From an uncultured Planctomycetia bacterium (GTDB lineage: Bacteria > Omnitrophota > Gorgyraeia > Pluralincolimonadales > Pluralincolimonadaceae): a stretch of DNA of 64,000 nucleotides. The notes below the pieces were generated by a model, which saw only the letters and a program-made list of their open reading frames with translations, ran no database searches and was not told the DNA's origin. A program made the translations under genes and the position numbers. Where the stretch lies: positions 12,708-76,707 of the forward strand of contig CAZYUB010000002.1 in NCBI GenBank assembly GCA_964650515.1, written 5' to 3'. Shown here piece by piece: positions 1-64,000 of the stretch. Each line of letters opens with the position of its first letter. Positions within the stretch are counted from its first letter, which is position 1.

Positions 1-327
1 TTCCTGTTGAAATACGATGACCATGCGCAATTACGAACTATACGGCCCGTCACTCCATATCCCGGTTCGCCGCTTTATTATTACGCGATAGAGAAAGGAT
101 TATTGAAGGATTGTGCGGACTTCTATGAGAATAAACATGTCAATTCGGATCTCATGAGCGTAAACTTCACGGACATGGCGGAAGAGGAGTATTACAGCTG
201 CCTGCTGGACGCGAACAAGAGGTTGATAACTAAATATTACGAGAACAAACATTCCGATTCCATGAAACAGGTCGATGACATTTACCTGAAGAAGGATCCG
301 GCATTCAGGGGATTCAGGCAGACATAA
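1..327 (+). CDS. C-terminal fragment of a B12-binding radical SAM protein (5'-truncated by window edge)
   Basis: Frame is open from nt 1. The tail 'TPYPGSPLYYYAIEKGLL' parallels the C-terminal 'PG(S/A)P(L/I)Y' segment of the four complete B12-rSAM paralogues in this window (e.g. 'PIPGAPLYDFAKL', 'AYPGSPIYSEAV'). Confidence 0.5.
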   Translation, partial: FLLKYDDHAQLRTIRPVTPYPGSPLYYYAIEKGLLKDCADFYENKHVNSDLMSVNFTDMAEEEYYSCLLDANKRLITKYYENKHSDSMKQVDDIYLKKDPAFRGFRQT

Positions 328-351
328 ATGCGAAGAAGAGCGGAGGTTTAC

Positions 352-834
352 ATGGGTACTAAAAAATGCCGCATGTTGGATGATATCGGCCTTATTGTGT
401 ATGATTTCGACGGGGTCTTCACGGATAACAAGGTGATTCTCAGGGAGGACGGCAAGGAGAGCGTTGTTGTGAACAGGTCCGACGGACTTGCGGTTGGCAT
501 GCTGAAAACCCTGGGTGTCCCGCAATTCATACTGACTACAGAAACAAACGGTGTCGTCAGATCCCGTGCGAAAAAGTTGGGCATCGGTATCAAAAAAGGG
601 CTGAAAGACAAGAGGTCGGCGCTTGTATCATTATGCAAGACGCACGGCGTGTCTCTCAGGAATGTAATGTTCGTTGGAAATGATATCAATGACCTCGAAG
701 CGATGAGGGAATGCGGCTATCCGGTTGCGCCAGCCGACTCTTACGCCCCGGCAAAGAAGGCAGCAAGGATAATCACAAAGGCAAAAGGCGGCGGCGGGGT
801 AGTGCGTGAACTGCTGGATATACTGTTAAAATAA
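352..834 (+). CDS. KdsC-family HAD-IIIA phosphatase (3-deoxy-ulosonate-phosphate phosphatase-like)
   Basis: HAD motif I 'IVYDFDGVFTDN' and motif IV 'GNDINDL', about 160 aa, as in KdsC/NeuAc-9-P phosphatase. ATG 352 has GGAGG 6 nt upstream; ATG 328 directly abuts the previous stop and is an alternative start. Confidence 0.6.
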   Translation: MGTKKCRMLDDIGLIVYDFDGVFTDNKVILREDGKESVVVNRSDGLAVGMLKTLGVPQFILTTETNGVVRSRAKKLGIGIKKGLKDKRSALVSLCKTHGVSLRNVMFVGNDINDLEAMRECGYPVAPADSYAPAKKAARIITKAKGGGGVVRELLDILLK

Positions 835-836
835 AT

Positions 837-2669
837 ATGCTTACATATGACTTGGGTATGATGAGGTCACCGGACGGCTCGTCATTAAGATATGAAGTGG
901 AAAGAAAGTCCTCCGATCTTGCTATTAAAATTTCGGAGGCCATTGCATCCGAGCGCGCGTATGAAGAGATTTCTGGAAGGCTTCCAAGCCGAAGGGTTCG
1001 GTCGTATTTCCAGTACCTGCTGAAGAAGGAAGTGTATCCTTATGTCCGCCAAGCCTGCGTGATTGATTGGTATAGGCGAAACTCAAAAGAAGTATCTCCG
1101 GAGAACCGTCCTGTAAAGGTTCCGATCGGAGGAATATTCCCGCTACTGATTCAATGCTGGGATTTTAACGATATTAAGATAATACCCGAAATAAAAGTAT
1201 GCTCAGTTTATAAGTCATTACCTATTATTGGTAAGCGGATCAAAGATATGTTATATAGGAAGAATCGCGCTCATAATTATAGCATGACGTTGCGCAAACC
1301 TGACGGATATATGATCGCGTGCCATTATACAGAAGGAATTGATCCGCTCAAGAGGAATGACCTTAACTGGTATGATGGAAGCGGGATTGATCCCATGAAG
1401 GTATTAGTCTATTTCGACACCCCCAACAACAGTAACGGAAATCCTGTTAGGAAGGAAGAGGTTGATAAGCTGAGAAAAGCGGGGTTCACAACCGTGGTAT
1501 TGAAAGAAGGCATTGTCGAGGGGGGTGAAAATATTTTATGGCCGGGTCCGGCAAATTGTAGGGATAGTGCTGTAGATATCCGGTCTGCGTCCAATTCCGT
1601 GGAGCGTTGGATATACGCAGCAGGTAACGATATTATCGGAGATGTTAAATATTGGCGTGCATTCCATGATGATTTTAATGTTAGGATAAACTATATTCCC
1701 GAGGAAGGCGCCATAAAGAACCATGCGCAGGCAATTGCTTTCGATATGGACGGGGAAAAGGGTGGGTTGCTTGCAGGTAAACAGCGCTCGGAAGCATACC
1801 TTCCTTATAGATACCATTTGGGATATCATCCGAAGCATTTGTTCTTCATGTGGAACAGCAGGGCCGCGGGGCAACTAGGTTGTGGAACTGAAACAATAGA
1901 CGATATTGTACTGACCGGCTATACTTATGACGCACTAAAAAGGTTGCGTTTCGATGGAGAAGGTTTACCGTCAAAGGATATGAGGACTCGCGGGGCAAAG
2001 ACCGTAATAGCATTGTTTGATAACATGCATGGATGCGATTATTTTGTATCGACGAATGACATGGTGCGTTTCTATAAAGCATTTTTTGAATGGGCCATTG
2101 CAGATGATAAAATCGGGTTGATAATTAAATCCAAGAAACCCATGGTCATGGAGAGGCTGCCGCGGATCCGGACATTGATGGCCAAAGCAACGGATACGGG
2201 CAGATGTATAAAGATGGACGACGAGTGGGGAAGGTATCCGTCAGATGCATCATTCGGTGCGGATTTTGCAGTCGGAACCGGGATATCGTCCGCCGTAATG
2301 GAATCGGTGATTTCAGGATGCAGGGGCATACATTATGACGCGACTCATTTGATAGGGCATGAATTCTACAAATGGGGACATAACAGGATAATCTTTGATG
2401 ATCTTGATAAGATGGTGAGTGCGCTGAAAGGATATGCCTTTGACCCGGGAAGTGAAGAAGGCCTCGGGGATTGGTCAAATCATTTAAATGAGATCGACTC
2501 CTTCCGTGACTGGAAGGGTGGAGAACGCATGGGTCAGTATATGAGAATATTACTGGAATCGTTCGATAAAGGAATGACAAGGCGCGAGGCTTTGGACAAT
2601 GCCGATAGGTTTTACAGGGACAAATGGGGGCAGGACAAGGTCATAAGGACGGGACAAACAAATGGATAA
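837..2669 (+). CDS. hypothetical protein with GT-B-like C-terminal signature (candidate capsule-type KpsC/KpsS- or TagF-like transferase)
   Basis: 610-aa ORF in the lower-GC block. C-terminal 'AVGTGISSAVMESVISGCRGIHYD' resembles the GT-B donor-binding helix. Same architecture as 9641..11491 and 17197..18633. No firm family assignment. Confidence 0.35.
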   Translation: MLTYDLGMMRSPDGSSLRYEVERKSSDLAIKISEAIASERAYEEISGRLPSRRVRSYFQYLLKKEVYPYVRQACVIDWYRRNSKEVSPENRPVKVPIGGIFPLLIQCWDFNDIKIIPEIKVCSVYKSLPIIGKRIKDMLYRKNRAHNYSMTLRKPDGYMIACHYTEGIDPLKRNDLNWYDGSGIDPMKVLVYFDTPNNSNGNPVRKEEVDKLRKAGFTTVVLKEGIVEGGENILWPGPANCRDSAVDIRSASNSVERWIYAAGNDIIGDVKYWRAFHDDFNVRINYIPEEGAIKNHAQAIAFDMDGEKGGLLAGKQRSEAYLPYRYHLGYHPKHLFFMWNSRAAGQLGCGTETIDDIVLTGYTYDALKRLRFDGEGLPSKDMRTRGAKTVIALFDNMHGCDYFVSTNDMVRFYKAFFEWAIADDKIGLIIKSKKPMVMERLPRIRTLMAKATDTGRCIKMDDEWGRYPSDASFGADFAVGTGISSAVMESVISGCRGIHYDATHLIGHEFYKWGHNRIIFDDLDKMVSALKGYAFDPGSEEGLGDWSNHLNEIDSFRDWKGGERMGQYMRILLESFDKGMTRREALDNADRFYRDKWGQDKVIRTGQTNG

Positions 2670-3834
2670 GCTCAATATTCTTGTTGTGGGAACAGGCATG
2701 TACGTTTGCGGCCGCGGCACATCTGGGGACGGGACCATAATGCCGGCGATATTCGAATGGGGCAGGACTGGAAATATCGGGAAGGTAATTGTAGCGGGCA
2801 GGAGTGCGTCCGGCGCAAAGGAAGCGAGAAGGAAGATAAGCGCGCTCAGCAGGAAAATGGGCGTATCCATTCCGGTATCTTTCTATCCGCAAGGGAACGA
2901 CGACGCAAAGGCGTACCTTAAAGCTATAGAAGACATGCCTCGGCCGGCATGCGCACTTGTGGCGACACCTGACAGGCTGCATAAGCGTAACGCAAAGGCG
3001 GCCATAAAAGCGGGATTGAATACGCTTGTAGTCAAGCCGCTTGTATCGACCGCTGCGGAAGTAAGGTCGCTTGTAGGCCTTCAGAAACGGATGAAAGTGT
3101 ATTGCGCGGTGGAATTCCATAAAAGGTATGATGATGCCAATCTGAAGCTAAGGGATGTTATATCACAGGGTGCTATAGGTGACCCGCTGTATTTCCTTGC
3201 TGAGTTCAGCCAAAGGAAGAGCATGCCGGAAAAAGTATTCAGGAGATGGGCAGCCTCTACTAATATTTTCCAATACCTTGGGATCCATTATGTGGACATG
3301 ATCCACTTTGTCACCAAGGCGAAACCGGTGCGGGCAATGGCTACCGGCCAGTCGTATTGGCTGAAATCAAAAGGCATTGATACGTATGATGCCGTTGAAG
3401 CCGTTACCGAGTGGAAAATGAAGAATGGAAAAAGATTCGTCTCGCATATACTCACCAACTGGATAGATCCCGAGAAGACATCGGCAATGTCCGACCAGAA
3501 GATAAAGGTCATAGGCACGAAAGGAAGATTTGAGTCAGATCAAAAGGACCGCGGAGTTACGATGGTTACCGACAAGAATGGCATAGAAGAGATCAATCCG
3601 TATTTTTGCGGCCAGTATGGCCCTTATGGGAATGTGAGATTTCGCGGCTATGGAATAGACAGCATAAAGACCTTTCTCGATGATTCTATAGCGGTAGAAT
3701 ACGGCAGCAAAACCATTGAAGAACTTGAGAAGGAAAGGCCTACCTTCAGCGACTCGCTTATATCCACAATGGTGCTTGAAGCCGTTAATACAAGCTTGAA
3801 ACGCAACGGTAAATGGGTTGAGATAGGCGGATGA
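2662..3834 (+). CDS. Gfo/Idh/MocA-family NAD(P)-dependent oxidoreductase
   Basis: N-terminal Rossmann 'LNILVVGTGMYVCGRG' and 'EWGRTGNIGKVIVAGRSA'; 390 aa, typical for this family (sugar dehydrogenases). Confidence 0.65.
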   Translation: MDKLNILVVGTGMYVCGRGTSGDGTIMPAIFEWGRTGNIGKVIVAGRSASGAKEARRKISALSRKMGVSIPVSFYPQGNDDAKAYLKAIEDMPRPACALVATPDRLHKRNAKAAIKAGLNTLVVKPLVSTAAEVRSLVGLQKRMKVYCAVEFHKRYDDANLKLRDVISQGAIGDPLYFLAEFSQRKSMPEKVFRRWAASTNIFQYLGIHYVDMIHFVTKAKPVRAMATGQSYWLKSKGIDTYDAVEAVTEWKMKNGKRFVSHILTNWIDPEKTSAMSDQKIKVIGTKGRFESDQKDRGVTMVTDKNGIEEINPYFCGQYGPYGNVRFRGYGIDSIKTFLDDSIAVEYGSKTIEELEKERPTFSDSLISTMVLEAVNTSLKRNGKWVEIGG

Positions 3835-4874
3835 AAAGGATATCCGTACCGCACGAGCGGTTATCGGTATTTATAAAGAAAGTGCTTCTGAATGCCGGGG
3901 TGCGCGAAGATGTTGCGTATCATGTCACTGAAGGACTCGTGCAAGCGTCATTAAGGGGCGTCGATTCCCACGGCATAAGGCTCTTTCCGCATTATATGGC
4001 GTCGGTAAAAGCCGGCAGGATAAATCCCGGCCCCGCATATAAGTTCGAGAGGACATCAGCCTCTACCGGAAAGTTCGACGCGGACCATACGTTCGGGCAC
4101 GCCGCGGGCATAGAGTCGGCGAGGAAGGCTGTGGAGCTCGCGAAGGAAGCGGGGACGGGCAGCATAGCCGTGTTCAATTCGACCCACTTCGGCGCGGCCG
4201 CATATTTCACGCTCGAGATAGCCAAACAGGGGATGATAGGGTTGAGTTTCACTCATGCGGATTCCCTGATGAAGACATATGCGGGCAAGAGGGCGTTCCT
4301 CGGGACGAACCCGATATCTTTCGCCGCGCCGGTGGAGGGCGAAGAGCCGTTCTGCCTAGACATGGCCACGACGCTTTATAATTTCAACAAGATAAAACAG
4401 CTGAGGGAGCGCAAGCATCCCGCACCGGAAGGCGTAGGCGCGGATACGGAAGGCAATGAGACGACGGATGCGGATAAGATATCGATGCTGCTTCCAATAG
4501 GCGGATACAAAGGATACGGCCTCAGCCTGATGGTGGAGGTGCTTTGCGGGATACTTACCGGCATGCCATATGGCCCGAATATATCGAGCATGTTCAAGGC
4601 GCCGTTATCGCAGAAAAGGTTCCTCGGACATTTTATTTGCGCCATGAGGATAGACTGCTTCCAGGAAGAGAAAGTGTTCAAGCGGCGCATGTCCGCGCTT
4701 TTGAATGAACTGAGGAATGAGCCTCCCATGGAGAAAGGGGTACCGGTGCAGGTGGCGGGAGACCCGGAGAAGAAGGCCGCCTCGGCAAGGATGAAAGAAG
4801 GGATACCGATGGCCGCGCAGGAGGCGGAGGCCTTCATGAAGTTATCCGCCGAATACGGGGTGGAATTCATATAG
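3831..4874 (+). CDS. Ldh_2 family (malate/L-lactate/L-sulfolactate-type) dehydrogenase
   Basis: 'GVDSHGIRLFPHYMASVKAG', 'HTFGHAAG', 'GSIAVFNSTHFGAAAYF' match the type-2 malate/L-lactate dehydrogenase fold; 347 aa. Confidence 0.6.
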   Translation: MKRISVPHERLSVFIKKVLLNAGVREDVAYHVTEGLVQASLRGVDSHGIRLFPHYMASVKAGRINPGPAYKFERTSASTGKFDADHTFGHAAGIESARKAVELAKEAGTGSIAVFNSTHFGAAAYFTLEIAKQGMIGLSFTHADSLMKTYAGKRAFLGTNPISFAAPVEGEEPFCLDMATTLYNFNKIKQLRERKHPAPEGVGADTEGNETTDADKISMLLPIGGYKGYGLSLMVEVLCGILTGMPYGPNISSMFKAPLSQKRFLGHFICAMRIDCFQEEKVFKRRMSALLNELRNEPPMEKGVPVQVAGDPEKKAASARMKEGIPMAAQEAEAFMKLSAEYGVEFI

Positions 4875-6520
4875 TGGAAAGAGCGGACTTCGCGATAATA
4901 GTCCCTCCGGCGGGGGTAAGCAATACGGTGTATCCGCCGTACGGGGCGATGTACATAGCCAGCGCGGCAAGGAAGGCGGGGCTAGAGGTCCGCATAATCA
5001 ATGTCGATACAGACAGGATATCGAACGCTGAAGTGATTAAACGGCTGAAGGCGTTCGGGCCGGGGTTTATAGGCATAAGCGGTATAGTCGCGCCGTCATA
5101 TAGATATATCAAATGCCTCAGCACGGATATTAAGTCCGCGATGCCGGAGAGCATACAGATACTCGGCGGAGGGTTATCGAGCGCGGCAGAGACGGTCCTG
5201 AGGAACATGCCGGTGGATTACGTCATAGCGGGCGAAGGAGATTCGGCAATAACGGAACTCATCGGCCGCCTGCGGAACGGGAAGGTTCCTTCGGATGTAA
5301 CCGGGCTTTATTACAGGGATGGCGGAAAATACGTATTCACGGGCGCGAGGAGACTTATCGCGAATATAGATGAATTGCCGTATCCCGCATTCGACCTTGT
5401 CGATATGTCCAGGTATATGCCTGACGGGAAGGAGTTCATAGGGTATTTCATCCAGGATATAAAGGACAGAAGGATAACGGATCCCGGCCGTAAGGGCGGG
5501 ATGGTGACGATACCGACAGGCAGAGGATGCTTCGGGAAGTGCTCATTCTGCTTCAGGGCATACCCGGGGCTCAGGACCCATTCCATGAAATATGTATTCG
5601 ACCTCATAGAATACTGCGCGGAGAAATTCGGCACGAGCTACTTCTCCTTCGGGGACGAATGCTTCGCGCCGAACAAGGAACATAATTGGAGGTTTATCGA
5701 GGAGTACAAGAGGAGGAAGCTCGACCTCGTCTTCAGGATACTCGGCATGAGGGTCGACACGGTCGACAGGGATATATTGCACGCTTATAAAGATATAGGA
5801 TGCTGGATGATCGAATATGGTTTCGAGGCCGGCAACCAGAGGATGCTGAATATCATCGACAAGAGGGTTACTGTGGAGCAGAACAGGCAGGTCGCCCTCT
5901 GGACCAGGGAGGCGGGGATATATACGTCGCCGACGATCGTCCTCGCGATGCCCGGAGAGACGGACAGGACAGTCAACGAATCTATAGGGTTCCTTAAATC
6001 GCTGAACCTCGGTTATAAGCAGTACCAATGGTCGTACGCCCTGCCGATACCCGGCGCGCCGCTATATGATTTCGCGAAGCTGTCGGGCGCCATCAAGGAC
6101 GAAGACGAATATCTCACCTCGCTTGACGGCAAGGTCGCGGGCGCGGGGGTCTTCCATGTAAATCTTACCGATGAGCCGGACTCGACTGTCGCCGGATGGG
6201 CGGACAGGATAAAGGAAGAGGTCGACGCGGATTATTTCAGGAGGGTATACAGGTTCGGGGCGGTTGCCGCGATAGCGCGCCTTTTAAAGAAGATCCGCCT
6301 GCATTTAAGGAGGAAGGACCTGAAGGATGTCATCAAAGGAAAATTGAAGAGCATCTGGCGGGGACATCCGGGCGGGCAAACCTCTGCCCCTGTCGCAGTC
6401 CCGGCAAGGTTCAGGAAGAGAAGTGATATCGTATTCGAGGACCTGATAAAGGGCATGGACGATACGGTCATCAACAGGGATATGGCGCTGAAGAACATAA
6501 ATACGAGGATTGCGTCGTGA
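4874..6520 (+). CDS. B12-binding domain radical SAM protein (class B rSAM; probable sugar C-methyltransferase or epimerase)
   Basis: N-terminal cobalamin-binding Rossmann-like region, then 'TGRGCFGKCSFC' (CxxxCxxC) radical SAM cluster motif. GTG start overlaps the upstream stop. Confidence 0.7.
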   Translation: MERADFAIIVPPAGVSNTVYPPYGAMYIASAARKAGLEVRIINVDTDRISNAEVIKRLKAFGPGFIGISGIVAPSYRYIKCLSTDIKSAMPESIQILGGGLSSAAETVLRNMPVDYVIAGEGDSAITELIGRLRNGKVPSDVTGLYYRDGGKYVFTGARRLIANIDELPYPAFDLVDMSRYMPDGKEFIGYFIQDIKDRRITDPGRKGGMVTIPTGRGCFGKCSFCFRAYPGLRTHSMKYVFDLIEYCAEKFGTSYFSFGDECFAPNKEHNWRFIEEYKRRKLDLVFRILGMRVDTVDRDILHAYKDIGCWMIEYGFEAGNQRMLNIIDKRVTVEQNRQVALWTREAGIYTSPTIVLAMPGETDRTVNESIGFLKSLNLGYKQYQWSYALPIPGAPLYDFAKLSGAIKDEDEYLTSLDGKVAGAGVFHVNLTDEPDSTVAGWADRIKEEVDADYFRRVYRFGAVAAIARLLKKIRLHLRRKDLKDVIKGKLKSIWRGHPGGQTSAPVAVPARFRKRSDIVFEDLIKGMDDTVINRDMALKNINTRIAS

Positions 6521-7563
6521 TAAAGGAAGCACTGCTTGGCGCGGATTACAGGTTCGACGGGGCGCGGGCGCCCGAATCGCTGAGCAGCCCGCAGAATGAG
6601 GCGAGGGAGCTCTTCCTTAAGGAAATCCACGCGAGGGGAAGATACATCGACGTAGAAAGATGCCCTTTCTGCGGGGCGACGGAGTTCACTAAGATATCGG
6701 AAAGGGACGCGAGGGGGCTGCCGTGCGAAGTGGCCGTCTGCGACGCCTGCGGCGGTTGCTTCAAGAACAGGATATTGGACCCGGAGGCGAACAGGTACCT
6801 ATACGAGAAGATATCATACAAGCTTAGAGGCAAGGACCGTTCTCCCGGTGCGGTAGAAGCGCTGTTCAGGAAAAGGATAAAGGAATTCGCCTACCCGAGA
6901 TACGGGTTCATAAGGCATTTCGCCGAACTGGAGCAGGATATGGACCTTATCGCCGAATTCGGCTGCGGCGACGGAGCGAACCTGGTCCCGTGGAGGAATG
7001 ACGGTTTCAGCGTGACAGGCATCGAGTTCGACGGCGGAATGGTCGAGTTCGGCAAAAGCAAGGGGCTCGACCTCGTTCAGGGCGATTTCATGACTCACGA
7101 CCTCGGAGGGGCGAGGCCGAAGCTTATAATACTGTCGCACCTGCTTGAGCATGTATCGGACATGGACGCGGTCTTATCGCGCATACATTCCGTGCTCGAC
7201 CCTTACGGATACCTTTTCATAGAAGTGCCGGGCGTGAAAGGACAGGGCCTTGGCAGGCCGTTATCTTCGTTCGATGTTGAGCACAATTACTATTTTGACC
7301 TCGAAAGCCTTTCGTCGGCGCTGGGGAAGAACAGGTTCTCCGTGGCTTACGGAGACGAATATATAAGGATGATCTGCAGGCCGGCCGGCGCGCAGATCGC
7401 GGGACCGCAGAATAAGAAGGCCGGCGCGCGAAGGTTGTTGGACCTGTTCAGGCGAGAGGAGTCGGGAAGCATCAGGGCGAAGGTCATGAACAGGCTGACC
7501 GGCGCGTACTTCAAGGCGTATTATTCGATATTATCGTCAGGAGTCGGACATGGCAAAGCGTAA
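6517..7563 (+). CDS. class I SAM-dependent methyltransferase with N-terminal Zn-ribbon
   Basis: 'CPFCG...C..CG' zinc ribbon, then SAM motif I 'IAEFGCGDGANL'; GTGA start overlap. Confidence 0.6.
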   Translation: MIKEALLGADYRFDGARAPESLSSPQNEARELFLKEIHARGRYIDVERCPFCGATEFTKISERDARGLPCEVAVCDACGGCFKNRILDPEANRYLYEKISYKLRGKDRSPGAVEALFRKRIKEFAYPRYGFIRHFAELEQDMDLIAEFGCGDGANLVPWRNDGFSVTGIEFDGGMVEFGKSKGLDLVQGDFMTHDLGGARPKLIILSHLLEHVSDMDAVLSRIHSVLDPYGYLFIEVPGVKGQGLGRPLSSFDVEHNYYFDLESLSSALGKNRFSVAYGDEYIRMICRPAGAQIAGPQNKKAGARRLLDLFRREESGSIRAKVMNRLTGAYFKAYYSILSSGVGHGKA

Positions 7564-8287
7564 ATGCAGGACGGTCGCAATGATACCCGCGCGCATGGGC
7601 AGCACGAGGCTCGCTATGAAGAACCTCGCGTTGATAGGCGGGAAACCGATGATCTACTACGCGATAAAGGCGGCGAAGGATTCGGGCGTATTCGACAGGG
7701 TGGTCATAAATTCGGAAGACAGCGTATTCGCGAAGATAGCGAAGCGTTACGGCGCGGAATTCTACCTGCGCCCGCGGGAATGGGCGACCTCGGCCGCGAA
7801 ATCAGATTACGTGGTATATGATTTCGTCAGGAATAACCCGTGCGATGTGGTCGCGTGGGTCAACCCGACGTCGCCGCTGCAGACTGCGGACGAGGTAAGG
7901 GGCGCCATGGAATATTTCGAAAAAAAGAAGCTCGATTCGATGATAACCGTCAAGGACGAGCAGGTCCATTGCGTATATAAAGGAAAGCCGGTCAATTTCA
8001 AGCTGAAGGAGGTCTTCGCGCAGACGCAGGACCTCGTCCCTGTACAGCCCTTCGTATATTCGGTGATGGCATGGAAGACGGGAAGGTTCATGAAAGAGTT
8101 CGAAAAAAAGGGTTTTGCGTTCTTTTGCGGTAAGACGGGGTATTACCCGGTAAGCAAGCTCGCGGGCATAATAATCAAAAGGCAGGAAGACCTGATGGCC
8201 GCGGACCTTATACTGCGGTCTATCTCAAAAAAAGGCGGGTACAAGCTGCGATACGACAAGCTCGCCGTAAAGGGCAGGAGAGGATAA
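7550..8287 (+). CDS. acylneuraminate/CMP-ulosonic acid cytidylyltransferase (CTP_transf_3, NeuA/PseF/LegF-like)
   Basis: 'VAMIPARMGSTRLAMKNLALIGGKPMIYYAIKAA...FDRVVINSED...AKRYGAEFYLRP' matches the CMP-NeuAc synthetase N-terminal fingerprint. Confidence 0.7.
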   Translation: MAKRKCRTVAMIPARMGSTRLAMKNLALIGGKPMIYYAIKAAKDSGVFDRVVINSEDSVFAKIAKRYGAEFYLRPREWATSAAKSDYVVYDFVRNNPCDVVAWVNPTSPLQTADEVRGAMEYFEKKKLDSMITVKDEQVHCVYKGKPVNFKLKEVFAQTQDLVPVQPFVYSVMAWKTGRFMKEFEKKGFAFFCGKTGYYPVSKLAGIIIKRQEDLMAADLILRSISKKGGYKLRYDKLAVKGRRG

Positions 8288-8288
8288 T

Positions 8289-9641
8289 TTGGGAAAGCTC
8301 GCTTCTATCATAATCAGGACAAAGAACGAGGAGCGCTGGATAACGCAGTGCCTGCACGGCGTATTCGAGCAGGAATACAGGGATCTCGAGGTCATACTCG
8401 TGGATAACGAAAGCGAGGACAAGACGCTCGAGAAGGCTGGGCAGTTCAAACTTGCGAAAGTCGTGAAATGCACAGAATACCTGCCGGGCAAAGCCCTCAA
8501 CATCGGAATAAGGGAATCGAAGGGGGATTATATAGTATGCCTCTCGGGCCATTGCATACCCGTGAACTCGAAGTGGCTCGGGAACTTGCTGAAGGACCTC
8601 GATGACCCCGGGGTGGCAGGCGTATACGGCAGGCAGGAGCCGATGAGCTTTACCCCCGATTCCGACAAGCGGGACCTTACGCTCGTCTTCGGGCTCGACA
8701 GGAAGGTCCAGCAGAAGGACAGCTTTTTCCACAACGCGAACAGCGCGATGAGAAAAGAGACCTGGCGGAAATACCCGTTCAATGAGGCCGTCACGAATAT
8801 CGAGGACAGGGTCTGGGCGAAAAAGGTCCTCGAACAGGGATATAAGATAATATATGAGCCGGAGGCGAGCGTATACCATTACCACGGTATACACCAGAAC
8901 AGCAACGAACAGCGCTGCTCGAACGTCGTGAAGATAATGGAGAAGCTCCATGCAGGATTCAGCAGGAAGCCGATAGACATGGAGAAGATGGACGTCGCGG
9001 CGATAATACCGGTAAAGGGCGCGGCGAGGTATGTCGGGGATGCGCCGCTCATCGAATACACGATAAAGAGGGCCAAGGGATCGAAGTACATAAATAACGT
9101 GATAGTCTCCACGGATAACGAAGAGACCGGGCAGTTGGCGAGGAAGCTGGGCGCGAACGTGCCGTTCATAAGGGACCCTTCGCTCTCGAAAGAGAATATC
9201 GACCTCGCGCAGGTCCTGCGGTATACGATGAAGAAGCTCGAGGAGTCGCGCATACTTCCGGATATCGTCGTCCTGCTGGAGGTCACGTTCCCGTTCAGGC
9301 CCGAGGGCCTGCTCGACGACATGATCGCGCAGCTCGCGGAAGGCGGGTTCGACAGCGTCGTCGCGGCGAAGAAGGAGAACAAGGCGATATGGCAGCAGAA
9401 GGACGGTGTCATATCGCAGATAGAGGAAGGCATAACCCCGAGGCAGTTCAAGGAGCCCACGTATATAGAGTTGAAGGGTGTGGGCTGCGTGACGCATCCG
9501 GAGTTCCTCAGGGAAGGCAAGCTCCTCGGTGAGAAGGTGGGCATCTACGAACTGGACAACCCGTATTCGCACCTCGAGGTCAGGAGCGAGGAGGATTATA
9601 AGCTCGCGTCATCGCTCATAAAGGAGGTATTCGGGAGGTAA
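8289..9641 (+). CDS. bifunctional protein: N-terminal GT2 glycosyltransferase fused to C-terminal CTP_transf_3 cytidylyltransferase domain
   Basis: N-terminus 'ASIIIRTKNEERWITQCL...VILVDNESED' (GT2). C-terminus 'VAAIIPVKGAARYVGDAPLIEYTIKRA...VIVSTDNEETGQLARKLGANVPFIRD' (NeuA-like). TTG start with GGAGAGGA RBS. Confidence 0.6.
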   Translation: MGKLASIIIRTKNEERWITQCLHGVFEQEYRDLEVILVDNESEDKTLEKAGQFKLAKVVKCTEYLPGKALNIGIRESKGDYIVCLSGHCIPVNSKWLGNLLKDLDDPGVAGVYGRQEPMSFTPDSDKRDLTLVFGLDRKVQQKDSFFHNANSAMRKETWRKYPFNEAVTNIEDRVWAKKVLEQGYKIIYEPEASVYHYHGIHQNSNEQRCSNVVKIMEKLHAGFSRKPIDMEKMDVAAIIPVKGAARYVGDAPLIEYTIKRAKGSKYINNVIVSTDNEETGQLARKLGANVPFIRDPSLSKENIDLAQVLRYTMKKLEESRILPDIVVLLEVTFPFRPEGLLDDMIAQLAEGGFDSVVAAKKENKAIWQQKDGVISQIEEGITPRQFKEPTYIELKGVGCVTHPEFLREGKLLGEKVGIYELDNPYSHLEVRSEEDYKLASSLIKEVFGR

Positions 9642-11491
9642 TGGCTTTTTCCGGCGTTAAAAAGCTCGTATTCATCAACGGCATAAACGAGGCCGAAGCT
9701 TACATGGATGGCCGTCCCGCGGAAGATGCCGCCGGCGATACGCTCCTGATAGCGATGAACCCGTCTATCCGTGCGCGCCTGAAGAGAAAGGGGTTTCACG
9801 CTGCCGATACCGCGGACTATTTCACGACGGATTCCCATGTGAATACCCTGCAGAAGTCGGATGAGCTTGTCAAATGGTTCGAGGCGAATGCCCGTTTCGC
9901 CGATACCGGGATGGGGGTCAGCAGCGCCTACAGGGATTTCTTCATATACTGGGCAAGGTTCGCAATGCATTACTGCATCTGGGCAATAGATATAGCATCC
10001 GCGGCGATTGAGGCACATAGGCCGGAGGCGGTATGCGCATACGGGGCGGGCGGTAAAGCGGCGGTGTCCAGCCTGTATATCGAGAACAGCGAAGGCTATT
10101 TCGGCCGCCTGGTAAGGGATACCGCGAAGGCGAAAGGCGCAGGATTCATAGACCTAGGGAATGGGGACGCCGAGGCCCGCAGGGAACAGGGACCGCGCGC
10201 AATATACATGAAGTCGCTGGTAAGGTTCATCCTGCAGAACATAAAGTTCTCTTTATGGGAGGCCTCCGTATGGGCAAAGAACATATTCCCGGGCAAGAAG
10301 CCGGTATTCTTCACGACGAGGTTCTATAACCTCGACAAGCTCGCGAAGGAATCGGTAAAGGACGGCAGCGGCAAGAGGCCGGAGATACTGAGGGGGCCGG
10401 TAATATTCACATACGGCCTGTCTGACGCGGTCATAAAACTGTTCGGCGGCGCGTATTCCGCCGCTATAATATCGCAGAAGAAGAACTTCGCGGAGCTCGT
10501 CGAAAAGATGAGGAAAGACCCCTCGGTATTCTCCTACAAGGGGGTATCGTTCGCGGAGGCCGTCTCGGGCAAGATCGAGGATAACCTCGGCGACCATATA
10601 ATGGGCCTTATGCTGTGGACCGTGAAACTCAATGATTTTGTCGACAGGTCGAAGGCGTCATTGTTCGTCTCCAACGGCAACAGGGCGGACGATGTGATAC
10701 TGGCGGAATTATGCGCGAGGAAAGGTGTAAGGACGTTGCTGATAAGCCACGGTTCGCATGTCCGGCCTAAGAACGTCCCTGAGAGGATAGAATGGGGCGA
10801 GCACGGAAGGGCGCTTCTGAGGGCGCCGTTCTCGGATATCGCGCTGCAGACGCCCGTCGCGGAAGGATACGTCGATGCCTTCAAGACGGAAAGCAGGATG
10901 ATCAGGACCGGCCCTCTCATATGGGGAAAACCGGTGGAACGCAGGAAGAGCGGCGTGAGGACTATCGTGCATGCAGGCACGCCGAAGGCGGCGAACAGCT
11001 TAAGGCCGTTCGTCTACGAGACGCCCGATGAGTACATACGCGGCATATGCGAGCTCGCCGCGGCCGTGGAGGGGATACCCAATGCGGCGCTTATCGTGCG
11101 TTTCAGGCCGTCCTCGGATATAGGGATTGAAGATATCAGGGAACTCGTGCCATTTTCCGATAAAGTGAAGCTCAGCACAGACGGGCCTTTTTCGGCAGCG
11201 CTCGGAGCTGCGGACCTGCTGGTAAGCTTCTCATCTACGACGATAGAGGAAGCCCTGCAGAACAGGATACCCGTCCTTCTTTACGGAGGTTCGGGGCGCT
11301 ATATGCACATAGAAGCTGTCGAGGCGGGAAGCAACGGCGAAATGCCGCGGTCGGCGATATACCATGTGAGTAAGGCCGGCGACCTTAGACCTGCAATAGA
11401 GAAGATCCTCGGCCTAGGAACGGACGGTAAACTGTTCGACGAATATATATACCCTGAAAACGAAAGGCAACCGCTGGAGGCGCTATTATAA
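9641..11491 (+). CDS. hypothetical protein with GT-B-like C-terminal half (candidate CMP-sugar or CDP-alcohol dependent transferase)
   Basis: 616 aa. C-terminal 'AALGAADLLVSFSSTTIEEALQNRIPVLLYGG' resembles the GT-B C-domain helix-loop. Paralogous architecture to 837..2669 and 17197..18633. Confidence 0.35.
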   Translation: MAFSGVKKLVFINGINEAEAYMDGRPAEDAAGDTLLIAMNPSIRARLKRKGFHAADTADYFTTDSHVNTLQKSDELVKWFEANARFADTGMGVSSAYRDFFIYWARFAMHYCIWAIDIASAAIEAHRPEAVCAYGAGGKAAVSSLYIENSEGYFGRLVRDTAKAKGAGFIDLGNGDAEARREQGPRAIYMKSLVRFILQNIKFSLWEASVWAKNIFPGKKPVFFTTRFYNLDKLAKESVKDGSGKRPEILRGPVIFTYGLSDAVIKLFGGAYSAAIISQKKNFAELVEKMRKDPSVFSYKGVSFAEAVSGKIEDNLGDHIMGLMLWTVKLNDFVDRSKASLFVSNGNRADDVILAELCARKGVRTLLISHGSHVRPKNVPERIEWGEHGRALLRAPFSDIALQTPVAEGYVDAFKTESRMIRTGPLIWGKPVERRKSGVRTIVHAGTPKAANSLRPFVYETPDEYIRGICELAAAVEGIPNAALIVRFRPSSDIGIEDIRELVPFSDKVKLSTDGPFSAALGAADLLVSFSSTTIEEALQNRIPVLLYGGSGRYMHIEAVEAGSNGEMPRSAIYHVSKAGDLRPAIEKILGLGTDGKLFDEYIYPENERQPLEALL

Positions 11492-11492
11492 A

Positions 11493-13298
11493 ATGAGACC
11501 CGAAAGGAAAGTCAACGCAGTATGGTTCTTCCTGAAACGCTACAAGCGCATCTACGTGACGATGCTTTTAGTCACGATAGGATATTCCGTGCTCGAGAGC
11601 GTGAATATATCGATGTTCCTTCCGCTCTTCACGTCGGTCGTGGGGGAGAGCGCCGAGACGGCCGGAAAGTTCTTCCGGATAATGGAGGGCATCATATCGC
11701 TGATGCCGTTCGGGAACAGGTTCCTGAACATATGCGTGTTGATAGTGGTGCTGCTCGTGGTCAAGGAGATACTCGGATTCGTCAGGCACGTGCTGATCGG
11801 CTACGGGATAGGCAGGGTCATAACCGACGTCAAGGAAGAGATCTTCAACAAGTACGTCAATTCGGATTACCAGTTCTTCCTCGACAACAAGCAGGGCAGG
11901 CTCCTCTATAATATGCTTACGGCCACCGGACGCCTCGGCAGCTGCCTGCAGTTCATACCCGATTTCATAAACGCGATGCTGATGACGGTAAGCATAGGCG
12001 CGCTGCTCTTCTCGATGTCGTTCGGGGTGACGATGGTGCTCCTCGTAGCGGGCCTGGCTTTCAATCTCCTTACGCAGATACTGGCCAAACGCGTCTCTTA
12101 CCACATAGGGACGGAGAGGGCGACCGTCAGCACCGAAGCGAACGTCATAGCGAACGAGGTGATAGACGGGATAAAGCATATAAAGGTCTTCGGTTCGTCG
12201 GAGTTCTGGAGGCATAATTTCGAGCGATCGGTAAGGCGCTTCAAGACCCTCGTCATAGAGGATTTCGTATGGATAGGCATCCCCGAAAGGGTAATGCAGC
12301 TGCTTCCCGCGGCGATGCTTATAATGGTTGCCATATTCTTCAGGCATTTCAGCAAAGGCCCGGACGCCGATCAGGCGTTTTCCGCCAAGATAGCGCTTGT
12401 GGGCGTATATGCGTACGCGTTCTACAGGCTAATCCCTTTCCTGACGTCATTCGGAAGGCTGCGTATGCAGATAATGGGCGCGCTTCCCGAGGTCGAGCTA
12501 TTGTACGACGACCTGCATGAGGACACGAACAGGATCAAGGACGGCAATACGAAGATAGACGGGTTCAGGAAGGAACTGGCGTTCAGGGACGTGAGCTTCA
12601 ATTACAAGGGGAAGAAGGAGATACTTAACGGCGTCTCCTTCAATATCGAAAAGGGCAAGACCACCGCCATCGTGGGCGCCTCCGGAAGCGGCAAGACAAC
12701 GCTGATAAACCTCATTGTAAGGCTCTTCGTGCCTGACGAAGGCAGGATAACCCTGGACGGGACAGACCTGAGGGACATCAAGTACGCCTCGCTTATCAAG
12801 CTCATCGGGATGGTAAGCCAGGACACGTTCATATTCAACGCGACGATAAAGGAGAATATCATCTTCGGCCTTAAGGCAGTGACGCACGAACGGCTTGTCA
12901 ACGCGTGCAAGCTGGCCAACGCGCATGATTTCATAAGCAATTTCCCCGAAGGCTACGAGACGGTCGTCGGCGATAAGGGATTGAAGCTGTCGGGCGGGCA
13001 GAGGCAGAGGATAGCCATTGCGCGCGCGATAATCAGGGACCCGGAGATACTGATACTCGACGAGGCGACGAGCTCGCTCGATTACCATTCCGAGGCGATA
13101 GTGCAGGAGGCCATAAACGAGGTATCGAAGAACAGGACGGTCATAGTCGTAGCGCACAGGCTTTCCACGGTGATCGACGCGGACAAGATAATAGTCATGG
13201 ACAAGGGCAGGATAGTAGAGGAAGGGACGCATGCCGCGCTTATAAAGAAAGAAGGGGTCTACAGGGCTTTATATGAAAGACAGCAAAAAACGATATAA
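11493..13298 (+). CDS. fused TMD-NBD ABC exporter (MsbA/PglK-like, candidate lipid-linked glycan flippase)
   Basis: Six predicted N-terminal TM helices, Walker A 'GASGSGKTT', ABC signature 'LSGGQRQRIAIARA', Walker B 'ILILDEATS', H-loop 'VIVVAHRLS'. Confidence 0.85.
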   Translation: MRPERKVNAVWFFLKRYKRIYVTMLLVTIGYSVLESVNISMFLPLFTSVVGESAETAGKFFRIMEGIISLMPFGNRFLNICVLIVVLLVVKEILGFVRHVLIGYGIGRVITDVKEEIFNKYVNSDYQFFLDNKQGRLLYNMLTATGRLGSCLQFIPDFINAMLMTVSIGALLFSMSFGVTMVLLVAGLAFNLLTQILAKRVSYHIGTERATVSTEANVIANEVIDGIKHIKVFGSSEFWRHNFERSVRRFKTLVIEDFVWIGIPERVMQLLPAAMLIMVAIFFRHFSKGPDADQAFSAKIALVGVYAYAFYRLIPFLTSFGRLRMQIMGALPEVELLYDDLHEDTNRIKDGNTKIDGFRKELAFRDVSFNYKGKKEILNGVSFNIEKGKTTAIVGASGSGKTTLINLIVRLFVPDEGRITLDGTDLRDIKYASLIKLIGMVSQDTFIFNATIKENIIFGLKAVTHERLVNACKLANAHDFISNFPEGYETVVGDKGLKLSGGQRQRIAIARAIIRDPEILILDEATSSLDYHSEAIVQEAINEVSKNRTVIVVAHRLSTVIDADKIIVMDKGRIVEEGTHAALIKKEGVYRALYERQQKTI

Positions 13299-14997
13299 AG
13301 AATTCGAGATCCTTGATTGTACTATCAGGGACGGCGGTTACCTCAACGACTGGAAGTTCGATAAGGCGCTTGTCAGGGAGGTTTATAGGGCCGTCTCGAA
13401 AGCGGGTGTGCCTGTCATCGAGATAGGGTTCAGGGGGACGGATGAGCATTTCGACAGGAAGAGGTACGGCCCCTGGAGGTTCTCGGACGAGTTGTTGCTG
13501 CGCGAGACGATCGAAGGGATAGACGGCGCGAAACTCGCCCTGATGGGTGACTTCGGCAGGATATCGGCGGACGACTTTGTCCCGCGCGACGAGAGCGTTG
13601 TCGATATCGTGAGGATAGCGGCCCATAAGAACGATATAGCGGAAACTATCAAGACCCTCGGCAGGATAAAGAAGAAGGGCTATAAGACATCGCTTAATGC
13701 GATGGGATACAGCAACTACACGAAATCGGAACAGAAGAAGTTCGTCTCGATGGTCAGGAAGGCGGGCCTCGATTATGTATATGCGGTGGACAGCTACGGT
13801 TCGGTCTTCCCGAACGAGATAGAAGGGCTCATCAGCCCGCTGCTCGGCATACGCGGGACGAAGGTCGGGTTCCATCCGCATAACAGCCTGCAGATGGCGT
13901 TCGCGAACACGCTTGAGGCGGTCCGCTGCGGCGCGGATATAGCCGATTCTACGTTCTACGGCATTGGCCGCGGGGCGGGCAACCTGCCGACCGAAATAAT
14001 CGTACTCTATAAGGAACTTTTAGGCGATAAGAAATATAACGCGATCCCGGTCCTCAATTGCATAGACAGGTACTTCCTGCCGATGAGGAAGGAGATTGAC
14101 TGGGGATACCAGCTGCCGTTCATGCTCTCGGGGATGTACAAATGCCACCCGAACTACGCGAGCGGCCTGATAAATTACAGGGAATATACGATAGACGAGA
14201 TATGCAAGGCGATGGAGGCCATTGAGAAGAGGAACCCGTTAGGATACAAGCCGGAGATATTAAAGGAGATCATAGAGGACGGGCTTATCGGGAAGCTGAA
14301 GACCTCCTCCGTCACGAAGAAGGCGGGGAAGGCCAGGAAAACCGGGGCATCAGTGCCGTATGCGGGAAGGCATGAAGGCAGGGATTTCCTGGTGCTGGCC
14401 AACGGGCCCGGCCTGAAGGATAACAGGGAGAAGATAGAGGCGTTCATAAGGAAGACGGACCCCGTCATACTCGGTGCTAACAACCTCTCGGGGCTGTTCG
14501 TCCCGCATTATCACGCGTTCAACAACAAGAGGAGGTTCACGGATTACGCCGGTACCGTATCCGGGAAGTCGAAACTCCTCATAAGCGAATATTTCCCGGA
14601 TGAGTTCATCAGGGAATACACGGACAGGGACTACGAGAAACTGTATTATAACGATGTCCTGAACGCGCATTTCGGCATCGATGACGGGGTCATACGGACG
14701 AATTGCAGGACGATATCGGTCCTGCTTATCGGCGCGGCGATAGTAATGGGCGCCAGGAGGATATTCGTCGCCGGGATGGACGGCTACCTCGGCCCGGGCA
14801 CAGAGGGCAAGGCCCTCTATTACAACGAGAAAGACGAAAAGACCGACAAGCAGATGATCATCGAGAGGCATATGTGGTGCCAGAAGTTCCTGGAGGAGAT
14901 CGAGGCATACCTGCAGAAGAACGGCAGGGAGGGTATCCATATCATAACGCCCACGACCTACAAGGCGTTCTATAAAAGCGTGGAAAATTACATATGA
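13273..14997 (+). CDS. DRE-TIM (HMGL-like) pyruvate aldolase domain fused to MptE-like/DUF115 (Maf-type) domain
   Basis: N-terminus 'ILDCTIRDGGY', 'FHPHNSLQMAFANTLEAVRCGA', 'GIGRGAGNLPTE' match DmpG/HMG-CoA lyase/IPMS metallo-aldolases. C-terminus 'FLVLANGPGLKDNREKIEAF...PVILGANN' resembles DUF115/6-hydroxymethylpterin diphosphokinase MptE-like. Confidence 0.55.
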   Translation: MKDSKKRYKEFEILDCTIRDGGYLNDWKFDKALVREVYRAVSKAGVPVIEIGFRGTDEHFDRKRYGPWRFSDELLLRETIEGIDGAKLALMGDFGRISADDFVPRDESVVDIVRIAAHKNDIAETIKTLGRIKKKGYKTSLNAMGYSNYTKSEQKKFVSMVRKAGLDYVYAVDSYGSVFPNEIEGLISPLLGIRGTKVGFHPHNSLQMAFANTLEAVRCGADIADSTFYGIGRGAGNLPTEIIVLYKELLGDKKYNAIPVLNCIDRYFLPMRKEIDWGYQLPFMLSGMYKCHPNYASGLINYREYTIDEICKAMEAIEKRNPLGYKPEILKEIIEDGLIGKLKTSSVTKKAGKARKTGASVPYAGRHEGRDFLVLANGPGLKDNREKIEAFIRKTDPVILGANNLSGLFVPHYHAFNNKRRFTDYAGTVSGKSKLLISEYFPDEFIREYTDRDYEKLYYNDVLNAHFGIDDGVIRTNCRTISVLLIGAAIVMGARRIFVAGMDGYLGPGTEGKALYYNEKDEKTDKQMIIERHMWCQKFLEEIEAYLQKNGREGIHIITPTTYKAFYKSVENYI

Positions 14998-15728
14998 AAA
15001 TAATCGGGGTAATACCGGCGCGTTTCAAGTCATCGAGGTTTCCCGGCAAGCCGTTGGCGGATATATGCGGAAAGCCGCTCGTATGGTGGGTATATAAACA
15101 GGCCGAGAAGGTAAAAGAACTCGGGAAGGTCTATGTCGCTACGGATGACGGCAGGATAGCCCGGGTATGCAAAAAGCTCGCGATACCGTATGTGATGACC
15201 TCGGGCAGGCACCAGACAGGCACGGACAGGGTCGCCGAGGTCGCGAGGAAGGTCAAAGCGGATATTTACGTGAATATACAGGGGGATGAACCCCTGCTGA
15301 AACCCGCTATGATAAGAAGCGCGATAGGACCCCTTTTGAAAAAGAATTCCGGATTCGATGTTACGAACCTGATGTCTTTAATACGCAACCCGAAGGAGGT
15401 ACCGAGCCCGACCGTCCCGAAGGTCGCGGTGAGCGCGAAGGGCGACGCCGTATTCCTCTCGAGGGCGCCGATACCTTATCCGAAGAGGGGCGGCTACGCG
15501 CAGTATTATAAGCAGGTCTGCGTATACGGGTTCAGGAGGAAGGCGTTATTGGCGTTCGGCGGGCTTTCGAGAGGGGCTTCCGAGCTTATAGAGGATATCG
15601 AGCTGCTGCGCTTTATAGAGAACGGCATAAAGGTCAGGATGATCGAAGTGAAAAGCGGCAGCATGGCGGTTGATACTCCTGAGGACCTGAAGGCGGTAAA
15701 AAAGATAATATGCAAAAACCGGGCGTAA
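14994..15728 (+). CDS. 3-deoxy-manno-octulosonate cytidylyltransferase-like (CMP-Kdo synthetase family, KdsB-like)
   Basis: 'IIGVIPARFKSSRFPGKPLADICGKPLVWWVY...GKVYVATDD...VNIQGDEPLL' is the classic KdsB N-terminal pattern; 244 aa. Confidence 0.7.
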   Translation: MKIIGVIPARFKSSRFPGKPLADICGKPLVWWVYKQAEKVKELGKVYVATDDGRIARVCKKLAIPYVMTSGRHQTGTDRVAEVARKVKADIYVNIQGDEPLLKPAMIRSAIGPLLKKNSGFDVTNLMSLIRNPKEVPSPTVPKVAVSAKGDAVFLSRAPIPYPKRGGYAQYYKQVCVYGFRRKALLAFGGLSRGASELIEDIELLRFIENGIKVRMIEVKSGSMAVDTPEDLKAVKKIICKNRA

Positions 15729-17206
15729 TATTCATCAACCCGTCGCTTGCGCAGGATGGGGGCAAATGCGACGAAGTGCTGTTCCCGTTCGCTGCCATCA
15801 TGCTGCTCGCGACGATCCTCGACAAGTCGGGGTATGATGTCACGATCATCGACGGCAATATGTATACGTCGGCGGAATGCATCGGTAAGGTCCGCGCGGC
15901 GGTCAACGAAAACACGGTCTTCGCGGGATTTTCCGTGATGACCTCGCAGGTCAAATGGGCTTATGAAGTGGCCGGCGCGCTCAAGAAGTCGCATCCGGGC
16001 CTTAAGATAGTGTGGGGAGGGGTGCACGCGACCTTATACCCGGAACAGACGATCGCGGACCCGCTTATAGACATAATAGCCGTCAATGAGGCGTGCAGTT
16101 CGATAGCGATGCTCGCAGAGGCGTTGAAGAACGGCGGCGGCCTCTCGAACGTGCCCGGCATATATTTCAAGAAGGACGGAAAAACGATAAAGAACGCGCC
16201 GTACCTGCCTGATGACATCACGAAGATACCGCAGATCGATTTCTCTCTTTTCGATGCGCTCCGCTACGCCAGGAACAACCTGCTCCCGAAGGCATACGAC
16301 CTTCCGCTAAAGGATGCAGTGATGATGCCCATAATAACGGGGCTCGGATGCGCTTATAAGTGCTCGTTCTGCATAAACGTCATCCTGAACAGGAAATACC
16401 GGTATATGGAAGCGAAGGAGATAGTGGACAGGATAGAATTCCTGCAGAAGGAATACGGAGCGAACTTCTTCCAGCTGCTCGACGAGGACTTCTTCATAAA
16501 CAAGAAGAGGACGATGGATTTCATCGAGCTTGTCGAGAAGAGGGGGCTTAAGTTCTATTTCAGACCGTGGATGCGCGTATCGTATTTCAGGGACAACTAC
16601 ATTTCTGAAGAGGTCGCGAAACGGCTCGAGAAGATAGGCATGGTCACGGCGGTGATGGGGGCCGAGTGCGGCTCGCAGGCGATGCTGGATAAGATACATA
16701 AGCAGATAAAAGTGGAAGACACCGTGAACGCGGCGAGGACGCTTTCGAAGACGCGGATCGTGCCGAGGTATTCGATGATGGTAGGGCTTCCGGGAGAGAC
16801 GAAGGAAGATATACTGGCTACCTACCGGCTCGCGCTGAAGCTGAAAGATATAGACTGCAGGTCGGATATACCGATACTCAGTTTTGCCGCGTATCCCGGT
16901 TCGCCGATATACAGCGAAGCGGTCAGGAAATACGACCTGAAGGAACCCGGCAGCCTTGCGGAATGGGCAGCCCTCGACTTCTCGGGTTTCCTCGGATTCT
17001 ATTCCGCGCAGGGCAAGCCGTGGATATTCGACAGGAAGATATTCGAGAGGATGAACAATTATTACAATATCGGCTTCCAGTTCTCGCCGAGAAAGACATT
17101 GCGCAACAAAGTGCTCTACCCGCTGCTAAGATCGCTGATCAGGTTCAGGTTCGTTACAGGATGGTTCGGGTTCCCGGTCGAGGAGTTCATACTCGGATGC
17201 CGTTAA
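15710..17206 (+). CDS. B12-binding domain radical SAM protein
   Basis: N-terminal B12-binding region and 'TGLGCAYKCSFC' CxxxCxxC; C-terminal 'AAYPGSPIYSEA' as in the paralogues. Confidence 0.7.
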   Translation: MQKPGVIFINPSLAQDGGKCDEVLFPFAAIMLLATILDKSGYDVTIIDGNMYTSAECIGKVRAAVNENTVFAGFSVMTSQVKWAYEVAGALKKSHPGLKIVWGGVHATLYPEQTIADPLIDIIAVNEACSSIAMLAEALKNGGGLSNVPGIYFKKDGKTIKNAPYLPDDITKIPQIDFSLFDALRYARNNLLPKAYDLPLKDAVMMPIITGLGCAYKCSFCINVILNRKYRYMEAKEIVDRIEFLQKEYGANFFQLLDEDFFINKKRTMDFIELVEKRGLKFYFRPWMRVSYFRDNYISEEVAKRLEKIGMVTAVMGAECGSQAMLDKIHKQIKVEDTVNAARTLSKTRIVPRYSMMVGLPGETKEDILATYRLALKLKDIDCRSDIPILSFAAYPGSPIYSEAVRKYDLKEPGSLAEWAALDFSGFLGFYSAQGKPWIFDRKIFERMNNYYNIGFQFSPRKTLRNKVLYPLLRSLIRFRFVTGWFGFPVEEFILGCR

Positions 17207-18633
17207 CCGATTCCACGAAAAGATTGGTGGAGGAGTGCGCGGGCCTGAACGCGCGTACCGCTGGGCGGCTCGGCCCCGGGCTCGGATTCCTTGTATGGGC
17301 ATCCCCGACGGCATACAGGGACCCGGAAGATACGAAACTCTGGCATCCGGTATATCTTGAAAAGCCGGTTGCGTATAAGCTTCCCGCGCTTTGCTGCATG
17401 TACCTGCGTTATGCGCTAATAGGGGTAATAAGGTGTTTCGCTTACAGGGGTTTCTCCTACGCATACAGGGAGAAAAGAGCGCCGGTGCTTATCGTGATGG
17501 CTGAGGAGATAACGGACCATTCAAAGGAGTTCAGCACCGATTATATAATCGAAGATACTTCGCATCATGAAGACAAACTCGTCTTCTCGAGGACAAAAAT
17601 CATCGGCAGCAACTATACTGCGCTGGGCTTCTGGAAGAAGATGGTGATCGGAGAGAAGCTGGAAATGGCGCTGATCGCCGATTTCATCCGGAAACTATTG
17701 GCGGGACGCCTGAGCATGGCATACATGGAATCGCTGGCCATATTCCACAGGTGGGTGATATCTTATTCCTGGTGTTTTCATTATGATTTCTACATGCTGG
17801 TGCATAAGGTGCTCAGCCGCGAGCCTGCGGAATACCGTTCGGTGTTCGTACCGCATGAGATGCATTTCTATTCAAGGATGGTCTGGAAAGCGGCTAAAGA
17901 GCTGAATGTAAAAGGCATTACCGCGCAGCATGCGATGATATTGCCCGAGAAGCTGTGGTATTTTCCCGAGGCCGCCGAAGTTAGGGCCGGGTGCGCCCTT
18001 CCGGACATATTCTATGTTTACAGCGAGGGTATAAAAGCCCTACTCGGCAGGTACTACCCGGGCACGGACCTCCGGCTTTGCTGCAGCCCGAGGTTCAGGA
18101 AATGGAAGGACTCCGGCAGGCTGGACAGGTCGCGCGCTGACGCGGTAACGTTCGTATGCGGGATAATGGAGTATGACACCGCGATAATCGTGGAAGCGGC
18201 AAAGACATTGCTTGCGGAGGAATATAAGGATAAGAGGAAGATCCGGCTTCGGCTGCATCCCGCCGGTATAATAGGCAGGGAACAGAGGGATTGGATAGAA
18301 GCGGCATCCAAGACAGGCTCGATAGAGCTGTCGAAGGTGCAGCTCAAGGAGGAATTTGAGTTGTCTAGGCTGATAATAGGATCGAACTCCGCGGTGCTGC
18401 AGGAAGCGGTGCTTTCGGGCGTGCCGGCGCTCGCCCTAACCAGCAGGGAATATATATGCGCGTCCGTCCTTCCCGACGAAGATAAATGGACCATAGACGT
18501 ATCGCGGTTATCATGGAAACGGGTAGAAGAGCAATCCGCCAGGACGCCGGACCAGGACACGACACGCCGGTTCAGGGCAAACATGGGGCTCGACAACCCT
18601 GACCTGACCACGGCAACGGTGGCCGCGGCATGA
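17197..18633 (+). CDS. hypothetical protein, capsule-polysaccharide-biosynthesis (KpsC/KpsS-like) or other GT-B-like transferase candidate
   Basis: Most plausible start is ATG 17197, with GAGGAG 11 nt upstream. The 16963 extension is a spurious in-frame read-through. C-terminal 'LIIGSNSAVLQEAVLSGVPALALTS' resembles the Capsule_synth/GT-B motif. Confidence 0.35.
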   Translation: MPLTDSTKRLVEECAGLNARTAGRLGPGLGFLVWASPTAYRDPEDTKLWHPVYLEKPVAYKLPALCCMYLRYALIGVIRCFAYRGFSYAYREKRAPVLIVMAEEITDHSKEFSTDYIIEDTSHHEDKLVFSRTKIIGSNYTALGFWKKMVIGEKLEMALIADFIRKLLAGRLSMAYMESLAIFHRWVISYSWCFHYDFYMLVHKVLSREPAEYRSVFVPHEMHFYSRMVWKAAKELNVKGITAQHAMILPEKLWYFPEAAEVRAGCALPDIFYVYSEGIKALLGRYYPGTDLRLCCSPRFRKWKDSGRLDRSRADAVTFVCGIMEYDTAIIVEAAKTLLAEEYKDKRKIRLRLHPAGIIGREQRDWIEAASKTGSIELSKVQLKEEFELSRLIIGSNSAVLQEAVLSGVPALALTSREYICASVLPDEDKWTIDVSRLSWKRVEEQSARTPDQDTTRRFRANMGLDNPDLTTATVAAA

Positions 18634-19559
18634 AACCTTTGGTCAGCGTGCAGGTCTGCTGCTATAATTCGGAGAAATATCTTGCGCAAACCCTTGAGAG
18701 CGTGGCGGCCCAGACGTTCAATGGCTGGGAACTCGTGATCGTAAACGACGGTTCCACGGACGGGACGGAAGCGATAGTGGACGGTTTCGTGAAGAAGGGC
18801 CTGCCGATAACCTACCACAGCCAGCCAAACAGCGGTTTCGCAGCCGCGAGGAACAGGGCGGTAGGGTTGTCGAAAGGCGATTGGATAGCAATACTGGACC
18901 ACGACGACGTATGGCGTCCGGAAAAGCTTGATGTTCAGCTCAAAGCGGCCGAAAAATACCCGAAGGCTAAACTGCACTTCTCCAACTCGGAATGGTTCAC
19001 CGACGACGGTAAGATAGCGAGGAATACGATAGAGGACGGCAGGTTCTGCTCCGGCATAATAAAGGAGCCCTTCACGACGTTGCTGTCCGAGGGTTGCTTC
19101 ATAGACAGCGAGACTGCGCTGATAGACAAAAAGACTCTTGAAACCCTCGGCGGTTTCAACGAGAAATACAAGTATATCGTGGATTACGACATGTTCCTCA
19201 GGATAGCGAAGCAGGACACTATCTGCTATGAGGATAAGGTGCTTGCGGGATGGCGTATGCACCCGTCGCAGGCGACGAAGAAGCTTGAAGAGGAGATGAC
19301 GAGGGAATATATAGACCTTTTCGAGAAAGCGCTGAAGGAGAGCGGCCTGCCGGCGGAGGTAAAGGAGAAGGTGAAGAAGTCTATCGTTTACCACCTCAAC
19401 AACTACTCGCTTCTCATGCTGAAGAAGGAGGGCAAGAAGGCGTTCCTGCGCACGCTGCTGGGCGGGATAAGGAAGAGGCCGATGAGCCCTCACACGTACC
19501 TGAAGACGCTGCATACGTTCTGCAGGGCGTATATGGGCGAGGACATATCGTCAAGATGA
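18630..19559 (+). CDS. GT2 family glycosyltransferase
   Basis: 'VSVQVCCYNSEKYLAQTLESVAAQTF...ELVIVNDGSTDGT' and 'DHDD' are canonical GT-A/GT2 motifs. Confidence 0.75.
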   Translation: MKPLVSVQVCCYNSEKYLAQTLESVAAQTFNGWELVIVNDGSTDGTEAIVDGFVKKGLPITYHSQPNSGFAAARNRAVGLSKGDWIAILDHDDVWRPEKLDVQLKAAEKYPKAKLHFSNSEWFTDDGKIARNTIEDGRFCSGIIKEPFTTLLSEGCFIDSETALIDKKTLETLGGFNEKYKYIVDYDMFLRIAKQDTICYEDKVLAGWRMHPSQATKKLEEEMTREYIDLFEKALKESGLPAEVKEKVKKSIVYHLNNYSLLMLKKEGKKAFLRTLLGGIRKRPMSPHTYLKTLHTFCRAYMGEDISSR

Positions 19560-21076
19560 AGGTGTTGTTCATAAATTTCAATATCGGCTCCACACCGGGG
19601 ATCAATAACGGTATCGCGTGCCTATCCGCCGTCCTGAAGGAGAAGGGCCACAGCACGGCTCTCATATTCCTCTGCGAGCAGCTGGGCTACGGCTTTGACC
19701 CGGACAGGATAAAGAAGGACATATTGTCCGAGGCGCCCGGTATCATAGGGCTGTCGCTTATCGAGACGCAGCTTAAGTATGCCAGGAAACTGATGGAAGG
19801 GCTCAGGAGCTATTATAATGGCATCGTCGTATGCGGCGGGCCGTACCCGACGATGGACCCGGAAGGCTGCCTCGCGATAGAAGGCGTCGACGCCGTATGC
19901 GTCGGCGAGGGCGAGGATGCTCTTACCGAGCTTGCCGACGCGGTAGAGTCAGGCAGGAAGTACGACGGAATAAGGAACATATGGGTAAAGCGGGGCAATA
20001 CGGTAATAAAGAACAAACTGCGCCCGTTCAAGAGCTTATATGACCTGCCTCCGGACGATAAGGAGCTATTCGACCTGGACAGGATACTGCCGCTGAAGAA
20101 TTACCAGCTGGAGACGATGATAGGCAGGGGCTGCGTATACCAGTGCAGTTACTGCATAAACGATTCGTATGTGAGGAGGTACCGCGATCTTTGCGAACGC
20201 AAGGTCGGGCTCAACGATTACATAAGGTTCAAGGACGCCGTCAAGGCGGCTGCGGAGATAAAGGATACGGTCCTGAAACACCCGCAGATAAAGAAGATAG
20301 CTTTCATAGATGATAATTTCATAACCGACGAGAAATACCTCGCCAAGTTATGCGGGGAATATAAAAAGGCCGTGGCCCTGCCTTTCATGTGCAACGTAAA
20401 CCCCGCTTCCTATAACGAAAGGAAGGCGAGGATACTGAAAGAATCAGGCTGCGATGACGTGAGGTTCGGCATCGAGAGCGGAAGTGAGCGCGTAAAAAAA
20501 GAGGTGATGAAGCGTCCCGTCCCTAACAGGAGCGTATTGGAGGCATTCAGGATAAACAAGGAGCTGGATATGATGACCAGCTCATTCAATATGATAGGGC
20601 TGCCTACGGAGACGAAAGAGGAGGTCCTCGAGACGCTGAAGCTCAACGCGCGGATAATGCCGGACACGGTGAAGGTCATGACTTTCTACCCGTTCAAGAA
20701 CACGCCGATATACGGGTTCTGCGAAGAGCTCGGGCTCATCGATACGGAAGCAAAGGAAGAGCTCGATAATTACGATACTTTCACGTGTTTGAAGTTTCCC
20801 GGGGAGTACCGCCTGTTCCTCAGGAAGATGCAGGTCTGCTTCAACTGGTACCTGAACAGCATGCTGGGAAATGAGGCGTCCGGGGCGTACAGGGAGCTCG
20901 TGGAGAAGGCGGAGGGCATGTCCGGCGCGGAATGGGACGGCTATGATTTTTGCGCGGAGGACAAGAAGGTATCCGAAGCGATGAAGGCGAAGAATCTGGA
21001 GCATTACACGAAATATATGAACAGGAGCCTCGCGGTCAAATGGCCGAGCAGGCATACTATTGGAGAGTCGCGATGA
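19556..21076 (+). CDS. B12-binding domain radical SAM protein
   Basis: 'IGRGCVYQCSYC' CxxxCxxC with upstream B12-binding-like Rossmann; C-terminal 'FYPFKNTPIYG'. Confidence 0.7.
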   Translation: MKVLFINFNIGSTPGINNGIACLSAVLKEKGHSTALIFLCEQLGYGFDPDRIKKDILSEAPGIIGLSLIETQLKYARKLMEGLRSYYNGIVVCGGPYPTMDPEGCLAIEGVDAVCVGEGEDALTELADAVESGRKYDGIRNIWVKRGNTVIKNKLRPFKSLYDLPPDDKELFDLDRILPLKNYQLETMIGRGCVYQCSYCINDSYVRRYRDLCERKVGLNDYIRFKDAVKAAAEIKDTVLKHPQIKKIAFIDDNFITDEKYLAKLCGEYKKAVALPFMCNVNPASYNERKARILKESGCDDVRFGIESGSERVKKEVMKRPVPNRSVLEAFRINKELDMMTSSFNMIGLPTETKEEVLETLKLNARIMPDTVKVMTFYPFKNTPIYGFCEELGLIDTEAKEELDNYDTFTCLKFPGEYRLFLRKMQVCFNWYLNSMLGNEASGAYRELVEKAEGMSGAEWDGYDFCAEDKKVSEAMKAKNLEHYTKYMNRSLAVKWPSRHTIGESR

Positions 21077-21783
21077 CGAGCATTCTCATTATGTGCGGAG
21101 GAAGGGGCGCTAGGCTCGGAGATATCACGAAAAATTGTCCGAAGCCGCTGATTAAGATCGGGGGCGTGACTATACTTGAGCGAAAGATCGGGCATTATAT
21201 GCGAAATGGTTTTAAGGATTTCATTGTCTGTATCGGGTATAAGGCAGATATGATAAAATCTTCATTACGAAAAGGCGGTTTTTCAAGATATTGCAGGTAT
21301 TCAGATTCCGGTGAACCCGCGGGAATACTTAAAAGGCTGTATAACGCTCGAAATATGTTTGATGATAATGTGGTTCTTACATACGGAGACACTTTCGCGA
21401 ATATTGATCTGTCTTTGCTCCTAAAGACGCATATAAAGGAGAAGAATTCCGCCACCATAGTAGTGGCTCCTATCCAGAACCCTTTCGGCCTGGTAGAGTA
21501 TGATAATAATAGGAAAGTTTTGTCGTTCAAGGAAAAACCCGTTCTGAATTATTATATCGGATATGCGGTCATTAATAAATCTGACATAGAAAGAGTGCCG
21601 CAGAAAATGATAGGTATGCCCGACGGTAAAGGACTCGTGGAATTTTATAAATATCTTATAGATAAAGGCAGTCTCGGAATATTTGAATATTCGGGGCCGC
21701 AGATAACGTTTAATACGGAGGACGAGCTTAGGCTGGCTCGCAGGAAAATGACCGCATTCTATACAAGCAGGGAGGAAACTTGA
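21073..21783 (+). CDS. sugar-phosphate nucleotidyltransferase (NTP_transferase family)
   Basis: 'ILIMCGGRGARLGDITKNCPKPLIKIGG' G-x-G-x-R-L nucleotide-binding signature. ATGA overlap start at 21073; the ORF-track start 20950 is an upstream extension. Distinctly AT-richer than flanks. Confidence 0.6.
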   Translation: MTSILIMCGGRGARLGDITKNCPKPLIKIGGVTILERKIGHYMRNGFKDFIVCIGYKADMIKSSLRKGGFSRYCRYSDSGEPAGILKRLYNARNMFDDNVVLTYGDTFANIDLSLLLKTHIKEKNSATIVVAPIQNPFGLVEYDNNRKVLSFKEKPVLNYYIGYAVINKSDIERVPQKMIGMPDGKGLVEFYKYLIDKGSLGIFEYSGPQITFNTEDELRLARRKMTAFYTSREET

Positions 21784-22751
21784 AAAACAAGACGGTATTG
21801 GTGACCGGCGGGGCAGGTTTCATAGGTTCGCATTTAACGAAGAGGCTCGTGAAATCGGGCGCGAAAGTATCAGTAGTCGTGAAATACAAGAGCATAATAG
21901 ATAACGTCAGGCTAGCCCCGATATGGGATGATATTACGCCGATTGAGGCCGACCTGAGGAATATCGATTCAATGAGGCAATTTTCGGGAACTTCATACGA
22001 TCTCATATTCCATCTTGCGGCATACAACCATGTCGGAGACAGTTTCATGCACGTCAGTGAGGCGATTGAATCGAATGCGATGGCAACGGCCAACCTGCTT
22101 GAATTCGCCCCGCAATATAAGAGATTCATATATACATCTTCATCTGAAGTGTACGGAAAGCAAAATACCGTTCCGTTCGAAGAGAGCTTTACCCCGCATC
22201 CTATCTCGCCTTACGCTATCGGTAAATATGCCGGAGAGCTTTACGCGAAGATGAAACGCGAGCAGACAGGAAAAGATATAATCTGCTTAAGGTTCTTTAA
22301 CGTGTTCGGGCCTTACCAGAGCGAGAGGGCCGTAATACCGGAACTTATCATTAAGAGCCTGCGGGGGGAACCAATCAAGACTACCGAAGGGAAACAGACG
22401 AGGGAATTCAATTATGTAGATAATATTGTCGACGCCTTTATCGCCGCAGCAAAATTAAAAAAACCTCCGGAGGAGGTCATAAATATTGGCGCGCAGGAAG
22501 AGATATCGATATCGGACCTGGTGCGCAAGATACATAAGATGTCGGGCTCGCGGTCCAAGCTGATGATAGGAGCGCTTGCCTATAGGCCGACGGAAATTTG
22601 GAGGATGTATTCCAATAATACAAGGGCAAAGGAAATACTCGGATGGCAGCCACGGGTGGATTTTGATGAAGGCCTTAAGAAGACCGTGGAATGGTTCAGA
22701 AGGTATGTAAAACTATTCAGGGAAAAAGACTCGCTTCTTTGCAAGCTATGA
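21780..22751 (+). CDS. NAD-dependent epimerase/dehydratase (extended SDR; NDP-sugar 4,6-dehydratase/4-epimerase-like)
   Basis: '[14 protein letters not shown]' Rossmann, 'YAIGKYAGE' YxxxK catalytic motif. TTG start overlaps the upstream stop, with GGAGGA RBS. Confidence 0.7.
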   Translation: MKNKTVLVTGGAGFIGSHLTKRLVKSGAKVSVVVKYKSIIDNVRLAPIWDDITPIEADLRNIDSMRQFSGTSYDLIFHLAAYNHVGDSFMHVSEAIESNAMATANLLEFAPQYKRFIYTSSSEVYGKQNTVPFEESFTPHPISPYAIGKYAGELYAKMKREQTGKDIICLRFFNVFGPYQSERAVIPELIIKSLRGEPIKTTEGKQTREFNYVDNIVDAFIAAAKLKKPPEEVINIGAQEEISISDLVRKIHKMSGSRSKLMIGALAYRPTEIWRMYSNNTRAKEILGWQPRVDFDEGLKKTVEWFRRYVKLFREKDSLLCKL

Positions 22752-23620
22752 TGAACGTGAAGATAGGGATAACAGGGTCAAGAGGGTTCATAGGTTCCGA
22801 GTTGGCGGGGCATCTTGAAAGCAACGGCTTCAAGGTAGTCAAGCTGGACGGACATACTCGGCAGGAAAGCGGCGAGAATGAAAAGAGCGCCTTGCCGAAA
22901 GGCCTGAAATGGGTACTTCATTTTGCCGCATCGACATCTATTGAGGAGAGCCGGAAAGACCCGTTTCGAACATATAGGAACAATATAGATTCTACTCTTG
23001 CGGCGATTGAAATAGCCAAAGAGTCGAAAGCCGCCTTATTGTTCATGAGTTCATATGTTTACGGAAACCCGAAGTACGTTCCTATTGACGAGGACCATCC
23101 TCTTGGGGCTGTGAACCCATACATGTCGAGTAAGATAATATGCGAGGATATCTGCCGTCAGGTATCCAAGTTAATGTCAATACCTCTTGTCATATTAAGA
23201 GGATCGAATATTTATGGAAAAACCCTTATCAAGGGAAGGCTTATTCCCGATTTGCTGGAATCGGCGAAAAAGGGCGAGCAATTGACGATAACCGACCCTC
23301 TTCCAAGGAGGGATTACCTGTACATAAGGGATTTTTGCGGGTTGATTATCAAAATACTTGATAACGATCCCCCTATACAAGGGACATTCAATGCCGGACA
23401 GGGCCAAAGCTATTCCAACAAGGAAGTTGCGGAAATAGTTAGACGGCTTAGTTCAAATAAATACCCGGTAGCTGTTAACGGTCCGAAAAGGGAGAACGAC
23501 ATTAAGGACGCCTCGATAAACGTTTCTCTTGTAAAGAAGACTTTCATGTGGGAACCGTCATACAGTCTGGAAGACGGGCTGAAGGAACTCATAGGTCATA
23601 GAAAGAGAGGGTTAATATGA
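22748..23620 (+). CDS. NAD-dependent epimerase/dehydratase family (short form; NDP-4-keto-6-deoxyhexose reductase/epimerase-like)
   Basis: 'IGITGSRGFIGSEL', 'YMSSKIICE' YxxxK; about 290 aa. ATGA overlap start. Confidence 0.65.
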   Translation: MMNVKIGITGSRGFIGSELAGHLESNGFKVVKLDGHTRQESGENEKSALPKGLKWVLHFAASTSIEESRKDPFRTYRNNIDSTLAAIEIAKESKAALLFMSSYVYGNPKYVPIDEDHPLGAVNPYMSSKIICEDICRQVSKLMSIPLVILRGSNIYGKTLIKGRLIPDLLESAKKGEQLTITDPLPRRDYLYIRDFCGLIIKILDNDPPIQGTFNAGQGQSYSNKEVAEIVRRLSSNKYPVAVNGPKRENDIKDASINVSLVKKTFMWEPSYSLEDGLKELIGHRKRGLI

Positions 23621-24552
23621 TATCAATAATATCTCCGGTCTACAACGAAGCCGAAAATCTTGAAGAGCTTTGCAACAGGATCACGTCGGCCGTTAAGAAA
23701 GAGGAAGTTGATTATGAGGTCATCTTTGTAGATAACGGAAGCACGGATCGGTCGCTCGATGTAATAAAAAAGCTCAGGAAAAGCGACGCTAAAGTAAAAT
23801 ATGTAAGCCTTTCAAGGAATTTCGGCCATCAGGGAGGTATTGTTGCGGGTCTTTCAAGTGCATCTGGTGACGCGGTAATTTCACTTGACGCCGATCTTCA
23901 GCATCCGCCCGAACTCATACCGGAACTGATCAGGAAGTGGAAGGGCGGTTACTGTGTTGTTTCAACGACAAAGAAATTCAAAGGGGTGAGTTCAGGATTC
24001 AGCCTGTTCCCGAGCAGGATATTTTACAAGCTGATAAGCTCCATATCGGACATCAATTTGACCTACGGAGAATCGGATTATCGCCTGCTCGACCGGAAGG
24101 TGGTTGATGCAGTGTTGGAGATACCTGAAAAGCACAAATTCCTTCGCGGTATGGTCAAATGGGTCGGATTTTCGCAGACATCGGTCGAATACGAGGTAGC
24201 CCAGAGAAAATCCGGCGAATCGAAATTCTCGTTCTGGAATTACGTTAATTTTGCGTTTGACGGGATATTTTCATTCTCTATCGTACCTTTGAGGGTCTTC
24301 CTTTGGTCGGGCATCCTGGTGGCGTTATTCTGCATATTATGGGGAGCGTTCTATTTTGTAATGGGCCTGATCAGCCTTTTTTCCCCCGAGAAGAACCTTT
24401 TGCCGCCCGGCTCTGCCACGATAACGGTCAGCATAATGTTTCTCGGCGGAGTGCAGCTTATCGGGATAGGGATACTCGGCGAGTACCTTGGGCGCGTATA
24501 CCAGCAGACGAAGGAAAGGCCGGATTTTATCGTGAAGGAAAAAGAGCTGTAA
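23617..24552 (+). CDS. GT2 polyprenyl-phosphate glycosyltransferase (DPM1/ArnC/GtrB-like) with C-terminal TM helices
   Basis: 'ISIISPVYNEAENL...IFVDNGSTDRS...VSLSRNFGHQGGIVAGL...ISLDADLQHPPE', then two hydrophobic helices at the C-terminus. Confidence 0.75.
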   Translation: MISIISPVYNEAENLEELCNRITSAVKKEEVDYEVIFVDNGSTDRSLDVIKKLRKSDAKVKYVSLSRNFGHQGGIVAGLSSASGDAVISLDADLQHPPELIPELIRKWKGGYCVVSTTKKFKGVSSGFSLFPSRIFYKLISSISDINLTYGESDYRLLDRKVVDAVLEIPEKHKFLRGMVKWVGFSQTSVEYEVAQRKSGESKFSFWNYVNFAFDGIFSFSIVPLRVFLWSGILVALFCILWGAFYFVMGLISLFSPEKNLLPPGSATITVSIMFLGGVQLIGIGILGEYLGRVYQQTKERPDFIVKEKEL

Positions 24553-24558
24553 TAAGCC

Positions 24559-25401
24559 ATGGGTAATTGCATAGTTTGCGGCAGCAACGATAAAGGCCCC
24601 TTATTCGGAAAAATATCCAGATGCAAGGGGTGCGGCCATATATATTATGGTATAGAGCATACCGATGAAGAGATAGAAAGGCTTTATTCACATGGGTATT
24701 TCTTCGGGGAGGAATACAGCGATTATGTTGCTGACAGGAAAACCGCGAGCAAAAATTTCAGGCTTAGGGTCAAGGTTCTTAAACGGTTCCTGGACGCAAG
24801 CAAGCATAAGCGGCTGCTTGAGATTGGATGCGCATACGGGTTTTTTCTCGAGGAGGCTAAGGAATATTTTACTTCCGTTAAAGGCATCGATGTCTCTAAA
24901 GAGGCTGTGTCATACGCTAAGGACAGGCTGTTTTTGGATGTTGAAAGCGATGAATTCCTTAAACACGATTATAAGGGACAAAAATTCGATTGTGTATGCA
25001 TGTGGGACACCATCGAGCACTTGAAAAGGCCGGACCTGTATATTGAGAAGATCGGGCAGCTGACCGATAAGGGGGCTTTGCTTGCGCTGACGACCGGGGA
25101 TATAGCGAGCTTTAGCGCAAGAATGATGAAAAGTAAATGGCGCCTTATCCATCCACCCACCCATATACATTATTTTTCGGAAAAATCGCTTGCTAAGTTA
25201 TTGGAAAGGGGCGGTTTTAGGATTATTTATAAGTCTCATTGCGGATTTTTCAGGAGCATAGATATGCTGTTTAACAGGACCGTAGGCAAGATCCCGGGAT
25301 TGGGCAGATTATGTTCATTTATCGGCAAAACCGCTATTGGAAGGGTTGATTTTTATGTTAATCTTCGTGATATCATGTATTTGATCGCAAAAAAAGATTA
25401 G
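24559..25401 (+). CDS. class I SAM-dependent methyltransferase with N-terminal Zn-ribbon
   Basis: 'CIVCGSN...CKGCGH' ribbon; 'LLEIGCAYGFF' SAM motif I; 'DCVCMWDTIEHL' motif III. Confidence 0.6.
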   Translation: MGNCIVCGSNDKGPLFGKISRCKGCGHIYYGIEHTDEEIERLYSHGYFFGEEYSDYVADRKTASKNFRLRVKVLKRFLDASKHKRLLEIGCAYGFFLEEAKEYFTSVKGIDVSKEAVSYAKDRLFLDVESDEFLKHDYKGQKFDCVCMWDTIEHLKRPDLYIEKIGQLTDKGALLALTTGDIASFSARMMKSKWRLIHPPTHIHYFSEKSLAKLLERGGFRIIYKSHCGFFRSIDMLFNRTVGKIPGLGRLCSFIGKTAIGRVDFYVNLRDIMYLIAKKD

Positions 25402-25417
25402 TCTAGGGAGGTTAGAG

Positions 25418-27391
25418 ATGTGCGGCATATTCGGGTTCGTGCTAAACAAGGAATCAAAGATGTCGGAGGATGGCATCCGCGGGATGTTGCCTCTGATATG
25501 CAGGCTTTCGGAAAGGCGGGGGAGCGAAGCATCGGGTATCGCGATAGGCTTAGAAGGCGCGATATCATATTTTAAGAAGCCGATGAGGCCTACGCAGCTG
25601 GTCAAGGAAACGGATTTCCGGAAATTTATCGATTCTAAACTGGGACTGGCGGCCTCCGGCGAGTCAAGGATGGTAGAAAAGCCTTTTGCGGTGATCGGGA
25701 ACAGCCGCCTTGTGACGAACGGCACGCAGGCGGTGGCCCAGAACAACCAGCCGGTCGGCGCCGGCCGCGTAGTCGGCGTTCACAACGGGATCATAACCAA
25801 TTCGGACAGGATCCTGGAGAAGTACCCGAATGTCAGAAACGCGGTTGTGGATAGTTCGGATTCAGATACGTCAGTGCTTATGGGGTTGATAAATGAAAAA
25901 TACGCGGAAAGCGGCGATATAAAAAGTGCGCTCGCAGAAACGTATTCTGATATAGAAGGTTCTGCGTCTATTGCATTCATGTGCGAGAACGCGCCGTTTA
26001 TCGCGCTTGCGACAAATACAGGTTCCTTATTCTACAGTAACGATCCAAGTGCACGGATGTTTGTATTCGGTTCAGAGAAATTCATTGTAGAACGGTTCCT
26101 TGCCGGCAGTAAGATAGCATCCGGAAGGGATTTTGTTCCGGTGGTGCAGATCAAGCCGCATACCGCCGCTATAGTGGATATACATTCGGGCGCGCCTGAT
26201 ATTTACGACATGAGAGGGTACCAAAGCGGGAAAAAGATGGTTATCTCGGGCAAGAGATCCGGGTTATACAAGATATTTGATGAAAGCGAATCGAAGGTTG
26301 AATTAAAGCGATGCACGAGATGCATCCTGCCCGAATCATATCCGTTCATTGCTTTTGACGAAGAAGGTGTATGCAATTACTGCAGAAGATATAAGAAACA
26401 GGAATACCTTGGAAAAGCCGCGCTGGAAGAGGTGTTGTCAAAACACAGGTCGAAGGATGGTAAGCCCGACTGCATTTATGGCTTAAGCGGGGGCAGGGAC
26501 AGTTCCTACGGGTTGCATGTGCTTGTAAAAGAATTCGGGATGCATCCTATAGCGTATACATATGATTGGGCGCTTGTTACAGACCTTTCCAGGAGGAACC
26601 AGGCAAGGATCACCGGGAAGCTCGGAGTTGAGCATCTTATCAGAGCAGCGGATATACACGCCAAGAGGAGGCATATACGAAAGAATATCTACGCATGGCT
26701 TAAAAGGCCTAAGCTTGGCATGGTCACGATTTTCATGGCTGGCGACAAAATGTTTTACTACTATGGAAGGCAGTTGCGGAAAGAGACGGGGATTGATTTC
26801 ACCGTATTCGCTTCTGGACAACAGGTGGAGCAGATGGAATTCAAAGTCGGCTATTGCGGCATAAACAAGCAGCTTGTGAATAATACGCGCCTTTACGATT
26901 ACGGAGCATCGGCGAAGATGCGCCTTGCGCTATGGTACGGAAAGGAATTCATGCTTAATCCCTCCTACCTCAACGAATCACTCCCGGACAATATATTCGC
27001 GTTTTATTCCAGTTTCCTGAATAAGGATGACTATCTCTATCTCTATAATTACCTGCCTTGGGATGAAAAGCTGATAGAAAAAACAGTAATAGAACAATAC
27101 GGATGGGAGTCCGACGTTAAGTACGGCGGAAATCAGTGGAGAATGGGCGATGGCCAGACGGCTTTTATTAATTATATATATTATACGATAGGAGGTTTCT
27201 CCGAGTTTGATAATTTCCGAAGCAACCAGGTAAGGGAGGGATGGATTAAGAGGGAAGAGGCGCTTAACCTTGCGGAAAAGGATAACAGGCCTCGAATAGA
27301 CATGCTCCTTGATTTCAGCCAGCTGATAGGTTTTAATCTCGAAGACGTGCTTTTAAGGATTAATTCGATACCAAAGACATATATAAAATAA
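25418..27391 (+). CDS. class-II (Ntn) glutaminase domain fused to WbuX/PseA-type N-acetyl-sugar amidotransferase (PP-loop)
   Basis: N-terminus 'MCGIFGFV' with nucleophile Cys2 and AsnB-like 'GNSRLVTNG'. Middle 'CTRCILPESYPFIAFDEEGVCNYC' matches the WbuX/PseA zinc ribbon. 'SGGRDSS' PP-loop. GGGAGG RBS in the 16-nt gap upstream. Confidence 0.65.
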   Translation: MCGIFGFVLNKESKMSEDGIRGMLPLICRLSERRGSEASGIAIGLEGAISYFKKPMRPTQLVKETDFRKFIDSKLGLAASGESRMVEKPFAVIGNSRLVTNGTQAVAQNNQPVGAGRVVGVHNGIITNSDRILEKYPNVRNAVVDSSDSDTSVLMGLINEKYAESGDIKSALAETYSDIEGSASIAFMCENAPFIALATNTGSLFYSNDPSARMFVFGSEKFIVERFLAGSKIASGRDFVPVVQIKPHTAAIVDIHSGAPDIYDMRGYQSGKKMVISGKRSGLYKIFDESESKVELKRCTRCILPESYPFIAFDEEGVCNYCRRYKKQEYLGKAALEEVLSKHRSKDGKPDCIYGLSGGRDSSYGLHVLVKEFGMHPIAYTYDWALVTDLSRRNQARITGKLGVEHLIRAADIHAKRRHIRKNIYAWLKRPKLGMVTIFMAGDKMFYYYGRQLRKETGIDFTVFASGQQVEQMEFKVGYCGINKQLVNNTRLYDYGASAKMRLALWYGKEFMLNPSYLNESLPDNIFAFYSSFLNKDDYLYLYNYLPWDEKLIEKTVIEQYGWESDVKYGGNQWRMGDGQTAFINYIYYTIGGFSEFDNFRSNQVREGWIKREEALNLAEKDNRPRIDMLLDFSQLIGFNLEDVLLRINSIPKTYIK

Positions 27392-27392
27392 T

Positions 27393-28220
27393 ATGGGCGT
27401 AAACTGCACTATTTGCGGAAACAGCGCGAATACCATCCTCGCAGACGGGACGATAAACCGGTATGACTGCGTATCCTGCGGACATTCATTTTCCGTGATT
27501 GAGCCGTCAAAACAAGTTTCTTACAATGCGGATTACTATGACCTTAAGCATGCAAACTGGTTCAGCAATCCCAATATATGGTTATTCAGGTACATTTTGA
27601 AGCAGGCGCGGATCATCCTGGGCGACGGCAGGATATCGGTGGTCGATGTGGGGTGCGGTAAGGCTGATTTCCTGAAATACGCAAGGATAAAAGACCGCAA
27701 GGTCGATGTTTACGGCATAGACCTGTGCGATAACGATATTCCGGACATAGCGTTCTATAGGGCAGATTTCCTAAAAACGGAGATCAACCGGAAATTTGAT
27801 CTGGTTACAAGCATGGCCTCGATCGAACATGTTGAAGATGTGAATTCTTTTGTCAGGAGGCTGGCGAATCTATCGTCTCAGGGAGGCATTATATCCGTAA
27901 CTACGGATAATGCAGGCGGGATATTCTTTTCATTGTCGAGATTTCTAAAAAAGGCGGGATTGGCAACGCCTTATTACAGCCTTTATGAGCCGGCCCATTT
28001 GCAGCATTTCACGAATAAATCATTGCGGATCCTTCTTGAAAAGAACGGACTTAAGGTCATCTCGCAAAGGAACCACAATTATCCCGCTGAAGCGGTGGAC
28101 ATGCCGGATGCAAACCCGTTCATGAAGATGGTTTATATATTAGGAGTACGCTTCCTGTTTGCCATGCCGTCGAACTTCGGGATCCTGCAGACAGCTATTT
28201 GCAGGAAGGAAAGAAATTGA
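27393..28220 (+). CDS. class I SAM-dependent methyltransferase with N-terminal Zn-ribbon
   Basis: 'CTICGNS...CVSCGH' ribbon; 'VVDVGCGKADFL' motif I; 'FDLVTSMASIEHV'. Confidence 0.55.
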   Translation: MGVNCTICGNSANTILADGTINRYDCVSCGHSFSVIEPSKQVSYNADYYDLKHANWFSNPNIWLFRYILKQARIILGDGRISVVDVGCGKADFLKYARIKDRKVDVYGIDLCDNDIPDIAFYRADFLKTEINRKFDLVTSMASIEHVEDVNSFVRRLANLSSQGGIISVTTDNAGGIFFSLSRFLKKAGLATPYYSLYEPAHLQHFTNKSLRILLEKNGLKVISQRNHNYPAEAVDMPDANPFMKMVYILGVRFLFAMPSNFGILQTAICRKERN

Positions 28221-30094
28221 ACCGCAGCCCTTTCCGTATTAAATACGGGCTTTACGCGATCTTGCTTCTTGTTATCTGTATTGCGGTCGCATCATCTGTT
28301 TTGCCCGGTATCGGCAAACACCTCGACAACCCTAACCTTATACCGTATTTCAACGTTGACGAAGGTTATCTTATGGACCTGATGTGGTATTACTACTCAG
28401 GGGAGATCAGGGACAGTTTCCAGATGACGCTTGATTACGGGTTGGAGATGGTTTACGTGGTCAAGTTCTGCCGCATATTCCTTTCGGAGAAAATGGTATT
28501 CACCCCGGGCACTTTCGTAATGATATTCAGGTATATTCATCTCATATCCTGGATCGCGGCTATTATTTGTTTATGGGGGCTGGTCGGCAGGCATTTCCGT
28601 AAAGGCGCAGAGCAGGTAGTTGTGGCGGGCCTTCTTGCCGTTAGCCCGAGTTTCGGTTATTTCATGAACAGCCTTAAGCCGGACCCTTTGTTATTACTTA
28701 TCATGGTCTTGGGCATGGATTATACTCTCAGGATGATAGATAAACCGCGAACAGCATATTTCATTGCCGTCATATTTTTGTCTGCAATGGGATTCGTGGT
28801 CAAATTTTCCGGCATATTTATGCTCTTGCCGTTAATAGCGTCATTATATATTTCACGCCAAATGTTAAATAATGAGAATAGCTGGATCGCGCGGTTCAAT
28901 ATAAGAGGGGTGTGGTGCATACCCTTGGTTGCTTCGGCAGTAATGATCGCGCTGCCGATAGCGGCTATATTTATATATGTTCGAAAAACATCGGGAATGA
29001 CATATTTTCAGGAATATGGATTTTGGCAGGCGTTTATAAGATATAAGATAGCGACGGTATTTGGCGCGGCCGGTTTGTCTCTTGCGGCATTTAGTATCGC
29101 CTTGTACAAGATGAGCAGGTCAAGGAAGGACTACGTGCGGGAAATATGGAAAAAACTTGAGATATTTGGGTCGTATTCGGTCTTTGCCGCGGGCGCTTTT
29201 ATCATTGCTTTATTGATCGTAGGATTCGGATGGCTGCTGATGCCGGCGCATTTCTTCGAAACATATTTTCTTAACGGGATGGATTTTACCGGTGGCGAGA
29301 TCCTTAAGCAGGTAAAGACCATACCGCAGTTAACCGCGGTATATTCTTCTGCGATCGCCGAAAGGTTAGGGTCATTGGATATCGTCATGTTAGCGCTGTT
29401 TGCCGTGTATGCGTTAGTTGAATATAATTATCGTACGACTCTTGCCAGGGAAGATGAAGCCAGACGCAGAAAAAGATTACTAATATCCGTTTATTTGATC
29501 CCTTTTTTCATGATGATGTTTACGCTGGGCCGGTTTACGAACCATCACGCGCTTATATTCACTGTTTTTGTGTCATTGTTGGCCGTAGAAGGTATATATA
29601 TCATCATGACGAGGCCGAATATGAATATGCTTGTAAAGTCGGTTATCGGGACAGGCGCTGCCGTATATTTCCTGATTGATTTGACGCTGGGCGGTTATGC
29701 GATGGCAAAAGAGCGCATGTATGAGCTGAGAAAAGATGAAGATGTTTGCTTCGAGGTGGAAAAATGGATCCGGAATAACCTTCCCCAGGACGCAAGAATC
29801 CTCACCGATTATCATACTAGGGCCTATGTTCCCCCTTATCTTAATAATCCGATAACTCTGAAGCACGGGGGTAAGGACAGGCTTACACAGATAACAGAGC
29901 TTATTAATGATGCCAGGCCGCGCTATATATATTTGAATGAAGGGACCGGTGATGAGAACCTGCCTCCTATCGAAAAAATAGTCACGGGCGGAAAAACCAG
30001 GCTGTTGGCTTACTTCGAAAGCAAGGGAAGGCAATACCAGAGAAGGAGAGGAGATAAATACGTAATATATGAAATATTTTACGAAAGTAAGTAG
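28199..30094 (+). CDS. polytopic membrane protein, GT-C fold (ArnT/PMT-like) glycosyltransferase candidate with C-terminal periplasmic domain
   Basis: At least 11 hydrophobic helices, then a soluble ~150-aa tail. TTG start is uncertain: the first in-frame ATG lies after the first TM helix. Low-GC region. Confidence 0.5.
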   Translation: MQEGKKLNRSPFRIKYGLYAILLLVICIAVASSVLPGIGKHLDNPNLIPYFNVDEGYLMDLMWYYYSGEIRDSFQMTLDYGLEMVYVVKFCRIFLSEKMVFTPGTFVMIFRYIHLISWIAAIICLWGLVGRHFRKGAEQVVVAGLLAVSPSFGYFMNSLKPDPLLLLIMVLGMDYTLRMIDKPRTAYFIAVIFLSAMGFVVKFSGIFMLLPLIASLYISRQMLNNENSWIARFNIRGVWCIPLVASAVMIALPIAAIFIYVRKTSGMTYFQEYGFWQAFIRYKIATVFGAAGLSLAAFSIALYKMSRSRKDYVREIWKKLEIFGSYSVFAAGAFIIALLIVGFGWLLMPAHFFETYFLNGMDFTGGEILKQVKTIPQLTAVYSSAIAERLGSLDIVMLALFAVYALVEYNYRTTLAREDEARRRKRLLISVYLIPFFMMMFTLGRFTNHHALIFTVFVSLLAVEGIYIIMTRPNMNMLVKSVIGTGAAVYFLIDLTLGGYAMAKERMYELRKDEDVCFEVEKWIRNNLPQDARILTDYHTRAYVPPYLNNPITLKHGGKDRLTQITELINDARPRYIYLNEGTGDENLPPIEKIVTGGKTRLLAYFESKGRQYQRRRGDKYVIYEIFYESK

Positions 30095-30797
30095 AGCTGA
30101 AGTCGTAATACTATGCGGCGGTATGGGCACGCGCATGAAAGAGGAGACGGAATACAGGCCCAAGCCGATGGTCGAGATAGGCGGAAAACCGATCATCTGG
30201 CATATAATCAGGCACTATTCACTGTTCGGGTTCGACAGGTTCATATTGGCACTCGGGTATAAGGGCGACCAGATAAGGGAATATTTCTCAGGGGACGGGA
30301 ACGTCGTCTGCGTCGAAACGGGGCTTAAGACGCTGAAAGGCGGAAGGATAAAGAGATTGGAGCCCTTCATCCAGGGTAAGCATTTCCATCTTACATACGG
30401 TGACGGGCTGAGCGATGTTGATATCGGCCGGCTTGAAGCGTTCCACAGGAAGCACGGGAAGATATGCACGGTCACGGCCGTAAGGCCGCCTTCCCGCTTC
30501 GGGGAGATGGTGATAAAGGGGAACAAGGTCAGGGAGTTTGAGGAGAAACCGCAGCTTTCGACCGGGCATATAAACGGCGGATATTTCGTGTTCAAGAGGG
30601 AGATATTCGATTACCTGACTTCATCGAAGGATTGTGATTTCGAGTTCGGGCCCCTGCAAAAGCTGTCAAGGAAAGGGCAGATGATGGCATACCGGCATTA
30701 CGGGTACTGGCAGTGCATGGATACGGTCAGGGACGCGGAGTACCTGAACAAGCTATGGAAGTCGGGAGCCGCGCCGTGGAAGACGTGGAAGAGATGA
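30069..30797 (+). CDS. rfbF: glucose-1-phosphate cytidylyltransferase (CDP-glucose pyrophosphorylase, RfbF-like)
   Basis: 'VVILCGGMGTRMKEETEYRPKPMVEIGGKPIIWHIIRHYSLFGFDRFILALGYKGDQIREYF' is near-canonical RfbF. Confidence 0.7.
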   Translation: MKYFTKVSRAEVVILCGGMGTRMKEETEYRPKPMVEIGGKPIIWHIIRHYSLFGFDRFILALGYKGDQIREYFSGDGNVVCVETGLKTLKGGRIKRLEPFIQGKHFHLTYGDGLSDVDIGRLEAFHRKHGKICTVTAVRPPSRFGEMVIKGNKVREFEEKPQLSTGHINGGYFVFKREIFDYLTSSKDCDFEFGPLQKLSRKGQMMAYRHYGYWQCMDTVRDAEYLNKLWKSGAAPWKTWKR

Positions 30798-31852
30798 AAG
30801 AAAAGCGTACGGTACTTGTGACCGGCAACGCCGGATATATAGGCACCGTCATGACGGGATATTTGAAGGACAGGTCGTACAGGGTATTCGGTCTGGATAC
30901 ATGCTATTTCTCGGACGACCTGCTTTATCCGGTGCCCGAGGGTTCGAGACCAGACAGGCAGGCGGTAAAGGACATACGCGATGTTTGCGCCGCGGACCTT
31001 GAAGGCGTCGATGCGGTCGTGCACCTCGCCGCGTTATCGAACGACCCACTCGGCGAGATAAACCCCGGATTGACCGAGGAGGTCAATTTCAGGTCAACCA
31101 TAAGGCTTGCCGGCCTCTGCAGGGACGCCGGGGTAAAGAGGTTCATATTCGCCTCCTCATGCAGCATATACGGCATATCGGGCAGCGATGCCCCGGTCGA
31201 TGAGAAGGGCAAGATTAATCCGGTAACGGCATACGCGAAGGCGAAGGTCCAGGCCGAGGAAGGACTTTCTAAACTTGCGGGAAGGGATTTTCACCCCGTC
31301 TTCATGCGGAACGCCACGGTATACGGTTTGTCCCCGCGGCTAAGATTGGATCTCGTGGTCAATAACCTGTTGGCCTGGGCATACCTGACTAAGGAAGTGG
31401 CAATTATGAGCGACGGCAAGCCGTGGAGGCCGATATTGCATATAGAGGATTTCTGCGCGGCGTTCGCGGCCGCGCTTGAAGCGCCGGAGGACAGGGTGCA
31501 TAACGAGGCATTCAATGTGGGGCAGGACACGGAGAATTACCGCGTGAAGGATATAGCCGCCGAAGTGCAGAAGGCGGTACCCGGCTCTGAGGTCAGAATA
31601 TTGAACAAGACAGGCGCGGATGAGCGAAGTTATAAAGTTGATTTCTCGAAAATAAAGAAGATATTGCCGGAATTCAGGCCCCGATGGGGACTGAAAGCGG
31701 GCATCGGGCAGCTCCTCGAGGCATACACCGGGTACGGGCTGACGCGCGAAGGGTTCGATTCCGAGAGATATTTCCGCATAAGGGCCATAAGGTCGTTGAT
31801 GAAGGAAGGGAAGGTAGATAATAACCTGAAGATAACGGGAGGTAAAAGATGA
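30794..31852 (+). CDS. NAD-dependent epimerase/dehydratase (candidate CDP-sugar 4,6-dehydratase/epimerase)
   Basis: 'VLVTGNAGYIGTVM' Rossmann, 'YAKAKVQAE' YxxxK. ATGA overlap at 30794; the track start 30713 is an upstream extension. Confidence 0.65.
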   Translation: MKEKRTVLVTGNAGYIGTVMTGYLKDRSYRVFGLDTCYFSDDLLYPVPEGSRPDRQAVKDIRDVCAADLEGVDAVVHLAALSNDPLGEINPGLTEEVNFRSTIRLAGLCRDAGVKRFIFASSCSIYGISGSDAPVDEKGKINPVTAYAKAKVQAEEGLSKLAGRDFHPVFMRNATVYGLSPRLRLDLVVNNLLAWAYLTKEVAIMSDGKPWRPILHIEDFCAAFAAALEAPEDRVHNEAFNVGQDTENYRVKDIAAEVQKAVPGSEVRILNKTGADERSYKVDFSKIKKILPEFRPRWGLKAGIGQLLEAYTGYGLTREGFDSERYFRIRAIRSLMKEGKVDNNLKITGGKR

Positions 31853-32298
31853 TAGACGGCGTAAAGGTAATACCGCTCAAGAAGATATCGGACGAGAGGG
31901 GCACGATCATGCACATGCTGAAGAATACTGACCCCCATTTCGAGCAGTTCGGCGAGGTCTATTTCTCGACCGCTTATCCCGGAGTGATAAAAGGATGGCA
32001 TGAGCATACGAAACAGGTCCAGTTCTACGCAGTTATAAAGGGGATGATCAAGCTCGTCATGTGCGACAACAGGCCGAAATCCCCTACATACAAGGAGCTT
32101 ATGGAGGTCTGCGTAGGCGACGATAATTACCAGCTCGTCAGGATACCTGCCGGCGTAATAAACGGTTATAAGAACATCGGGACGGATACAGTGATAGTTG
32201 CCAACTGCTCCACGCTGCCGCATGAGCCTAACGAGATGCTCCGGTACGACCCTCACGGGGACAAGGTCCCTTACGAATGGAAAAGAATAGATAAGTAG
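31849..32298 (+). CDS. cupin-fold NDP-sugar epimerase/ketoisomerase (RmlC/FdtA-like)
   Basis: 149 aa; 'DERGTIMHM', 'KGWHEH' His pair and β-rich composition typical of the dTDP-4-dehydrorhamnose 3,5-epimerase/WxcM-like domain. Confidence 0.55.
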   Translation: MIDGVKVIPLKKISDERGTIMHMLKNTDPHFEQFGEVYFSTAYPGVIKGWHEHTKQVQFYAVIKGMIKLVMCDNRPKSPTYKELMEVCVGDDNYQLVRIPAGVINGYKNIGTDTVIVANCSTLPHEPNEMLRYDPHGDKVPYEWKRIDK

Positions 32299-32299
32299 G

Positions 32300-33199
32300 A
32301 TGCAGACCGTCGATTTTCTCGTCATAGGGGCGAACGGATTGGTGGGGAGGCGCGTCCTGTCATTGCTGAAGGCAAAAGGGGAAAGCGCGTCAGGCACATA
32401 CAACAGGCGCGCCGAGGGCGGGCTCATTCCCTTTGATATAACTGATGGGGCATCGGCCAGGCGGATATTCAAGGACCTTGCGCCGAGACGGGTGTACCTT
32501 TGTGCTAACCTGCCAGGCGGAGTTGACTATTGCGAAAAAAACCCGGCGCAAGCCCGCAGGTTCTATTATGACGCGACCGTGAATATCGGTAACTTGTGCG
32601 GCGAGTCTGGCGCATCCCTAATATTCATCTCCACGGACTATGTATTTGACGGATCTAAGGGGCCTTATATGGAGGAGGACGGAAAGAACCCCCTCAATCT
32701 TTACGGCCGGCTGAAGCTTGAGGCCGAGGAATGGATCCGGAAAAACATGAAAAAGCACATAATAGCCAGGACAACAAATGTTTTTGGATGGGATCCGCAG
32801 ACCGTAACGCCTAATTATGTAATGAACCTTTACATGACTTTAAGGTCAAGCAAATTATTCAATGCGCCGTCATATCTGTGGGGTAACCCGACGTACGCGG
32901 GGGACCTTGCAGCAGCGCTCATAGAACTGTCGGATTGTAATGCCTCGGGCATATTTCATGTGGTCGGCGGCAGTTTCGTGAACAGGTATGAGTGGGCTAT
33001 CGAGGCATGCAGGGCGCTGGAACTGGATGCAGGGCTCATAAAAGAAGTCAAGGATCCCCCGCAGAACGCAGTTCCACGCCCGTTAAAATCATGGCTTGGA
33101 ACGGATAAATTCCGCGGCTCTTTCAAGACGGTATTGCATAGCATGAAGGAAGGCCTCGCTCTTATGAAGGAAGAGTCAGATAAGGACGATGGGAGATAA
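32300..33199 (+). CDS. RmlD-like NDP-4-keto-6-deoxyhexose reductase (dTDP-4-dehydrorhamnose reductase family)
   Basis: 'FLVIGANGLVGRRV', 'IFISTDYVFDGSKGPYMEED', 'YGRLKLEAE' (YxxxK) match the RmlD substrate-binding domain. Confidence 0.7.
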   Translation: MQTVDFLVIGANGLVGRRVLSLLKAKGESASGTYNRRAEGGLIPFDITDGASARRIFKDLAPRRVYLCANLPGGVDYCEKNPAQARRFYYDATVNIGNLCGESGASLIFISTDYVFDGSKGPYMEEDGKNPLNLYGRLKLEAEEWIRKNMKKHIIARTTNVFGWDPQTVTPNYVMNLYMTLRSSKLFNAPSYLWGNPTYAGDLAAALIELSDCNASGIFHVVGGSFVNRYEWAIEACRALELDAGLIKEVKDPPQNAVPRPLKSWLGTDKFRGSFKTVLHSMKEGLALMKEESDKDDGR

Positions 33200-34094
33200 T
33201 TTGCCCCTATTCACGGTGGTCATTTCGACCTATAACAGGAAGCACGTCCTGCCGCGCGCGATATCGAGCGTGCTGGGGCAGACGTGCGGGGATTTCGAGC
33301 TTATAGTGATAGACAACGGCTCCACGGACGGCACGGAGTCTGCCGTCAGCGACATAAAGGACCCGAGGATAAAATACATCAGGAACCCAGAACCGACCTC
33401 ATCCTGCGACGGGCCGCGCAACATGGGCATAGAAATGGCCAAAGGAAGCTACATCGCGTTCCTCGATGACGATGACATCTGGTATCCGCAGCGCCTCGAG
33501 AAAGTAAAAGAAGCATTCGATAGCGACCCGGGAGTATCCGCCATATGCCACAACGAGAACAGGAATTACAAGGGCAAAGTCGACAAGGTACTCGAATACG
33601 GGCCTTGGTCTGAGGACCTGCATGAGCGGCTCCTGTATGACGGCAACTGCATGTCGTCGTGCGGGACTACGGTCAGGGCGGAAGTGTTGAGGGCGCTGAA
33701 CGGTTTCGATACGCGCAGGGAATATGCCGCTGCGGGCGACTACGAGTTCTGGATAAGGATGACCGCTTCAGGCGCCAAGGTCGGTTTTATCAAAGAGCCT
33801 CTCGGCGAATTCGGCTTTACCGGGGTTAATTGGAGCTTAAGGGACGCGGCTTTCCAATCAAGGGTCGCGGCGATCGTACGCGACCACATACTGATGCAAG
33901 AGAAGAAGAATATATACGGCGTATCGGAAAGGGGAGCCGCGCGCCTCTCGAAGCTTTACGCTATAGCAGCGAGGTCTTTTTTTAGGGCGGGCAGGCCGCT
34001 GCCTGCGCTGGCATATTCGTTAAAAGCGCTGTTTCTCGTCCTGATAAGGCCGAACCTGGTTATCAGGATGTTATCAAGGGGGAAAGAGCGGTAA
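33189..34094 (+). CDS. GT2 family glycosyltransferase
   Basis: 'FTVVISTYNRKHVLPRAISSVLGQT...ELIVIDNGSTDGT...FLDDDD'. Confidence 0.7.
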   Translation: MGDNLPLFTVVISTYNRKHVLPRAISSVLGQTCGDFELIVIDNGSTDGTESAVSDIKDPRIKYIRNPEPTSSCDGPRNMGIEMAKGSYIAFLDDDDIWYPQRLEKVKEAFDSDPGVSAICHNENRNYKGKVDKVLEYGPWSEDLHERLLYDGNCMSSCGTTVRAEVLRALNGFDTRREYAAAGDYEFWIRMTASGAKVGFIKEPLGEFGFTGVNWSLRDAAFQSRVAAIVRDHILMQEKKNIYGVSERGAARLSKLYAIAARSFFRAGRPLPALAYSLKALFLVLIRPNLVIRMLSRGKER

Positions 34095-34097
34095 TAA

Positions 34098-35246
34098 ATG
34101 AAGATGCGGAAGGCTGTCATAATAATATTATGCTGTACCGTAGCGTTTACGTTATTTCCGTTCGCGATGTTGGCCAACAGGGGTACGGCATATTTCGCTT
34201 ACAAAGAGATAGCATATAAAACGATGGCAGATAGGCTGGCCAGCAGCTCTGACGGGCCTGAAGAAGCAGCGATGCGCATCAGCGAGTATTATCACCGGTA
34301 CCTGTTCACGCCGTTAGGGGCCCAAGCCGTAGATAAGGATACTTATAATGACATCATCAGGGGAATAGCATATTGCGACCAGAAGGCCTGGGGGATGTCC
34401 GCTTTTCTTGCGAAACGGGGAATAGACAGCAGGATGATTATGGCAGTCAATCCCGACGGCCAGTCAAACCATACCGCCCTTGAAGCGAATATCGGAGGAA
34501 AATGGAGGTATTTCGACCCACAATATGCGCTAGTTATACGCAGGAAGGACGGGGAGCTTGCTTCATACAATGATATGTGCGAGGACTCGTCGCTTTTGGT
34601 CGATTCTCCAAGGATGTGCCTGCTGGAGAAGGCCTGCCCCGCGGAGTTCGAGATCGTAAGTAAATACCTGGAAAAGAACGTGTTCAATCCGGGAGTTATA
34701 AAACCGGTAATATGGAATAGCCCCGCCAAAAGCAAGGGAAACGCAAAACGCGCCCTATCGGGCGTTTTGGACACTTATGTCGCGTTCTTCGGCAGGAAAT
34801 TCTCCTGTCTCTTCCAGGACGCGTATCTGGGCATCTATTCCGGGAAGGGCGGACATAATGCCGATTATCTGCTCGCAAGGAATTATGATATCTACGGAAG
34901 GTACGATAAAGCGGCCTATTATTACAGGAAGTTCATAGGGAATTCTTCATCAGATGCCGAAAGGTATTCCGCAATGCTGTTCCTCTCGATCATATATACA
35001 AATAGCGGGGACTATGAGGCCGCGATAGGTACACTCAGGACTATGATGGCGGAGCAGGCGTCATCTAAATGGGCGTCGTCTATGTATTACTGGCTCGGTT
35101 ATAATTATGAGGCCCGGAATGATGCGGAAAAGGCAGCGGATTGCTACCGGACCTCCATAAAGGAACGCGCGAAGACGGGTGACCCGTCGGATATGGTAAA
35201 ACTACTAGAACTAGATTCATTCGAAAGGCTTGCGGAATTGGAATGA
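34098..35246 (+). CDS. secreted or membrane-anchored transglutaminase-like (Cys-His-Asp) domain protein with C-terminal TPR repeats
   Basis: N-terminal hydrophobic signal/anchor. 'CDQKAWGMSAF' (Cys), 'NHTALE' (His), 'RYFDPQ' (Asp) are spaced as in transglutaminase-like cores. C-terminal repeated 'Y..A...Y..' TPR-like helices. Confidence 0.45.
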   Translation: MKMRKAVIIILCCTVAFTLFPFAMLANRGTAYFAYKEIAYKTMADRLASSSDGPEEAAMRISEYYHRYLFTPLGAQAVDKDTYNDIIRGIAYCDQKAWGMSAFLAKRGIDSRMIMAVNPDGQSNHTALEANIGGKWRYFDPQYALVIRRKDGELASYNDMCEDSSLLVDSPRMCLLEKACPAEFEIVSKYLEKNVFNPGVIKPVIWNSPAKSKGNAKRALSGVLDTYVAFFGRKFSCLFQDAYLGIYSGKGGHNADYLLARNYDIYGRYDKAAYYYRKFIGNSSSDAERYSAMLFLSIIYTNSGDYEAAIGTLRTMMAEQASSKWASSMYYWLGYNYEARNDAEKAADCYRTSIKERAKTGDPSDMVKLLELDSFERLAELE

Positions 35247-37066
35247 AAATCAAATCGTTCATCGTATCTTCCATGATATATGCCGCGGCCTCGCTATTAT
35301 TGCTTGTCAATGTGACGGCCGGAGAAGGTTTTTACGAGAGTTGGGACACGGCCAGGTATATAGCCATATATTTACTTATCTCGGTGCTGTACTTCTCCAA
35401 AGTAAAGTTATCGCATGGAGTGAATATCGCTGCGGGAATGATATCCTCGGTAATATTCAGCCTGGGAGCGATGCTTATAAGGATGAACGGAGTTTTACTG
35501 GATGTGCCATCCCCCCTGAAGATACAAAAAGTATATTTCGTGGTAATATTGTTCTCATTTATATGTTTCGTGTTAGTTATGTCGATGATAAATATGGCTG
35601 CAGCGGTACGGTGGGCGCGCGGAAAAGACACGGGCCCTGGACGCGGTTTCTACCTGTCGTTCCATTATATAGCGCTTATCCCGTATGCCATATATGAGTT
35701 GTGTGTGCCGGGCGGGCAACACGGTTGTACTGCATTGGGTGTCGCACTGTGTATTTCGGCGGCAACCATATATTTGCTGCATATCGGGCGCATTCGCGAA
35801 GCGATAAAAAGGGCGGTCCTTTACCTTTGGGATGCAAAAAGGTTCCTTGCCGTTATATTCATATTTGCGCTTGCGGCAAGGGTCATGTTCGCCTTCCAGC
35901 TGACGCACAACCTGCCTGAAGGGTTCATGGAGGGACCGGATACGCAGGAGATCCACAACGAGTCAATAGAGCTCTCAAGGACATGGGATATCCTTAACGG
36001 GAAGCCGGTATTCCTTAACCAGAAGGGTTCCGCGGTGATATTTTACGCGGCGATCTACAAGGCGTTCGGAGAAGACCCGCTGTACGGCCGGCTGGCGGAC
36101 GCGATACTCGGCGCGTTATGCGTGTTGATGGCCTTCTATATAGCTGACAGGATGTTCGGAGCCACGGCCGCGAAGATAGCGGCGGCACTCGGCGCCGGGT
36201 ACGGTTATCTTATTCAATACGGCGTGTATATAGGCACGGAATCTATAGGCCTTTTCTCGCTCATGCTGTTCGTGTGCGGAGTGATCGCGGTGGAAGGAAA
36301 ACGCGGCATTATGCCGTATATGTTTGCGCTTGTTTCGGGCTTGAGCTTCGCCGTATGCGTCATGGCGAGGTCCGAATACTATTATGCTATACTACCGGCT
36401 TTCATATGGGTAGCATGGACATTGAGGAAGAGTAAGGCGCATATGCTGCCTTTCTTCGCGGGTTTCGCGGTAATAGCATTGTTATGGTCATGGAGGAACA
36501 TGATAGCGTTTGGTGATTTTACGATCTCGCACCTGCTGAGCCCCGCGTTCAAGGATGAGTGGCTGGGGCAGCTCTGGCAGTTCGAGAAAGGAAGGTTCGC
36601 CGAGGCGGGCATAATGGTGTCCGGCGTAGGGGATATGTTCGCGCAGCTGCTGCTGCATCCGGAGGCCGCGTTCGGGATATTGATGCCGCATATCGCAAAG
36701 GGTTTCTACAGCTTCTGGGATTACAACGTATTCTTCACGCCGGCATTTATATTCCTCGAGCCGAAAAACTCCTGTTATAATATGGCGCTGTGTTTATATC
36801 TTTACATGTTCATGATAATTGGCTTTTTTATCAAAGGGAAAGCAAGGAGCGCGGCTTTGTTCCTTATATTCCTTATCGCGTTCAAGACGGTCAGTTACAT
36901 ATTTACGACTACACCGACATTTTACGAAGAGGGCAGGCTTATGCCTCTTTTTAAGGACTGGTACAGGTTCACTATTATCCCGTTCACGCATGTGTTCATG
37001 GGCGCTGGGATCGCGTGGTTGATATCAAGGGCGCGTGACGCACAAACAGGGAAGGCAAAAGAATGA
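35243..37066 (+). CDS. polytopic GT-C fold membrane glycosyltransferase candidate (ArnT/PMT_2-like)
   Basis: 'FYAAIYKAFGEDPLYGRLADAILGALCVLMAFYIADRMFG' matches the ArnT/PMT_2 N-terminal loop-helix signature; more than 12 predicted TM helices. Confidence 0.55.
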   Translation: MKIKSFIVSSMIYAAASLLLLVNVTAGEGFYESWDTARYIAIYLLISVLYFSKVKLSHGVNIAAGMISSVIFSLGAMLIRMNGVLLDVPSPLKIQKVYFVVILFSFICFVLVMSMINMAAAVRWARGKDTGPGRGFYLSFHYIALIPYAIYELCVPGGQHGCTALGVALCISAATIYLLHIGRIREAIKRAVLYLWDAKRFLAVIFIFALAARVMFAFQLTHNLPEGFMEGPDTQEIHNESIELSRTWDILNGKPVFLNQKGSAVIFYAAIYKAFGEDPLYGRLADAILGALCVLMAFYIADRMFGATAAKIAAALGAGYGYLIQYGVYIGTESIGLFSLMLFVCGVIAVEGKRGIMPYMFALVSGLSFAVCVMARSEYYYAILPAFIWVAWTLRKSKAHMLPFFAGFAVIALLWSWRNMIAFGDFTISHLLSPAFKDEWLGQLWQFEKGRFAEAGIMVSGVGDMFAQLLLHPEAAFGILMPHIAKGFYSFWDYNVFFTPAFIFLEPKNSCYNMALCLYLYMFMIIGFFIKGKARSAALFLIFLIAFKTVSYIFTTTPTFYEEGRLMPLFKDWYRFTIIPFTHVFMGAGIAWLISRARDAQTGKAKE

Positions 37067-38022
37067 TAAAAGGCAGCAGGATATTCCTGACGGGCGGGGC
37101 CGGGTTCATCGGTTCGGCCCTGATAAGGCGGCTTATCGAAAATAACAAAGTCACTGTATATGATAACCTGCACCGTGATGCGCTCAAGCATACGGGTCTA
37201 GCCGATCACCCGAACCTGAAGTTCGTGAACGGGGACGTGCTCGACGCGGCGAGCGTCGAGGGGAGCATCGGTGATTCGGATATCATAGTTCACCTCGCGG
37301 CTATCGCCGGGGTCGATACCGTGCTTTCGATGCCGGTCAGGACGATGGAGGTGGCGCTGATAGGCTCGTATAACATGCTGAAGGCATGCGCCGGCCGCAA
37401 GGGGATAAAGAGGTTCATAGATTTCTCTACGAGCGAGGTATACGGCGCGGTCGCGAGGGACGTAAAGGAAAGCGATGCGACCCCGGTCGGCGCCGTAGGA
37501 GAGCCGAGATGGACGTACGCGGTAAGCAAGCTTGCCGCCGAGCATCTTGCGTTCAGCTATTACATGCAGCAGAAGCTGCCCGCCGTATCCATAAGGCCCT
37601 TTAACATATTCGGGCCTATGCAGGTGGGCGTTGGCGCTATACATATATTCATCAAGAAGGCGTTGAGGGGGGAGCCGATAACGCTCAATAACGGCGGCGG
37701 ACAGGTAAGGTCGTGGTGCTATATTGACGACATTGCGGACGCGGTCCTTCTTTGTATGGAGAAGGAAGCCGCCGTCGGGCAGGCGTTCAATATAGGCAAC
37801 CCGCAGAACACCGTCACGATAAAGGAACTCGCGGAGATGGTAAAGAAGGTTACCGGGTCTGCGAGCGGCATAGTGCCGGTCAACAACGACCGCGCCGAGG
37901 TCGAAGTAAGGATACCCGATATAGAAAAAGCGAAGAAACTCCTGGGTTTCATGCCTAAGGTCGGGCTCGAGGAAGGCTTGTCCAGGACCGTCGACTGGTA
38001 CAGAAAAGAACAGAAGGGGTGA
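37063..38022 (+). CDS. NAD-dependent epimerase/dehydratase (UDP-sugar 4-epimerase/decarboxylase-like extended SDR)
   Basis: '[14 protein letters not shown]', 'STSEVYG', 'YAVSKLAAE' YxxxK; 319 aa. Confidence 0.7.
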
Positions 38023-38026
38023 AGCG

Positions 38027-38545
38027 ATGAAAAGACCGGAATCCCACGGAAGCGGCGCATGCAAACGCTCGCAATTCGCGAAGATAGGCAAAGGAGTAGT
38101 GATCGAGAAAGGGGCGCTATTCTTCCATCCCGAGAATATCGAGATAGGTGATAACGTATATGTCGGGCATTACGCGATAATCAAGGGTTACTACAGGAAC
38201 AGGATGAAGATAGGAAGCGGGACGTGGATAGGCCAGCAGGCGTTCCTGCACAGCGCTGGCGGCATCACGATCGGCAAAGGCGTGGGGATCGGCCCGCATG
38301 TCCAGGTCCTGACATCGTCGCACGGGACCGGCGGCGCCGGGACCCCGGTAATGCGCAATAAGCTGCAATTCAAGCCCGTCATAATAGAGGACGGTTCGGA
38401 CATCGGCACCGGGGCAATCATACTGCCGGGAGTCAGGATCGGCAAGAACGCGATAATAGGCGCGGGAGCGGTGGTCACGAAGGATGTCCCTGCGTCATCG
38501 ATAGCCGTCGGGAACCCGGCAAAGGTAATAAAGAAAAGGAAATGA
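38027..38545 (+). CDS. hexapeptide-repeat (LbH) sugar O-/N-acetyltransferase (WbbJ/maltose acetyltransferase-like)
   Basis: Tandem hexapeptide '[13 protein letters not shown]', '[32 protein letters not shown]' and tail 'VGNPAKVI'. Confidence 0.75.
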
Positions 38546-39228
38546 AGCCCGTAATCTCGGCCATAGTGATGGCATATAACGAGGCTGCGAGCATAGATGA
38601 CACATGCCGCGAGATACACGGAGAATTATCCCGTATCGGCGACCCGTTCGAGCTCCTTATCATAGACGACGGCAGCACCGACGGGACGTCCGCGAAGGCC
38701 GACTCTATCGCCGCTTCCCTGCCGTACAGCAGGGTCGTGCACCATGCGGCAAATTCGGGCCTCGGGGGCGTATACAGGACGGGCTTCTCGGCCGCAGAGG
38801 GCAGTTATGTGACGTTCTTCCCGGCAGACGGGCAATTCCCCGCCGATATAATAGGGAAGTTCAGGCCCATGATGGGCGAATATGACATGGTGCTCGGATA
38901 CCTCCCCGAGAGGAAAGGGCAGGCGTTCGCGAAATTCCTGTCTAAGGCGGAGAGGTGCCTCTATGCCGCGCTGTTCGGGAAATTGCCGGTATTCCAGGGG
39001 ATAATGATGTTCAGGAGGGAACTGCCGGGCATGTTCAGGCTGAAGTCCTCCGGCAGGGGCTGGGCGGTCGTCATGGAGCTCATAATAAGGGTATCCCGCG
39101 CGGGTTTCAGGATAACGAGCGTCCCGACCGGATACCGGCCGCGGAAAAGCGGTTCATCGAAGGTCAATAACCTGAGGAATATCGTCGCAAACCTTGTCCA
39201 GGTCATCGTGCTGAGGTTCAATATATAG
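38542..39228 (+). CDS. GT2 polyprenyl-phosphate glycosyltransferase (DPM1/ArnC-like, short soluble form)
   Basis: '[14 protein letters not shown]...[11 protein letters not shown]...[14 protein letters not shown]...FPADGQFP' as in 23617..24552 and 49246..50184. Confidence 0.65.
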
Positions 39229-39229
39229 C

Positions 39230-40765
39230 ATGAAAAGGCCCGTAGCCATAGCGTTGCTGTTGCTGATGAACCTTACGGCGCATTTCATGCCGTTCGAAAG
39301 GGCGGCGCTCGCGCCGGATGATTACGCGACGCTCGTAAGGTCGCTTCCGGCCGTGGAATGCGGGACTTCACACATAAAGGCGTATGCAGACAGGCCGCTG
39401 AATTACGCGTTCCTCGCCCTGCAGGCAAAATACATAGGCGACAATGCCGGGCTGGCGTTCATCCTGTTATTCCTGTCCGCCTGCGCGCTTTTGCTGGCCG
39501 TATTTATGCTGCTTGAAAGGATATTCGGGGATACAGCCGCGGCTTTCATAGGGGCGGCGGTATTTTGCCTGCTCCCGAACAAGCTTGAGACGTACCATAC
39601 GCTAATATTCCTTAATATTAACCTCGTATCGCTTATATATGTCGTGAGCTTCGCGCTATTCATCGCCCATGCAGGCACAGGCAGGAGAGAGGTCCTTCTT
39701 GCGTCAGTGTTGTTGTATGCCGCGGGCATATTCTGGTATGAAGTGGGATTTTTTATGCCTTTGCTGATGTTATCCTATTGTTTCCTGGACAAGAGATGCA
39801 GGCCGGTATCGGTAATGCCTTTCATGGCGGTGGCGTTGTTTTATGCGGTCTACAGGTTCACGGGGGCCTACGGCATGGCTGCCGGAGCGGAAGGGCAGTC
39901 CCATTCCGTCTCATTGGCTATGCTGCCGCTCAACATCAAGGAGCTGTTCCATCATTATGCCGGAAGGTATGCGGCCCGCAGCGTATTATACGGTTTCTAT
40001 AATTTCGCGGCTATGCAGACCGTATGGCTTGTCGCCGTGTCGGCGGCGCTGCTTGCGCTCATCATTTCGGTGAGGTCTGCTCTTGCGGGCACGGGAACGC
40101 CGGAAATAAGAAAGGGCACCTTTATGCTCGGGCTGGCGGCGTTCTTAACCATGATGTTGCCGATATTGTTCAATGATAAGGGAGGAATAGGCGGAAGGCA
40201 CCTGATGCTTCCGTCGATAGGCGTGTCCATAATGGCGGTGCCGGCGCTGATGTACGCGGGCAAGGCGTGGAAACATATTCTGATAGCGTTCATAATTATT
40301 ATGTCCGTCGTGGGAGCAGGGAATGCATGGACACAGGTGGTCGCCTGCCGGATAAACGCGGCGGTGTTCGGGTATTTGAAGTCGAACGGCCCGGCGCTGG
40401 GATCCGCAAAGGCCGTGGTAATAGATACGAACAGTTTTGCGGAGAAGATAAAATATACGCTGGTGAAGAGGGATTTTAACCTCTTTAACACATATTACGG
40501 GGCGCAGGCTTTTGAGGATTGGGGGCTCATAAGCATGGTAAGGTGGGCGGCGAAGGACAGCGGAAAGCAGGTATACGTATCCATAAGCTCGCCATATGCC
40601 AAAAAGGGCGAGGTCAAGTTCTGCGTTTACGAATATAAAGGATACCGTTCAAAGGGCGTAAAGGACATACGCCTGCCCGCCGATGGGACGTTCGTGGTAG
40701 GAGCTAAAGAGGTATTCGGAGGCGATACGGATGCAGGCATCAGAAAGCTGGGCATAAGGAAATGA
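39230..40765 (+). CDS. polytopic membrane protein (GT-C-like glycosyltransferase or polymerase candidate)
   Basis: About 12 hydrophobic helices with a short soluble C-terminal tail; no soluble catalytic domain; lies in the GT2/GT-C context. Confidence 0.4.
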   Translation: MKRPVAIALLLLMNLTAHFMPFERAALAPDDYATLVRSLPAVECGTSHIKAYADRPLNYAFLALQAKYIGDNAGLAFILLFLSACALLLAVFMLLERIFGDTAAAFIGAAVFCLLPNKLETYHTLIFLNINLVSLIYVVSFALFIAHAGTGRREVLLASVLLYAAGIFWYEVGFFMPLLMLSYCFLDKRCRPVSVMPFMAVALFYAVYRFTGAYGMAAGAEGQSHSVSLAMLPLNIKELFHHYAGRYAARSVLYGFYNFAAMQTVWLVAVSAALLALIISVRSALAGTGTPEIRKGTFMLGLAAFLTMMLPILFNDKGGIGGRHLMLPSIGVSIMAVPALMYAGKAWKHILIAFIIIMSVVGAGNAWTQVVACRINAAVFGYLKSNGPALGSAKAVVIDTNSFAEKIKYTLVKRDFNLFNTYYGAQAFEDWGLISMVRWAAKDSGKQVYVSISSPYAKKGEVKFCVYEYKGYRSKGVKDIRLPADGTFVVGAKEVFGGDTDAGIRKLGIRK

Positions 40766-42114
40766 AAAGGGTCTCGGCGGGATTTCTGGCGGCCTGCGCG
40801 ATCTTCGGCTCGTCGTATCTCATATCACCGGGTTTTGCGTTATGTATACTGTTGTCCGTTGCGTTCTTTTACGCGGTCCGCAGGAATACCGGCGAAGACG
40901 ACAGGATGTTCGTATTATTCATGATATCGGCCGCGGTGGTCCTGAGGGTCGCGGGCCTCATAATACTGCAATACAAATGCCTTTCGATGGGCCAACTGGA
41001 TATCTTCGGGGACGCCCAGGACAACATCATACAGGGGATAAATATAAGCGATTCAATCAGGAACATGAAAGAGATCCCGGTCACGCCGCAATCGATATTA
41101 TCGAGCAGGTACAATACGCATTCGATGACAATATTCAACGGGATATTCTTTTTATTGTTCGGACACGATATCGTATCGTTGAAATACGTAAATATACTGG
41201 CGATATGCGCGACGGCGTGGATAATATACGACTTCGCAAAAAATATATATTCCGGCGCGGCAGGCAGGATCGCACTCGCGATAATACTATTCTGGCCTAC
41301 TGTATTCATCTGGTCGTTGACAGACCTCAAGGAGAGCCACCTGTTGTTCACGGTCGCATGCTCGTTCTGGCTGCTTGACAAGGCGGCAAGGGGGAAGGGA
41401 GTGTTAAGGAAGGCCGTTTTCGTCACGCTGTCGGTCCTGTTCGCGTTCTATTTCGTACTGCTGAAGATAAAGTTGATGATGCCGGTTTTCATCCTATCCG
41501 CGTCATTGATCGTGCTTTATAACGCGCTGCATTACGGGTTCTCTAAAGACCCGGCACTGTCGCGGAAGGTGTTGTACGTATCGCTTGTACCCGCAGCCGC
41601 GATCATAATGGCGTTCGGCGGCCGCATATTACAGGCCGCTAAGGGAATGTATGCGTTGATACTACATTACCATATAGGGTTCCTTAACAGCGGAGGATGG
41701 AATGTAAACCTTATAGGCGACCAGTCACAGTGCTATTTCACGCTGCAATTTATAACAAAATATATCGTAAAAGCCTGGTTGTATTTCCTTCTTGAGCCGC
41801 TTCCGTGGCATTTTTATTCGTTTAGCCTTACCGTTACATATCCGGTGATGATCACATGGTACATCCTCGTGGCGTTCTCCGTTGTCGGTATAGGAAAGAT
41901 ATTTTACTCTGGTAAGGCGAAAGAGATTTTTGCGATGCTTGTATTTATGACTATATATATCACGGTAGTCGGAATGTCTGTGGCGAACATAGGGACTTTA
42001 ATACGTTTTAGGGATGCAATGGTGCCTATCGTGGCGTTGTTCGCGGGGATAGGGCTATCGGGGATATCGCGGATACCTACGGTAACGGAGGAGAGATGCA
42101 AGAACATACGATAA
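40762..42114 (+). CDS. polytopic membrane protein (GT-C-like glycosyltransferase/O-antigen polymerase-like candidate)
   Basis: 450 aa, at least 10 hydrophobic helices; ATGA overlap with the upstream gene. Confidence 0.4.
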   Translation: MKRVSAGFLAACAIFGSSYLISPGFALCILLSVAFFYAVRRNTGEDDRMFVLFMISAAVVLRVAGLIILQYKCLSMGQLDIFGDAQDNIIQGINISDSIRNMKEIPVTPQSILSSRYNTHSMTIFNGIFFLLFGHDIVSLKYVNILAICATAWIIYDFAKNIYSGAAGRIALAIILFWPTVFIWSLTDLKESHLLFTVACSFWLLDKAARGKGVLRKAVFVTLSVLFAFYFVLLKIKLMMPVFILSASLIVLYNALHYGFSKDPALSRKVLYVSLVPAAAIIMAFGGRILQAAKGMYALILHYHIGFLNSGGWNVNLIGDQSQCYFTLQFITKYIVKAWLYFLLEPLPWHFYSFSLTVTYPVMITWYILVAFSVVGIGKIFYSGKAKEIFAMLVFMTIYITVVGMSVANIGTLIRFRDAMVPIVALFAGIGLSGISRIPTVTEERCKNIR

Positions 42115-43547
42115 GGAAGGCCTTGATACCGGCGGCCGGGAAAGGTATAAGGGCATATCCGAAGAGCAGGTATCTTCCGAAGACGCTCCTCGAGATAGAA
42201 GGAAAACCCCTGATCGAGAATAACATAGCGATATTAAGGGACCAGCTCGGGATAAAGGACATTACCGTGATCGTGGGGCACCTTGCCGATAAGATAAAAG
42301 CCCGGCTCGGGGACGGGAGCCGGTTCGGGGTGTCTATCAAGTATTTGGATTGCGGCGATCCCGACGAAGGCCTCGCGAAGGGCATACTGCTGGCAGAGAA
42401 GGAGTTCGACGAGCCGTTCATATGCATATTGGGCGATGAGTACTACTTCGGTTCCAACCATTCCGGGCTTGCGAAGATCCCGGCAGACGCCGGCTATGTC
42501 TGCGCGGTAAAGCACTCGACAGACATTAAGTCCATCAAGAAAAATTATAACGTCGAGATCGAGGGCGGGTTCGTCAGCAGGATAATCGAGAAACCGGCCG
42601 AGATCAGGCAATGGAACCTGGGGTGCGGGACATATCTGCTCAGGCCGGAGATATTCGGCCTGATACGCAGGACGAAGCCGTCGCACAGGAGCCATAAGGT
42701 CGAATTCATGGATGCGCTCGACCTCGCCGTGCAGGAAGGCGCGAAGGTGAAGCCGTACTACCTCGAAGGCATATACTATAACATCAATACCATCGAAGAC
42801 GTGAACCAGTGCAATTATGATATCCGTTCGCTGAATTTCGGAAAATACAAGGTAAGCGTCGTGATACCCGCGCATAATGAGGAAGCGACCATAGCTACCG
42901 TCATCGAGGACCTGCGGCAGCACGTCGACGAGGTGCTTGTAGTCAATAACGGCTCGAACGACAGGACCTCCGAGGTCAGCAGGAAGGCCGGCGCGAGGGT
43001 CGAGGAGGTCTCGTTGAAGGGCTACGGCGACACTATAAAGCACGGCCTCGAAAAGGCGTCCGGCGACATACTCATCGTGACCGAGGCGGATTACTCGTTC
43101 CGTTCGAAGGATATAGGCAAGTTCCTCGAGTACATAAAGGATGCCGACATGGTCATTGGCACGCGGACGACGCGGCAGCTCGTTGAACAGGGGGCGAACA
43201 TGAGCCTGATGCTGCTGCTCGGGAACCTCGTATACGCGAAGATAGTCGAGATCCTCTGGTGGGGCATCGACCCGCCGCGTTTTACCGATGTCGGCTGCAC
43301 CTACAGGGCCATTTGGAAGAGCTCGTTCGAGAAGATAAAGGGAGACCTGAAGTCTACGGGGCCGGAGTTCTCCGTCGAGATGATGATAAAGACGCTCAAA
43401 TACAAACTGCGCGTCCTTGAGATACCGATATCGTATTACCCGCGCCTTGAAGGCGTATCGAAACATTCGAAGAACTGGTTCGGCATCCTGAGGACTGCCT
43501 CGAGGATGATGCGCCTTATAATAAGAGAAAGGCTGGACAACAGGTGA
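42096..43547 (+). CDS. bifunctional sugar-phosphate nucleotidyltransferase / GT2 (DPM1-like) glycosyltransferase fusion
   Basis: N-terminus 'ALIPAAGKGIRAYPKSRYLPKTLLEIEGKPLI' (NTP_transferase). C-terminus 'VSVVIPAHNEEATI...LVVNNGSNDRTSEV...ILIVTEADYSF' (GT2). Confidence 0.6.
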   Translation: MQEHTIRKALIPAAGKGIRAYPKSRYLPKTLLEIEGKPLIENNIAILRDQLGIKDITVIVGHLADKIKARLGDGSRFGVSIKYLDCGDPDEGLAKGILLAEKEFDEPFICILGDEYYFGSNHSGLAKIPADAGYVCAVKHSTDIKSIKKNYNVEIEGGFVSRIIEKPAEIRQWNLGCGTYLLRPEIFGLIRRTKPSHRSHKVEFMDALDLAVQEGAKVKPYYLEGIYYNINTIEDVNQCNYDIRSLNFGKYKVSVVIPAHNEEATIATVIEDLRQHVDEVLVVNNGSNDRTSEVSRKAGARVEEVSLKGYGDTIKHGLEKASGDILIVTEADYSFRSKDIGKFLEYIKDADMVIGTRTTRQLVEQGANMSLMLLLGNLVYAKIVEILWWGIDPPRFTDVGCTYRAIWKSSFEKIKGDLKSTGPEFSVEMMIKTLKYKLRVLEIPISYYPRLEGVSKHSKNWFGILRTASRMMRLIIRERLDNR

Positions 43548-44992
43548 AGCGCGCGATAAGGAAAGCGCTGCTTTGCTATCCGCCGGTGGGGCTGTTCCAG
43601 AGGGGCGAGGAGAGGTGCCAGGCGGATATCGAGGGCTCGGCGACACAGGCGCCGCATGCACCTAATGACCTCGGGTATATCGCCGCTTGCCTCGGAAGGC
43701 GGGGGATAGAATGCATAATAAAGGATTATCCGGCAGAGGGGGTGCAGGAGGCGGCCGTGCTGGAAGAGGTAAAGGCATACTCGCCGGACATTATGCTTAT
43801 CAGCACGACTACGCCTACGTTCCCCGAAGACGTCCGGTTCCTGGAGAAGGTAAAGTCGGCTCTGCCGGGGACATTTACCGTCGCTAAGGGAAGTTGTTTC
43901 TGCTCGCTTCCGCTGGATGAACTTCAGAAATGCGAATACAGGCCGCTCGACGCTGCCATTTACGGGGAAGCCGAATTTATAATAGAGGAACTGGTTAAAG
44001 CTTTGGGGGCGGACGGCCGCCTCGACGGAGTAGAGGGTATAATAATAAATATCGGGACGAAGGATGCCGCGAGGACCGCGCGCCCGCGATTCCGTGAGGA
44101 CCTCGATTCCCTGCCGTTCCCAGCGAGGGGCCTGATGAACAACGGGCTCTACAGGAACCCGCTTACCGGCAGGCCCATGGCCACTATACTTGTCTCCCGC
44201 GGGTGCCCTTCACAATGCATATTTTGCCTTACGCCGGTAATATCCGGGCATAAGTTCAGGAAGAGGTCCGTCGGTAATGTCTTGGATGAGATAAAGGACT
44301 GCGTTAAGAATTACGGCATCAGGGATTTCTTCTTCCGTGCCGACACATTTACAATGGATAACGAATACGTGAAACAGCTGTGCGGCAGGATACTGGATGA
44401 AGGGCTCAAGATAACATGGGTGGCTAATAGCAGGGCCGACGTGGTAAGCAAGGAGCTCCTCGCGGCGATGAAGGCGGCGGGATGCGCGCTCGTCGCGTTC
44501 GGGTTCGAATCCGGCAATGAGGATATACAGCGGAAGATCAAGAAGAACGCGTCCGCGGATGACGCGCGCCGCGCGGTCAGGTTATGCAGGGAAGCGCGGC
44601 TGAAGACGCTCGGGTTCTTCATGATAGGTTTCCCGTGGGACGATGAGAAGACGGTTGAGGACACGGCCGCGCTGGTCAGGGAACTCGATTGCGATTTCAT
44701 AGAAGTGCATATAGCGCTGCCGTTCGAGGGCACGGAGCTCAACGACATATGCCGGGACCTCGGGCTCATAAAGGAGACATCGGTCGGATACAACTATTTC
44801 TCGAACCCTTACGGCGGCGGGACGCTGCACCTGGGAAGGGAACGCCTGGCACAGCTCAGGAAAGATATCATAAAGAGACAGTACCTGAGGTTACCGTATA
44901 TATTTCGCATGCTTACGCACTGCAGCTCTTTTTATGAATTCATGAACTACATCAAGTACGGTTTCAGGCTCCTCGGAAAGGTCGCGTGTTGA
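43544..44992 (+). CDS. B12-binding domain radical SAM protein
   Basis: 'VSRGCPSQCIFC' CxxxCxxC. N-terminal B12-binding-like region 'IGSATQAPHAPNDLGYIAACL' as in paralogues. GTGA overlap start. Confidence 0.7.
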   Translation: MKRAIRKALLCYPPVGLFQRGEERCQADIEGSATQAPHAPNDLGYIAACLGRRGIECIIKDYPAEGVQEAAVLEEVKAYSPDIMLISTTTPTFPEDVRFLEKVKSALPGTFTVAKGSCFCSLPLDELQKCEYRPLDAAIYGEAEFIIEELVKALGADGRLDGVEGIIINIGTKDAARTARPRFREDLDSLPFPARGLMNNGLYRNPLTGRPMATILVSRGCPSQCIFCLTPVISGHKFRKRSVGNVLDEIKDCVKNYGIRDFFFRADTFTMDNEYVKQLCGRILDEGLKITWVANSRADVVSKELLAAMKAAGCALVAFGFESGNEDIQRKIKKNASADDARRAVRLCREARLKTLGFFMIGFPWDDEKTVEDTAALVRELDCDFIEVHIALPFEGTELNDICRDLGLIKETSVGYNYFSNPYGGGTLHLGRERLAQLRKDIIKRQYLRLPYIFRMLTHCSSFYEFMNYIKYGFRLLGKVAC

Positions 44993-46119
44993 GGAAAATA
45001 TCATTGCCCGTATACGAGGCATCGCGCTGCCGATTGTATGCGTTGGGAAGGAACGCGATGTATGCCGCGTGCAAGGCGTTCGGGCTGAAAGAAGGCGACG
45101 AGATATTGACGCCCGCGTTCGATTGCGACGGGTCTCTACAGCCGTTCAGGGCGCTCGGGCTGAAACTGAAGTTCTACCGTTCGGACCCGTACACTTTCGA
45201 AGCGGATACGGGCGATATGGAAGCAAGGATGGGGCCGTCTACAAAGATGGTCCACGTCATCAACCATTTCGGAATGCCCCAGCCGTGGGACAGGATAAAG
45301 AGGATATGCGTGGCCTCGAAGGTCCCCGTCATGGAGGACTGCGCGTATTCGCTGTTCTCGAAAGGATTCGGCACGAACGGCGATGCAGCGATATTCTCGC
45401 TGAGGAAGAACCTGCCGATTGTTGACGGCGGTATGCTGCGTATGAACAACGGGAATTACGCGCTGGGCCGTCAGGCAGAACGCGCGCCCCTATTCTACCG
45501 GACGGAATCGGCAAATGTGCTGACATTGGTCAAATCGGCGATGGGGTATTATAAGGCGCCAGAAGGGCTCAGGCGGATGCTCAGGAAGGCAAACCCGGCG
45601 GTCGAACCGCCTCCGCCTTTGTACTCGGAGAAGGAGAAGGGGTATCCCGAGTGGCCCCTGCGCGATCATACGGGCGAGGAGTTCAGCTGCGATTATGAAA
45701 GGCCCATCTCCGCGTTGGCGAGGTTCCAGCTGGAAGGCCTGCCGGAAGGATATTATAAAAATGCCGCGGAGATGAAACGGCGCTATTATTCGGAGCTCGC
45801 CGGGAAATTTGCCGGGCTGAACGGGTTACGGGTGCTCTGGCCGGAACTTCCGGAAGGGATAGTCCCTTTTTGCCTTTCCGTATTAGTGCACCGGGACAGG
45901 GACAGCATATTCGCGGAATTAAGGAAAAGATATGACGTGATGGCCTGGCCGACGCTTTCGCAGGAAGTCATCGACCGGCTTGACGAATACCCGGAAGTGG
46001 AGATCCTCGGCAGGAAGGTCCTGCAGTTCAACCTGCCGGCCGACAAGGTCATGAGGCGGGATTATCCCTTGTATATAGGCAGGCTCGCGCGCGATCTCAC
46101 CGCGCTTACGGAAAGATAG
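44986..46119 (+). CDS. DegT/DnrJ/EryC1/StrS-family PLP-dependent sugar aminotransferase-like (N-terminally short, divergent)
   Basis: 'NAMYAACKAFGLKEGDEILTPAF' aligns with the DegT 'alhlal.algi..GDEVivP.f' segment; 'VPVMEDCAYS', 'IFSLRKNLP' matches the SFxxxK PLP-lysine motif. GTG start. Confidence 0.5.
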   Translation: MLRKISLPVYEASRCRLYALGRNAMYAACKAFGLKEGDEILTPAFDCDGSLQPFRALGLKLKFYRSDPYTFEADTGDMEARMGPSTKMVHVINHFGMPQPWDRIKRICVASKVPVMEDCAYSLFSKGFGTNGDAAIFSLRKNLPIVDGGMLRMNNGNYALGRQAERAPLFYRTESANVLTLVKSAMGYYKAPEGLRRMLRKANPAVEPPPPLYSEKEKGYPEWPLRDHTGEEFSCDYERPISALARFQLEGLPEGYYKNAAEMKRRYYSELAGKFAGLNGLRVLWPELPEGIVPFCLSVLVHRDRDSIFAELRKRYDVMAWPTLSQEVIDRLDEYPEVEILGRKVLQFNLPADKVMRRDYPLYIGRLARDLTALTER

Positions 46120-47220
46120 ATGGAATACCGCTGGATCGAGGATATAGAGGATTTCAGGAAGATAGCGGGAGAATGGGACATGCTCGTCTCCAGCGGAGAC
46201 TCGCACCCTTTCCTGCTGTCGGATTTCATAATAACGTGGTGGAAATATTTCGGGAAGGGCAAGAAACTCAGGATATTCGTCATCGAGGAGGGCGGAAAGG
46301 TCAAAGGCGGCCTGCCTTTATGCCTTAACAGGGGCGGCGCAAGGGAGGGTTTCGCGGATCTCCTCCATTATATAGGAGAGGTCGCCGCGAATTACACGGA
46401 ACCGCTTTATTCAAACGGGAAGCCGGAGATATTCCCGTTGCTGGCCCGTGCGCTTTCGGAGAGGAACGACTGGGATGTCTTTTGCCTGACCGATATCAGG
46501 GAAGGCAACCGGTTCCTGAAGGAGCTCAAAGGCGCGACGGGTCAGAAGGGCTGTTCGATATTCCTCATAAGCGACCATATGAACTACGCGATAGACCTTG
46601 GTAAGGGGCTCGACAGTTATCTTTCGTCGTTATCGCCGAAACTCAAGAGGGACCTGAGATCGAAGCGCAAGCACCTCACGCAGAAGTGCGGAGCGATAGT
46701 CCTCGAGAAGGCCTCGGGCGAAAAGGAAGTTGGAGAAAGCGCCGCCCTTTACAAGAAGTTCTCAAGGGAAGCGTTCGCGGCGAGGAACAGGAAGAGCAAT
46801 TTCGAGAACGACAAATACGCGGATTTCTTCGGGGAATTCCTAGTCCTGATGGAAAAGGCCGGCCGGCTGGACGCGCACCTGCTCAAGGCGGGAGATACCG
46901 TGCTTGCGATAAGCTTCGCGTACAGGTTCGGCAGGGGCTTCAACTGGGTCCTTACGGCGTTCGATTACGAATATAAGTATTACAGGCCGGGATATATCCT
47001 CATAGAGGAATTACTGAAGGAGATATGCGCGAGGGGCGAGACATATTACAACTGGTACGGGCACGGGCGTTTTTACAAGGACCAGCTTTGCAACCTGCTT
47101 AAGCCCCTGTATAAGGTGATGATGGTAAGGAAGACGTTGAAAGGTTCGTCGTACCTGCTTTCGCAAAAAGCCAAGAAGGCGGTCAAGTACCTGAAAGGGC
47201 TGGTCGACGGTGCAAAATAA
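46120..47220 (+). CDS. FemAB/BioF2-like (Acetyltransf_6, CelD-like) GNAT-fold acyl- or aminoacyltransferase
   Basis: 366 aa. The N-terminal 'W..L......PFL...F...W' segment and C-terminal 'GYILIEELLKEICARGETYYNWYGHG' resemble the BioF2-like acetyltransferase family. Confidence 0.45.
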   Translation: MEYRWIEDIEDFRKIAGEWDMLVSSGDSHPFLLSDFIITWWKYFGKGKKLRIFVIEEGGKVKGGLPLCLNRGGAREGFADLLHYIGEVAANYTEPLYSNGKPEIFPLLARALSERNDWDVFCLTDIREGNRFLKELKGATGQKGCSIFLISDHMNYAIDLGKGLDSYLSSLSPKLKRDLRSKRKHLTQKCGAIVLEKASGEKEVGESAALYKKFSREAFAARNRKSNFENDKYADFFGEFLVLMEKAGRLDAHLLKAGDTVLAISFAYRFGRGFNWVLTAFDYEYKYYRPGYILIEELLKEICARGETYYNWYGHGRFYKDQLCNLLKPLYKVMMVRKTLKGSSYLLSQKAKKAVKYLKGLVDGAK

Positions 47221-48181
47221 CCCGGTACGCCGCCGCCTGCGCAGGGATTACCATGCCGTAAGGCGCGTCGTCGCGCATGCAAAAAATGCGCTTACGGACC
47301 CTTCGCCGAAACTCATAGTCCTTACGTACCACAGGATATTGCCTGCTGCCGGGCATAACCCTTTGAATACGGCTGTGTCGGAACGCGCCTTCGTAAAGCA
47401 GGTCGAGGGCGTTGCAAGGAAGGCGGGCATAATATCGCTGTCGGATGCGGCCGACCAGCTCAGGAACGGACGCGTTAAACGGGATTTGCAGGCGGTGATA
47501 AGCTTTGACGACGGGTATTCGGATAATTACGGGACGGCCTTCCCGCTATTGAAGCGGAAGGGCCTACCGGCGGTATTCTCCGTTTCGACCGCTTATATCG
47601 GCGCAGGTCTGCCGCTTTGGGATTCCGAAGCGATAATGAGGATAATCCGCGGGAATATAGGCCGGATAGACACCGCAGGTTTCACTGCCGAGAGAAGCAT
47701 GGCGGAATCGGCGCGTTCTTTCGCTTTCAGGGTCTTCGATGAACTGAAATCGAAGGACTTCGCGGTGATAGGAAAAGTCCTCGAATTCCTGAGGGAGAAG
47801 GACCCCGGATACGGAAACGAGGAAGGGCGCTGCATGACGTGGGAACAGGTAAAGGAATTGTCCGATGCGGGCATGGAGATCGGGTCGCACGCAGTGACCC
47901 ATAGGTCCCTCGCGAGGATACCCTTCGCGGAGGCGGAGTCCGAGGTGAACGCAAGCAAGGCCGAAATAGAGAAGAGGACCGGAAGGCGCTGCGCCCATTT
48001 CGCTTTCCCGTTCGGAAGCGCAAGGGATTATAATCCGAGACTGATAGAATGCGTAAGGAAGGCCGGATACGGGACCTGCCTGCTCAATATACACGGTTAC
48101 AACAGGATGGGCGAGGGCGCTTTCGCGCTGAAGAGGACTGTCATGGAAGAGGATACGGACGTGAGGTTCATACTTGGCTGA
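47210..48181 (+). CDS. polysaccharide deacetylase (NodB-homology, CE4 family)
   Basis: 'VISFDDGYSDNYGTAFPLLKRKGLPAVFSV', 'MEIGSHAVTHRSL' are NodB motifs 1-3. GTG start. Confidence 0.65.
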   Translation: MQNNPVRRRLRRDYHAVRRVVAHAKNALTDPSPKLIVLTYHRILPAAGHNPLNTAVSERAFVKQVEGVARKAGIISLSDAADQLRNGRVKRDLQAVISFDDGYSDNYGTAFPLLKRKGLPAVFSVSTAYIGAGLPLWDSEAIMRIIRGNIGRIDTAGFTAERSMAESARSFAFRVFDELKSKDFAVIGKVLEFLREKDPGYGNEEGRCMTWEQVKELSDAGMEIGSHAVTHRSLARIPFAEAESEVNASKAEIEKRTGRRCAHFAFPFGSARDYNPRLIECVRKAGYGTCLLNIHGYNRMGEGAFALKRTVMEEDTDVRFILG

Positions 48182-49244
48182 GAATATCATGCCGGAAGTG
48201 GATGTCATAATCCTGAGCTATCTCGATTACGGGAGGCTGCAGAAATGCGCCGATTCCGTATTGGCGTCCACCTACCCGAACCTGAAACTGGTCATAGCCG
48301 ATAACGGATCGGGGCCTAACGTCATCGCTGCCGTAAAGGAGAGGTATTCAGGGAACCCTAAGGTGGCAATAATAGAGAACAGGGAGAACCTCGGTTACGC
48401 CGAGGGCAACAACGTCGCGTTGAGGGCGACCGGAGGCAAATACTGCGTGATCCTCAACAACGACGCGATAGTCGACCGTAACTGGCTCGAGCCGATGGTC
48501 GAATACCTCGACAGGAACGCGAAAGCCGGCGCGTGCCAGCCGAAGATACTCGACATAAAGGACCCGCGCAGGTTTGAGCATTCCGGCGCCGCCGGCGGGT
48601 ACCTGGACAGGTACGGTTACCCGTTCATGAGGGGAAGGCTGTTCGATACGCTCGAGAACGATGAGGGCCAGTATGACGACCACGCATCGCTCGACTGGTG
48701 CTCCGGGACCGCGTTCATGGCCAAGCGCGAAGTGCTCGAAAAGGTGGGCCTTTTCGACCCGATATATTTCATGTATGGCGAAGAGAACGACCTCTGCTGG
48801 AGGATAAAGCGCTGCGGATACGACATCGCGTTCGTGCCGAGGTCGAAGGTCTACCACGAAGGCATGGGCTCTATAGGGAAACGCCCGCTTTTCAAGCTTC
48901 ACCTTAACTACAGGAATAACATAATACTGCTCATGAAGAATTTCAGCATGACCCAGCTGGCCGTAAGGCTTCCGGTAAGGATGGCGCTGGACGCCGTTAA
49001 TATCCTGTATTTTATCGCCAGCAAGCCAATGAGCTTCAGGTTTGCCAGCATCGTATGGGCTTATTGCGAGCTTGCGATCATGCTGCCGCGGATTATCCTC
49101 GCGAGGATACGCACGCAGCGCCTGTTCCGCGAACTCGGAAGCGAAAACGCCCCGCTATACCCGATGTACCAGATAAGCGTCGTCTTCCAGTATTTCCTGA
49201 TGGGAAGGAAAAAATTCAGCCAATTGAAATTAAGGAGAGCGTAA
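48174..49244 (+). CDS. GT2 family glycosyltransferase
   Basis: 'VDVIILSYLDYGRLQKCADSVLAST...LVIADNGSG...LNNDAIV'. The start could be TTG 48174 or ATG 48189. Confidence 0.7.
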   Translation: MAENIMPEVDVIILSYLDYGRLQKCADSVLASTYPNLKLVIADNGSGPNVIAAVKERYSGNPKVAIIENRENLGYAEGNNVALRATGGKYCVILNNDAIVDRNWLEPMVEYLDRNAKAGACQPKILDIKDPRRFEHSGAAGGYLDRYGYPFMRGRLFDTLENDEGQYDDHASLDWCSGTAFMAKREVLEKVGLFDPIYFMYGEENDLCWRIKRCGYDIAFVPRSKVYHEGMGSIGKRPLFKLHLNYRNNIILLMKNFSMTQLAVRLPVRMALDAVNILYFIASKPMSFRFASIVWAYCELAIMLPRIILARIRTQRLFRELGSENAPLYPMYQISVVFQYFLMGRKKFSQLKLRRA

Positions 49245-49245
49245 T

Positions 49246-50184
49246 ATGAATACGGCCCTTTCTATCGTCATCCCCACGTATAACGAGGAAGCTTCCATCG
49301 TCAAGCTACACGCAAGGATAAAAGAAGCCCTGCGCGGCAAGGTCAAATACGAGGTCATATTCGTCGACGACGGGAGCACCGACGGGACATGCGGCATATT
49401 GGGCAGGCTGAACCGCGAGGACCCGGACGTAAAGGCCGTGAGACTCTCGAGGAATTTCGGGCACGAGATAGCGACGTCCGCGGGGCTCAAATATGCGTCG
49501 GGAGAGGCCGTAGTCGTAATGGACTCCGACCTGCAGCATCCTCCCGAGACGATAAATGAACTGTTGGAGAAAATGAAGGAAGACTATGATATCGTCTTCG
49601 CGGTAAGGCGCAACAGGGAAGCCGGATCCGCGCTTAAAAAATTCTGCTCGAAGGCCTTCTACGGCATATTGGGCAGGCTGTCGGAGGTCAAACTGCCGGA
49701 TGACGTGACGGATTTCATGATACTCAACAGGAAAGCGGTCGACGCGTTCCTGAAGCTCAAGGAGAAGAGCCGGTTCTTCAGGGCCATGGTATCGTGGATG
49801 GGCTTCAGGACGGCATTCGTGCCGTTCGAGGAGGGCAAGAGGCGCAGCGGCAGCTCGAAATACGGCCTGCGGAAGCTCGCGGGCCTTTCGGTAGACGTAG
49901 TGACCGGATATTCGATAAAACCGCTGGCGTTCGTCGCATGGACAGGGTTCATAATATCGGCGTCAAGTTTTGCGCTGCTGATTTTCTACCTGGTCAAGAC
50001 GGTATTCTACGGCGCGTCCATGCCGGGTTACGCGTCGATGATGATAACGATATTGTTCATAGGCGGCATACAGCTGCTGTCGATCGGGATAATAGGCCAG
50101 TATATCGGCAGGATTTACAAGGAGACACAGAAGAGGCCGTTATACCTAGTCGGCAGCCTTATCGGACTGGAAGAAAAGGAATGA
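49246..50184 (+). CDS. GT2 polyprenyl-phosphate glycosyltransferase (DPM1/ArnC/GtrB-like) with C-terminal TM helices
   Basis: 'LSIVIPTYNEEASI...[11 protein letters not shown]...VRLSRNFGHEIATSAGL...VVMDSDLQHPPE', then two TM helices. Confidence 0.75.
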   Translation: MNTALSIVIPTYNEEASIVKLHARIKEALRGKVKYEVIFVDDGSTDGTCGILGRLNREDPDVKAVRLSRNFGHEIATSAGLKYASGEAVVVMDSDLQHPPETINELLEKMKEDYDIVFAVRRNREAGSALKKFCSKAFYGILGRLSEVKLPDDVTDFMILNRKAVDAFLKLKEKSRFFRAMVSWMGFRTAFVPFEEGKRRSGSSKYGLRKLAGLSVDVVTGYSIKPLAFVAWTGFIISASSFALLIFYLVKTVFYGASMPGYASMMITILFIGGIQLLSIGIIGQYIGRIYKETQKRPLYLVGSLIGLEEKE

Positions 50185-51896
50185 CACGTAAGAAGGCCGC
50201 CCTGTTGTTGGCCGTCGTGCTGCTGGCGGCATTCCACATCGCCGCAAGCATCGCGCAGATGTCTAACAAGTTCGACGATGAGCCCGCCGCAGGGCCTTTC
50301 GGCGGGATACGCCTGCATTACCTGAATGTCCTCAACTTCGATTTCTCGCATGGGGTGTCAGCGCCGGCCGGCACGTCGCATATACTGGACAATTTCATCA
50401 AGTCGGCGGTCAGCGGAACGCACGGGCTCCTTGATTTTGCGCACTGGTACGCATACGCGGGCATATATGACATGCTCGGGATACCGGTGAACGAGTTCTG
50501 GCTTTTGTTCGCGCAGACCGTGGTGATGTTCTGCGGCCTCATGTTGATGGCATACGCGGTATACAGGCTCTACGATGATGCAGTAGCGGCGCTGGTATTC
50601 CTGGCGATAACGTCCCAGGCGTATGTGCAGCACTCCATCAGTTTCTATATAATACCGGCCAATACGCTATATGAGGGACTCCTACTTCTCGCGATATACT
50701 TTTACGACTGGAAGGAGAAGGGGTTTGCGCGGAAAATCCCGCTTCTCGCGATGTTATTCATAAACTCGGCCTGCGGCAACGTGATAAAACTGCCGGTATA
50801 CCTGTATTTCGCATGGGCCGCGGCGTATAAACGGGACAATTACGGGCCGGTGCGTTCGGCCAGGGAATACTTCGTAAAGAACCCCGCGAACCTGACGCTT
50901 GCGGTCCCGGTCATTGCCGCGGCCGTCGCGCACCTCTATGTATACAAGAGGATAGGAGAGAGCAATCTCGGGCTTTTGGGCTGGGTCTCGCAGAAGATAG
51001 GCATAGGAGCTCCGCTCGTTTCGAAGTTCGCAGCGATAGGAAGTTCGCTGAAGAGCATGCTGCTGTCAGGCATGTGGCAGTGGTGGGCGTTTGCAGCACT
51101 TGCGGCATTTTACGCGATAGCCGTAATGCGGGGAAAGAAACAAACACCGCTGCTGTTATTTCCCGTCGTATATTACCTGTACCTCATAAATCTCGAGCCG
51201 TATTCGGCGATGCTTCCCTATATGATTATCGCGTCTATAGCGATAGCGCAGGCCTTCAGGATGGCATCCGATAAAACACGGAATGCGGCCGCGAGGTATG
51301 TTTCAACTGCGGCAGCCGCGGTCTTCACGGCATACATACTGTCGGTCCCGGCGTCCGCGAACATGGCTTCCCTCGTCTCGCCGAGGCAACGGTCACCCAA
51401 TTACCTGAAGAGCGTCGGTTATTACCTTAGGGAGCATATGAGCAAGGATGATAAGATCGCAAGCTTGCTCGACCAGAGGGAGAACATCCTGAACGAATAT
51501 TATTACGGAAAGAACTTCTTCAAGAGCCCGGTATTCGGGAAATATATCTATGACATGAGGAACATTTCGGAGCCGCCGTCTTCAACGAACCCGGTAGCCG
51601 AAGGCGAGGCGGACATGGAATTCCCTTTTTATGTCGTATCTGCGTCGTGTTATAAAAAGGACGCGGGATATGCCTCATTTGTAGATAGGCTCGCAAAGAA
51701 ATACTCTCTCAAGAAGGTCGCCGATATCGCCTCGGGCGGCACCGTCTATGCGTCGGTGTATTCTTCGAGGCCTCTGCAATACGAGAGGTTAGAGGCCGAG
51801 AATGCCAATGGGAAATTTGACAGGAAATACGCAAATTTAAAGAAACTGTTCTACAACAGGCATGTCGGCGTAGCCTCGACATGGGGGTTCTATTGA
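50181..51896 (+). CDS. polytopic GT-C fold membrane glycosyltransferase candidate (PMT_2/ArnT-like)
   Basis: ATGA overlap start at 50181 'MTRKKAALLLAVVLL'; the track start 49794 is an upstream extension. At least 11 TM helices and a C-terminal soluble ~150-aa tail. Confidence 0.5.
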   Translation: MTRKKAALLLAVVLLAAFHIAASIAQMSNKFDDEPAAGPFGGIRLHYLNVLNFDFSHGVSAPAGTSHILDNFIKSAVSGTHGLLDFAHWYAYAGIYDMLGIPVNEFWLLFAQTVVMFCGLMLMAYAVYRLYDDAVAALVFLAITSQAYVQHSISFYIIPANTLYEGLLLLAIYFYDWKEKGFARKIPLLAMLFINSACGNVIKLPVYLYFAWAAAYKRDNYGPVRSAREYFVKNPANLTLAVPVIAAAVAHLYVYKRIGESNLGLLGWVSQKIGIGAPLVSKFAAIGSSLKSMLLSGMWQWWAFAALAAFYAIAVMRGKKQTPLLLFPVVYYLYLINLEPYSAMLPYMIIASIAIAQAFRMASDKTRNAAARYVSTAAAAVFTAYILSVPASANMASLVSPRQRSPNYLKSVGYYLREHMSKDDKIASLLDQRENILNEYYYGKNFFKSPVFGKYIYDMRNISEPPSSTNPVAEGEADMEFPFYVVSASCYKKDAGYASFVDRLAKKYSLKKVADIASGGTVYASVYSSRPLQYERLEAENANGKFDRKYANLKKLFYNRHVGVASTWGFY

Positions 51897-51897
51897 T

Positions 51898-52842
51898 ATG
51901 GCCCTGATAAGCGTAGTCATACCTACATACAACAGGGCCGGTTACCTCAAGCAAGCGGTAGACAGCGTCCTCGCGCAGACGCATAAGGATATCGAAGTGA
52001 TCGTCGTGGATGACAGTTCCACCGACAGGACAGGGAGCGTGGCCGCATCGTTCGGCGGGAAGATCAGGTATATCCTGCAGGACAACCGCGAGCGCGGGGC
52101 GGCAAGGAACAGGGGAATAAAGGATTCGAAAGGGGAGTATGTCGCATTCCTCGATTCCGACGACCTTTGGCTGCCGGCGCACCTTGAGTCGTGCCTGTGC
52201 GCGTGCGAGTCGTCGGGAGCGGAGGTCTCCTATTCGGGCTCATACCTTATAGACGAGTCCGGCGGGACCATAGGAAAGCTTGAGGCGTCATCGTTCGGGA
52301 AAGACCCGCTGCGGGAGATGGTCGCAGGTTATTCGTCGCGCGGATGCAACGCCTCGTCCTGCCTTATTAAGAAGAGCGCGTTCGGGAAGGCGGGCTATTT
52401 CAGCGAGAGGAGGGAACTCTCCGGCTCGGAGGATTGGGAGATGTGGGCAAGGCTTGCGTCATGCTGCCGGATGGCCTTTACGGGGGATTATACGGCGAAG
52501 GTCAGGTTCCATCCGGGCAAATCATCGATAGTCCCCGAGAGGATGGCCGGGTCTATGAAGCTTGCGCTGGATATGGCCTTCGGGAACGAAATGCTCGCGC
52601 CGAGGATAGCAGACCTGAAAGGAAAAGCATATTCGCGCCTGTATACGGTGACCGCCATCAATTATTATGCCGCCGGAAGGATGAAGGACGCAAGGCGATA
52701 TCTTGCGCTCGCATTGCGGAGCCGGCCGGTTGCGTTAGCCGAGGACCTTCTCCTGGCATATACGTTCCTTAGGAGTTTCCTCGGCGCGCGCGCGGCATCG
52801 GCGCTCAGGAACGCGAAATGGGGGATGGGCAAGCGGGCATGA
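51898..52842 (+). CDS. GT2 family glycosyltransferase
   Basis: 'ISVVIPTYNRAGYLKQAVDSVLAQT...VIVVDDSSTDRT...FLDSDD'. Confidence 0.75.
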   Translation: MALISVVIPTYNRAGYLKQAVDSVLAQTHKDIEVIVVDDSSTDRTGSVAASFGGKIRYILQDNRERGAARNRGIKDSKGEYVAFLDSDDLWLPAHLESCLCACESSGAEVSYSGSYLIDESGGTIGKLEASSFGKDPLREMVAGYSSRGCNASSCLIKKSAFGKAGYFSERRELSGSEDWEMWARLASCCRMAFTGDYTAKVRFHPGKSSIVPERMAGSMKLALDMAFGNEMLAPRIADLKGKAYSRLYTVTAINYYAAGRMKDARRYLALALRSRPVALAEDLLLAYTFLRSFLGARAASALRNAKWGMGKRA

Positions 52843-54077
52843 AGGTCCTTTTCATAACATATAACGGCGCGACCGAACCTCTGATAAGGTCCCAGGGCAT
52901 ACCATACCTGAAGGGCCTATCAAAGAGAGGCGTCGGATGCGCGATAATGAGCTTCGAGAAATCGCGGCCTGACGCGGCGTCCGGGCGGCTTGAGGATGAG
53001 TTAAAGGCATCGGGCATTATATGGAAGAAGCTAAGATACCATAAAAGCCCCTCGCTTCCGGCCACGGTATTTGATATACTTACCGGTATTGCCGCAGGCG
53101 TAAAACTGGCGATATCCCATAAGGCGGACATTATACATGCGCGGGCGACGGTCCCGGCCGTGATGGCGTATGCCATTGCCTCGATCACGCGGAAGAAGTT
53201 CGTGTATGACGAGAGGGGCCTCATGGCGGAGGAATACGCCGACGGCGGGATCTGGAAGAGGGACGGCCTCGTATACAGGGCCGTACGGCGTATCGAGAAA
53301 TATCTTCTGTTGAAAGCCGACGCCGTCGTGGTCCTTACGGAGAACATAAGGAAATTCCTCGTCGACGGGGATTACCTCGGCGGCGGTGTCAAGGGGCTTA
53401 ACATACACGTGATACCGTGCTGTGTTGACCTGGAAAAGTTCAAAAGCCCCGATGCGGAAAAACAGGCACTAAGGGATAGGATAGCCCCCGGTTTCGGCGG
53501 CAGGTTCATGTTCATTTATACCGGCTCCATAGGCACGTGGTACATGCCGGCAGAAATGCTTGATTTCATTGCAGCGGCCAAGGAAGAGATACCCGGCGCA
53601 TGCATGATGTTCGTAACGCATATAGACAGGGAAGCTGTCATCAGGGAGAGGGATAAAAAGGGCCTTACGGCCTCGGACGTTATAGTTACGGGCGCCGAAT
53701 ATGACAGGATGCCGGAATACCTGTGCGCAGCCGATGCGGGCATGTTCTTCATCAAGCCCGTCCTGTCGAAGAGGTCTTCATGCCCTATAAAGTTCGCTGA
53801 ATACCTTTCGTGCGGGCTGCCAGTGGTCATAAACTCCGGCATAGGCGATACAGCGCGGACGGTGGAGGAGAACTCCGCCGGTGCCGTCGTAAAGGGTTTC
53901 AGCAGACTCGAATACAAGGAAGCCGCGCGCAGGATAGCCTCGATAGCGGCCGAGGGCCCGGAGGCATCGAAGCGCTGCCGCAACGCGGCCGAGAGCGGTT
54001 TTTCGCTCGGTTCGGGAGTGGAAAAATATATGGATGTTTACGATAGCGTGTTTAAAACGAAGAAAGGGAATAAATGA
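52839..54077 (+). CDS. GT4 (GT-B, group 1) glycosyltransferase
   Basis: ATGA overlap start 'MKVLFITYN'; C-terminal 'KFAEYLSCGLPVVINSGIGD' EX7E-like motif. Confidence 0.65.
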   Translation: MKVLFITYNGATEPLIRSQGIPYLKGLSKRGVGCAIMSFEKSRPDAASGRLEDELKASGIIWKKLRYHKSPSLPATVFDILTGIAAGVKLAISHKADIIHARATVPAVMAYAIASITRKKFVYDERGLMAEEYADGGIWKRDGLVYRAVRRIEKYLLLKADAVVVLTENIRKFLVDGDYLGGGVKGLNIHVIPCCVDLEKFKSPDAEKQALRDRIAPGFGGRFMFIYTGSIGTWYMPAEMLDFIAAAKEEIPGACMMFVTHIDREAVIRERDKKGLTASDVIVTGAEYDRMPEYLCAADAGMFFIKPVLSKRSSCPIKFAEYLSCGLPVVINSGIGDTARTVEENSAGAVVKGFSRLEYKEAARRIASIAAEGPEASKRCRNAAESGFSLGSGVEKYMDVYDSVFKTKKGNK

Positions 54078-54952
54078 TGAAAAAGAAAGCCATGGTCACA
54101 GGAGCGAACGGGATGCTGGCGGACGCATTATGCCCGCTGCTCATAAAGAACGGTTATGAGCTCATACTCACCGATATTTCGGGTGAAGAAGGGATAACGA
54201 AGTGCGATATCAGGGACATAAACGGCATGTTATCCGTTGTGAAGGAGGTGCGTCCCGAAATAATTTTCCATCTCGCCGCCGAGACCGACGTAGACAAGTG
54301 CGAGCTCCAGCCCGAGCATGCCTACGCGACGAACTGGCAGGGGACGGAGAATATCGCGCAGATATGCAAGGAACTGGATATCGCGATGGTATACATAAGC
54401 ACGGGCGCAGTATTTGACGGCGAGAAGGAAGGCGGGTATAAGGAGACAGACAAGCCCAACCCGATAAGCATATACGGCATGAGCAAGCTCAAGGGCGAGG
54501 AATCCGTCCGGTCGCTGCTTAAGAGGTACTTTATCGTGCGCGCCGGATGGATGATAGGCGGGCACAACAAGGACAAGAAATTCGTGTGGAAGATAGTCCA
54601 GCTGCTGAACACCAAGAAGGAGATATCAGTCGTCACGGACAAAACGGGAAGCCCGACGTTCACTACGGATTTCTCGCAGGGCATAGTCGACATAGTAAAG
54701 AGCGGGAAATACGGGCTCTACCACTGCGTGAATAAAGGAATATGCACGCGGTATGACATAGCCGTAAAGATCGCAGAATACCTCGGCAGGAAGGATGTCG
54801 TGATAAAGCCGGTAACATCGGACGCTTTCCCCCTTCCCGCGCCAAGGGGCAAGTCCGAGGCGATGCTGAACAGCAACCTCTCGAAGCTCGGTCTCGACAA
54901 GACAAGGCCGTGGCAGGACGCGCTTAAGGAGTACCTGAAAGCCATAAAATGA
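54074..54952 (+). CDS. RmlD-like NDP-4-keto-6-deoxyhexose reductase (second copy)
   Basis: 'AMVTGANGMLADAL', 'VYISTGAVFDGEKEGGYKETD', 'YGMSKLKGEE' YxxxK. Confidence 0.65.
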   Translation: MMKKKAMVTGANGMLADALCPLLIKNGYELILTDISGEEGITKCDIRDINGMLSVVKEVRPEIIFHLAAETDVDKCELQPEHAYATNWQGTENIAQICKELDIAMVYISTGAVFDGEKEGGYKETDKPNPISIYGMSKLKGEESVRSLLKRYFIVRAGWMIGGHNKDKKFVWKIVQLLNTKKEISVVTDKTGSPTFTTDFSQGIVDIVKSGKYGLYHCVNKGICTRYDIAVKIAEYLGRKDVVIKPVTSDAFPLPAPRGKSEAMLNSNLSKLGLDKTRPWQDALKEYLKAIK

Positions 54953-56031
54953 AAGTCCTGTTCCTGGAACCGTATCCTACGGAAGGGCCCAGCAGCAGGT
55001 ACAGGGTAGAGCAGTATATACCGTACCTGAGGCAGAACGGCATAGACTGCGAAGTCAGGCCGTTCGTCAGTTCCCCGTTTTACAGGATACTGTACAAGAA
55101 GGGGATGTATCTCAGGAAGCTCGCGTATTTCGCGGCCTGCGCGTTCAGGAGGATATCCGACCTGTTTGCAGCGTTCTCGTCCGATGCGGTATTCATACAC
55201 CTCGAGGCGTTCCCGTTCGGCCCGCCGGCCATAGAATGGCTTCTTGCCGTGACGGGCAAGAAGATAATATACGACCTCGACGACGCGATATACCTGGGCG
55301 CGGCGAGCAGTACGAACAGTTTTTTGAAGGGGCTGAAATGCCCGTGGAAGATACCGAAGATAATAGCGATGAGCAGGCGCGTAATAACCTGCAACGAATA
55401 TCTTGCGGAATACGCATCAAAGTATAATAAGGAAGTGACGGTCATACATACATCTGTCGACACGGAGAAATTTAGGCCTTCAGGGCGGTCCGGCGACAAC
55501 CTGATAACAATAGGGTGGATAGGAAGCCATAGCACCGCGAAATATCTCGAGTCCCTGAAAGGCGTTTTTGAAGAGCTCGTGAAAAGGGGTTTCAGGTTCA
55601 GGTTGAAGATCATAGGCGCATCGGGCAGGATCACGGAAGTGCCGGGAGTCGAGGTCATATATAAGGATTGGAACTTGAAGGATGAGATAGCCGAGTTCCA
55701 GTCGATAGATATCGGCGTCTATCCTCTTACGGATGACGAATGGACCGCAGGCAAGACGGGGTTCAAGACGATACAGTATATGAGCGTCGGCATACCGTGC
55801 GTCGCCTCAAACGCGAGCCCGAACAGGGTGATAATAGAGGAAGGCAGGAACGGTTTTCTCGCGAGGGACTCGGGAGAATGGGTCGAGAAACTGTCGAAGC
55901 TTATCGGGGATGCCGGCCTGAGGCAAAGGATAGGCGAAGCCGGCCGCAGGACCGTCCTGGAAAGGTATTCGCTCGAGGTCAACGCTCCTAAGATAATGGC
56001 GATAATCAAGAAAACGGGGGCAGAGAGGTAA
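54949..56031 (+). CDS. GT4 (GT-B, group 1) glycosyltransferase
   Basis: 'MKVLFLEPYP...'; C-terminal 'IQYMSVGIPCVASNASPNRVIIEEGRNGFLA' is the GT4 signature. Confidence 0.7.
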   Translation: MKVLFLEPYPTEGPSSRYRVEQYIPYLRQNGIDCEVRPFVSSPFYRILYKKGMYLRKLAYFAACAFRRISDLFAAFSSDAVFIHLEAFPFGPPAIEWLLAVTGKKIIYDLDDAIYLGAASSTNSFLKGLKCPWKIPKIIAMSRRVITCNEYLAEYASKYNKEVTVIHTSVDTEKFRPSGRSGDNLITIGWIGSHSTAKYLESLKGVFEELVKRGFRFRLKIIGASGRITEVPGVEVIYKDWNLKDEIAEFQSIDIGVYPLTDDEWTAGKTGFKTIQYMSVGIPCVASNASPNRVIIEEGRNGFLARDSGEWVEKLSKLIGDAGLRQRIGEAGRRTVLERYSLEVNAPKIMAIIKKTGAER

Positions 56032-56033
56032 AC

Positions 56034-57926
56034 ATGTGCGGGATCTGCGGGATCATAGACATCTCCGGAAAGCCTGTAAGCGCCGACGCGGTAAAGGCAA
56101 TGTGCTCGGAGATGAAGCACCGCGGCCCCGACGACGAAGGGATATACCTGAATGATGCCGGCAGCGGCCCCTCGGCCGCTCTCGGCCACAGGAGGCTGAG
56201 CATCATAGACCTGTCGTCGTGCGCGAAGCAGCCGATGTCGAACGAGGACGGTTCGGTATGGCTTGTCCTGAACGGAGAGATATATAATTACAACGAGCTG
56301 AGGCCCGGGCTCGAGAGTAAGGGCCATAAGTTCAGGTCGCATTCCGATACCGAGACGCTAGTGCACCTGTACGAGGAATACGGCGTAAAGTGCGTCGACA
56401 TGCTCAGGGGGATGTTCGCGTTCGCGATCTGGGACGATAATAAGAAGGAGCTTTTTGCGGCCCGGGACAGGGTCGGGAAGAAGCCGTTCATATATCAGCA
56501 TAAGGACGGAAGGTTCGTGTTCGCGTCCGAATTCGCGGCGATCCTGAAGAGCGGCGATATATCCCGAAAAGTAAGCGATGACGCGATACACTATTACATG
56601 AGCCTTGGTTACGTCCCGGCCCCGATGTCGGCGCTGGAAGGCGTAAGCAAACTGTCGCCTGCCTGCTATCTTACGCTTTCCAGGAACGGCCTTAAGGTGG
56701 AACGATATTGGGAACTGGATTACTCCAGGAAGCTAAAGATAAGCGAGGAAGATGCCGCGGCCGAGGTCAGAAGGCTTGCTGAAGAAGCGGTAAAGATAAG
56801 GTTGTTCAGCGACGTCCCTCTCGGCGCTTTCCTGAGCGGCGGGGTAGACTCAAGCTGTGTAGTGGCGATGATGAGCAAACTCTCCCCTGGAAAGGTCAGG
56901 ACCTTTACGATAGGCTTCGAGGAAAAGGACTACAGCGAGCTCGAATACGCAAGGAAGATATCGGGCCTTTTCGGCACCGAACACCGTGAATTCATCGTGA
57001 AGCCGAATGCGCTCGATATCATAGGCATGCTTGCGGAAAGGTACGGCGAACCGTATGCCGACTCTTCGTGCATACCGACGTACTACGTATCGAAGGAGAC
57101 GCGCGCGTTCGTGACTGTCGCCCTTAACGGCGACGGCGGCGACGAATCATTCGCTGGATACGAGCGTTACCAGGCGATGAGCGCGGCGGAAAAGATCCGC
57201 GGCCTCGGGCTGGGCGCGGCGGCTAAAGCCGCCGCAACGGTATTGCCGGACTCGACAGACCCGAAGGACCTTGCGCGCAGGGCAAGGAGGTTCCTTACCA
57301 ACGCGGGGCTGCCAGCGGCCGAAAGATACTTGAGATGGGTCGGGATAGCGGGGGACGTAAAACCTGAGGGGCTGTATTCCGGGGATTACCTTGGCCGTAT
57401 AGATAGAAGCGGCCCGTTAAACCTGCTGAAACCGTATATAGGCGACAGGTCGTGCCCGGAGTTCCTCGACAGGCTCCTGAAGGCCGACGTGAACACGTCG
57501 CTGCCGAACGACCTGCTCGTAAAAGTCGATATCGCGGGCATGGCGGCGTCGCTCGAAGGGCGTTCGCCGTTCCTCGACCATAAGCTTATGGAATTCGCGG
57601 CGTCACTTCCCTCGTCATATAAGATAAAAGGAAGCGTCAAGAAGTACATACTTAAGAAGGCCTTCTCGGGGGTGATACCCGCCGACATACTTTCGAGGAG
57701 GAAAATGGGATTCGGCGTGCCTGTAAGCGCGTGGTTCAGGGGAGAGCTGAAGGGAATACTGGCGGAGACCCTGCTTTCAAAGGCGTCGCTATCGAGGGGA
57801 TATTTCAGGCAGGAGGCGGTAAAAGGGATGGTCGAGAGCCATACCTCCGGAAGGAAGGATTATTCGTTCCAATTGTGGGCGATGTTGATGCTCGAACTGT
57901 GGCATAAGAGGTTCATCGACGGATGA
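56034..57926 (+). CDS. asnB: asparagine synthase (glutamine-hydrolysing) family amidotransferase, AsnB-like
   Basis: 'MCGICGI', 'LGHRRLSIIDLS', 'LNGEIYNYNELR', PP-loop 'SGGVDSS'; 630 aa. AGAGAGG RBS upstream. Confidence 0.8.
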   Translation: MCGICGIIDISGKPVSADAVKAMCSEMKHRGPDDEGIYLNDAGSGPSAALGHRRLSIIDLSSCAKQPMSNEDGSVWLVLNGEIYNYNELRPGLESKGHKFRSHSDTETLVHLYEEYGVKCVDMLRGMFAFAIWDDNKKELFAARDRVGKKPFIYQHKDGRFVFASEFAAILKSGDISRKVSDDAIHYYMSLGYVPAPMSALEGVSKLSPACYLTLSRNGLKVERYWELDYSRKLKISEEDAAAEVRRLAEEAVKIRLFSDVPLGAFLSGGVDSSCVVAMMSKLSPGKVRTFTIGFEEKDYSELEYARKISGLFGTEHREFIVKPNALDIIGMLAERYGEPYADSSCIPTYYVSKETRAFVTVALNGDGGDESFAGYERYQAMSAAEKIRGLGLGAAAKAAATVLPDSTDPKDLARRARRFLTNAGLPAAERYLRWVGIAGDVKPEGLYSGDYLGRIDRSGPLNLLKPYIGDRSCPEFLDRLLKADVNTSLPNDLLVKVDIAGMAASLEGRSPFLDHKLMEFAASLPSSYKIKGSVKKYILKKAFSGVIPADILSRRKMGFGVPVSAWFRGELKGILAETLLSKASLSRGYFRQEAVKGMVESHTSGRKDYSFQLWAMLMLELWHKRFIDG

Positions 57927-57938
57927 GTGAGGGTAAAG

Positions 57939-59783
57939 ATGCTTAAGAACCACGACATTATATGCATATCTTCTATCGACTGGGATTTTATCTGGCAGGG
58001 GCACCAGGAGATCATGTCCGCGTTCGCCGCGAACGGCAACCGCGTACTGTTCATCGAGAATACCGGCGTGCGCGCGCCGAAGATAAAAGATATTTCCCGG
58101 CTGCGCAAGAGGTTCAGGGATTACTTCAGGGGCGTAAAGGGCATAAGGGAGGAAACGAAGAACCTTTATATATACTCCCCGATAGTGCTTCCGTTCCCGT
58201 ACTCGCGCATAGCGAGGTTTGTCAATAAGTCCATCCTTCTCTCGGTCATCAAAAGATGGATGAGGGCGATGAATTTCGTGAACCCGGTAATATGGACATT
58301 CCTTCCGACGGGCACCGCGATGGACATCATAGAGAACATAGACAAGAAACTGCTGATCTATTATTGCATAGATAATTTCGCGGTCAGTTCCGCGTCCGCG
58401 AAAAAGATAATAGCGTACGAGAAGAAACTGATAAGCGCGGCGGACCGCGTGTTCGTGACCTCGCAGGCGTTGTATGACCACTGCGTGAGGTTCAATGATA
58501 ATGTGACGATCTTCCCGTTCGGCGTGAATATCGAGAATTTCGAGAAGGTAAGGAAGGAGCAAACACGGGTGCCCGCAGAGCTTGAGGGCCTGAAGCCGCC
58601 GGTCATCGGATATGTCGGAGGGGTGCACAAGTGGATAGATTTCGAGCTTGTCAAATATGCCGCTTCCGCGCACCCGGAGATGCAGTTCGTGTTCGTCGGG
58701 CCGGTGCAGACAGACGTGTCGCAGCTTTCCGGCTGCCCCAATATCCGTCTTTTGGGGGGACGCAAGCATTCCGAGCTTCCGAACCTCGTTAAGCATTTTA
58801 CCGCGGCTGTCATTCCTTACCTGTTAACGGAGTATACGAAGAACGTCTATCCCACAAAACTTAACGAATACCTCTCGATGGGCAAGCCGGTCGTATCATC
58901 CTATCTTCCCGAAGTGGATACGTTTAACGGCAGGTACGGCGGCATAGTATATATTGGCAAGGACAAGCAGGAGTTCTCCTCGCTGTTATCCAGGGCGATA
59001 GCGGAAGATAACGACGCGCTGAGGCAGAAGAGGATATCTGCGGCTTCGGAGAACAGCTGGAGGTCGCGCATAGAGCTGATGAGCGCGGCCATAGACGAGG
59101 CCATAGAGGAGAAGACGAGGAAGGGCGAGGCCGGCTGGAAGGACAACCTTGCCGGATTATTTGCCGCCGCGAGGCGCAGGATCGCGCGGCCGGTGATATA
59201 TACCGCGGCGGCCATTCTGCTCGTATTCTGCACGCCCGCGATATGGTTTTTCGCCGAGCCGCTTAAGATAAGCGAACAGCCGCAAAAGGCCGACGCGATA
59301 GTCGTCTTTGCCGGCGGAACGGGTGAATCGGGAAAGCAGGGGCAGGGATATGAGGAGAGGGTCGATTACGCGGTCGAGCTTTATAAGAAGGGCTACGCGG
59401 AGAACATCATCTTCTCATCGGGATATTCCTACGCGATAAAGGAAGTCGATATCATGAAAGCGTTGGCGGTCTCGATGGGAGTTCCCGCAAACGCGATAAC
59501 GCTCGAGGACAAGTCCGGATATACGTATGAATTTGTGAAGAACACGAACGATATCGTGCGCAGGAACGGCTGGAAGAGGATACTGCTGGTCAGTTCGCCA
59601 TATCATATGAGGCGCGCGTCATTGGTTTATGGTAAACTCGGAGAAGGTATAGACGTCATATATACGCCTATCAGGGACAGCAAGTTCTACAGGCACGGGT
59701 TTGGCGCGTCGCCGAGACAGATAAAGGGTATTTTACACGAGTACGCCGGTATAGTATATTACCTTATAAAGGGATATATCTAA
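57939..59783 (+). CDS. GT4-like GT-B glycosyltransferase fused to C-terminal DUF218 (YdcF/ElyC/SanA-like) domain
   Basis: GT4 C-domain 'TKLNEYLSMGKPVVSS'. Then a hydrophobic helix and 'ADAIVVFAGGTGESG...RVDYAVELYKKGYAENIIFSSG...ILLVSSPYHMRRA' (DUF218). ATG 57939 has GAGGG upstream; GTG 57927 is also possible. Confidence 0.5.
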   Translation: MLKNHDIICISSIDWDFIWQGHQEIMSAFAANGNRVLFIENTGVRAPKIKDISRLRKRFRDYFRGVKGIREETKNLYIYSPIVLPFPYSRIARFVNKSILLSVIKRWMRAMNFVNPVIWTFLPTGTAMDIIENIDKKLLIYYCIDNFAVSSASAKKIIAYEKKLISAADRVFVTSQALYDHCVRFNDNVTIFPFGVNIENFEKVRKEQTRVPAELEGLKPPVIGYVGGVHKWIDFELVKYAASAHPEMQFVFVGPVQTDVSQLSGCPNIRLLGGRKHSELPNLVKHFTAAVIPYLLTEYTKNVYPTKLNEYLSMGKPVVSSYLPEVDTFNGRYGGIVYIGKDKQEFSSLLSRAIAEDNDALRQKRISAASENSWRSRIELMSAAIDEAIEEKTRKGEAGWKDNLAGLFAAARRRIARPVIYTAAAILLVFCTPAIWFFAEPLKISEQPQKADAIVVFAGGTGESGKQGQGYEERVDYAVELYKKGYAENIIFSSGYSYAIKEVDIMKALAVSMGVPANAITLEDKSGYTYEFVKNTNDIVRRNGWKRILLVSSPYHMRRASLVYGKLGEGIDVIYTPIRDSKFYRHGFGASPRQIKGILHEYAGIVYYLIKGYI

Positions 59784-59798
59784 AAAGGAGCGGGCAAA

Positions 59799-60290
59799 AT
59801 GAGGATGATAGACGAAAAGGGAAGGGTTTTCGGAAAGATCAACATTATTGATTTCATCTTTGTGGTCCTGCTACTGAGCGTTATCCCGGCCTTTTATTAC
59901 GGCAACAGGCTTACGGAAATGAAGAAGCCGGCGGAGAAGACGTATGAGAAGGTCATCGCAGAGATAAAGTTCCCGAAGATCATGCCCGAGCTGGCGTCGG
60001 TGGTCAGGGAGGGCGATGTGGACAAGGATCCGGGAGGGGGCGCGGCCGGCGTCCTAAAAAAGATAATTTCCAGCGAGAACAGCCGGTTCGCCGCCCTGGG
60101 CAAAAACGATCAGGTGGTGATCATGGAAGACCCGACGGCCAAGGACATACAGGCATCCTTCGAGCTGAACTGCGTAAACGATAACGGCTCGCTCGACTTC
60201 GAGGGATATCCCGTGAAGATAGGAAGCAATATCGTATTTACTACCGACCTCTACAGCATGCAGGGCATAGTGGTGAAGATAGAGAAATGA
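59799..60290 (+). CDS. small N-terminally membrane-anchored conserved hypothetical (DUF4330-like)
   Basis: 'MRMIDEKGRVFGKINIIDFIFVVLLLSV' resembles the DUF4330 N-terminus often found in polysaccharide loci. AAAGGAG RBS in the 15-nt gap upstream. Confidence 0.4.
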   Translation: MRMIDEKGRVFGKINIIDFIFVVLLLSVIPAFYYGNRLTEMKKPAEKTYEKVIAEIKFPKIMPELASVVREGDVDKDPGGGAAGVLKKIISSENSRFAALGKNDQVVIMEDPTAKDIQASFELNCVNDNGSLDFEGYPVKIGSNIVFTTDLYSMQGIVVKIEK

Positions 60291-60715
60291 AAAGGGGCAG
60301 AACGGCCGGAAGCGGGCTTGTAAAAGCGGCTCAATACACCTGGGGCGTCTATAGCCGGTTCATCGACCGCCTTGAATCAGTATTCCTGCAGAGTTTGGTG
60401 ATAAAGTTTTTAAGGAAAGCAGCGGATATCCTGTCGGCAAGCGTTGAAGGAAGCTTCCTGGCGAGTGTCTCAAGGCCGTTGAACGGGTGCGTTTATTCCG
60501 GAAGCGTGCTGATAGGGAGCATAAAGAGGCCGTTCCGCAGGGCGGAATCGCGGATAGGCGCGTATTATGAGGAAAGCGGATTCAGGCGCATCGCGTCGGA
60601 GATAGAAGCGCTGTTCGTCCGCGTCGACAAGTTATTTTCCGGCTCTGGATGGAAGACGCTGAAGGATAACAGCAAGATGATCGGCATGCTGAGAAGATGC
60701 AGCGGAAAAAAATAA
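60287..60715 (+). CDS. hypothetical protein
   Basis: 142-aa ORF translationally coupled (ATGA) to the upstream gene; no recognisable motif. Confidence 0.3.
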   Translation: MKRGRTAGSGLVKAAQYTWGVYSRFIDRLESVFLQSLVIKFLRKAADILSASVEGSFLASVSRPLNGCVYSGSVLIGSIKRPFRRAESRIGAYYEESGFRRIASEIEALFVRVDKLFSGSGWKTLKDNSKMIGMLRRCSGKK

Positions 60716-61893
60716 AAGTCCTGAGGATAATCGCCCGCCTCAATGTCGGCGGCCCTGCCATACACACCATCCTTCTGACATCGGCCCTTAAAGGAGAGGA
60801 TTATGAATCGATCCTTGTCTGCGGGATCGTAGACAGTTCCGAAAAGGATATGTCCTACCTCGCGGATGCAAAGGGGGTCAAGCCGGTCGTCATTCCGGAC
60901 CTTTGCAGGAGCATAAACCCGGTAAGGGACCTGCGCGCGTTTTTTTCCATATTCAAGGCCATCAGGGAATTCAAGCCGGATATAGTCCATACTCATACGG
61001 CGAAGGCCGGAGCGATAGGAAGGGCGGCCGCGGTGCTCGCAGGAGTCCCGGTCAGGATACATACCTTCCACGGCCATATATTCGACGGTTATTTCAGCAG
61101 GCTGCAGGCGGCGGTCTTCCTGGCGATAGAGAGGATGCTGGCATATTTCACGAAATATATAATCGTCGTCAGCGAAGCGCAAAAATCGGATATCGCGGTA
61201 AGATACCGGATCGCCGGAGGGCGCAAGATAAAGGTCGTCCCTCTCGGCCTGGAGCTGGGGAAGTACGCCGTCATCGGCGGAAGGGATAAGAATTTCAGGA
61301 GGGAGCTCGGGATCGGAGACGGCGCGGTGCTGGTCTCGATAATCGGCAGGCTCGTGCCCGTAAAGAACCACAGGATGTTCATAGATGCCGCGAAAATAGC
61401 GGTGGCGGAAGCCCCCGCCGAGGATATGAGGTTCGCCGTAATAGGGGACGGCGAGGAGAGGGCATCGCTGGAAAAATATGTATCCGACTGCGGCCTGGAC
61501 GGCAAGGTATCGTTTTGCGGATGGAAGGAGGATATGTCGGGTGTCTACGCGGATTCGGATATTGTAGCGCTCACCTCGTTGAACGAGGGGACGCCCGTAG
61601 CCCTGATAGAGGCCCTGGCCTCGGGAAGGCCGGTCGTCTCGACCGACGTGGGCGGCGTAAAGGATGTCGTTCAGGACGGCATGACAGGATATCTCGTCGC
61701 TTCCGGGGATACGCGCGCGTTCGCGAAAAAGCTGCGTGAGCTTGCGGATGACGCCGCGAAGCGTGTGTCGTTCGGGGCGGCCGGAAGGGTCTCGGTCATG
61801 GGGAAATACTCAAGCGACAGGCTGGTATCCGACATAAAACGGCTTTACACAGATTCCCTAATAGATTATAATAAGGGCAAAAAAGGAGTATAG
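60697..61893 (+). CDS. GT4 (GT-B, group 1) glycosyltransferase
   Basis: 'IKVLRIIARLNVGGPAIH...', 'SLNEGTPVALIEALASGRPVVSTDVGGVKDVV'. Confidence 0.75.
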   Translation: MQRKKIKVLRIIARLNVGGPAIHTILLTSALKGEDYESILVCGIVDSSEKDMSYLADAKGVKPVVIPDLCRSINPVRDLRAFFSIFKAIREFKPDIVHTHTAKAGAIGRAAAVLAGVPVRIHTFHGHIFDGYFSRLQAAVFLAIERMLAYFTKYIIVVSEAQKSDIAVRYRIAGGRKIKVVPLGLELGKYAVIGGRDKNFRRELGIGDGAVLVSIIGRLVPVKNHRMFIDAAKIAVAEAPAEDMRFAVIGDGEERASLEKYVSDCGLDGKVSFCGWKEDMSGVYADSDIVALTSLNEGTPVALIEALASGRPVVSTDVGGVKDVVQDGMTGYLVASGDTRAFAKKLRELADDAAKRVSFGAAGRVSVMGKYSSDRLVSDIKRLYTDSLIDYNKGKKGV

Positions 61894-61897
61894 ATAA

Positions 61898-62863
61898 GTG
61901 CGCTATCTAATAACCGGCGGCGCCGGTTTCATAGGTTCCCATCTGTCGGATAAACTTATAAAAGAAGGCCACCAGGTGACTGTTTTGGATGACCTGTCTA
62001 CGGGAAAGACAGGCAATATCAGGCATCTCGAAGGAAACCCCTCGTTTAGCCTGGTCGTCGGGACGATCCTGAATGAATACCTTGTGGACAAGCTCGCGGA
62101 GCGCTGTGACGCGATATTCCATCTCGCGGCCGCGGTAGGGGTTGAGCTTATTGTCAACCATCCACTGGAGTCGCTTACCACGAACATAAAGGGAAGCGAG
62201 ATAGTGCTGGATATGGCGTGCCGCTACCACAAGAAGGTGCTGATAACATCTACGTCGGAGATATACGGGAAGAATACACAGGGCCCGCTCAAGGAAGACC
62301 AGGACAGGATCCTCGGGTCGCCGCTAAAATCAAGGTGGAGCTACTCCACCGCGAAGGCGGTAGATGAGATGCTCGCCTATACATATTGGAAGACCAAGGA
62401 TGTCCCGGCGGTCATAGTGCGGCTGTTCAATACCGTCGGGCCTAGGCAGACCGGGACGTACGGTATGGTAGTGCCGAGATTTGTCAGGCAGGCGGTCGAG
62501 GGGAAGGATATCACCGTTTACGGCTCCGGCAAGCAGAGCAGGTGCTTCCTGCACGTGAAAGACGTGGTCGCCGCGCTGCCTAAACTTATCGAGGAACCTA
62601 AGGCGTACGGCCAGGTGTTCAATATCGGCAGCCAGGAAGAAGTGACGATCGACGCGCTCGCGCGGAAGGTCATAGAGATCACGAAAAGCAGCTCCAAAGT
62701 AGTGAATATCCCCTATGAAAAGGCGTATGAAGAGGGTTTTGAGGACATGGAGAGAAGGGTCCCCGACACCTCAAAGATACGCGGGCTGATCGGTTTCGCC
62801 CCGACGGCGGACCTTAAAGCGATAATAGAAGATGTGGTAAGGTATATAAAGGAAAACAAGTAA
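61898..62863 (+). CDS. NAD-dependent NDP-sugar epimerase/dehydratase (GalE/UDP-glucuronate epimerase-like)
   Basis: GTG start '[15 protein letters not shown]'; 'TSTSEIYG'; 'YSTAKAVDE' YxxxK. Confidence 0.75.
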   Translation: MRYLITGGAGFIGSHLSDKLIKEGHQVTVLDDLSTGKTGNIRHLEGNPSFSLVVGTILNEYLVDKLAERCDAIFHLAAAVGVELIVNHPLESLTTNIKGSEIVLDMACRYHKKVLITSTSEIYGKNTQGPLKEDQDRILGSPLKSRWSYSTAKAVDEMLAYTYWKTKDVPAVIVRLFNTVGPRQTGTYGMVVPRFVRQAVEGKDITVYGSGKQSRCFLHVKDVVAALPKLIEEPKAYGQVFNIGSQEEVTIDALARKVIEITKSSSKVVNIPYEKAYEEGFEDMERRVPDTSKIRGLIGFAPTADLKAIIEDVVRYIKENK

Positions 62864-62865
62864 CA

Positions 62866-64000
62866 GTGGCTTATGTTTACCTTTTTTTGGCCGCATTTTC
62901 AGTCGCGTTCCTGACGACCCCGGTAGTCAAGGTTTTGGCAGGGCGGCTCGGCGCCGTGGCAAAGCCCAAGGAAGACAGGTGGCATAAGAAGGTCATACCG
63001 CTGATGGGAGGCGTCGCCATCTATGCGGCGTTCATGGCCGCGTACCTGTTCTTCATGCGCGAAAGGATGAATACGGGGCTCGTGGTCGGCGCCACGTCGA
63101 TATTCATCCTCGGCGTCATCGACGATATTAGAGGGCTGAGCCCCCAATCGAAACTTATAGGGCAGATCGTCTGCGCATCCCTTGCGGTGATGTTCGGGGT
63201 ATCGATCAAGGCTATCCCGATCGCCGCCATATCCGTGCCGCTTACCATACTCTGGATGGTCGGGATAACGAATTCATTCAATCTGCTCGATAATATGGAC
63301 GGCTTGTCGGCAGGCGTGGCGGCCATAGCATCCCTCACGCTCTTCGCGTGTTCGCTCGCGCTGCATAATTATGAGATAGCGATGGTATCCCTTGTAATGG
63401 CGGGCGCGGCGCTCGGTTTCCTGCCGCATAATTTCTACCCGGCGAGGATATTCATGGGCGACTGCGGCGCTATGTTCCTCGGGTTCACGCTGTCGTCGCT
63501 CGCAATAATGGGCACGTGGAAGGAGGCCTCGCACCTTTTCCTGGTGTTGCTTATCCCCGTTTTGGCGCTGGCCGTCCCTATATTCGATACACTCTTCGTT
63601 GCTATAACGCGCACGATAGACGGGAGGTCGGTAGCGAAGGGCGGAAAGGACCATACGTCGCACAGGATGGTCTTCCTCGGATGGCAGGAGAGAAAGGCGG
63701 TCATGGTGCTTTACGCCATATCTATACTGTTCGGGGCCGCGGCATACATGTCGCTGCACGTGAAGATATACGTGAGCGCTGTCATTATGTCGCTTCTCGT
63801 GCTGGTCGTCTCGGCTTTCGCGATCTTCCTGAACCATTCCACCATGTCGAGGCGCTCAGCGAGGCAGCCCGGCGATAAAGAGGTCTCGTTCTACAAGAAC
63901 GAATCAGAGCTGATAGAGGCCCTTGTAAAATACAAGAGGGTCATATTCGAGGTCATATGCGATTTTGTCCTGATATGCCTCGCGTACATGTCGAGCTATA
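62866..64000 (+). CDS. WecA/MraY-family polyprenyl-phosphate N-acetylhexosamine-1-phosphate transferase (3'-partial, runs off window)
   Basis: Not in the ORF track because no stop falls in the window. Translating from GTG 62866 gives 'GVIDDIRGLSPQSKLIGQ', 'ITNSFNLLDNMDGLSAGV', 'FMGDCGAMFLGF', which are canonical WecA/MraY motifs. Confidence 0.7.
   Translation, partial: MAYVYLFLAAFSVAFLTTPVVKVLAGRLGAVAKPKEDRWHKKVIPLMGGVAIYAAFMAAYLFFMRERMNTGLVVGATSIFILGVIDDIRGLSPQSKLIGQIVCASLAVMFGVSIKAIPIAAISVPLTILWMVGITNSFNLLDNMDGLSAGVAAIASLTLFACSLALHNYEIAMVSLVMAGAALGFLPHNFYPARIFMGDCGAMFLGFTLSSLAIMGTWKEASHLFLVLLIPVLALAVPIFDTLFVAITRTIDGRSVAKGGKDHTSHRMVFLGWQERKAVMVLYAISILFGAAAYMSLHVKIYVSAVIMSLLVLVVSAFAIFLNHSTMSRRSARQPGDKEVSFYKNESELIEALVKYKRVIFEVICDFVLICLAYMSSY

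Follow-up and report, generated by a model that had tools for sequence, protein, structure and literature searches.

Gene neighbourhood of the fusion gene

A gene encoding a 614-residue protein, in which a GT-B glycosyltransferase is joined through a single transmembrane (TM) helix to a C-terminal DUF218 domain, lies within a surface-polysaccharide gene cluster, a 64-kb glycan island (Table 1; the window denotes the whole 64,000-nucleotide stretch of DNA that was analysed). The glycan genes of the window include, besides one for a WecA-like polyprenyl-phosphate transferase (PNPT) and several GT2, GT4 and PMT_2 genes, those for SDRs, for an aminotransferase and for an ABC exporter, the last being a tentative flippase candidate for the lipid-linked glycan. 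The arrangement is that of a polyprenyl-diphosphate-linked glycan locus of the Wzx/Wzy or ABC type, with one co-directional cluster and with Wzy_C and GT9 genes in the syntenic loci.

Table 1. Features at the fusion locus, with positions in the window
Feature	Position	Strand	Basis or remark
MsbA/PglK-type ABC exporter	11493..13298	+	Pfam ABC_membrane, ABC_tran
GT4 glycosyltransferase	54949..56031	+	Pfam; homolog N-terminally fused to GT-DUF218 in 995-aa proteins
Asparagine-synthase-type amidotransferase, abuts fusion gene	56034..57926	+	Pfam Asn_synthase, GATase_7
Fusion gene, 614 aa	57939..59783	+	ORF; homologs; upstream GAGGG motif
GT-B glycosyltransferase domain, aa 1-373, TuaH-like/GT4-like, predicted cytoplasmic	57939..59057	+	Pfam, NCBIfam, Foldseek
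Long linker helix, aa 374-417, running on into the membrane helix	59058..59189	+	AlphaFold2 model
Single transmembrane helix, aa ~418-441	59190..59261	+	Hydropathy, charge bias, common motif
DUF218 domain, aa 452-604, predicted extracytoplasmic	59292..59750	+	Pfam PF02698; pocket residues R474, T529, H556, R559, E601
DUF4330 small membrane protein	59799..60290	+	Pfam DUF4330, E=2e-18
GT4 glycosyltransferase, stp2-like, conserved downstream module	60697..61893	+	Pfam, NCBIfam
SDR nucleotide-sugar epimerase/dehydratase, conserved module	61898..62863	+	Pfam
WecA/MraY-type polyprenyl-phosphate HexNAc-1-phosphate transferase, initiating	62866..64000, continuing beyond the window end	+	Pfam Glycos_transf_4, E=5e-37

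The surroundings of the fusion gene recur in other genomes. In the 47 loci whose sequence extends 7 kb or more beyond the fusion on its 3' side, genes for a GT4 enzyme (30 loci), an SDR (29), a WecA-like PNPT (28), Wzy_C (19) and GT9 (14) follow the fusion on the same strand, and the PNPT is found upstream of it in none. The SDR has a median identity of 69% across loci, and a full-length homolog of the PNPT (locus L002) carries an additional CoA_binding_3 domain. The DUF4330 gene is the immediate 3' neighbour in 18 of 71 loci, and DUF4330 genes are also encountered near a stand-alone DUF218 gene (L088). On the 5' side the amidotransferase scores 618 bits against TIGR03108, below the cut-off of 817, and the same kind of amidotransferase is paired 5' with a GT2-DUF218 fusion in L090 and L091. 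A PHROGs scan of two small downstream ORFs gave no match.

Integrity and conservation of the fusion

The reading frame is unbroken from a GTG at 57927, or an ATG at 57939, to 59783. Because the database homologs begin at the ATG (N-terminus MLKN...), have 614 residues and align with 100% coverage, the gene extends over 57939-59783, just as the earlier note had it; the ATG, preceded by a Shine-Dalgarno-like GAGGG, is probably the start codon and the GTG unused. The motifs quoted in that note, AIVVFAGGTGESG, IIFSSGYS and LLVSSPYHMRRA, are all present in the translation.

Full-length homologs number at least 120, and 209 species-representative genomes, from Omnitrophota, Acidobacteriota and Nitrospinota, contain relatives; the question whether such fusions recur is thus answered across phyla. 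The best 120 homologs share 53-92% identity, are all 594-647 residues long and contain both domains. All of the 80 relatives that were retrieved are collinear over both domains and match essentially the whole 614-residue protein, the match beginning within the first 10 residues in 76 of them (L011 starts at contig position 3, and L005 stops at a contig end). Purifying selection acts on both halves, each of which has invariant residues, and W374, W400, W436 and L442 are invariant across the junction.

The concern raised in the earlier note, that a frameshift might have merged two genes, is met by these observations. Nothing specifically supports an assembly or frameshift artefact joining two adjacent genes, yet stand-alone TM-DUF218 genes do adjoin glycosyltransferase genes elsewhere. 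However, the frame is continuous within the window, the junction residues are themselves conserved, and the same collinear protein of 594-647 residues appears in hundreds of independent assemblies from several phyla and different sequencing projects. We reject the artefact on homolog collinearity and the invariant junction residues, its probability being negligible: the GT-B/TM/DUF218 fusion is a genuine and broadly conserved membrane protein. No account of this architecture came up in literature searches that combined DUF218 or YdcF with glycosyltransferase, fusion or Omnitrophota. A sequence search of the full protein against the PDB drew in a single match, an L-amino-acid oxidase with an e-value of 0.016, which was judged spurious. 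The full-length AlphaFold2 model has a pTM of 0.62.

The glycosyltransferase half

The C-terminal part of the glycosyltransferase half is recognized by the Pfam models Glyco_trans_1_4 (aa 221-353, 36.3 bits, cut-off 27) and Glycos_transf_1 (aa 216-367, 27.2 bits, cut-off 26.4). The best-scoring named model is NCBIfam TuaH (NF047676; aa 96-381, E=4e-31), whose 108.2 bits fall well short of the equivalog cut-off of 550, pointing to a distant relative of TuaH only. Foldseek comparisons revealed the two-Rossmann GT-B fold, with MshA, sucrose-phosphate synthase, BshA, PglA, WaaG and PimA (e-values of 3e-15 to 1e-10, target TM-scores of 0.6-0.68), together with GumK, as the top matches. The residues D14, Q20, H22, Q23, E40, N41, R45, K307, E310 and E325 are among those that are invariant in this half, and the N-terminal region displays a family-specific motif, SSIDWDFIWQGHQ. 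The designation of this half as a GT4 enzyme in the earlier note stands in part. The GT-B fold and the nearest solved folds, which are those of GT4 enzymes, bear it out, whereas the EX7E motif is absent, with D/E298-x11-E310 in its place, and both the TuaH model and Pfam Glyco_transf_4 on the N-terminal half (17.3 bits, cut-off 28.5) remain below threshold. We retain 'GT4' for the fused glycosyltransferase as an approximation.

The membrane helix and the predicted topology

In the AlphaFold2 model a single helix spans residues 374-431, and the C-terminal end of its linker portion is a basic stretch, RRRIAR. The hydrophobic segment that had been noticed between the two domains is the sole strong hydropathy peak of the protein (aa ~418-441, Kyte-Doolittle 2.08). 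It contains a conserved F-x-T-P-x-x-W...P-L motif, which is common to other DUF218 fusions and to stand-alone forms. The median count of lysines and arginines is 5 before the helix and 2 after it, with the higher count on the preceding side in 54 of 62 sequences. Given this positive-inside bias and the homology to SanA, the glycosyltransferase half is predicted to be cytoplasmic and the DUF218 half extracytoplasmic. If the membrane separates the two halves in this way, their sites could not face each other, and the structural check proposed earlier, whether the DUF218 site faces the glycosyltransferase active site, is accordingly expected to come out negative under this predicted topology.

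The Thr-Pro break conserved within the hydrophobic segment makes a non-spanning, re-entrant helix conceivable from the sequence alone, and it resembles the Ser-Pro break in the re-entrant helix of PglC-type transferases. Were the helix re-entrant or interfacial, the whole protein would be cytoplasmic, and the DUF218 domain might be an enzyme of the YdcF kind that employs S-adenosylmethionine to modify the sugar or the acceptor; the closest solved structure to this domain is indeed YdcF, which is reported to bind AdoMet. However, the charge bias noted above, and the hydrophobic run of about 20 residues, with an aromatic belt containing the invariant W436 after it, argue for a membrane-spanning helix. 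Furthermore, the pocket matches those of the periplasmic SanA and ElyC rather than that of YdcF, where Cys and Met take the place of the Thr and the His, and the stand-alone forms have a SanA-type architecture. We hence consider an all-cytoplasmic protein quite improbable. Just this arrangement is what one would read from the JGI label 'SAM-binding protein YcdF', which is an unlikely description of a domain that is predicted to be extracytoplasmic and is devoid of the YdcF pocket residues. The NCBI name 'ElyC/SanA/YdcF family protein' for its part conceals the glycosyltransferase half, and the present analysis corrects both database labels.

The DUF218 domain and its conserved pocket

The proposal of a complete C-terminal DUF218 domain is borne out: the entire Pfam profile PF02698 (positions 1-133 of 133) aligns with residues 452-604 (E=1.1e-25, 90.6 bits, cut-off 27.6), and the fold is the three-layer alpha/beta fold of the YdcF type, with YdcF (PDB 3ca8) as the closest solved structure. 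The NCBIfam ElyC model (NF007794) reaches only 22.1 bits against an equivalog cut-off of 205, and the domain is typified by a loop motif of its own, GGxGE[ST]G...ER. That DUF218 proteins have no defined biochemical activity, as the earlier note put it, agrees with the published statement that none with a known activity exists (PMC13251401). ElyC and SanA are being actively studied, and papers of 2025-2026 show that the conserved pocket is needed for function and that loss of DUF218 proteins shifts flux between undecaprenyl-linked pathways.

The function of SanA requires R69, T125, H149 and R152 (PMC12176290; PMC13251401), and these align with R474, T529, H556 and R559 of the fusion protein. 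Among 62 homologs, R474 and R559 are present in all, T529 in 59 and H556 in 47, the remaining 15 having Asn at this last position, which is evidence against an obligatory His-based catalytic triad. The pocket set defined by mutagenesis of SanA also counts E182; its equivalence to E601 is uncertain, since MAFFT sets the two 4 columns apart and the local alignment stops short of that helix.

Other fusions and stand-alone members of the TM-DUF218 clade

The TM-DUF218 module is also found fused to a canonical GT4, to a GT2 or to two tandem glycosyltransferases, and as a stand-alone protein. In the 995-residue proteins P0138 and P0153 a GT4 domain resembling the window gene at 54949-56031 precedes the GT-DUF218 unit (for P0138 the likeness of the N-terminus was judged by eye from two sequences), and in fragment sequences TM-DUF218 is joined to DUF2079 or CoA_binding_3. 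In the stand-alone forms a TM helix, with a short basic N-terminus in front of it, precedes the domain. P0145, a 210-residue match that reads as stand-alone, lies on a contig of 726 bp and shows no gene context. All four TM-DUF218 relatives with readable surroundings sit in glycan clusters, where the stand-alone genes overlap or directly adjoin the gene before them. In one such locus, L084, the SDR is 70% identical and the same PNPT module is present.

A search for split orthologs in L084, L087 and L088 showed that the adjacent glycosyltransferases are orthologous neither to the fused one nor to that encoded at 54949-56031, which speaks for an association with varied glycosyltransferases rather than fission of one ancestral fusion. 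It should be noted that the non-orthology of the glycosyltransferases beside stand-alone DUF218 genes counts against the explanation that we favour below. The 'Rosetta stone' link between DUF218 and lipid-linked glycan assembly that had been suggested from the fusion alone is nevertheless reinforced by the fusion to several types of glycosyltransferase, the stand-alone genes in glycan clusters and the recurrent position upstream of a WecA-like transferase. Two copies occur in some loci or genomes (L031, L069, and L014 plus L028), which points to paralogs that are each dedicated to a pathway and not to a single housekeeping role.

A proposed function on two faces of the membrane

We think it reasonably probable that the protein is a two-compartment enzyme that serves a single polyprenyl-diphosphate-linked glycan pathway and whose DUF218 domain is a pathway-dedicated analogue of SanA and ElyC. 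It would cross the inner membrane once and have a working half on either side, both of them engaged in this pathway. GT-B enzymes require nucleotide sugars, which are cytoplasmic, and on that side the TuaH-like domain would take a nucleotide sugar and lengthen a lipid-linked oligosaccharide begun on undecaprenyl phosphate by the neighbouring WecA-like transferase. After flipping of the intermediate, the outer DUF218 domain may, by analogy, bind or chemically alter the lipid-diphosphate-glycan in a putative membrane-facing pocket formed by the glycine-rich loops with R474, T529, H556, R559 and E601. It would thereby tune how much of the carrier-bound intermediate proceeds to ligation or polymerisation, which parallels the genetics of ElyC in enterobacterial common antigen and of SanA in lipid II.

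The unbroken helix that runs from the C-terminus of the glycosyltransferase through the membrane, with W374 and W400 invariant, is also what a transmembrane feedback would need, in which the outer DUF218 domain is a sensor rather than an enzyme, detects the flipped intermediate and throttles the glycosyltransferase through the helix of residues 374-431, thus preventing sequestration of the carrier lipid. The rise in flux into their pathways upon loss of ElyC or SanA fits a negative regulator, and the tolerance of Asn at H556 suits binding better than catalysis. However, the clade commonly includes stand-alone TM-DUF218 proteins whose cytoplasmic part is only a short tail, so an attached glycosyltransferase is not needed for the domain to work; SanA functions when freed from its anchor; and partners of unrelated fold (GT-A and GT-B) make one conserved allosteric mechanism unlikely. 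We accordingly give such feedback little credence.

The fusion could alternatively be mainly a convenience of membrane anchoring or co-expression, with the DUF218 domain serving a pathway other than that of the fused glycosyltransferase's product, such as that of lipid II, or the general pool of undecaprenyl phosphate, as in SanA. In E. coli neither sanA nor elyC lies within the cluster of the pathway that it affects, and thus cluster linkage is not universal in the DUF218 family; moreover, the partner glycosyltransferases vary, and one carrier pool is common to all polyprenyl-linked pathways. Against this stand the recurrent fusion to glycan-assembly enzymes of differing folds, the fixed place upstream of the initiating PNPT and the paired copies, which suggest dedicated paralogs. 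A separate pathway for the DUF218 domain appears unlikely to us.

A broader and more tentative reading is that TM-DUF218 is a portable, pathway-dedicated outer-face module, which is attached by fusion or translational coupling to the glycosyltransferase, cytoplasmic or membrane-bound, that defines the pathway and recognizes that pathway's own flipped lipid-diphosphate-glycan. If this possibility were true, turnover of the intermediate by each copy, or a signal that each copy sends back through the membrane, would keep cytoplasmic synthesis in step with periplasmic consumption and spare the carrier pool that the pathways share; SanA and ElyC would be unfused, Enterobacterales-specific cases of a general rule, and the fusion proteins would name the physiological substrate of each DUF218 domain. 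The covalent link to several types of glycosyltransferase, near an initiating transferase, is independent comparative evidence on DUF218, suggesting that the domain concerns a specific lipid-linked glycan. The fusions are also convenient experimental systems: the enzyme, the membrane anchor and the DUF218 domain all belong to a defined pathway, which in turn defines a candidate substrate.

Comparison with known systems

The glycosyltransferase half shares the GT-B fold with TuaH, MshA, BshA, PglA, WaaG and PimA, at only 12-17% identity to the solved GT4 structures. The acceptors of TuaH, the Bacillus subtilis teichuronic acid glycosyltransferase, of PglA and of WaaG are lipid-linked or membrane-associated. 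The fused enzyme differs from TuaH and the GT4 enzymes in its additional C-terminal TM helix and DUF218 domain, in the SSIDWDFIWQGHQ motif and in the D/E298-x11-E310 arrangement.

Like the fusion protein, for which this is predicted, SanA (E. coli b2144, a bitopic inner-membrane protein) has one TM helix followed by a DUF218 domain outside the cytoplasm, and the residues that it requires are matched as described above. Its domain functions in the periplasm, as an ssDsbA-SanA variant complements (PMC12176290), and the proposed role is the binding or alteration of a lipid-linked precursor at the inner membrane (PMC12176290; PMC13251401). Unlike the fusion, SanA is devoid of a cytoplasmic enzyme domain, affects lipid II and peptidoglycan, and has its gene outside any glycan cluster; the identity is only 17%, and the GGxGE[ST]G...ER loop belongs to the window family. 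ElyC (E. coli b0920), an envelope biogenesis factor, controls how much flux enters one undecaprenyl-linked pathway, that of enterobacterial common antigen, as compared with peptidoglycan (PMC3879167; PMC8609368). The DUF218 domain of ElyC is periplasmic, as predicted for that of the fusion; the identity is 23%, and the Thr, His, Arg and Glu align, whereas the N-terminus of ElyC has two TM helices and a glycosyltransferase domain is lacking. YdcF is cytoplasmic and, unlike the fusion protein, has no TM helix, and AdoMet binding of the kind reported for YdcF is not to be expected of a DUF218 domain outside the cytoplasm.

Reality and spread of the fusion

The fusion gene lies in an uninterrupted ORF with two potential start codons. 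Its homologs are 614 aa long and begin at the residue equivalent to the ATG with a query coverage of 100%; therefore 57939-59783 is the gene, as the earlier note had delineated it. The preceding gene ends with its stop codon at 57924-57926, and the ATG has a GAGGG motif just 5' of it. A search of a 5.8-billion-protein collection recovered 3418 matches, the best 120 of which (53-92% identity) are 594-647 aa long and all combine PF02698 with PF13692 and/or PF00534, and when one genome per GTDB species was scanned, 209 genomes proved to encode a relative. The proposed fusion hence clearly recurs in other genomes. In all 80 loci retrieved from this genome scan the alignment covers essentially the whole 614-aa protein (48-93% identity), and in 76 it begins within the first 10 residues; of two short matches, one (L011) begins at contig position 3 and the other (L005) stops at the contig end. 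By their record titles, about 49 of the loci belong to Candidatus Omnitrophota, about 15 to Acidobacteriota or Vicinamibacterales and 2 to Nitrospinota, the others having automatic 'uncultured' labels; L001 and L002 encode proteins with 92-93% identity to the window protein and identify the window as Omnitrophota DNA.

An alignment of 62 homologs revealed invariant residues in the GT half (D14, Q20, H22, Q23, E40, N41, R45, K307, E310, E325), at the junction (W374, W400, W436, L442) and in the DUF218 half (G459, G460, G462, E463, G465, E473, R474, G495, P554, Y555, R559, E601, Y602). The collinear full-length homologs and the invariant residues across the junction exclude a frameshift-merged gene pair, and we attach practically no credence to an artefact of any kind.

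Two copies of the fusion, close together or separate, were seen in some genomes (L031, L069; L014 and L028 from the same genome, PEUD01), which is consistent with pathway-dedicated paralogs.

Domain architecture and predicted topology

Pfam searches detected a full-length DUF218 domain over aa 452-604 (90.6 bits, E=1.1e-25, profile positions 1-133 of 133) and, at aa ~216-367, Glyco_trans_1_4 and Glycos_transf_1, each over threshold; the three motifs quoted in the earlier note were all found in the translation. The top named NCBIfam model for the N-terminal part was TuaH (aa 96-381, E=4e-31), whose 108 bits are far under the 550-bit equivalog cut-off, and the ElyC model scored just 22 bits against 205. 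One strongly hydrophobic segment (aa ~418-441) is the single membrane-spanning candidate. An AlphaFold2 model derived from the 62-sequence alignment (mean pLDDT 87) comprises a two-Rossmann GT-B domain, a continuous helix (374-431) entering the hydrophobic segment, an interruption of two residues at the conserved T432-P433, a short helix (434-442) and then an alpha/beta domain. Foldseek matches in the PDB (E=3e-15 to 1e-10) were GT4-type GT-B enzymes including MshA, sucrose-phosphate synthase, BshA, PglA, WaaG and PimA, with GumK likewise among the matches. Sequence and fold thus both uphold the DUF218 and GT-B assignments. The label 'GT4' for the N-terminal half is approximate: the GT-B fold and the GT4-type nearest solved folds agree with it, but the half missed the Pfam threshold for Glyco_transf_4 and has D/E298-x11-E310 in place of the EX7E motif.

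Among the 62 homologs, the 15 residues N-terminal of the helix contain a median of 5 Lys+Arg and 0 Asp+Glu, and the 15 residues C-terminal of it 2 of each, with a positive-inside bias across the helix in 54. GT-B enzymes require cytoplasmic nucleotide sugars. Given this charge bias and requirement, we predict an N-in/C-out arrangement that puts the GT in the cytoplasm and DUF218 on the outer side, and the DUF218 site should not face the GT active site because the membrane would separate them. The predicted extracytoplasmic location matches that of three anchored E. coli proteins with periplasmic DUF218 domains, SanA, ElyC and YgjQ (PMC12176290; PMC3879167); SanA retains function when its anchor is swapped for the DsbA signal sequence (PMC12176290).

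The DUF218 pocket

The function of SanA requires T125, H149 and E182 (PMC12176290) and pocket residues, among them R69, R152 and, once more, H149 (PMC13251401); its pocket faces the membrane, and was concluded to bind or enzymatically alter an inner-membrane molecule, possibly lipid II (PMC12176290; PMC13251401). We aligned the window domain with the SanA, ElyC and YdcF sequences of the MG1655 record, whereby R69, T125, H149 and R152 of SanA correspond to R474, T529, H556 and R559. Both arginines are invariant in the family and T529 is kept in 59 of the 62 homologs; at position 556, 47 homologs have His and 15 have Asn. Most Asn-556 homologs fall in one subclade with an altered loop motif (GETGSPGKST versus GESGKAGQGY). 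The frequent change from His to Asn argues against a strictly His-dependent catalytic triad; also to be weighed here is a pure sensor with transmembrane feedback, which we hold to be unlikely. The invariant E601 aligns with a Glu of ElyC, and SanA E182 sits four columns off it in a region where the alignment is unreliable.

YdcF has Cys and Met where the Thr and His stand, and on these residues the window domain is classed as of SanA/ElyC type, not YdcF type; the JGI name 'SAM-binding protein YcdF' is thus unlikely to be apt. An all-cytoplasmic YdcF-like enzyme could draw on the conserved Thr-Pro break, which resembles the break in the re-entrant helices of PglC-type enzymes; set beside the pocket residues and the charge bias across the helix, this alternative appears quite improbable.

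DUF218 in other architectures

With DUF218 only (aa 440-614) as the query, an exhaustive HMMER search through 1.84 billion cluster representatives returned 6608 matches at E <= 0.001, 716 at <= 1e-10 and 46 at <= 1e-30, and architectures were read by Pfam scans of match length classes. Beside fusions to TuaH-like GTs (identity down to 32%), we noted two 995-aa proteins with two GT modules (P0138 and P0153: GT4, TuaH-like GT, TM helix and DUF218), a canonical GT4 whose EX7E region is intact (P0186), a GT2 of GT-A fold that shows three hydrophobic peaks (P0245), and proteins of ~200-215 aa in which a TM helix and DUF218 follow a short, basic N-terminus. Partial or short records join the domain to a DUF2079 membrane-protein fragment (P0134, 359 aa), a CoA_binding_3 fragment (P0124, 404 aa) or a Glyco_transf_4 N-domain (P0136, 428 aa), and the 330-460-aa matches are mostly N-truncated pieces of GT fusions. 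Compared by eye, the N-terminus of P0138 and P0153 resembles the window GT4 upstream of the fusion gene, which these triple fusions would tie functionally to it.

A helix motif, F-x-T-P-x-x-W...P-L, precedes DUF218 in P0138, P0186 and P0258 and is partial in P0245 (FYTP, no Trp) and the stand-alone P0145 (FHTS, with Pro replaced by Ser); in P0161, also stand-alone, no copy is recognizable. As the motif is kept ahead of the domain in most forms, the mobile unit in these is, judged by sequence, the TM helix together with DUF218. The contexts of four genes, three of them stand-alone and one a GT2 fusion, could be read, and all are glycan clusters. P0161 has a 4-bp overlap with the end of the gene for a 349-aa GT and has, on its 3' side, a GT4, an SDR (70% identical to that of the window), a WecA/MraY-type polyprenyl-phosphate HexNAc-1-phosphate transferase (PNPT) with CoA_binding_3, and a GT9; P0164 overlaps a GT2 gene; P0175 shares one base with a methyltransferase gene, with a GT gene and DUF4330 genes nearby; and the GT2-DUF218 fusion sits, like the window gene, after an AsnB-like amidotransferase. 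The GTs adjoining stand-alone DUF218 genes are not orthologs of the fused GT; one ancestral fusion that later split was thus rejected, and a constant TM-DUF218 module with varied GT partners is indicated. Beside these settings, it seems a rather unlikely proposition that DUF218 serves an unrelated pathway or that the fusion is an anchoring convenience.

Conserved downstream module and the glycan island

Clustering and annotation of the ORFs of the 80 related loci revealed a module in the order fusion, DUF4330, small variable ORF, stp2-like GT4, SDR, PNPT-CoA_binding_3, Wzy_C (O-antigen ligase or polymerase-like) and GT9. The CoA_binding_3 domain is usually found in WbaP- or PglF-type proteins. 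Where downstream sequence extends for 7 kb or more (47 loci), the fusion is followed by GT4 in 30, SDR in 29, PNPT in 28, Wzy_C in 19 and GT9 in 14, and a PNPT is upstream in none; the gaps to the flanking genes are short (medians 5 and 15 bp). DUF4330 is the +1 gene in 18 of 71 related loci and DUF4330 genes are also close to a stand-alone DUF218 gene (L088); its product may be a partner of the module.

Coordinates of the fusion gene and other features of the glycan island
Feature	Coordinates	Strand	Remarks
B12-binding radical SAM enzymes	4874-6520, 19556-21076, 43544-44992	+	
MsbA/PglK-type half-transporter (ABC exporter)	11493-13298	+	ABC_membrane plus ABC_tran
NTP_transferase (sugar-nucleotidyltransferase) and GT2	42096-43547	+	single 483-aa protein
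GT4 upstream of fusion	54949-56031		
Asparagine-synthase-type amidotransferase	56034-57926	+	abuts fusion gene; resembles XrtA/PEP-CTERM TIGR03108, under cut-off
Amidotransferase 5' of GT2-DUF218 fusion	L090:4117-5994, L091:93-1970		
Fusion gene ORF	57927 (GTG) or 57939 (ATG) to 59783	+	uninterrupted
DUF4330 small membrane protein	59799-60290	+	directly 3' of fusion
PNPT	62866-64000, beyond window end	+	full length L002:14926-16716, C-terminal CoA_binding_3
Pfam-blank large ORFs	837-2669, 8220-9572 (-), 9641-11491, 16963-18633, 39230-40765, 49794-51896		

The entire 64-kb window is one co-directional glycan-biosynthesis island, with several GT2, GT4-type GT-B and PMT_2 (GT-C-like) genes, SDR epimerases and dehydratases, a DegT aminotransferase, a polysaccharide deacetylase, methyltransferases, a cytidylyltransferase, three B12-binding radical SAM enzymes and two asparagine-synthase-like amidotransferases. 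The amidotransferase next to the fusion, a pairing also found 5' of the unrelated GT2-DUF218 fusion, may indicate that these glycans contain an amidated uronic-acid sugar, and the radical SAM enzymes may catalyze sugar C-methylation or other radical tailoring. The radical SAM family recurs close to the fusion in 29 related loci, and in L084 and L087 it neighbours stand-alone DUF218 genes. The NTP_transferase-GT2 protein is another informative fusion within the island. The G+C content is 0.45-0.48 at 20000-30000 against ~0.53-0.56 in the rest of the island, which suggests a mosaic or horizontally acquired glycan-cluster segment. Six large ORFs (450-700 aa) in the window have no Pfam match at E <= 1e-4, and any of them could encode an unrecognised flippase, polymerase or GT-C-type protein.

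Functional implications and relation to known systems

The domains and folds, the conservation of both halves and of SanA-type pocket residues, and the operon-like arrangement with the initiating PNPT and further GTs support the reading that we consider reasonably probable, namely a protein that works in two compartments for one polyprenyl-diphosphate-linked glycan pathway. The GT half would extend an Und-PP-linked oligosaccharide in the cytoplasm, and the intermediate would be flipped, with the ABC exporter or an unannotated polytopic protein as candidate flippases. On the outer face the DUF218 half would bind the lipid-diphosphate head group, possibly through the two invariant arginines within its pocket and the glycine-rich loop after strand 1, which would lie where related nucleotide-binding folds have their phosphate-binding loop. 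It might then turn over or withhold the intermediate, thereby setting the flux to ligation or polymerization and protecting the carrier pool, a role modelled on the genetics of ElyC (ECA) and SanA (lipid II).

Database copies of the fusion already number hundreds, under the NCBI name 'ElyC/SanA/YdcF family protein' and a JGI name made of both COG names. Full-text literature searches returned no description of a GT-DUF218 fusion, and the only comparative remark found names an ElyC-like DUF218 as one neighbour of the VanZ-1 genes in exopolysaccharide loci (PMC12419801). By its predicted domains the protein belongs to the DUF218 superfamily and to the GT-B glycosyltransferases, but it is an ortholog of none of ElyC, SanA, YdcF and TuaH (17-23% identity in the DUF218 comparisons), and is a useful, testable lead on the open DUF218 question rather than a surprise in itself.
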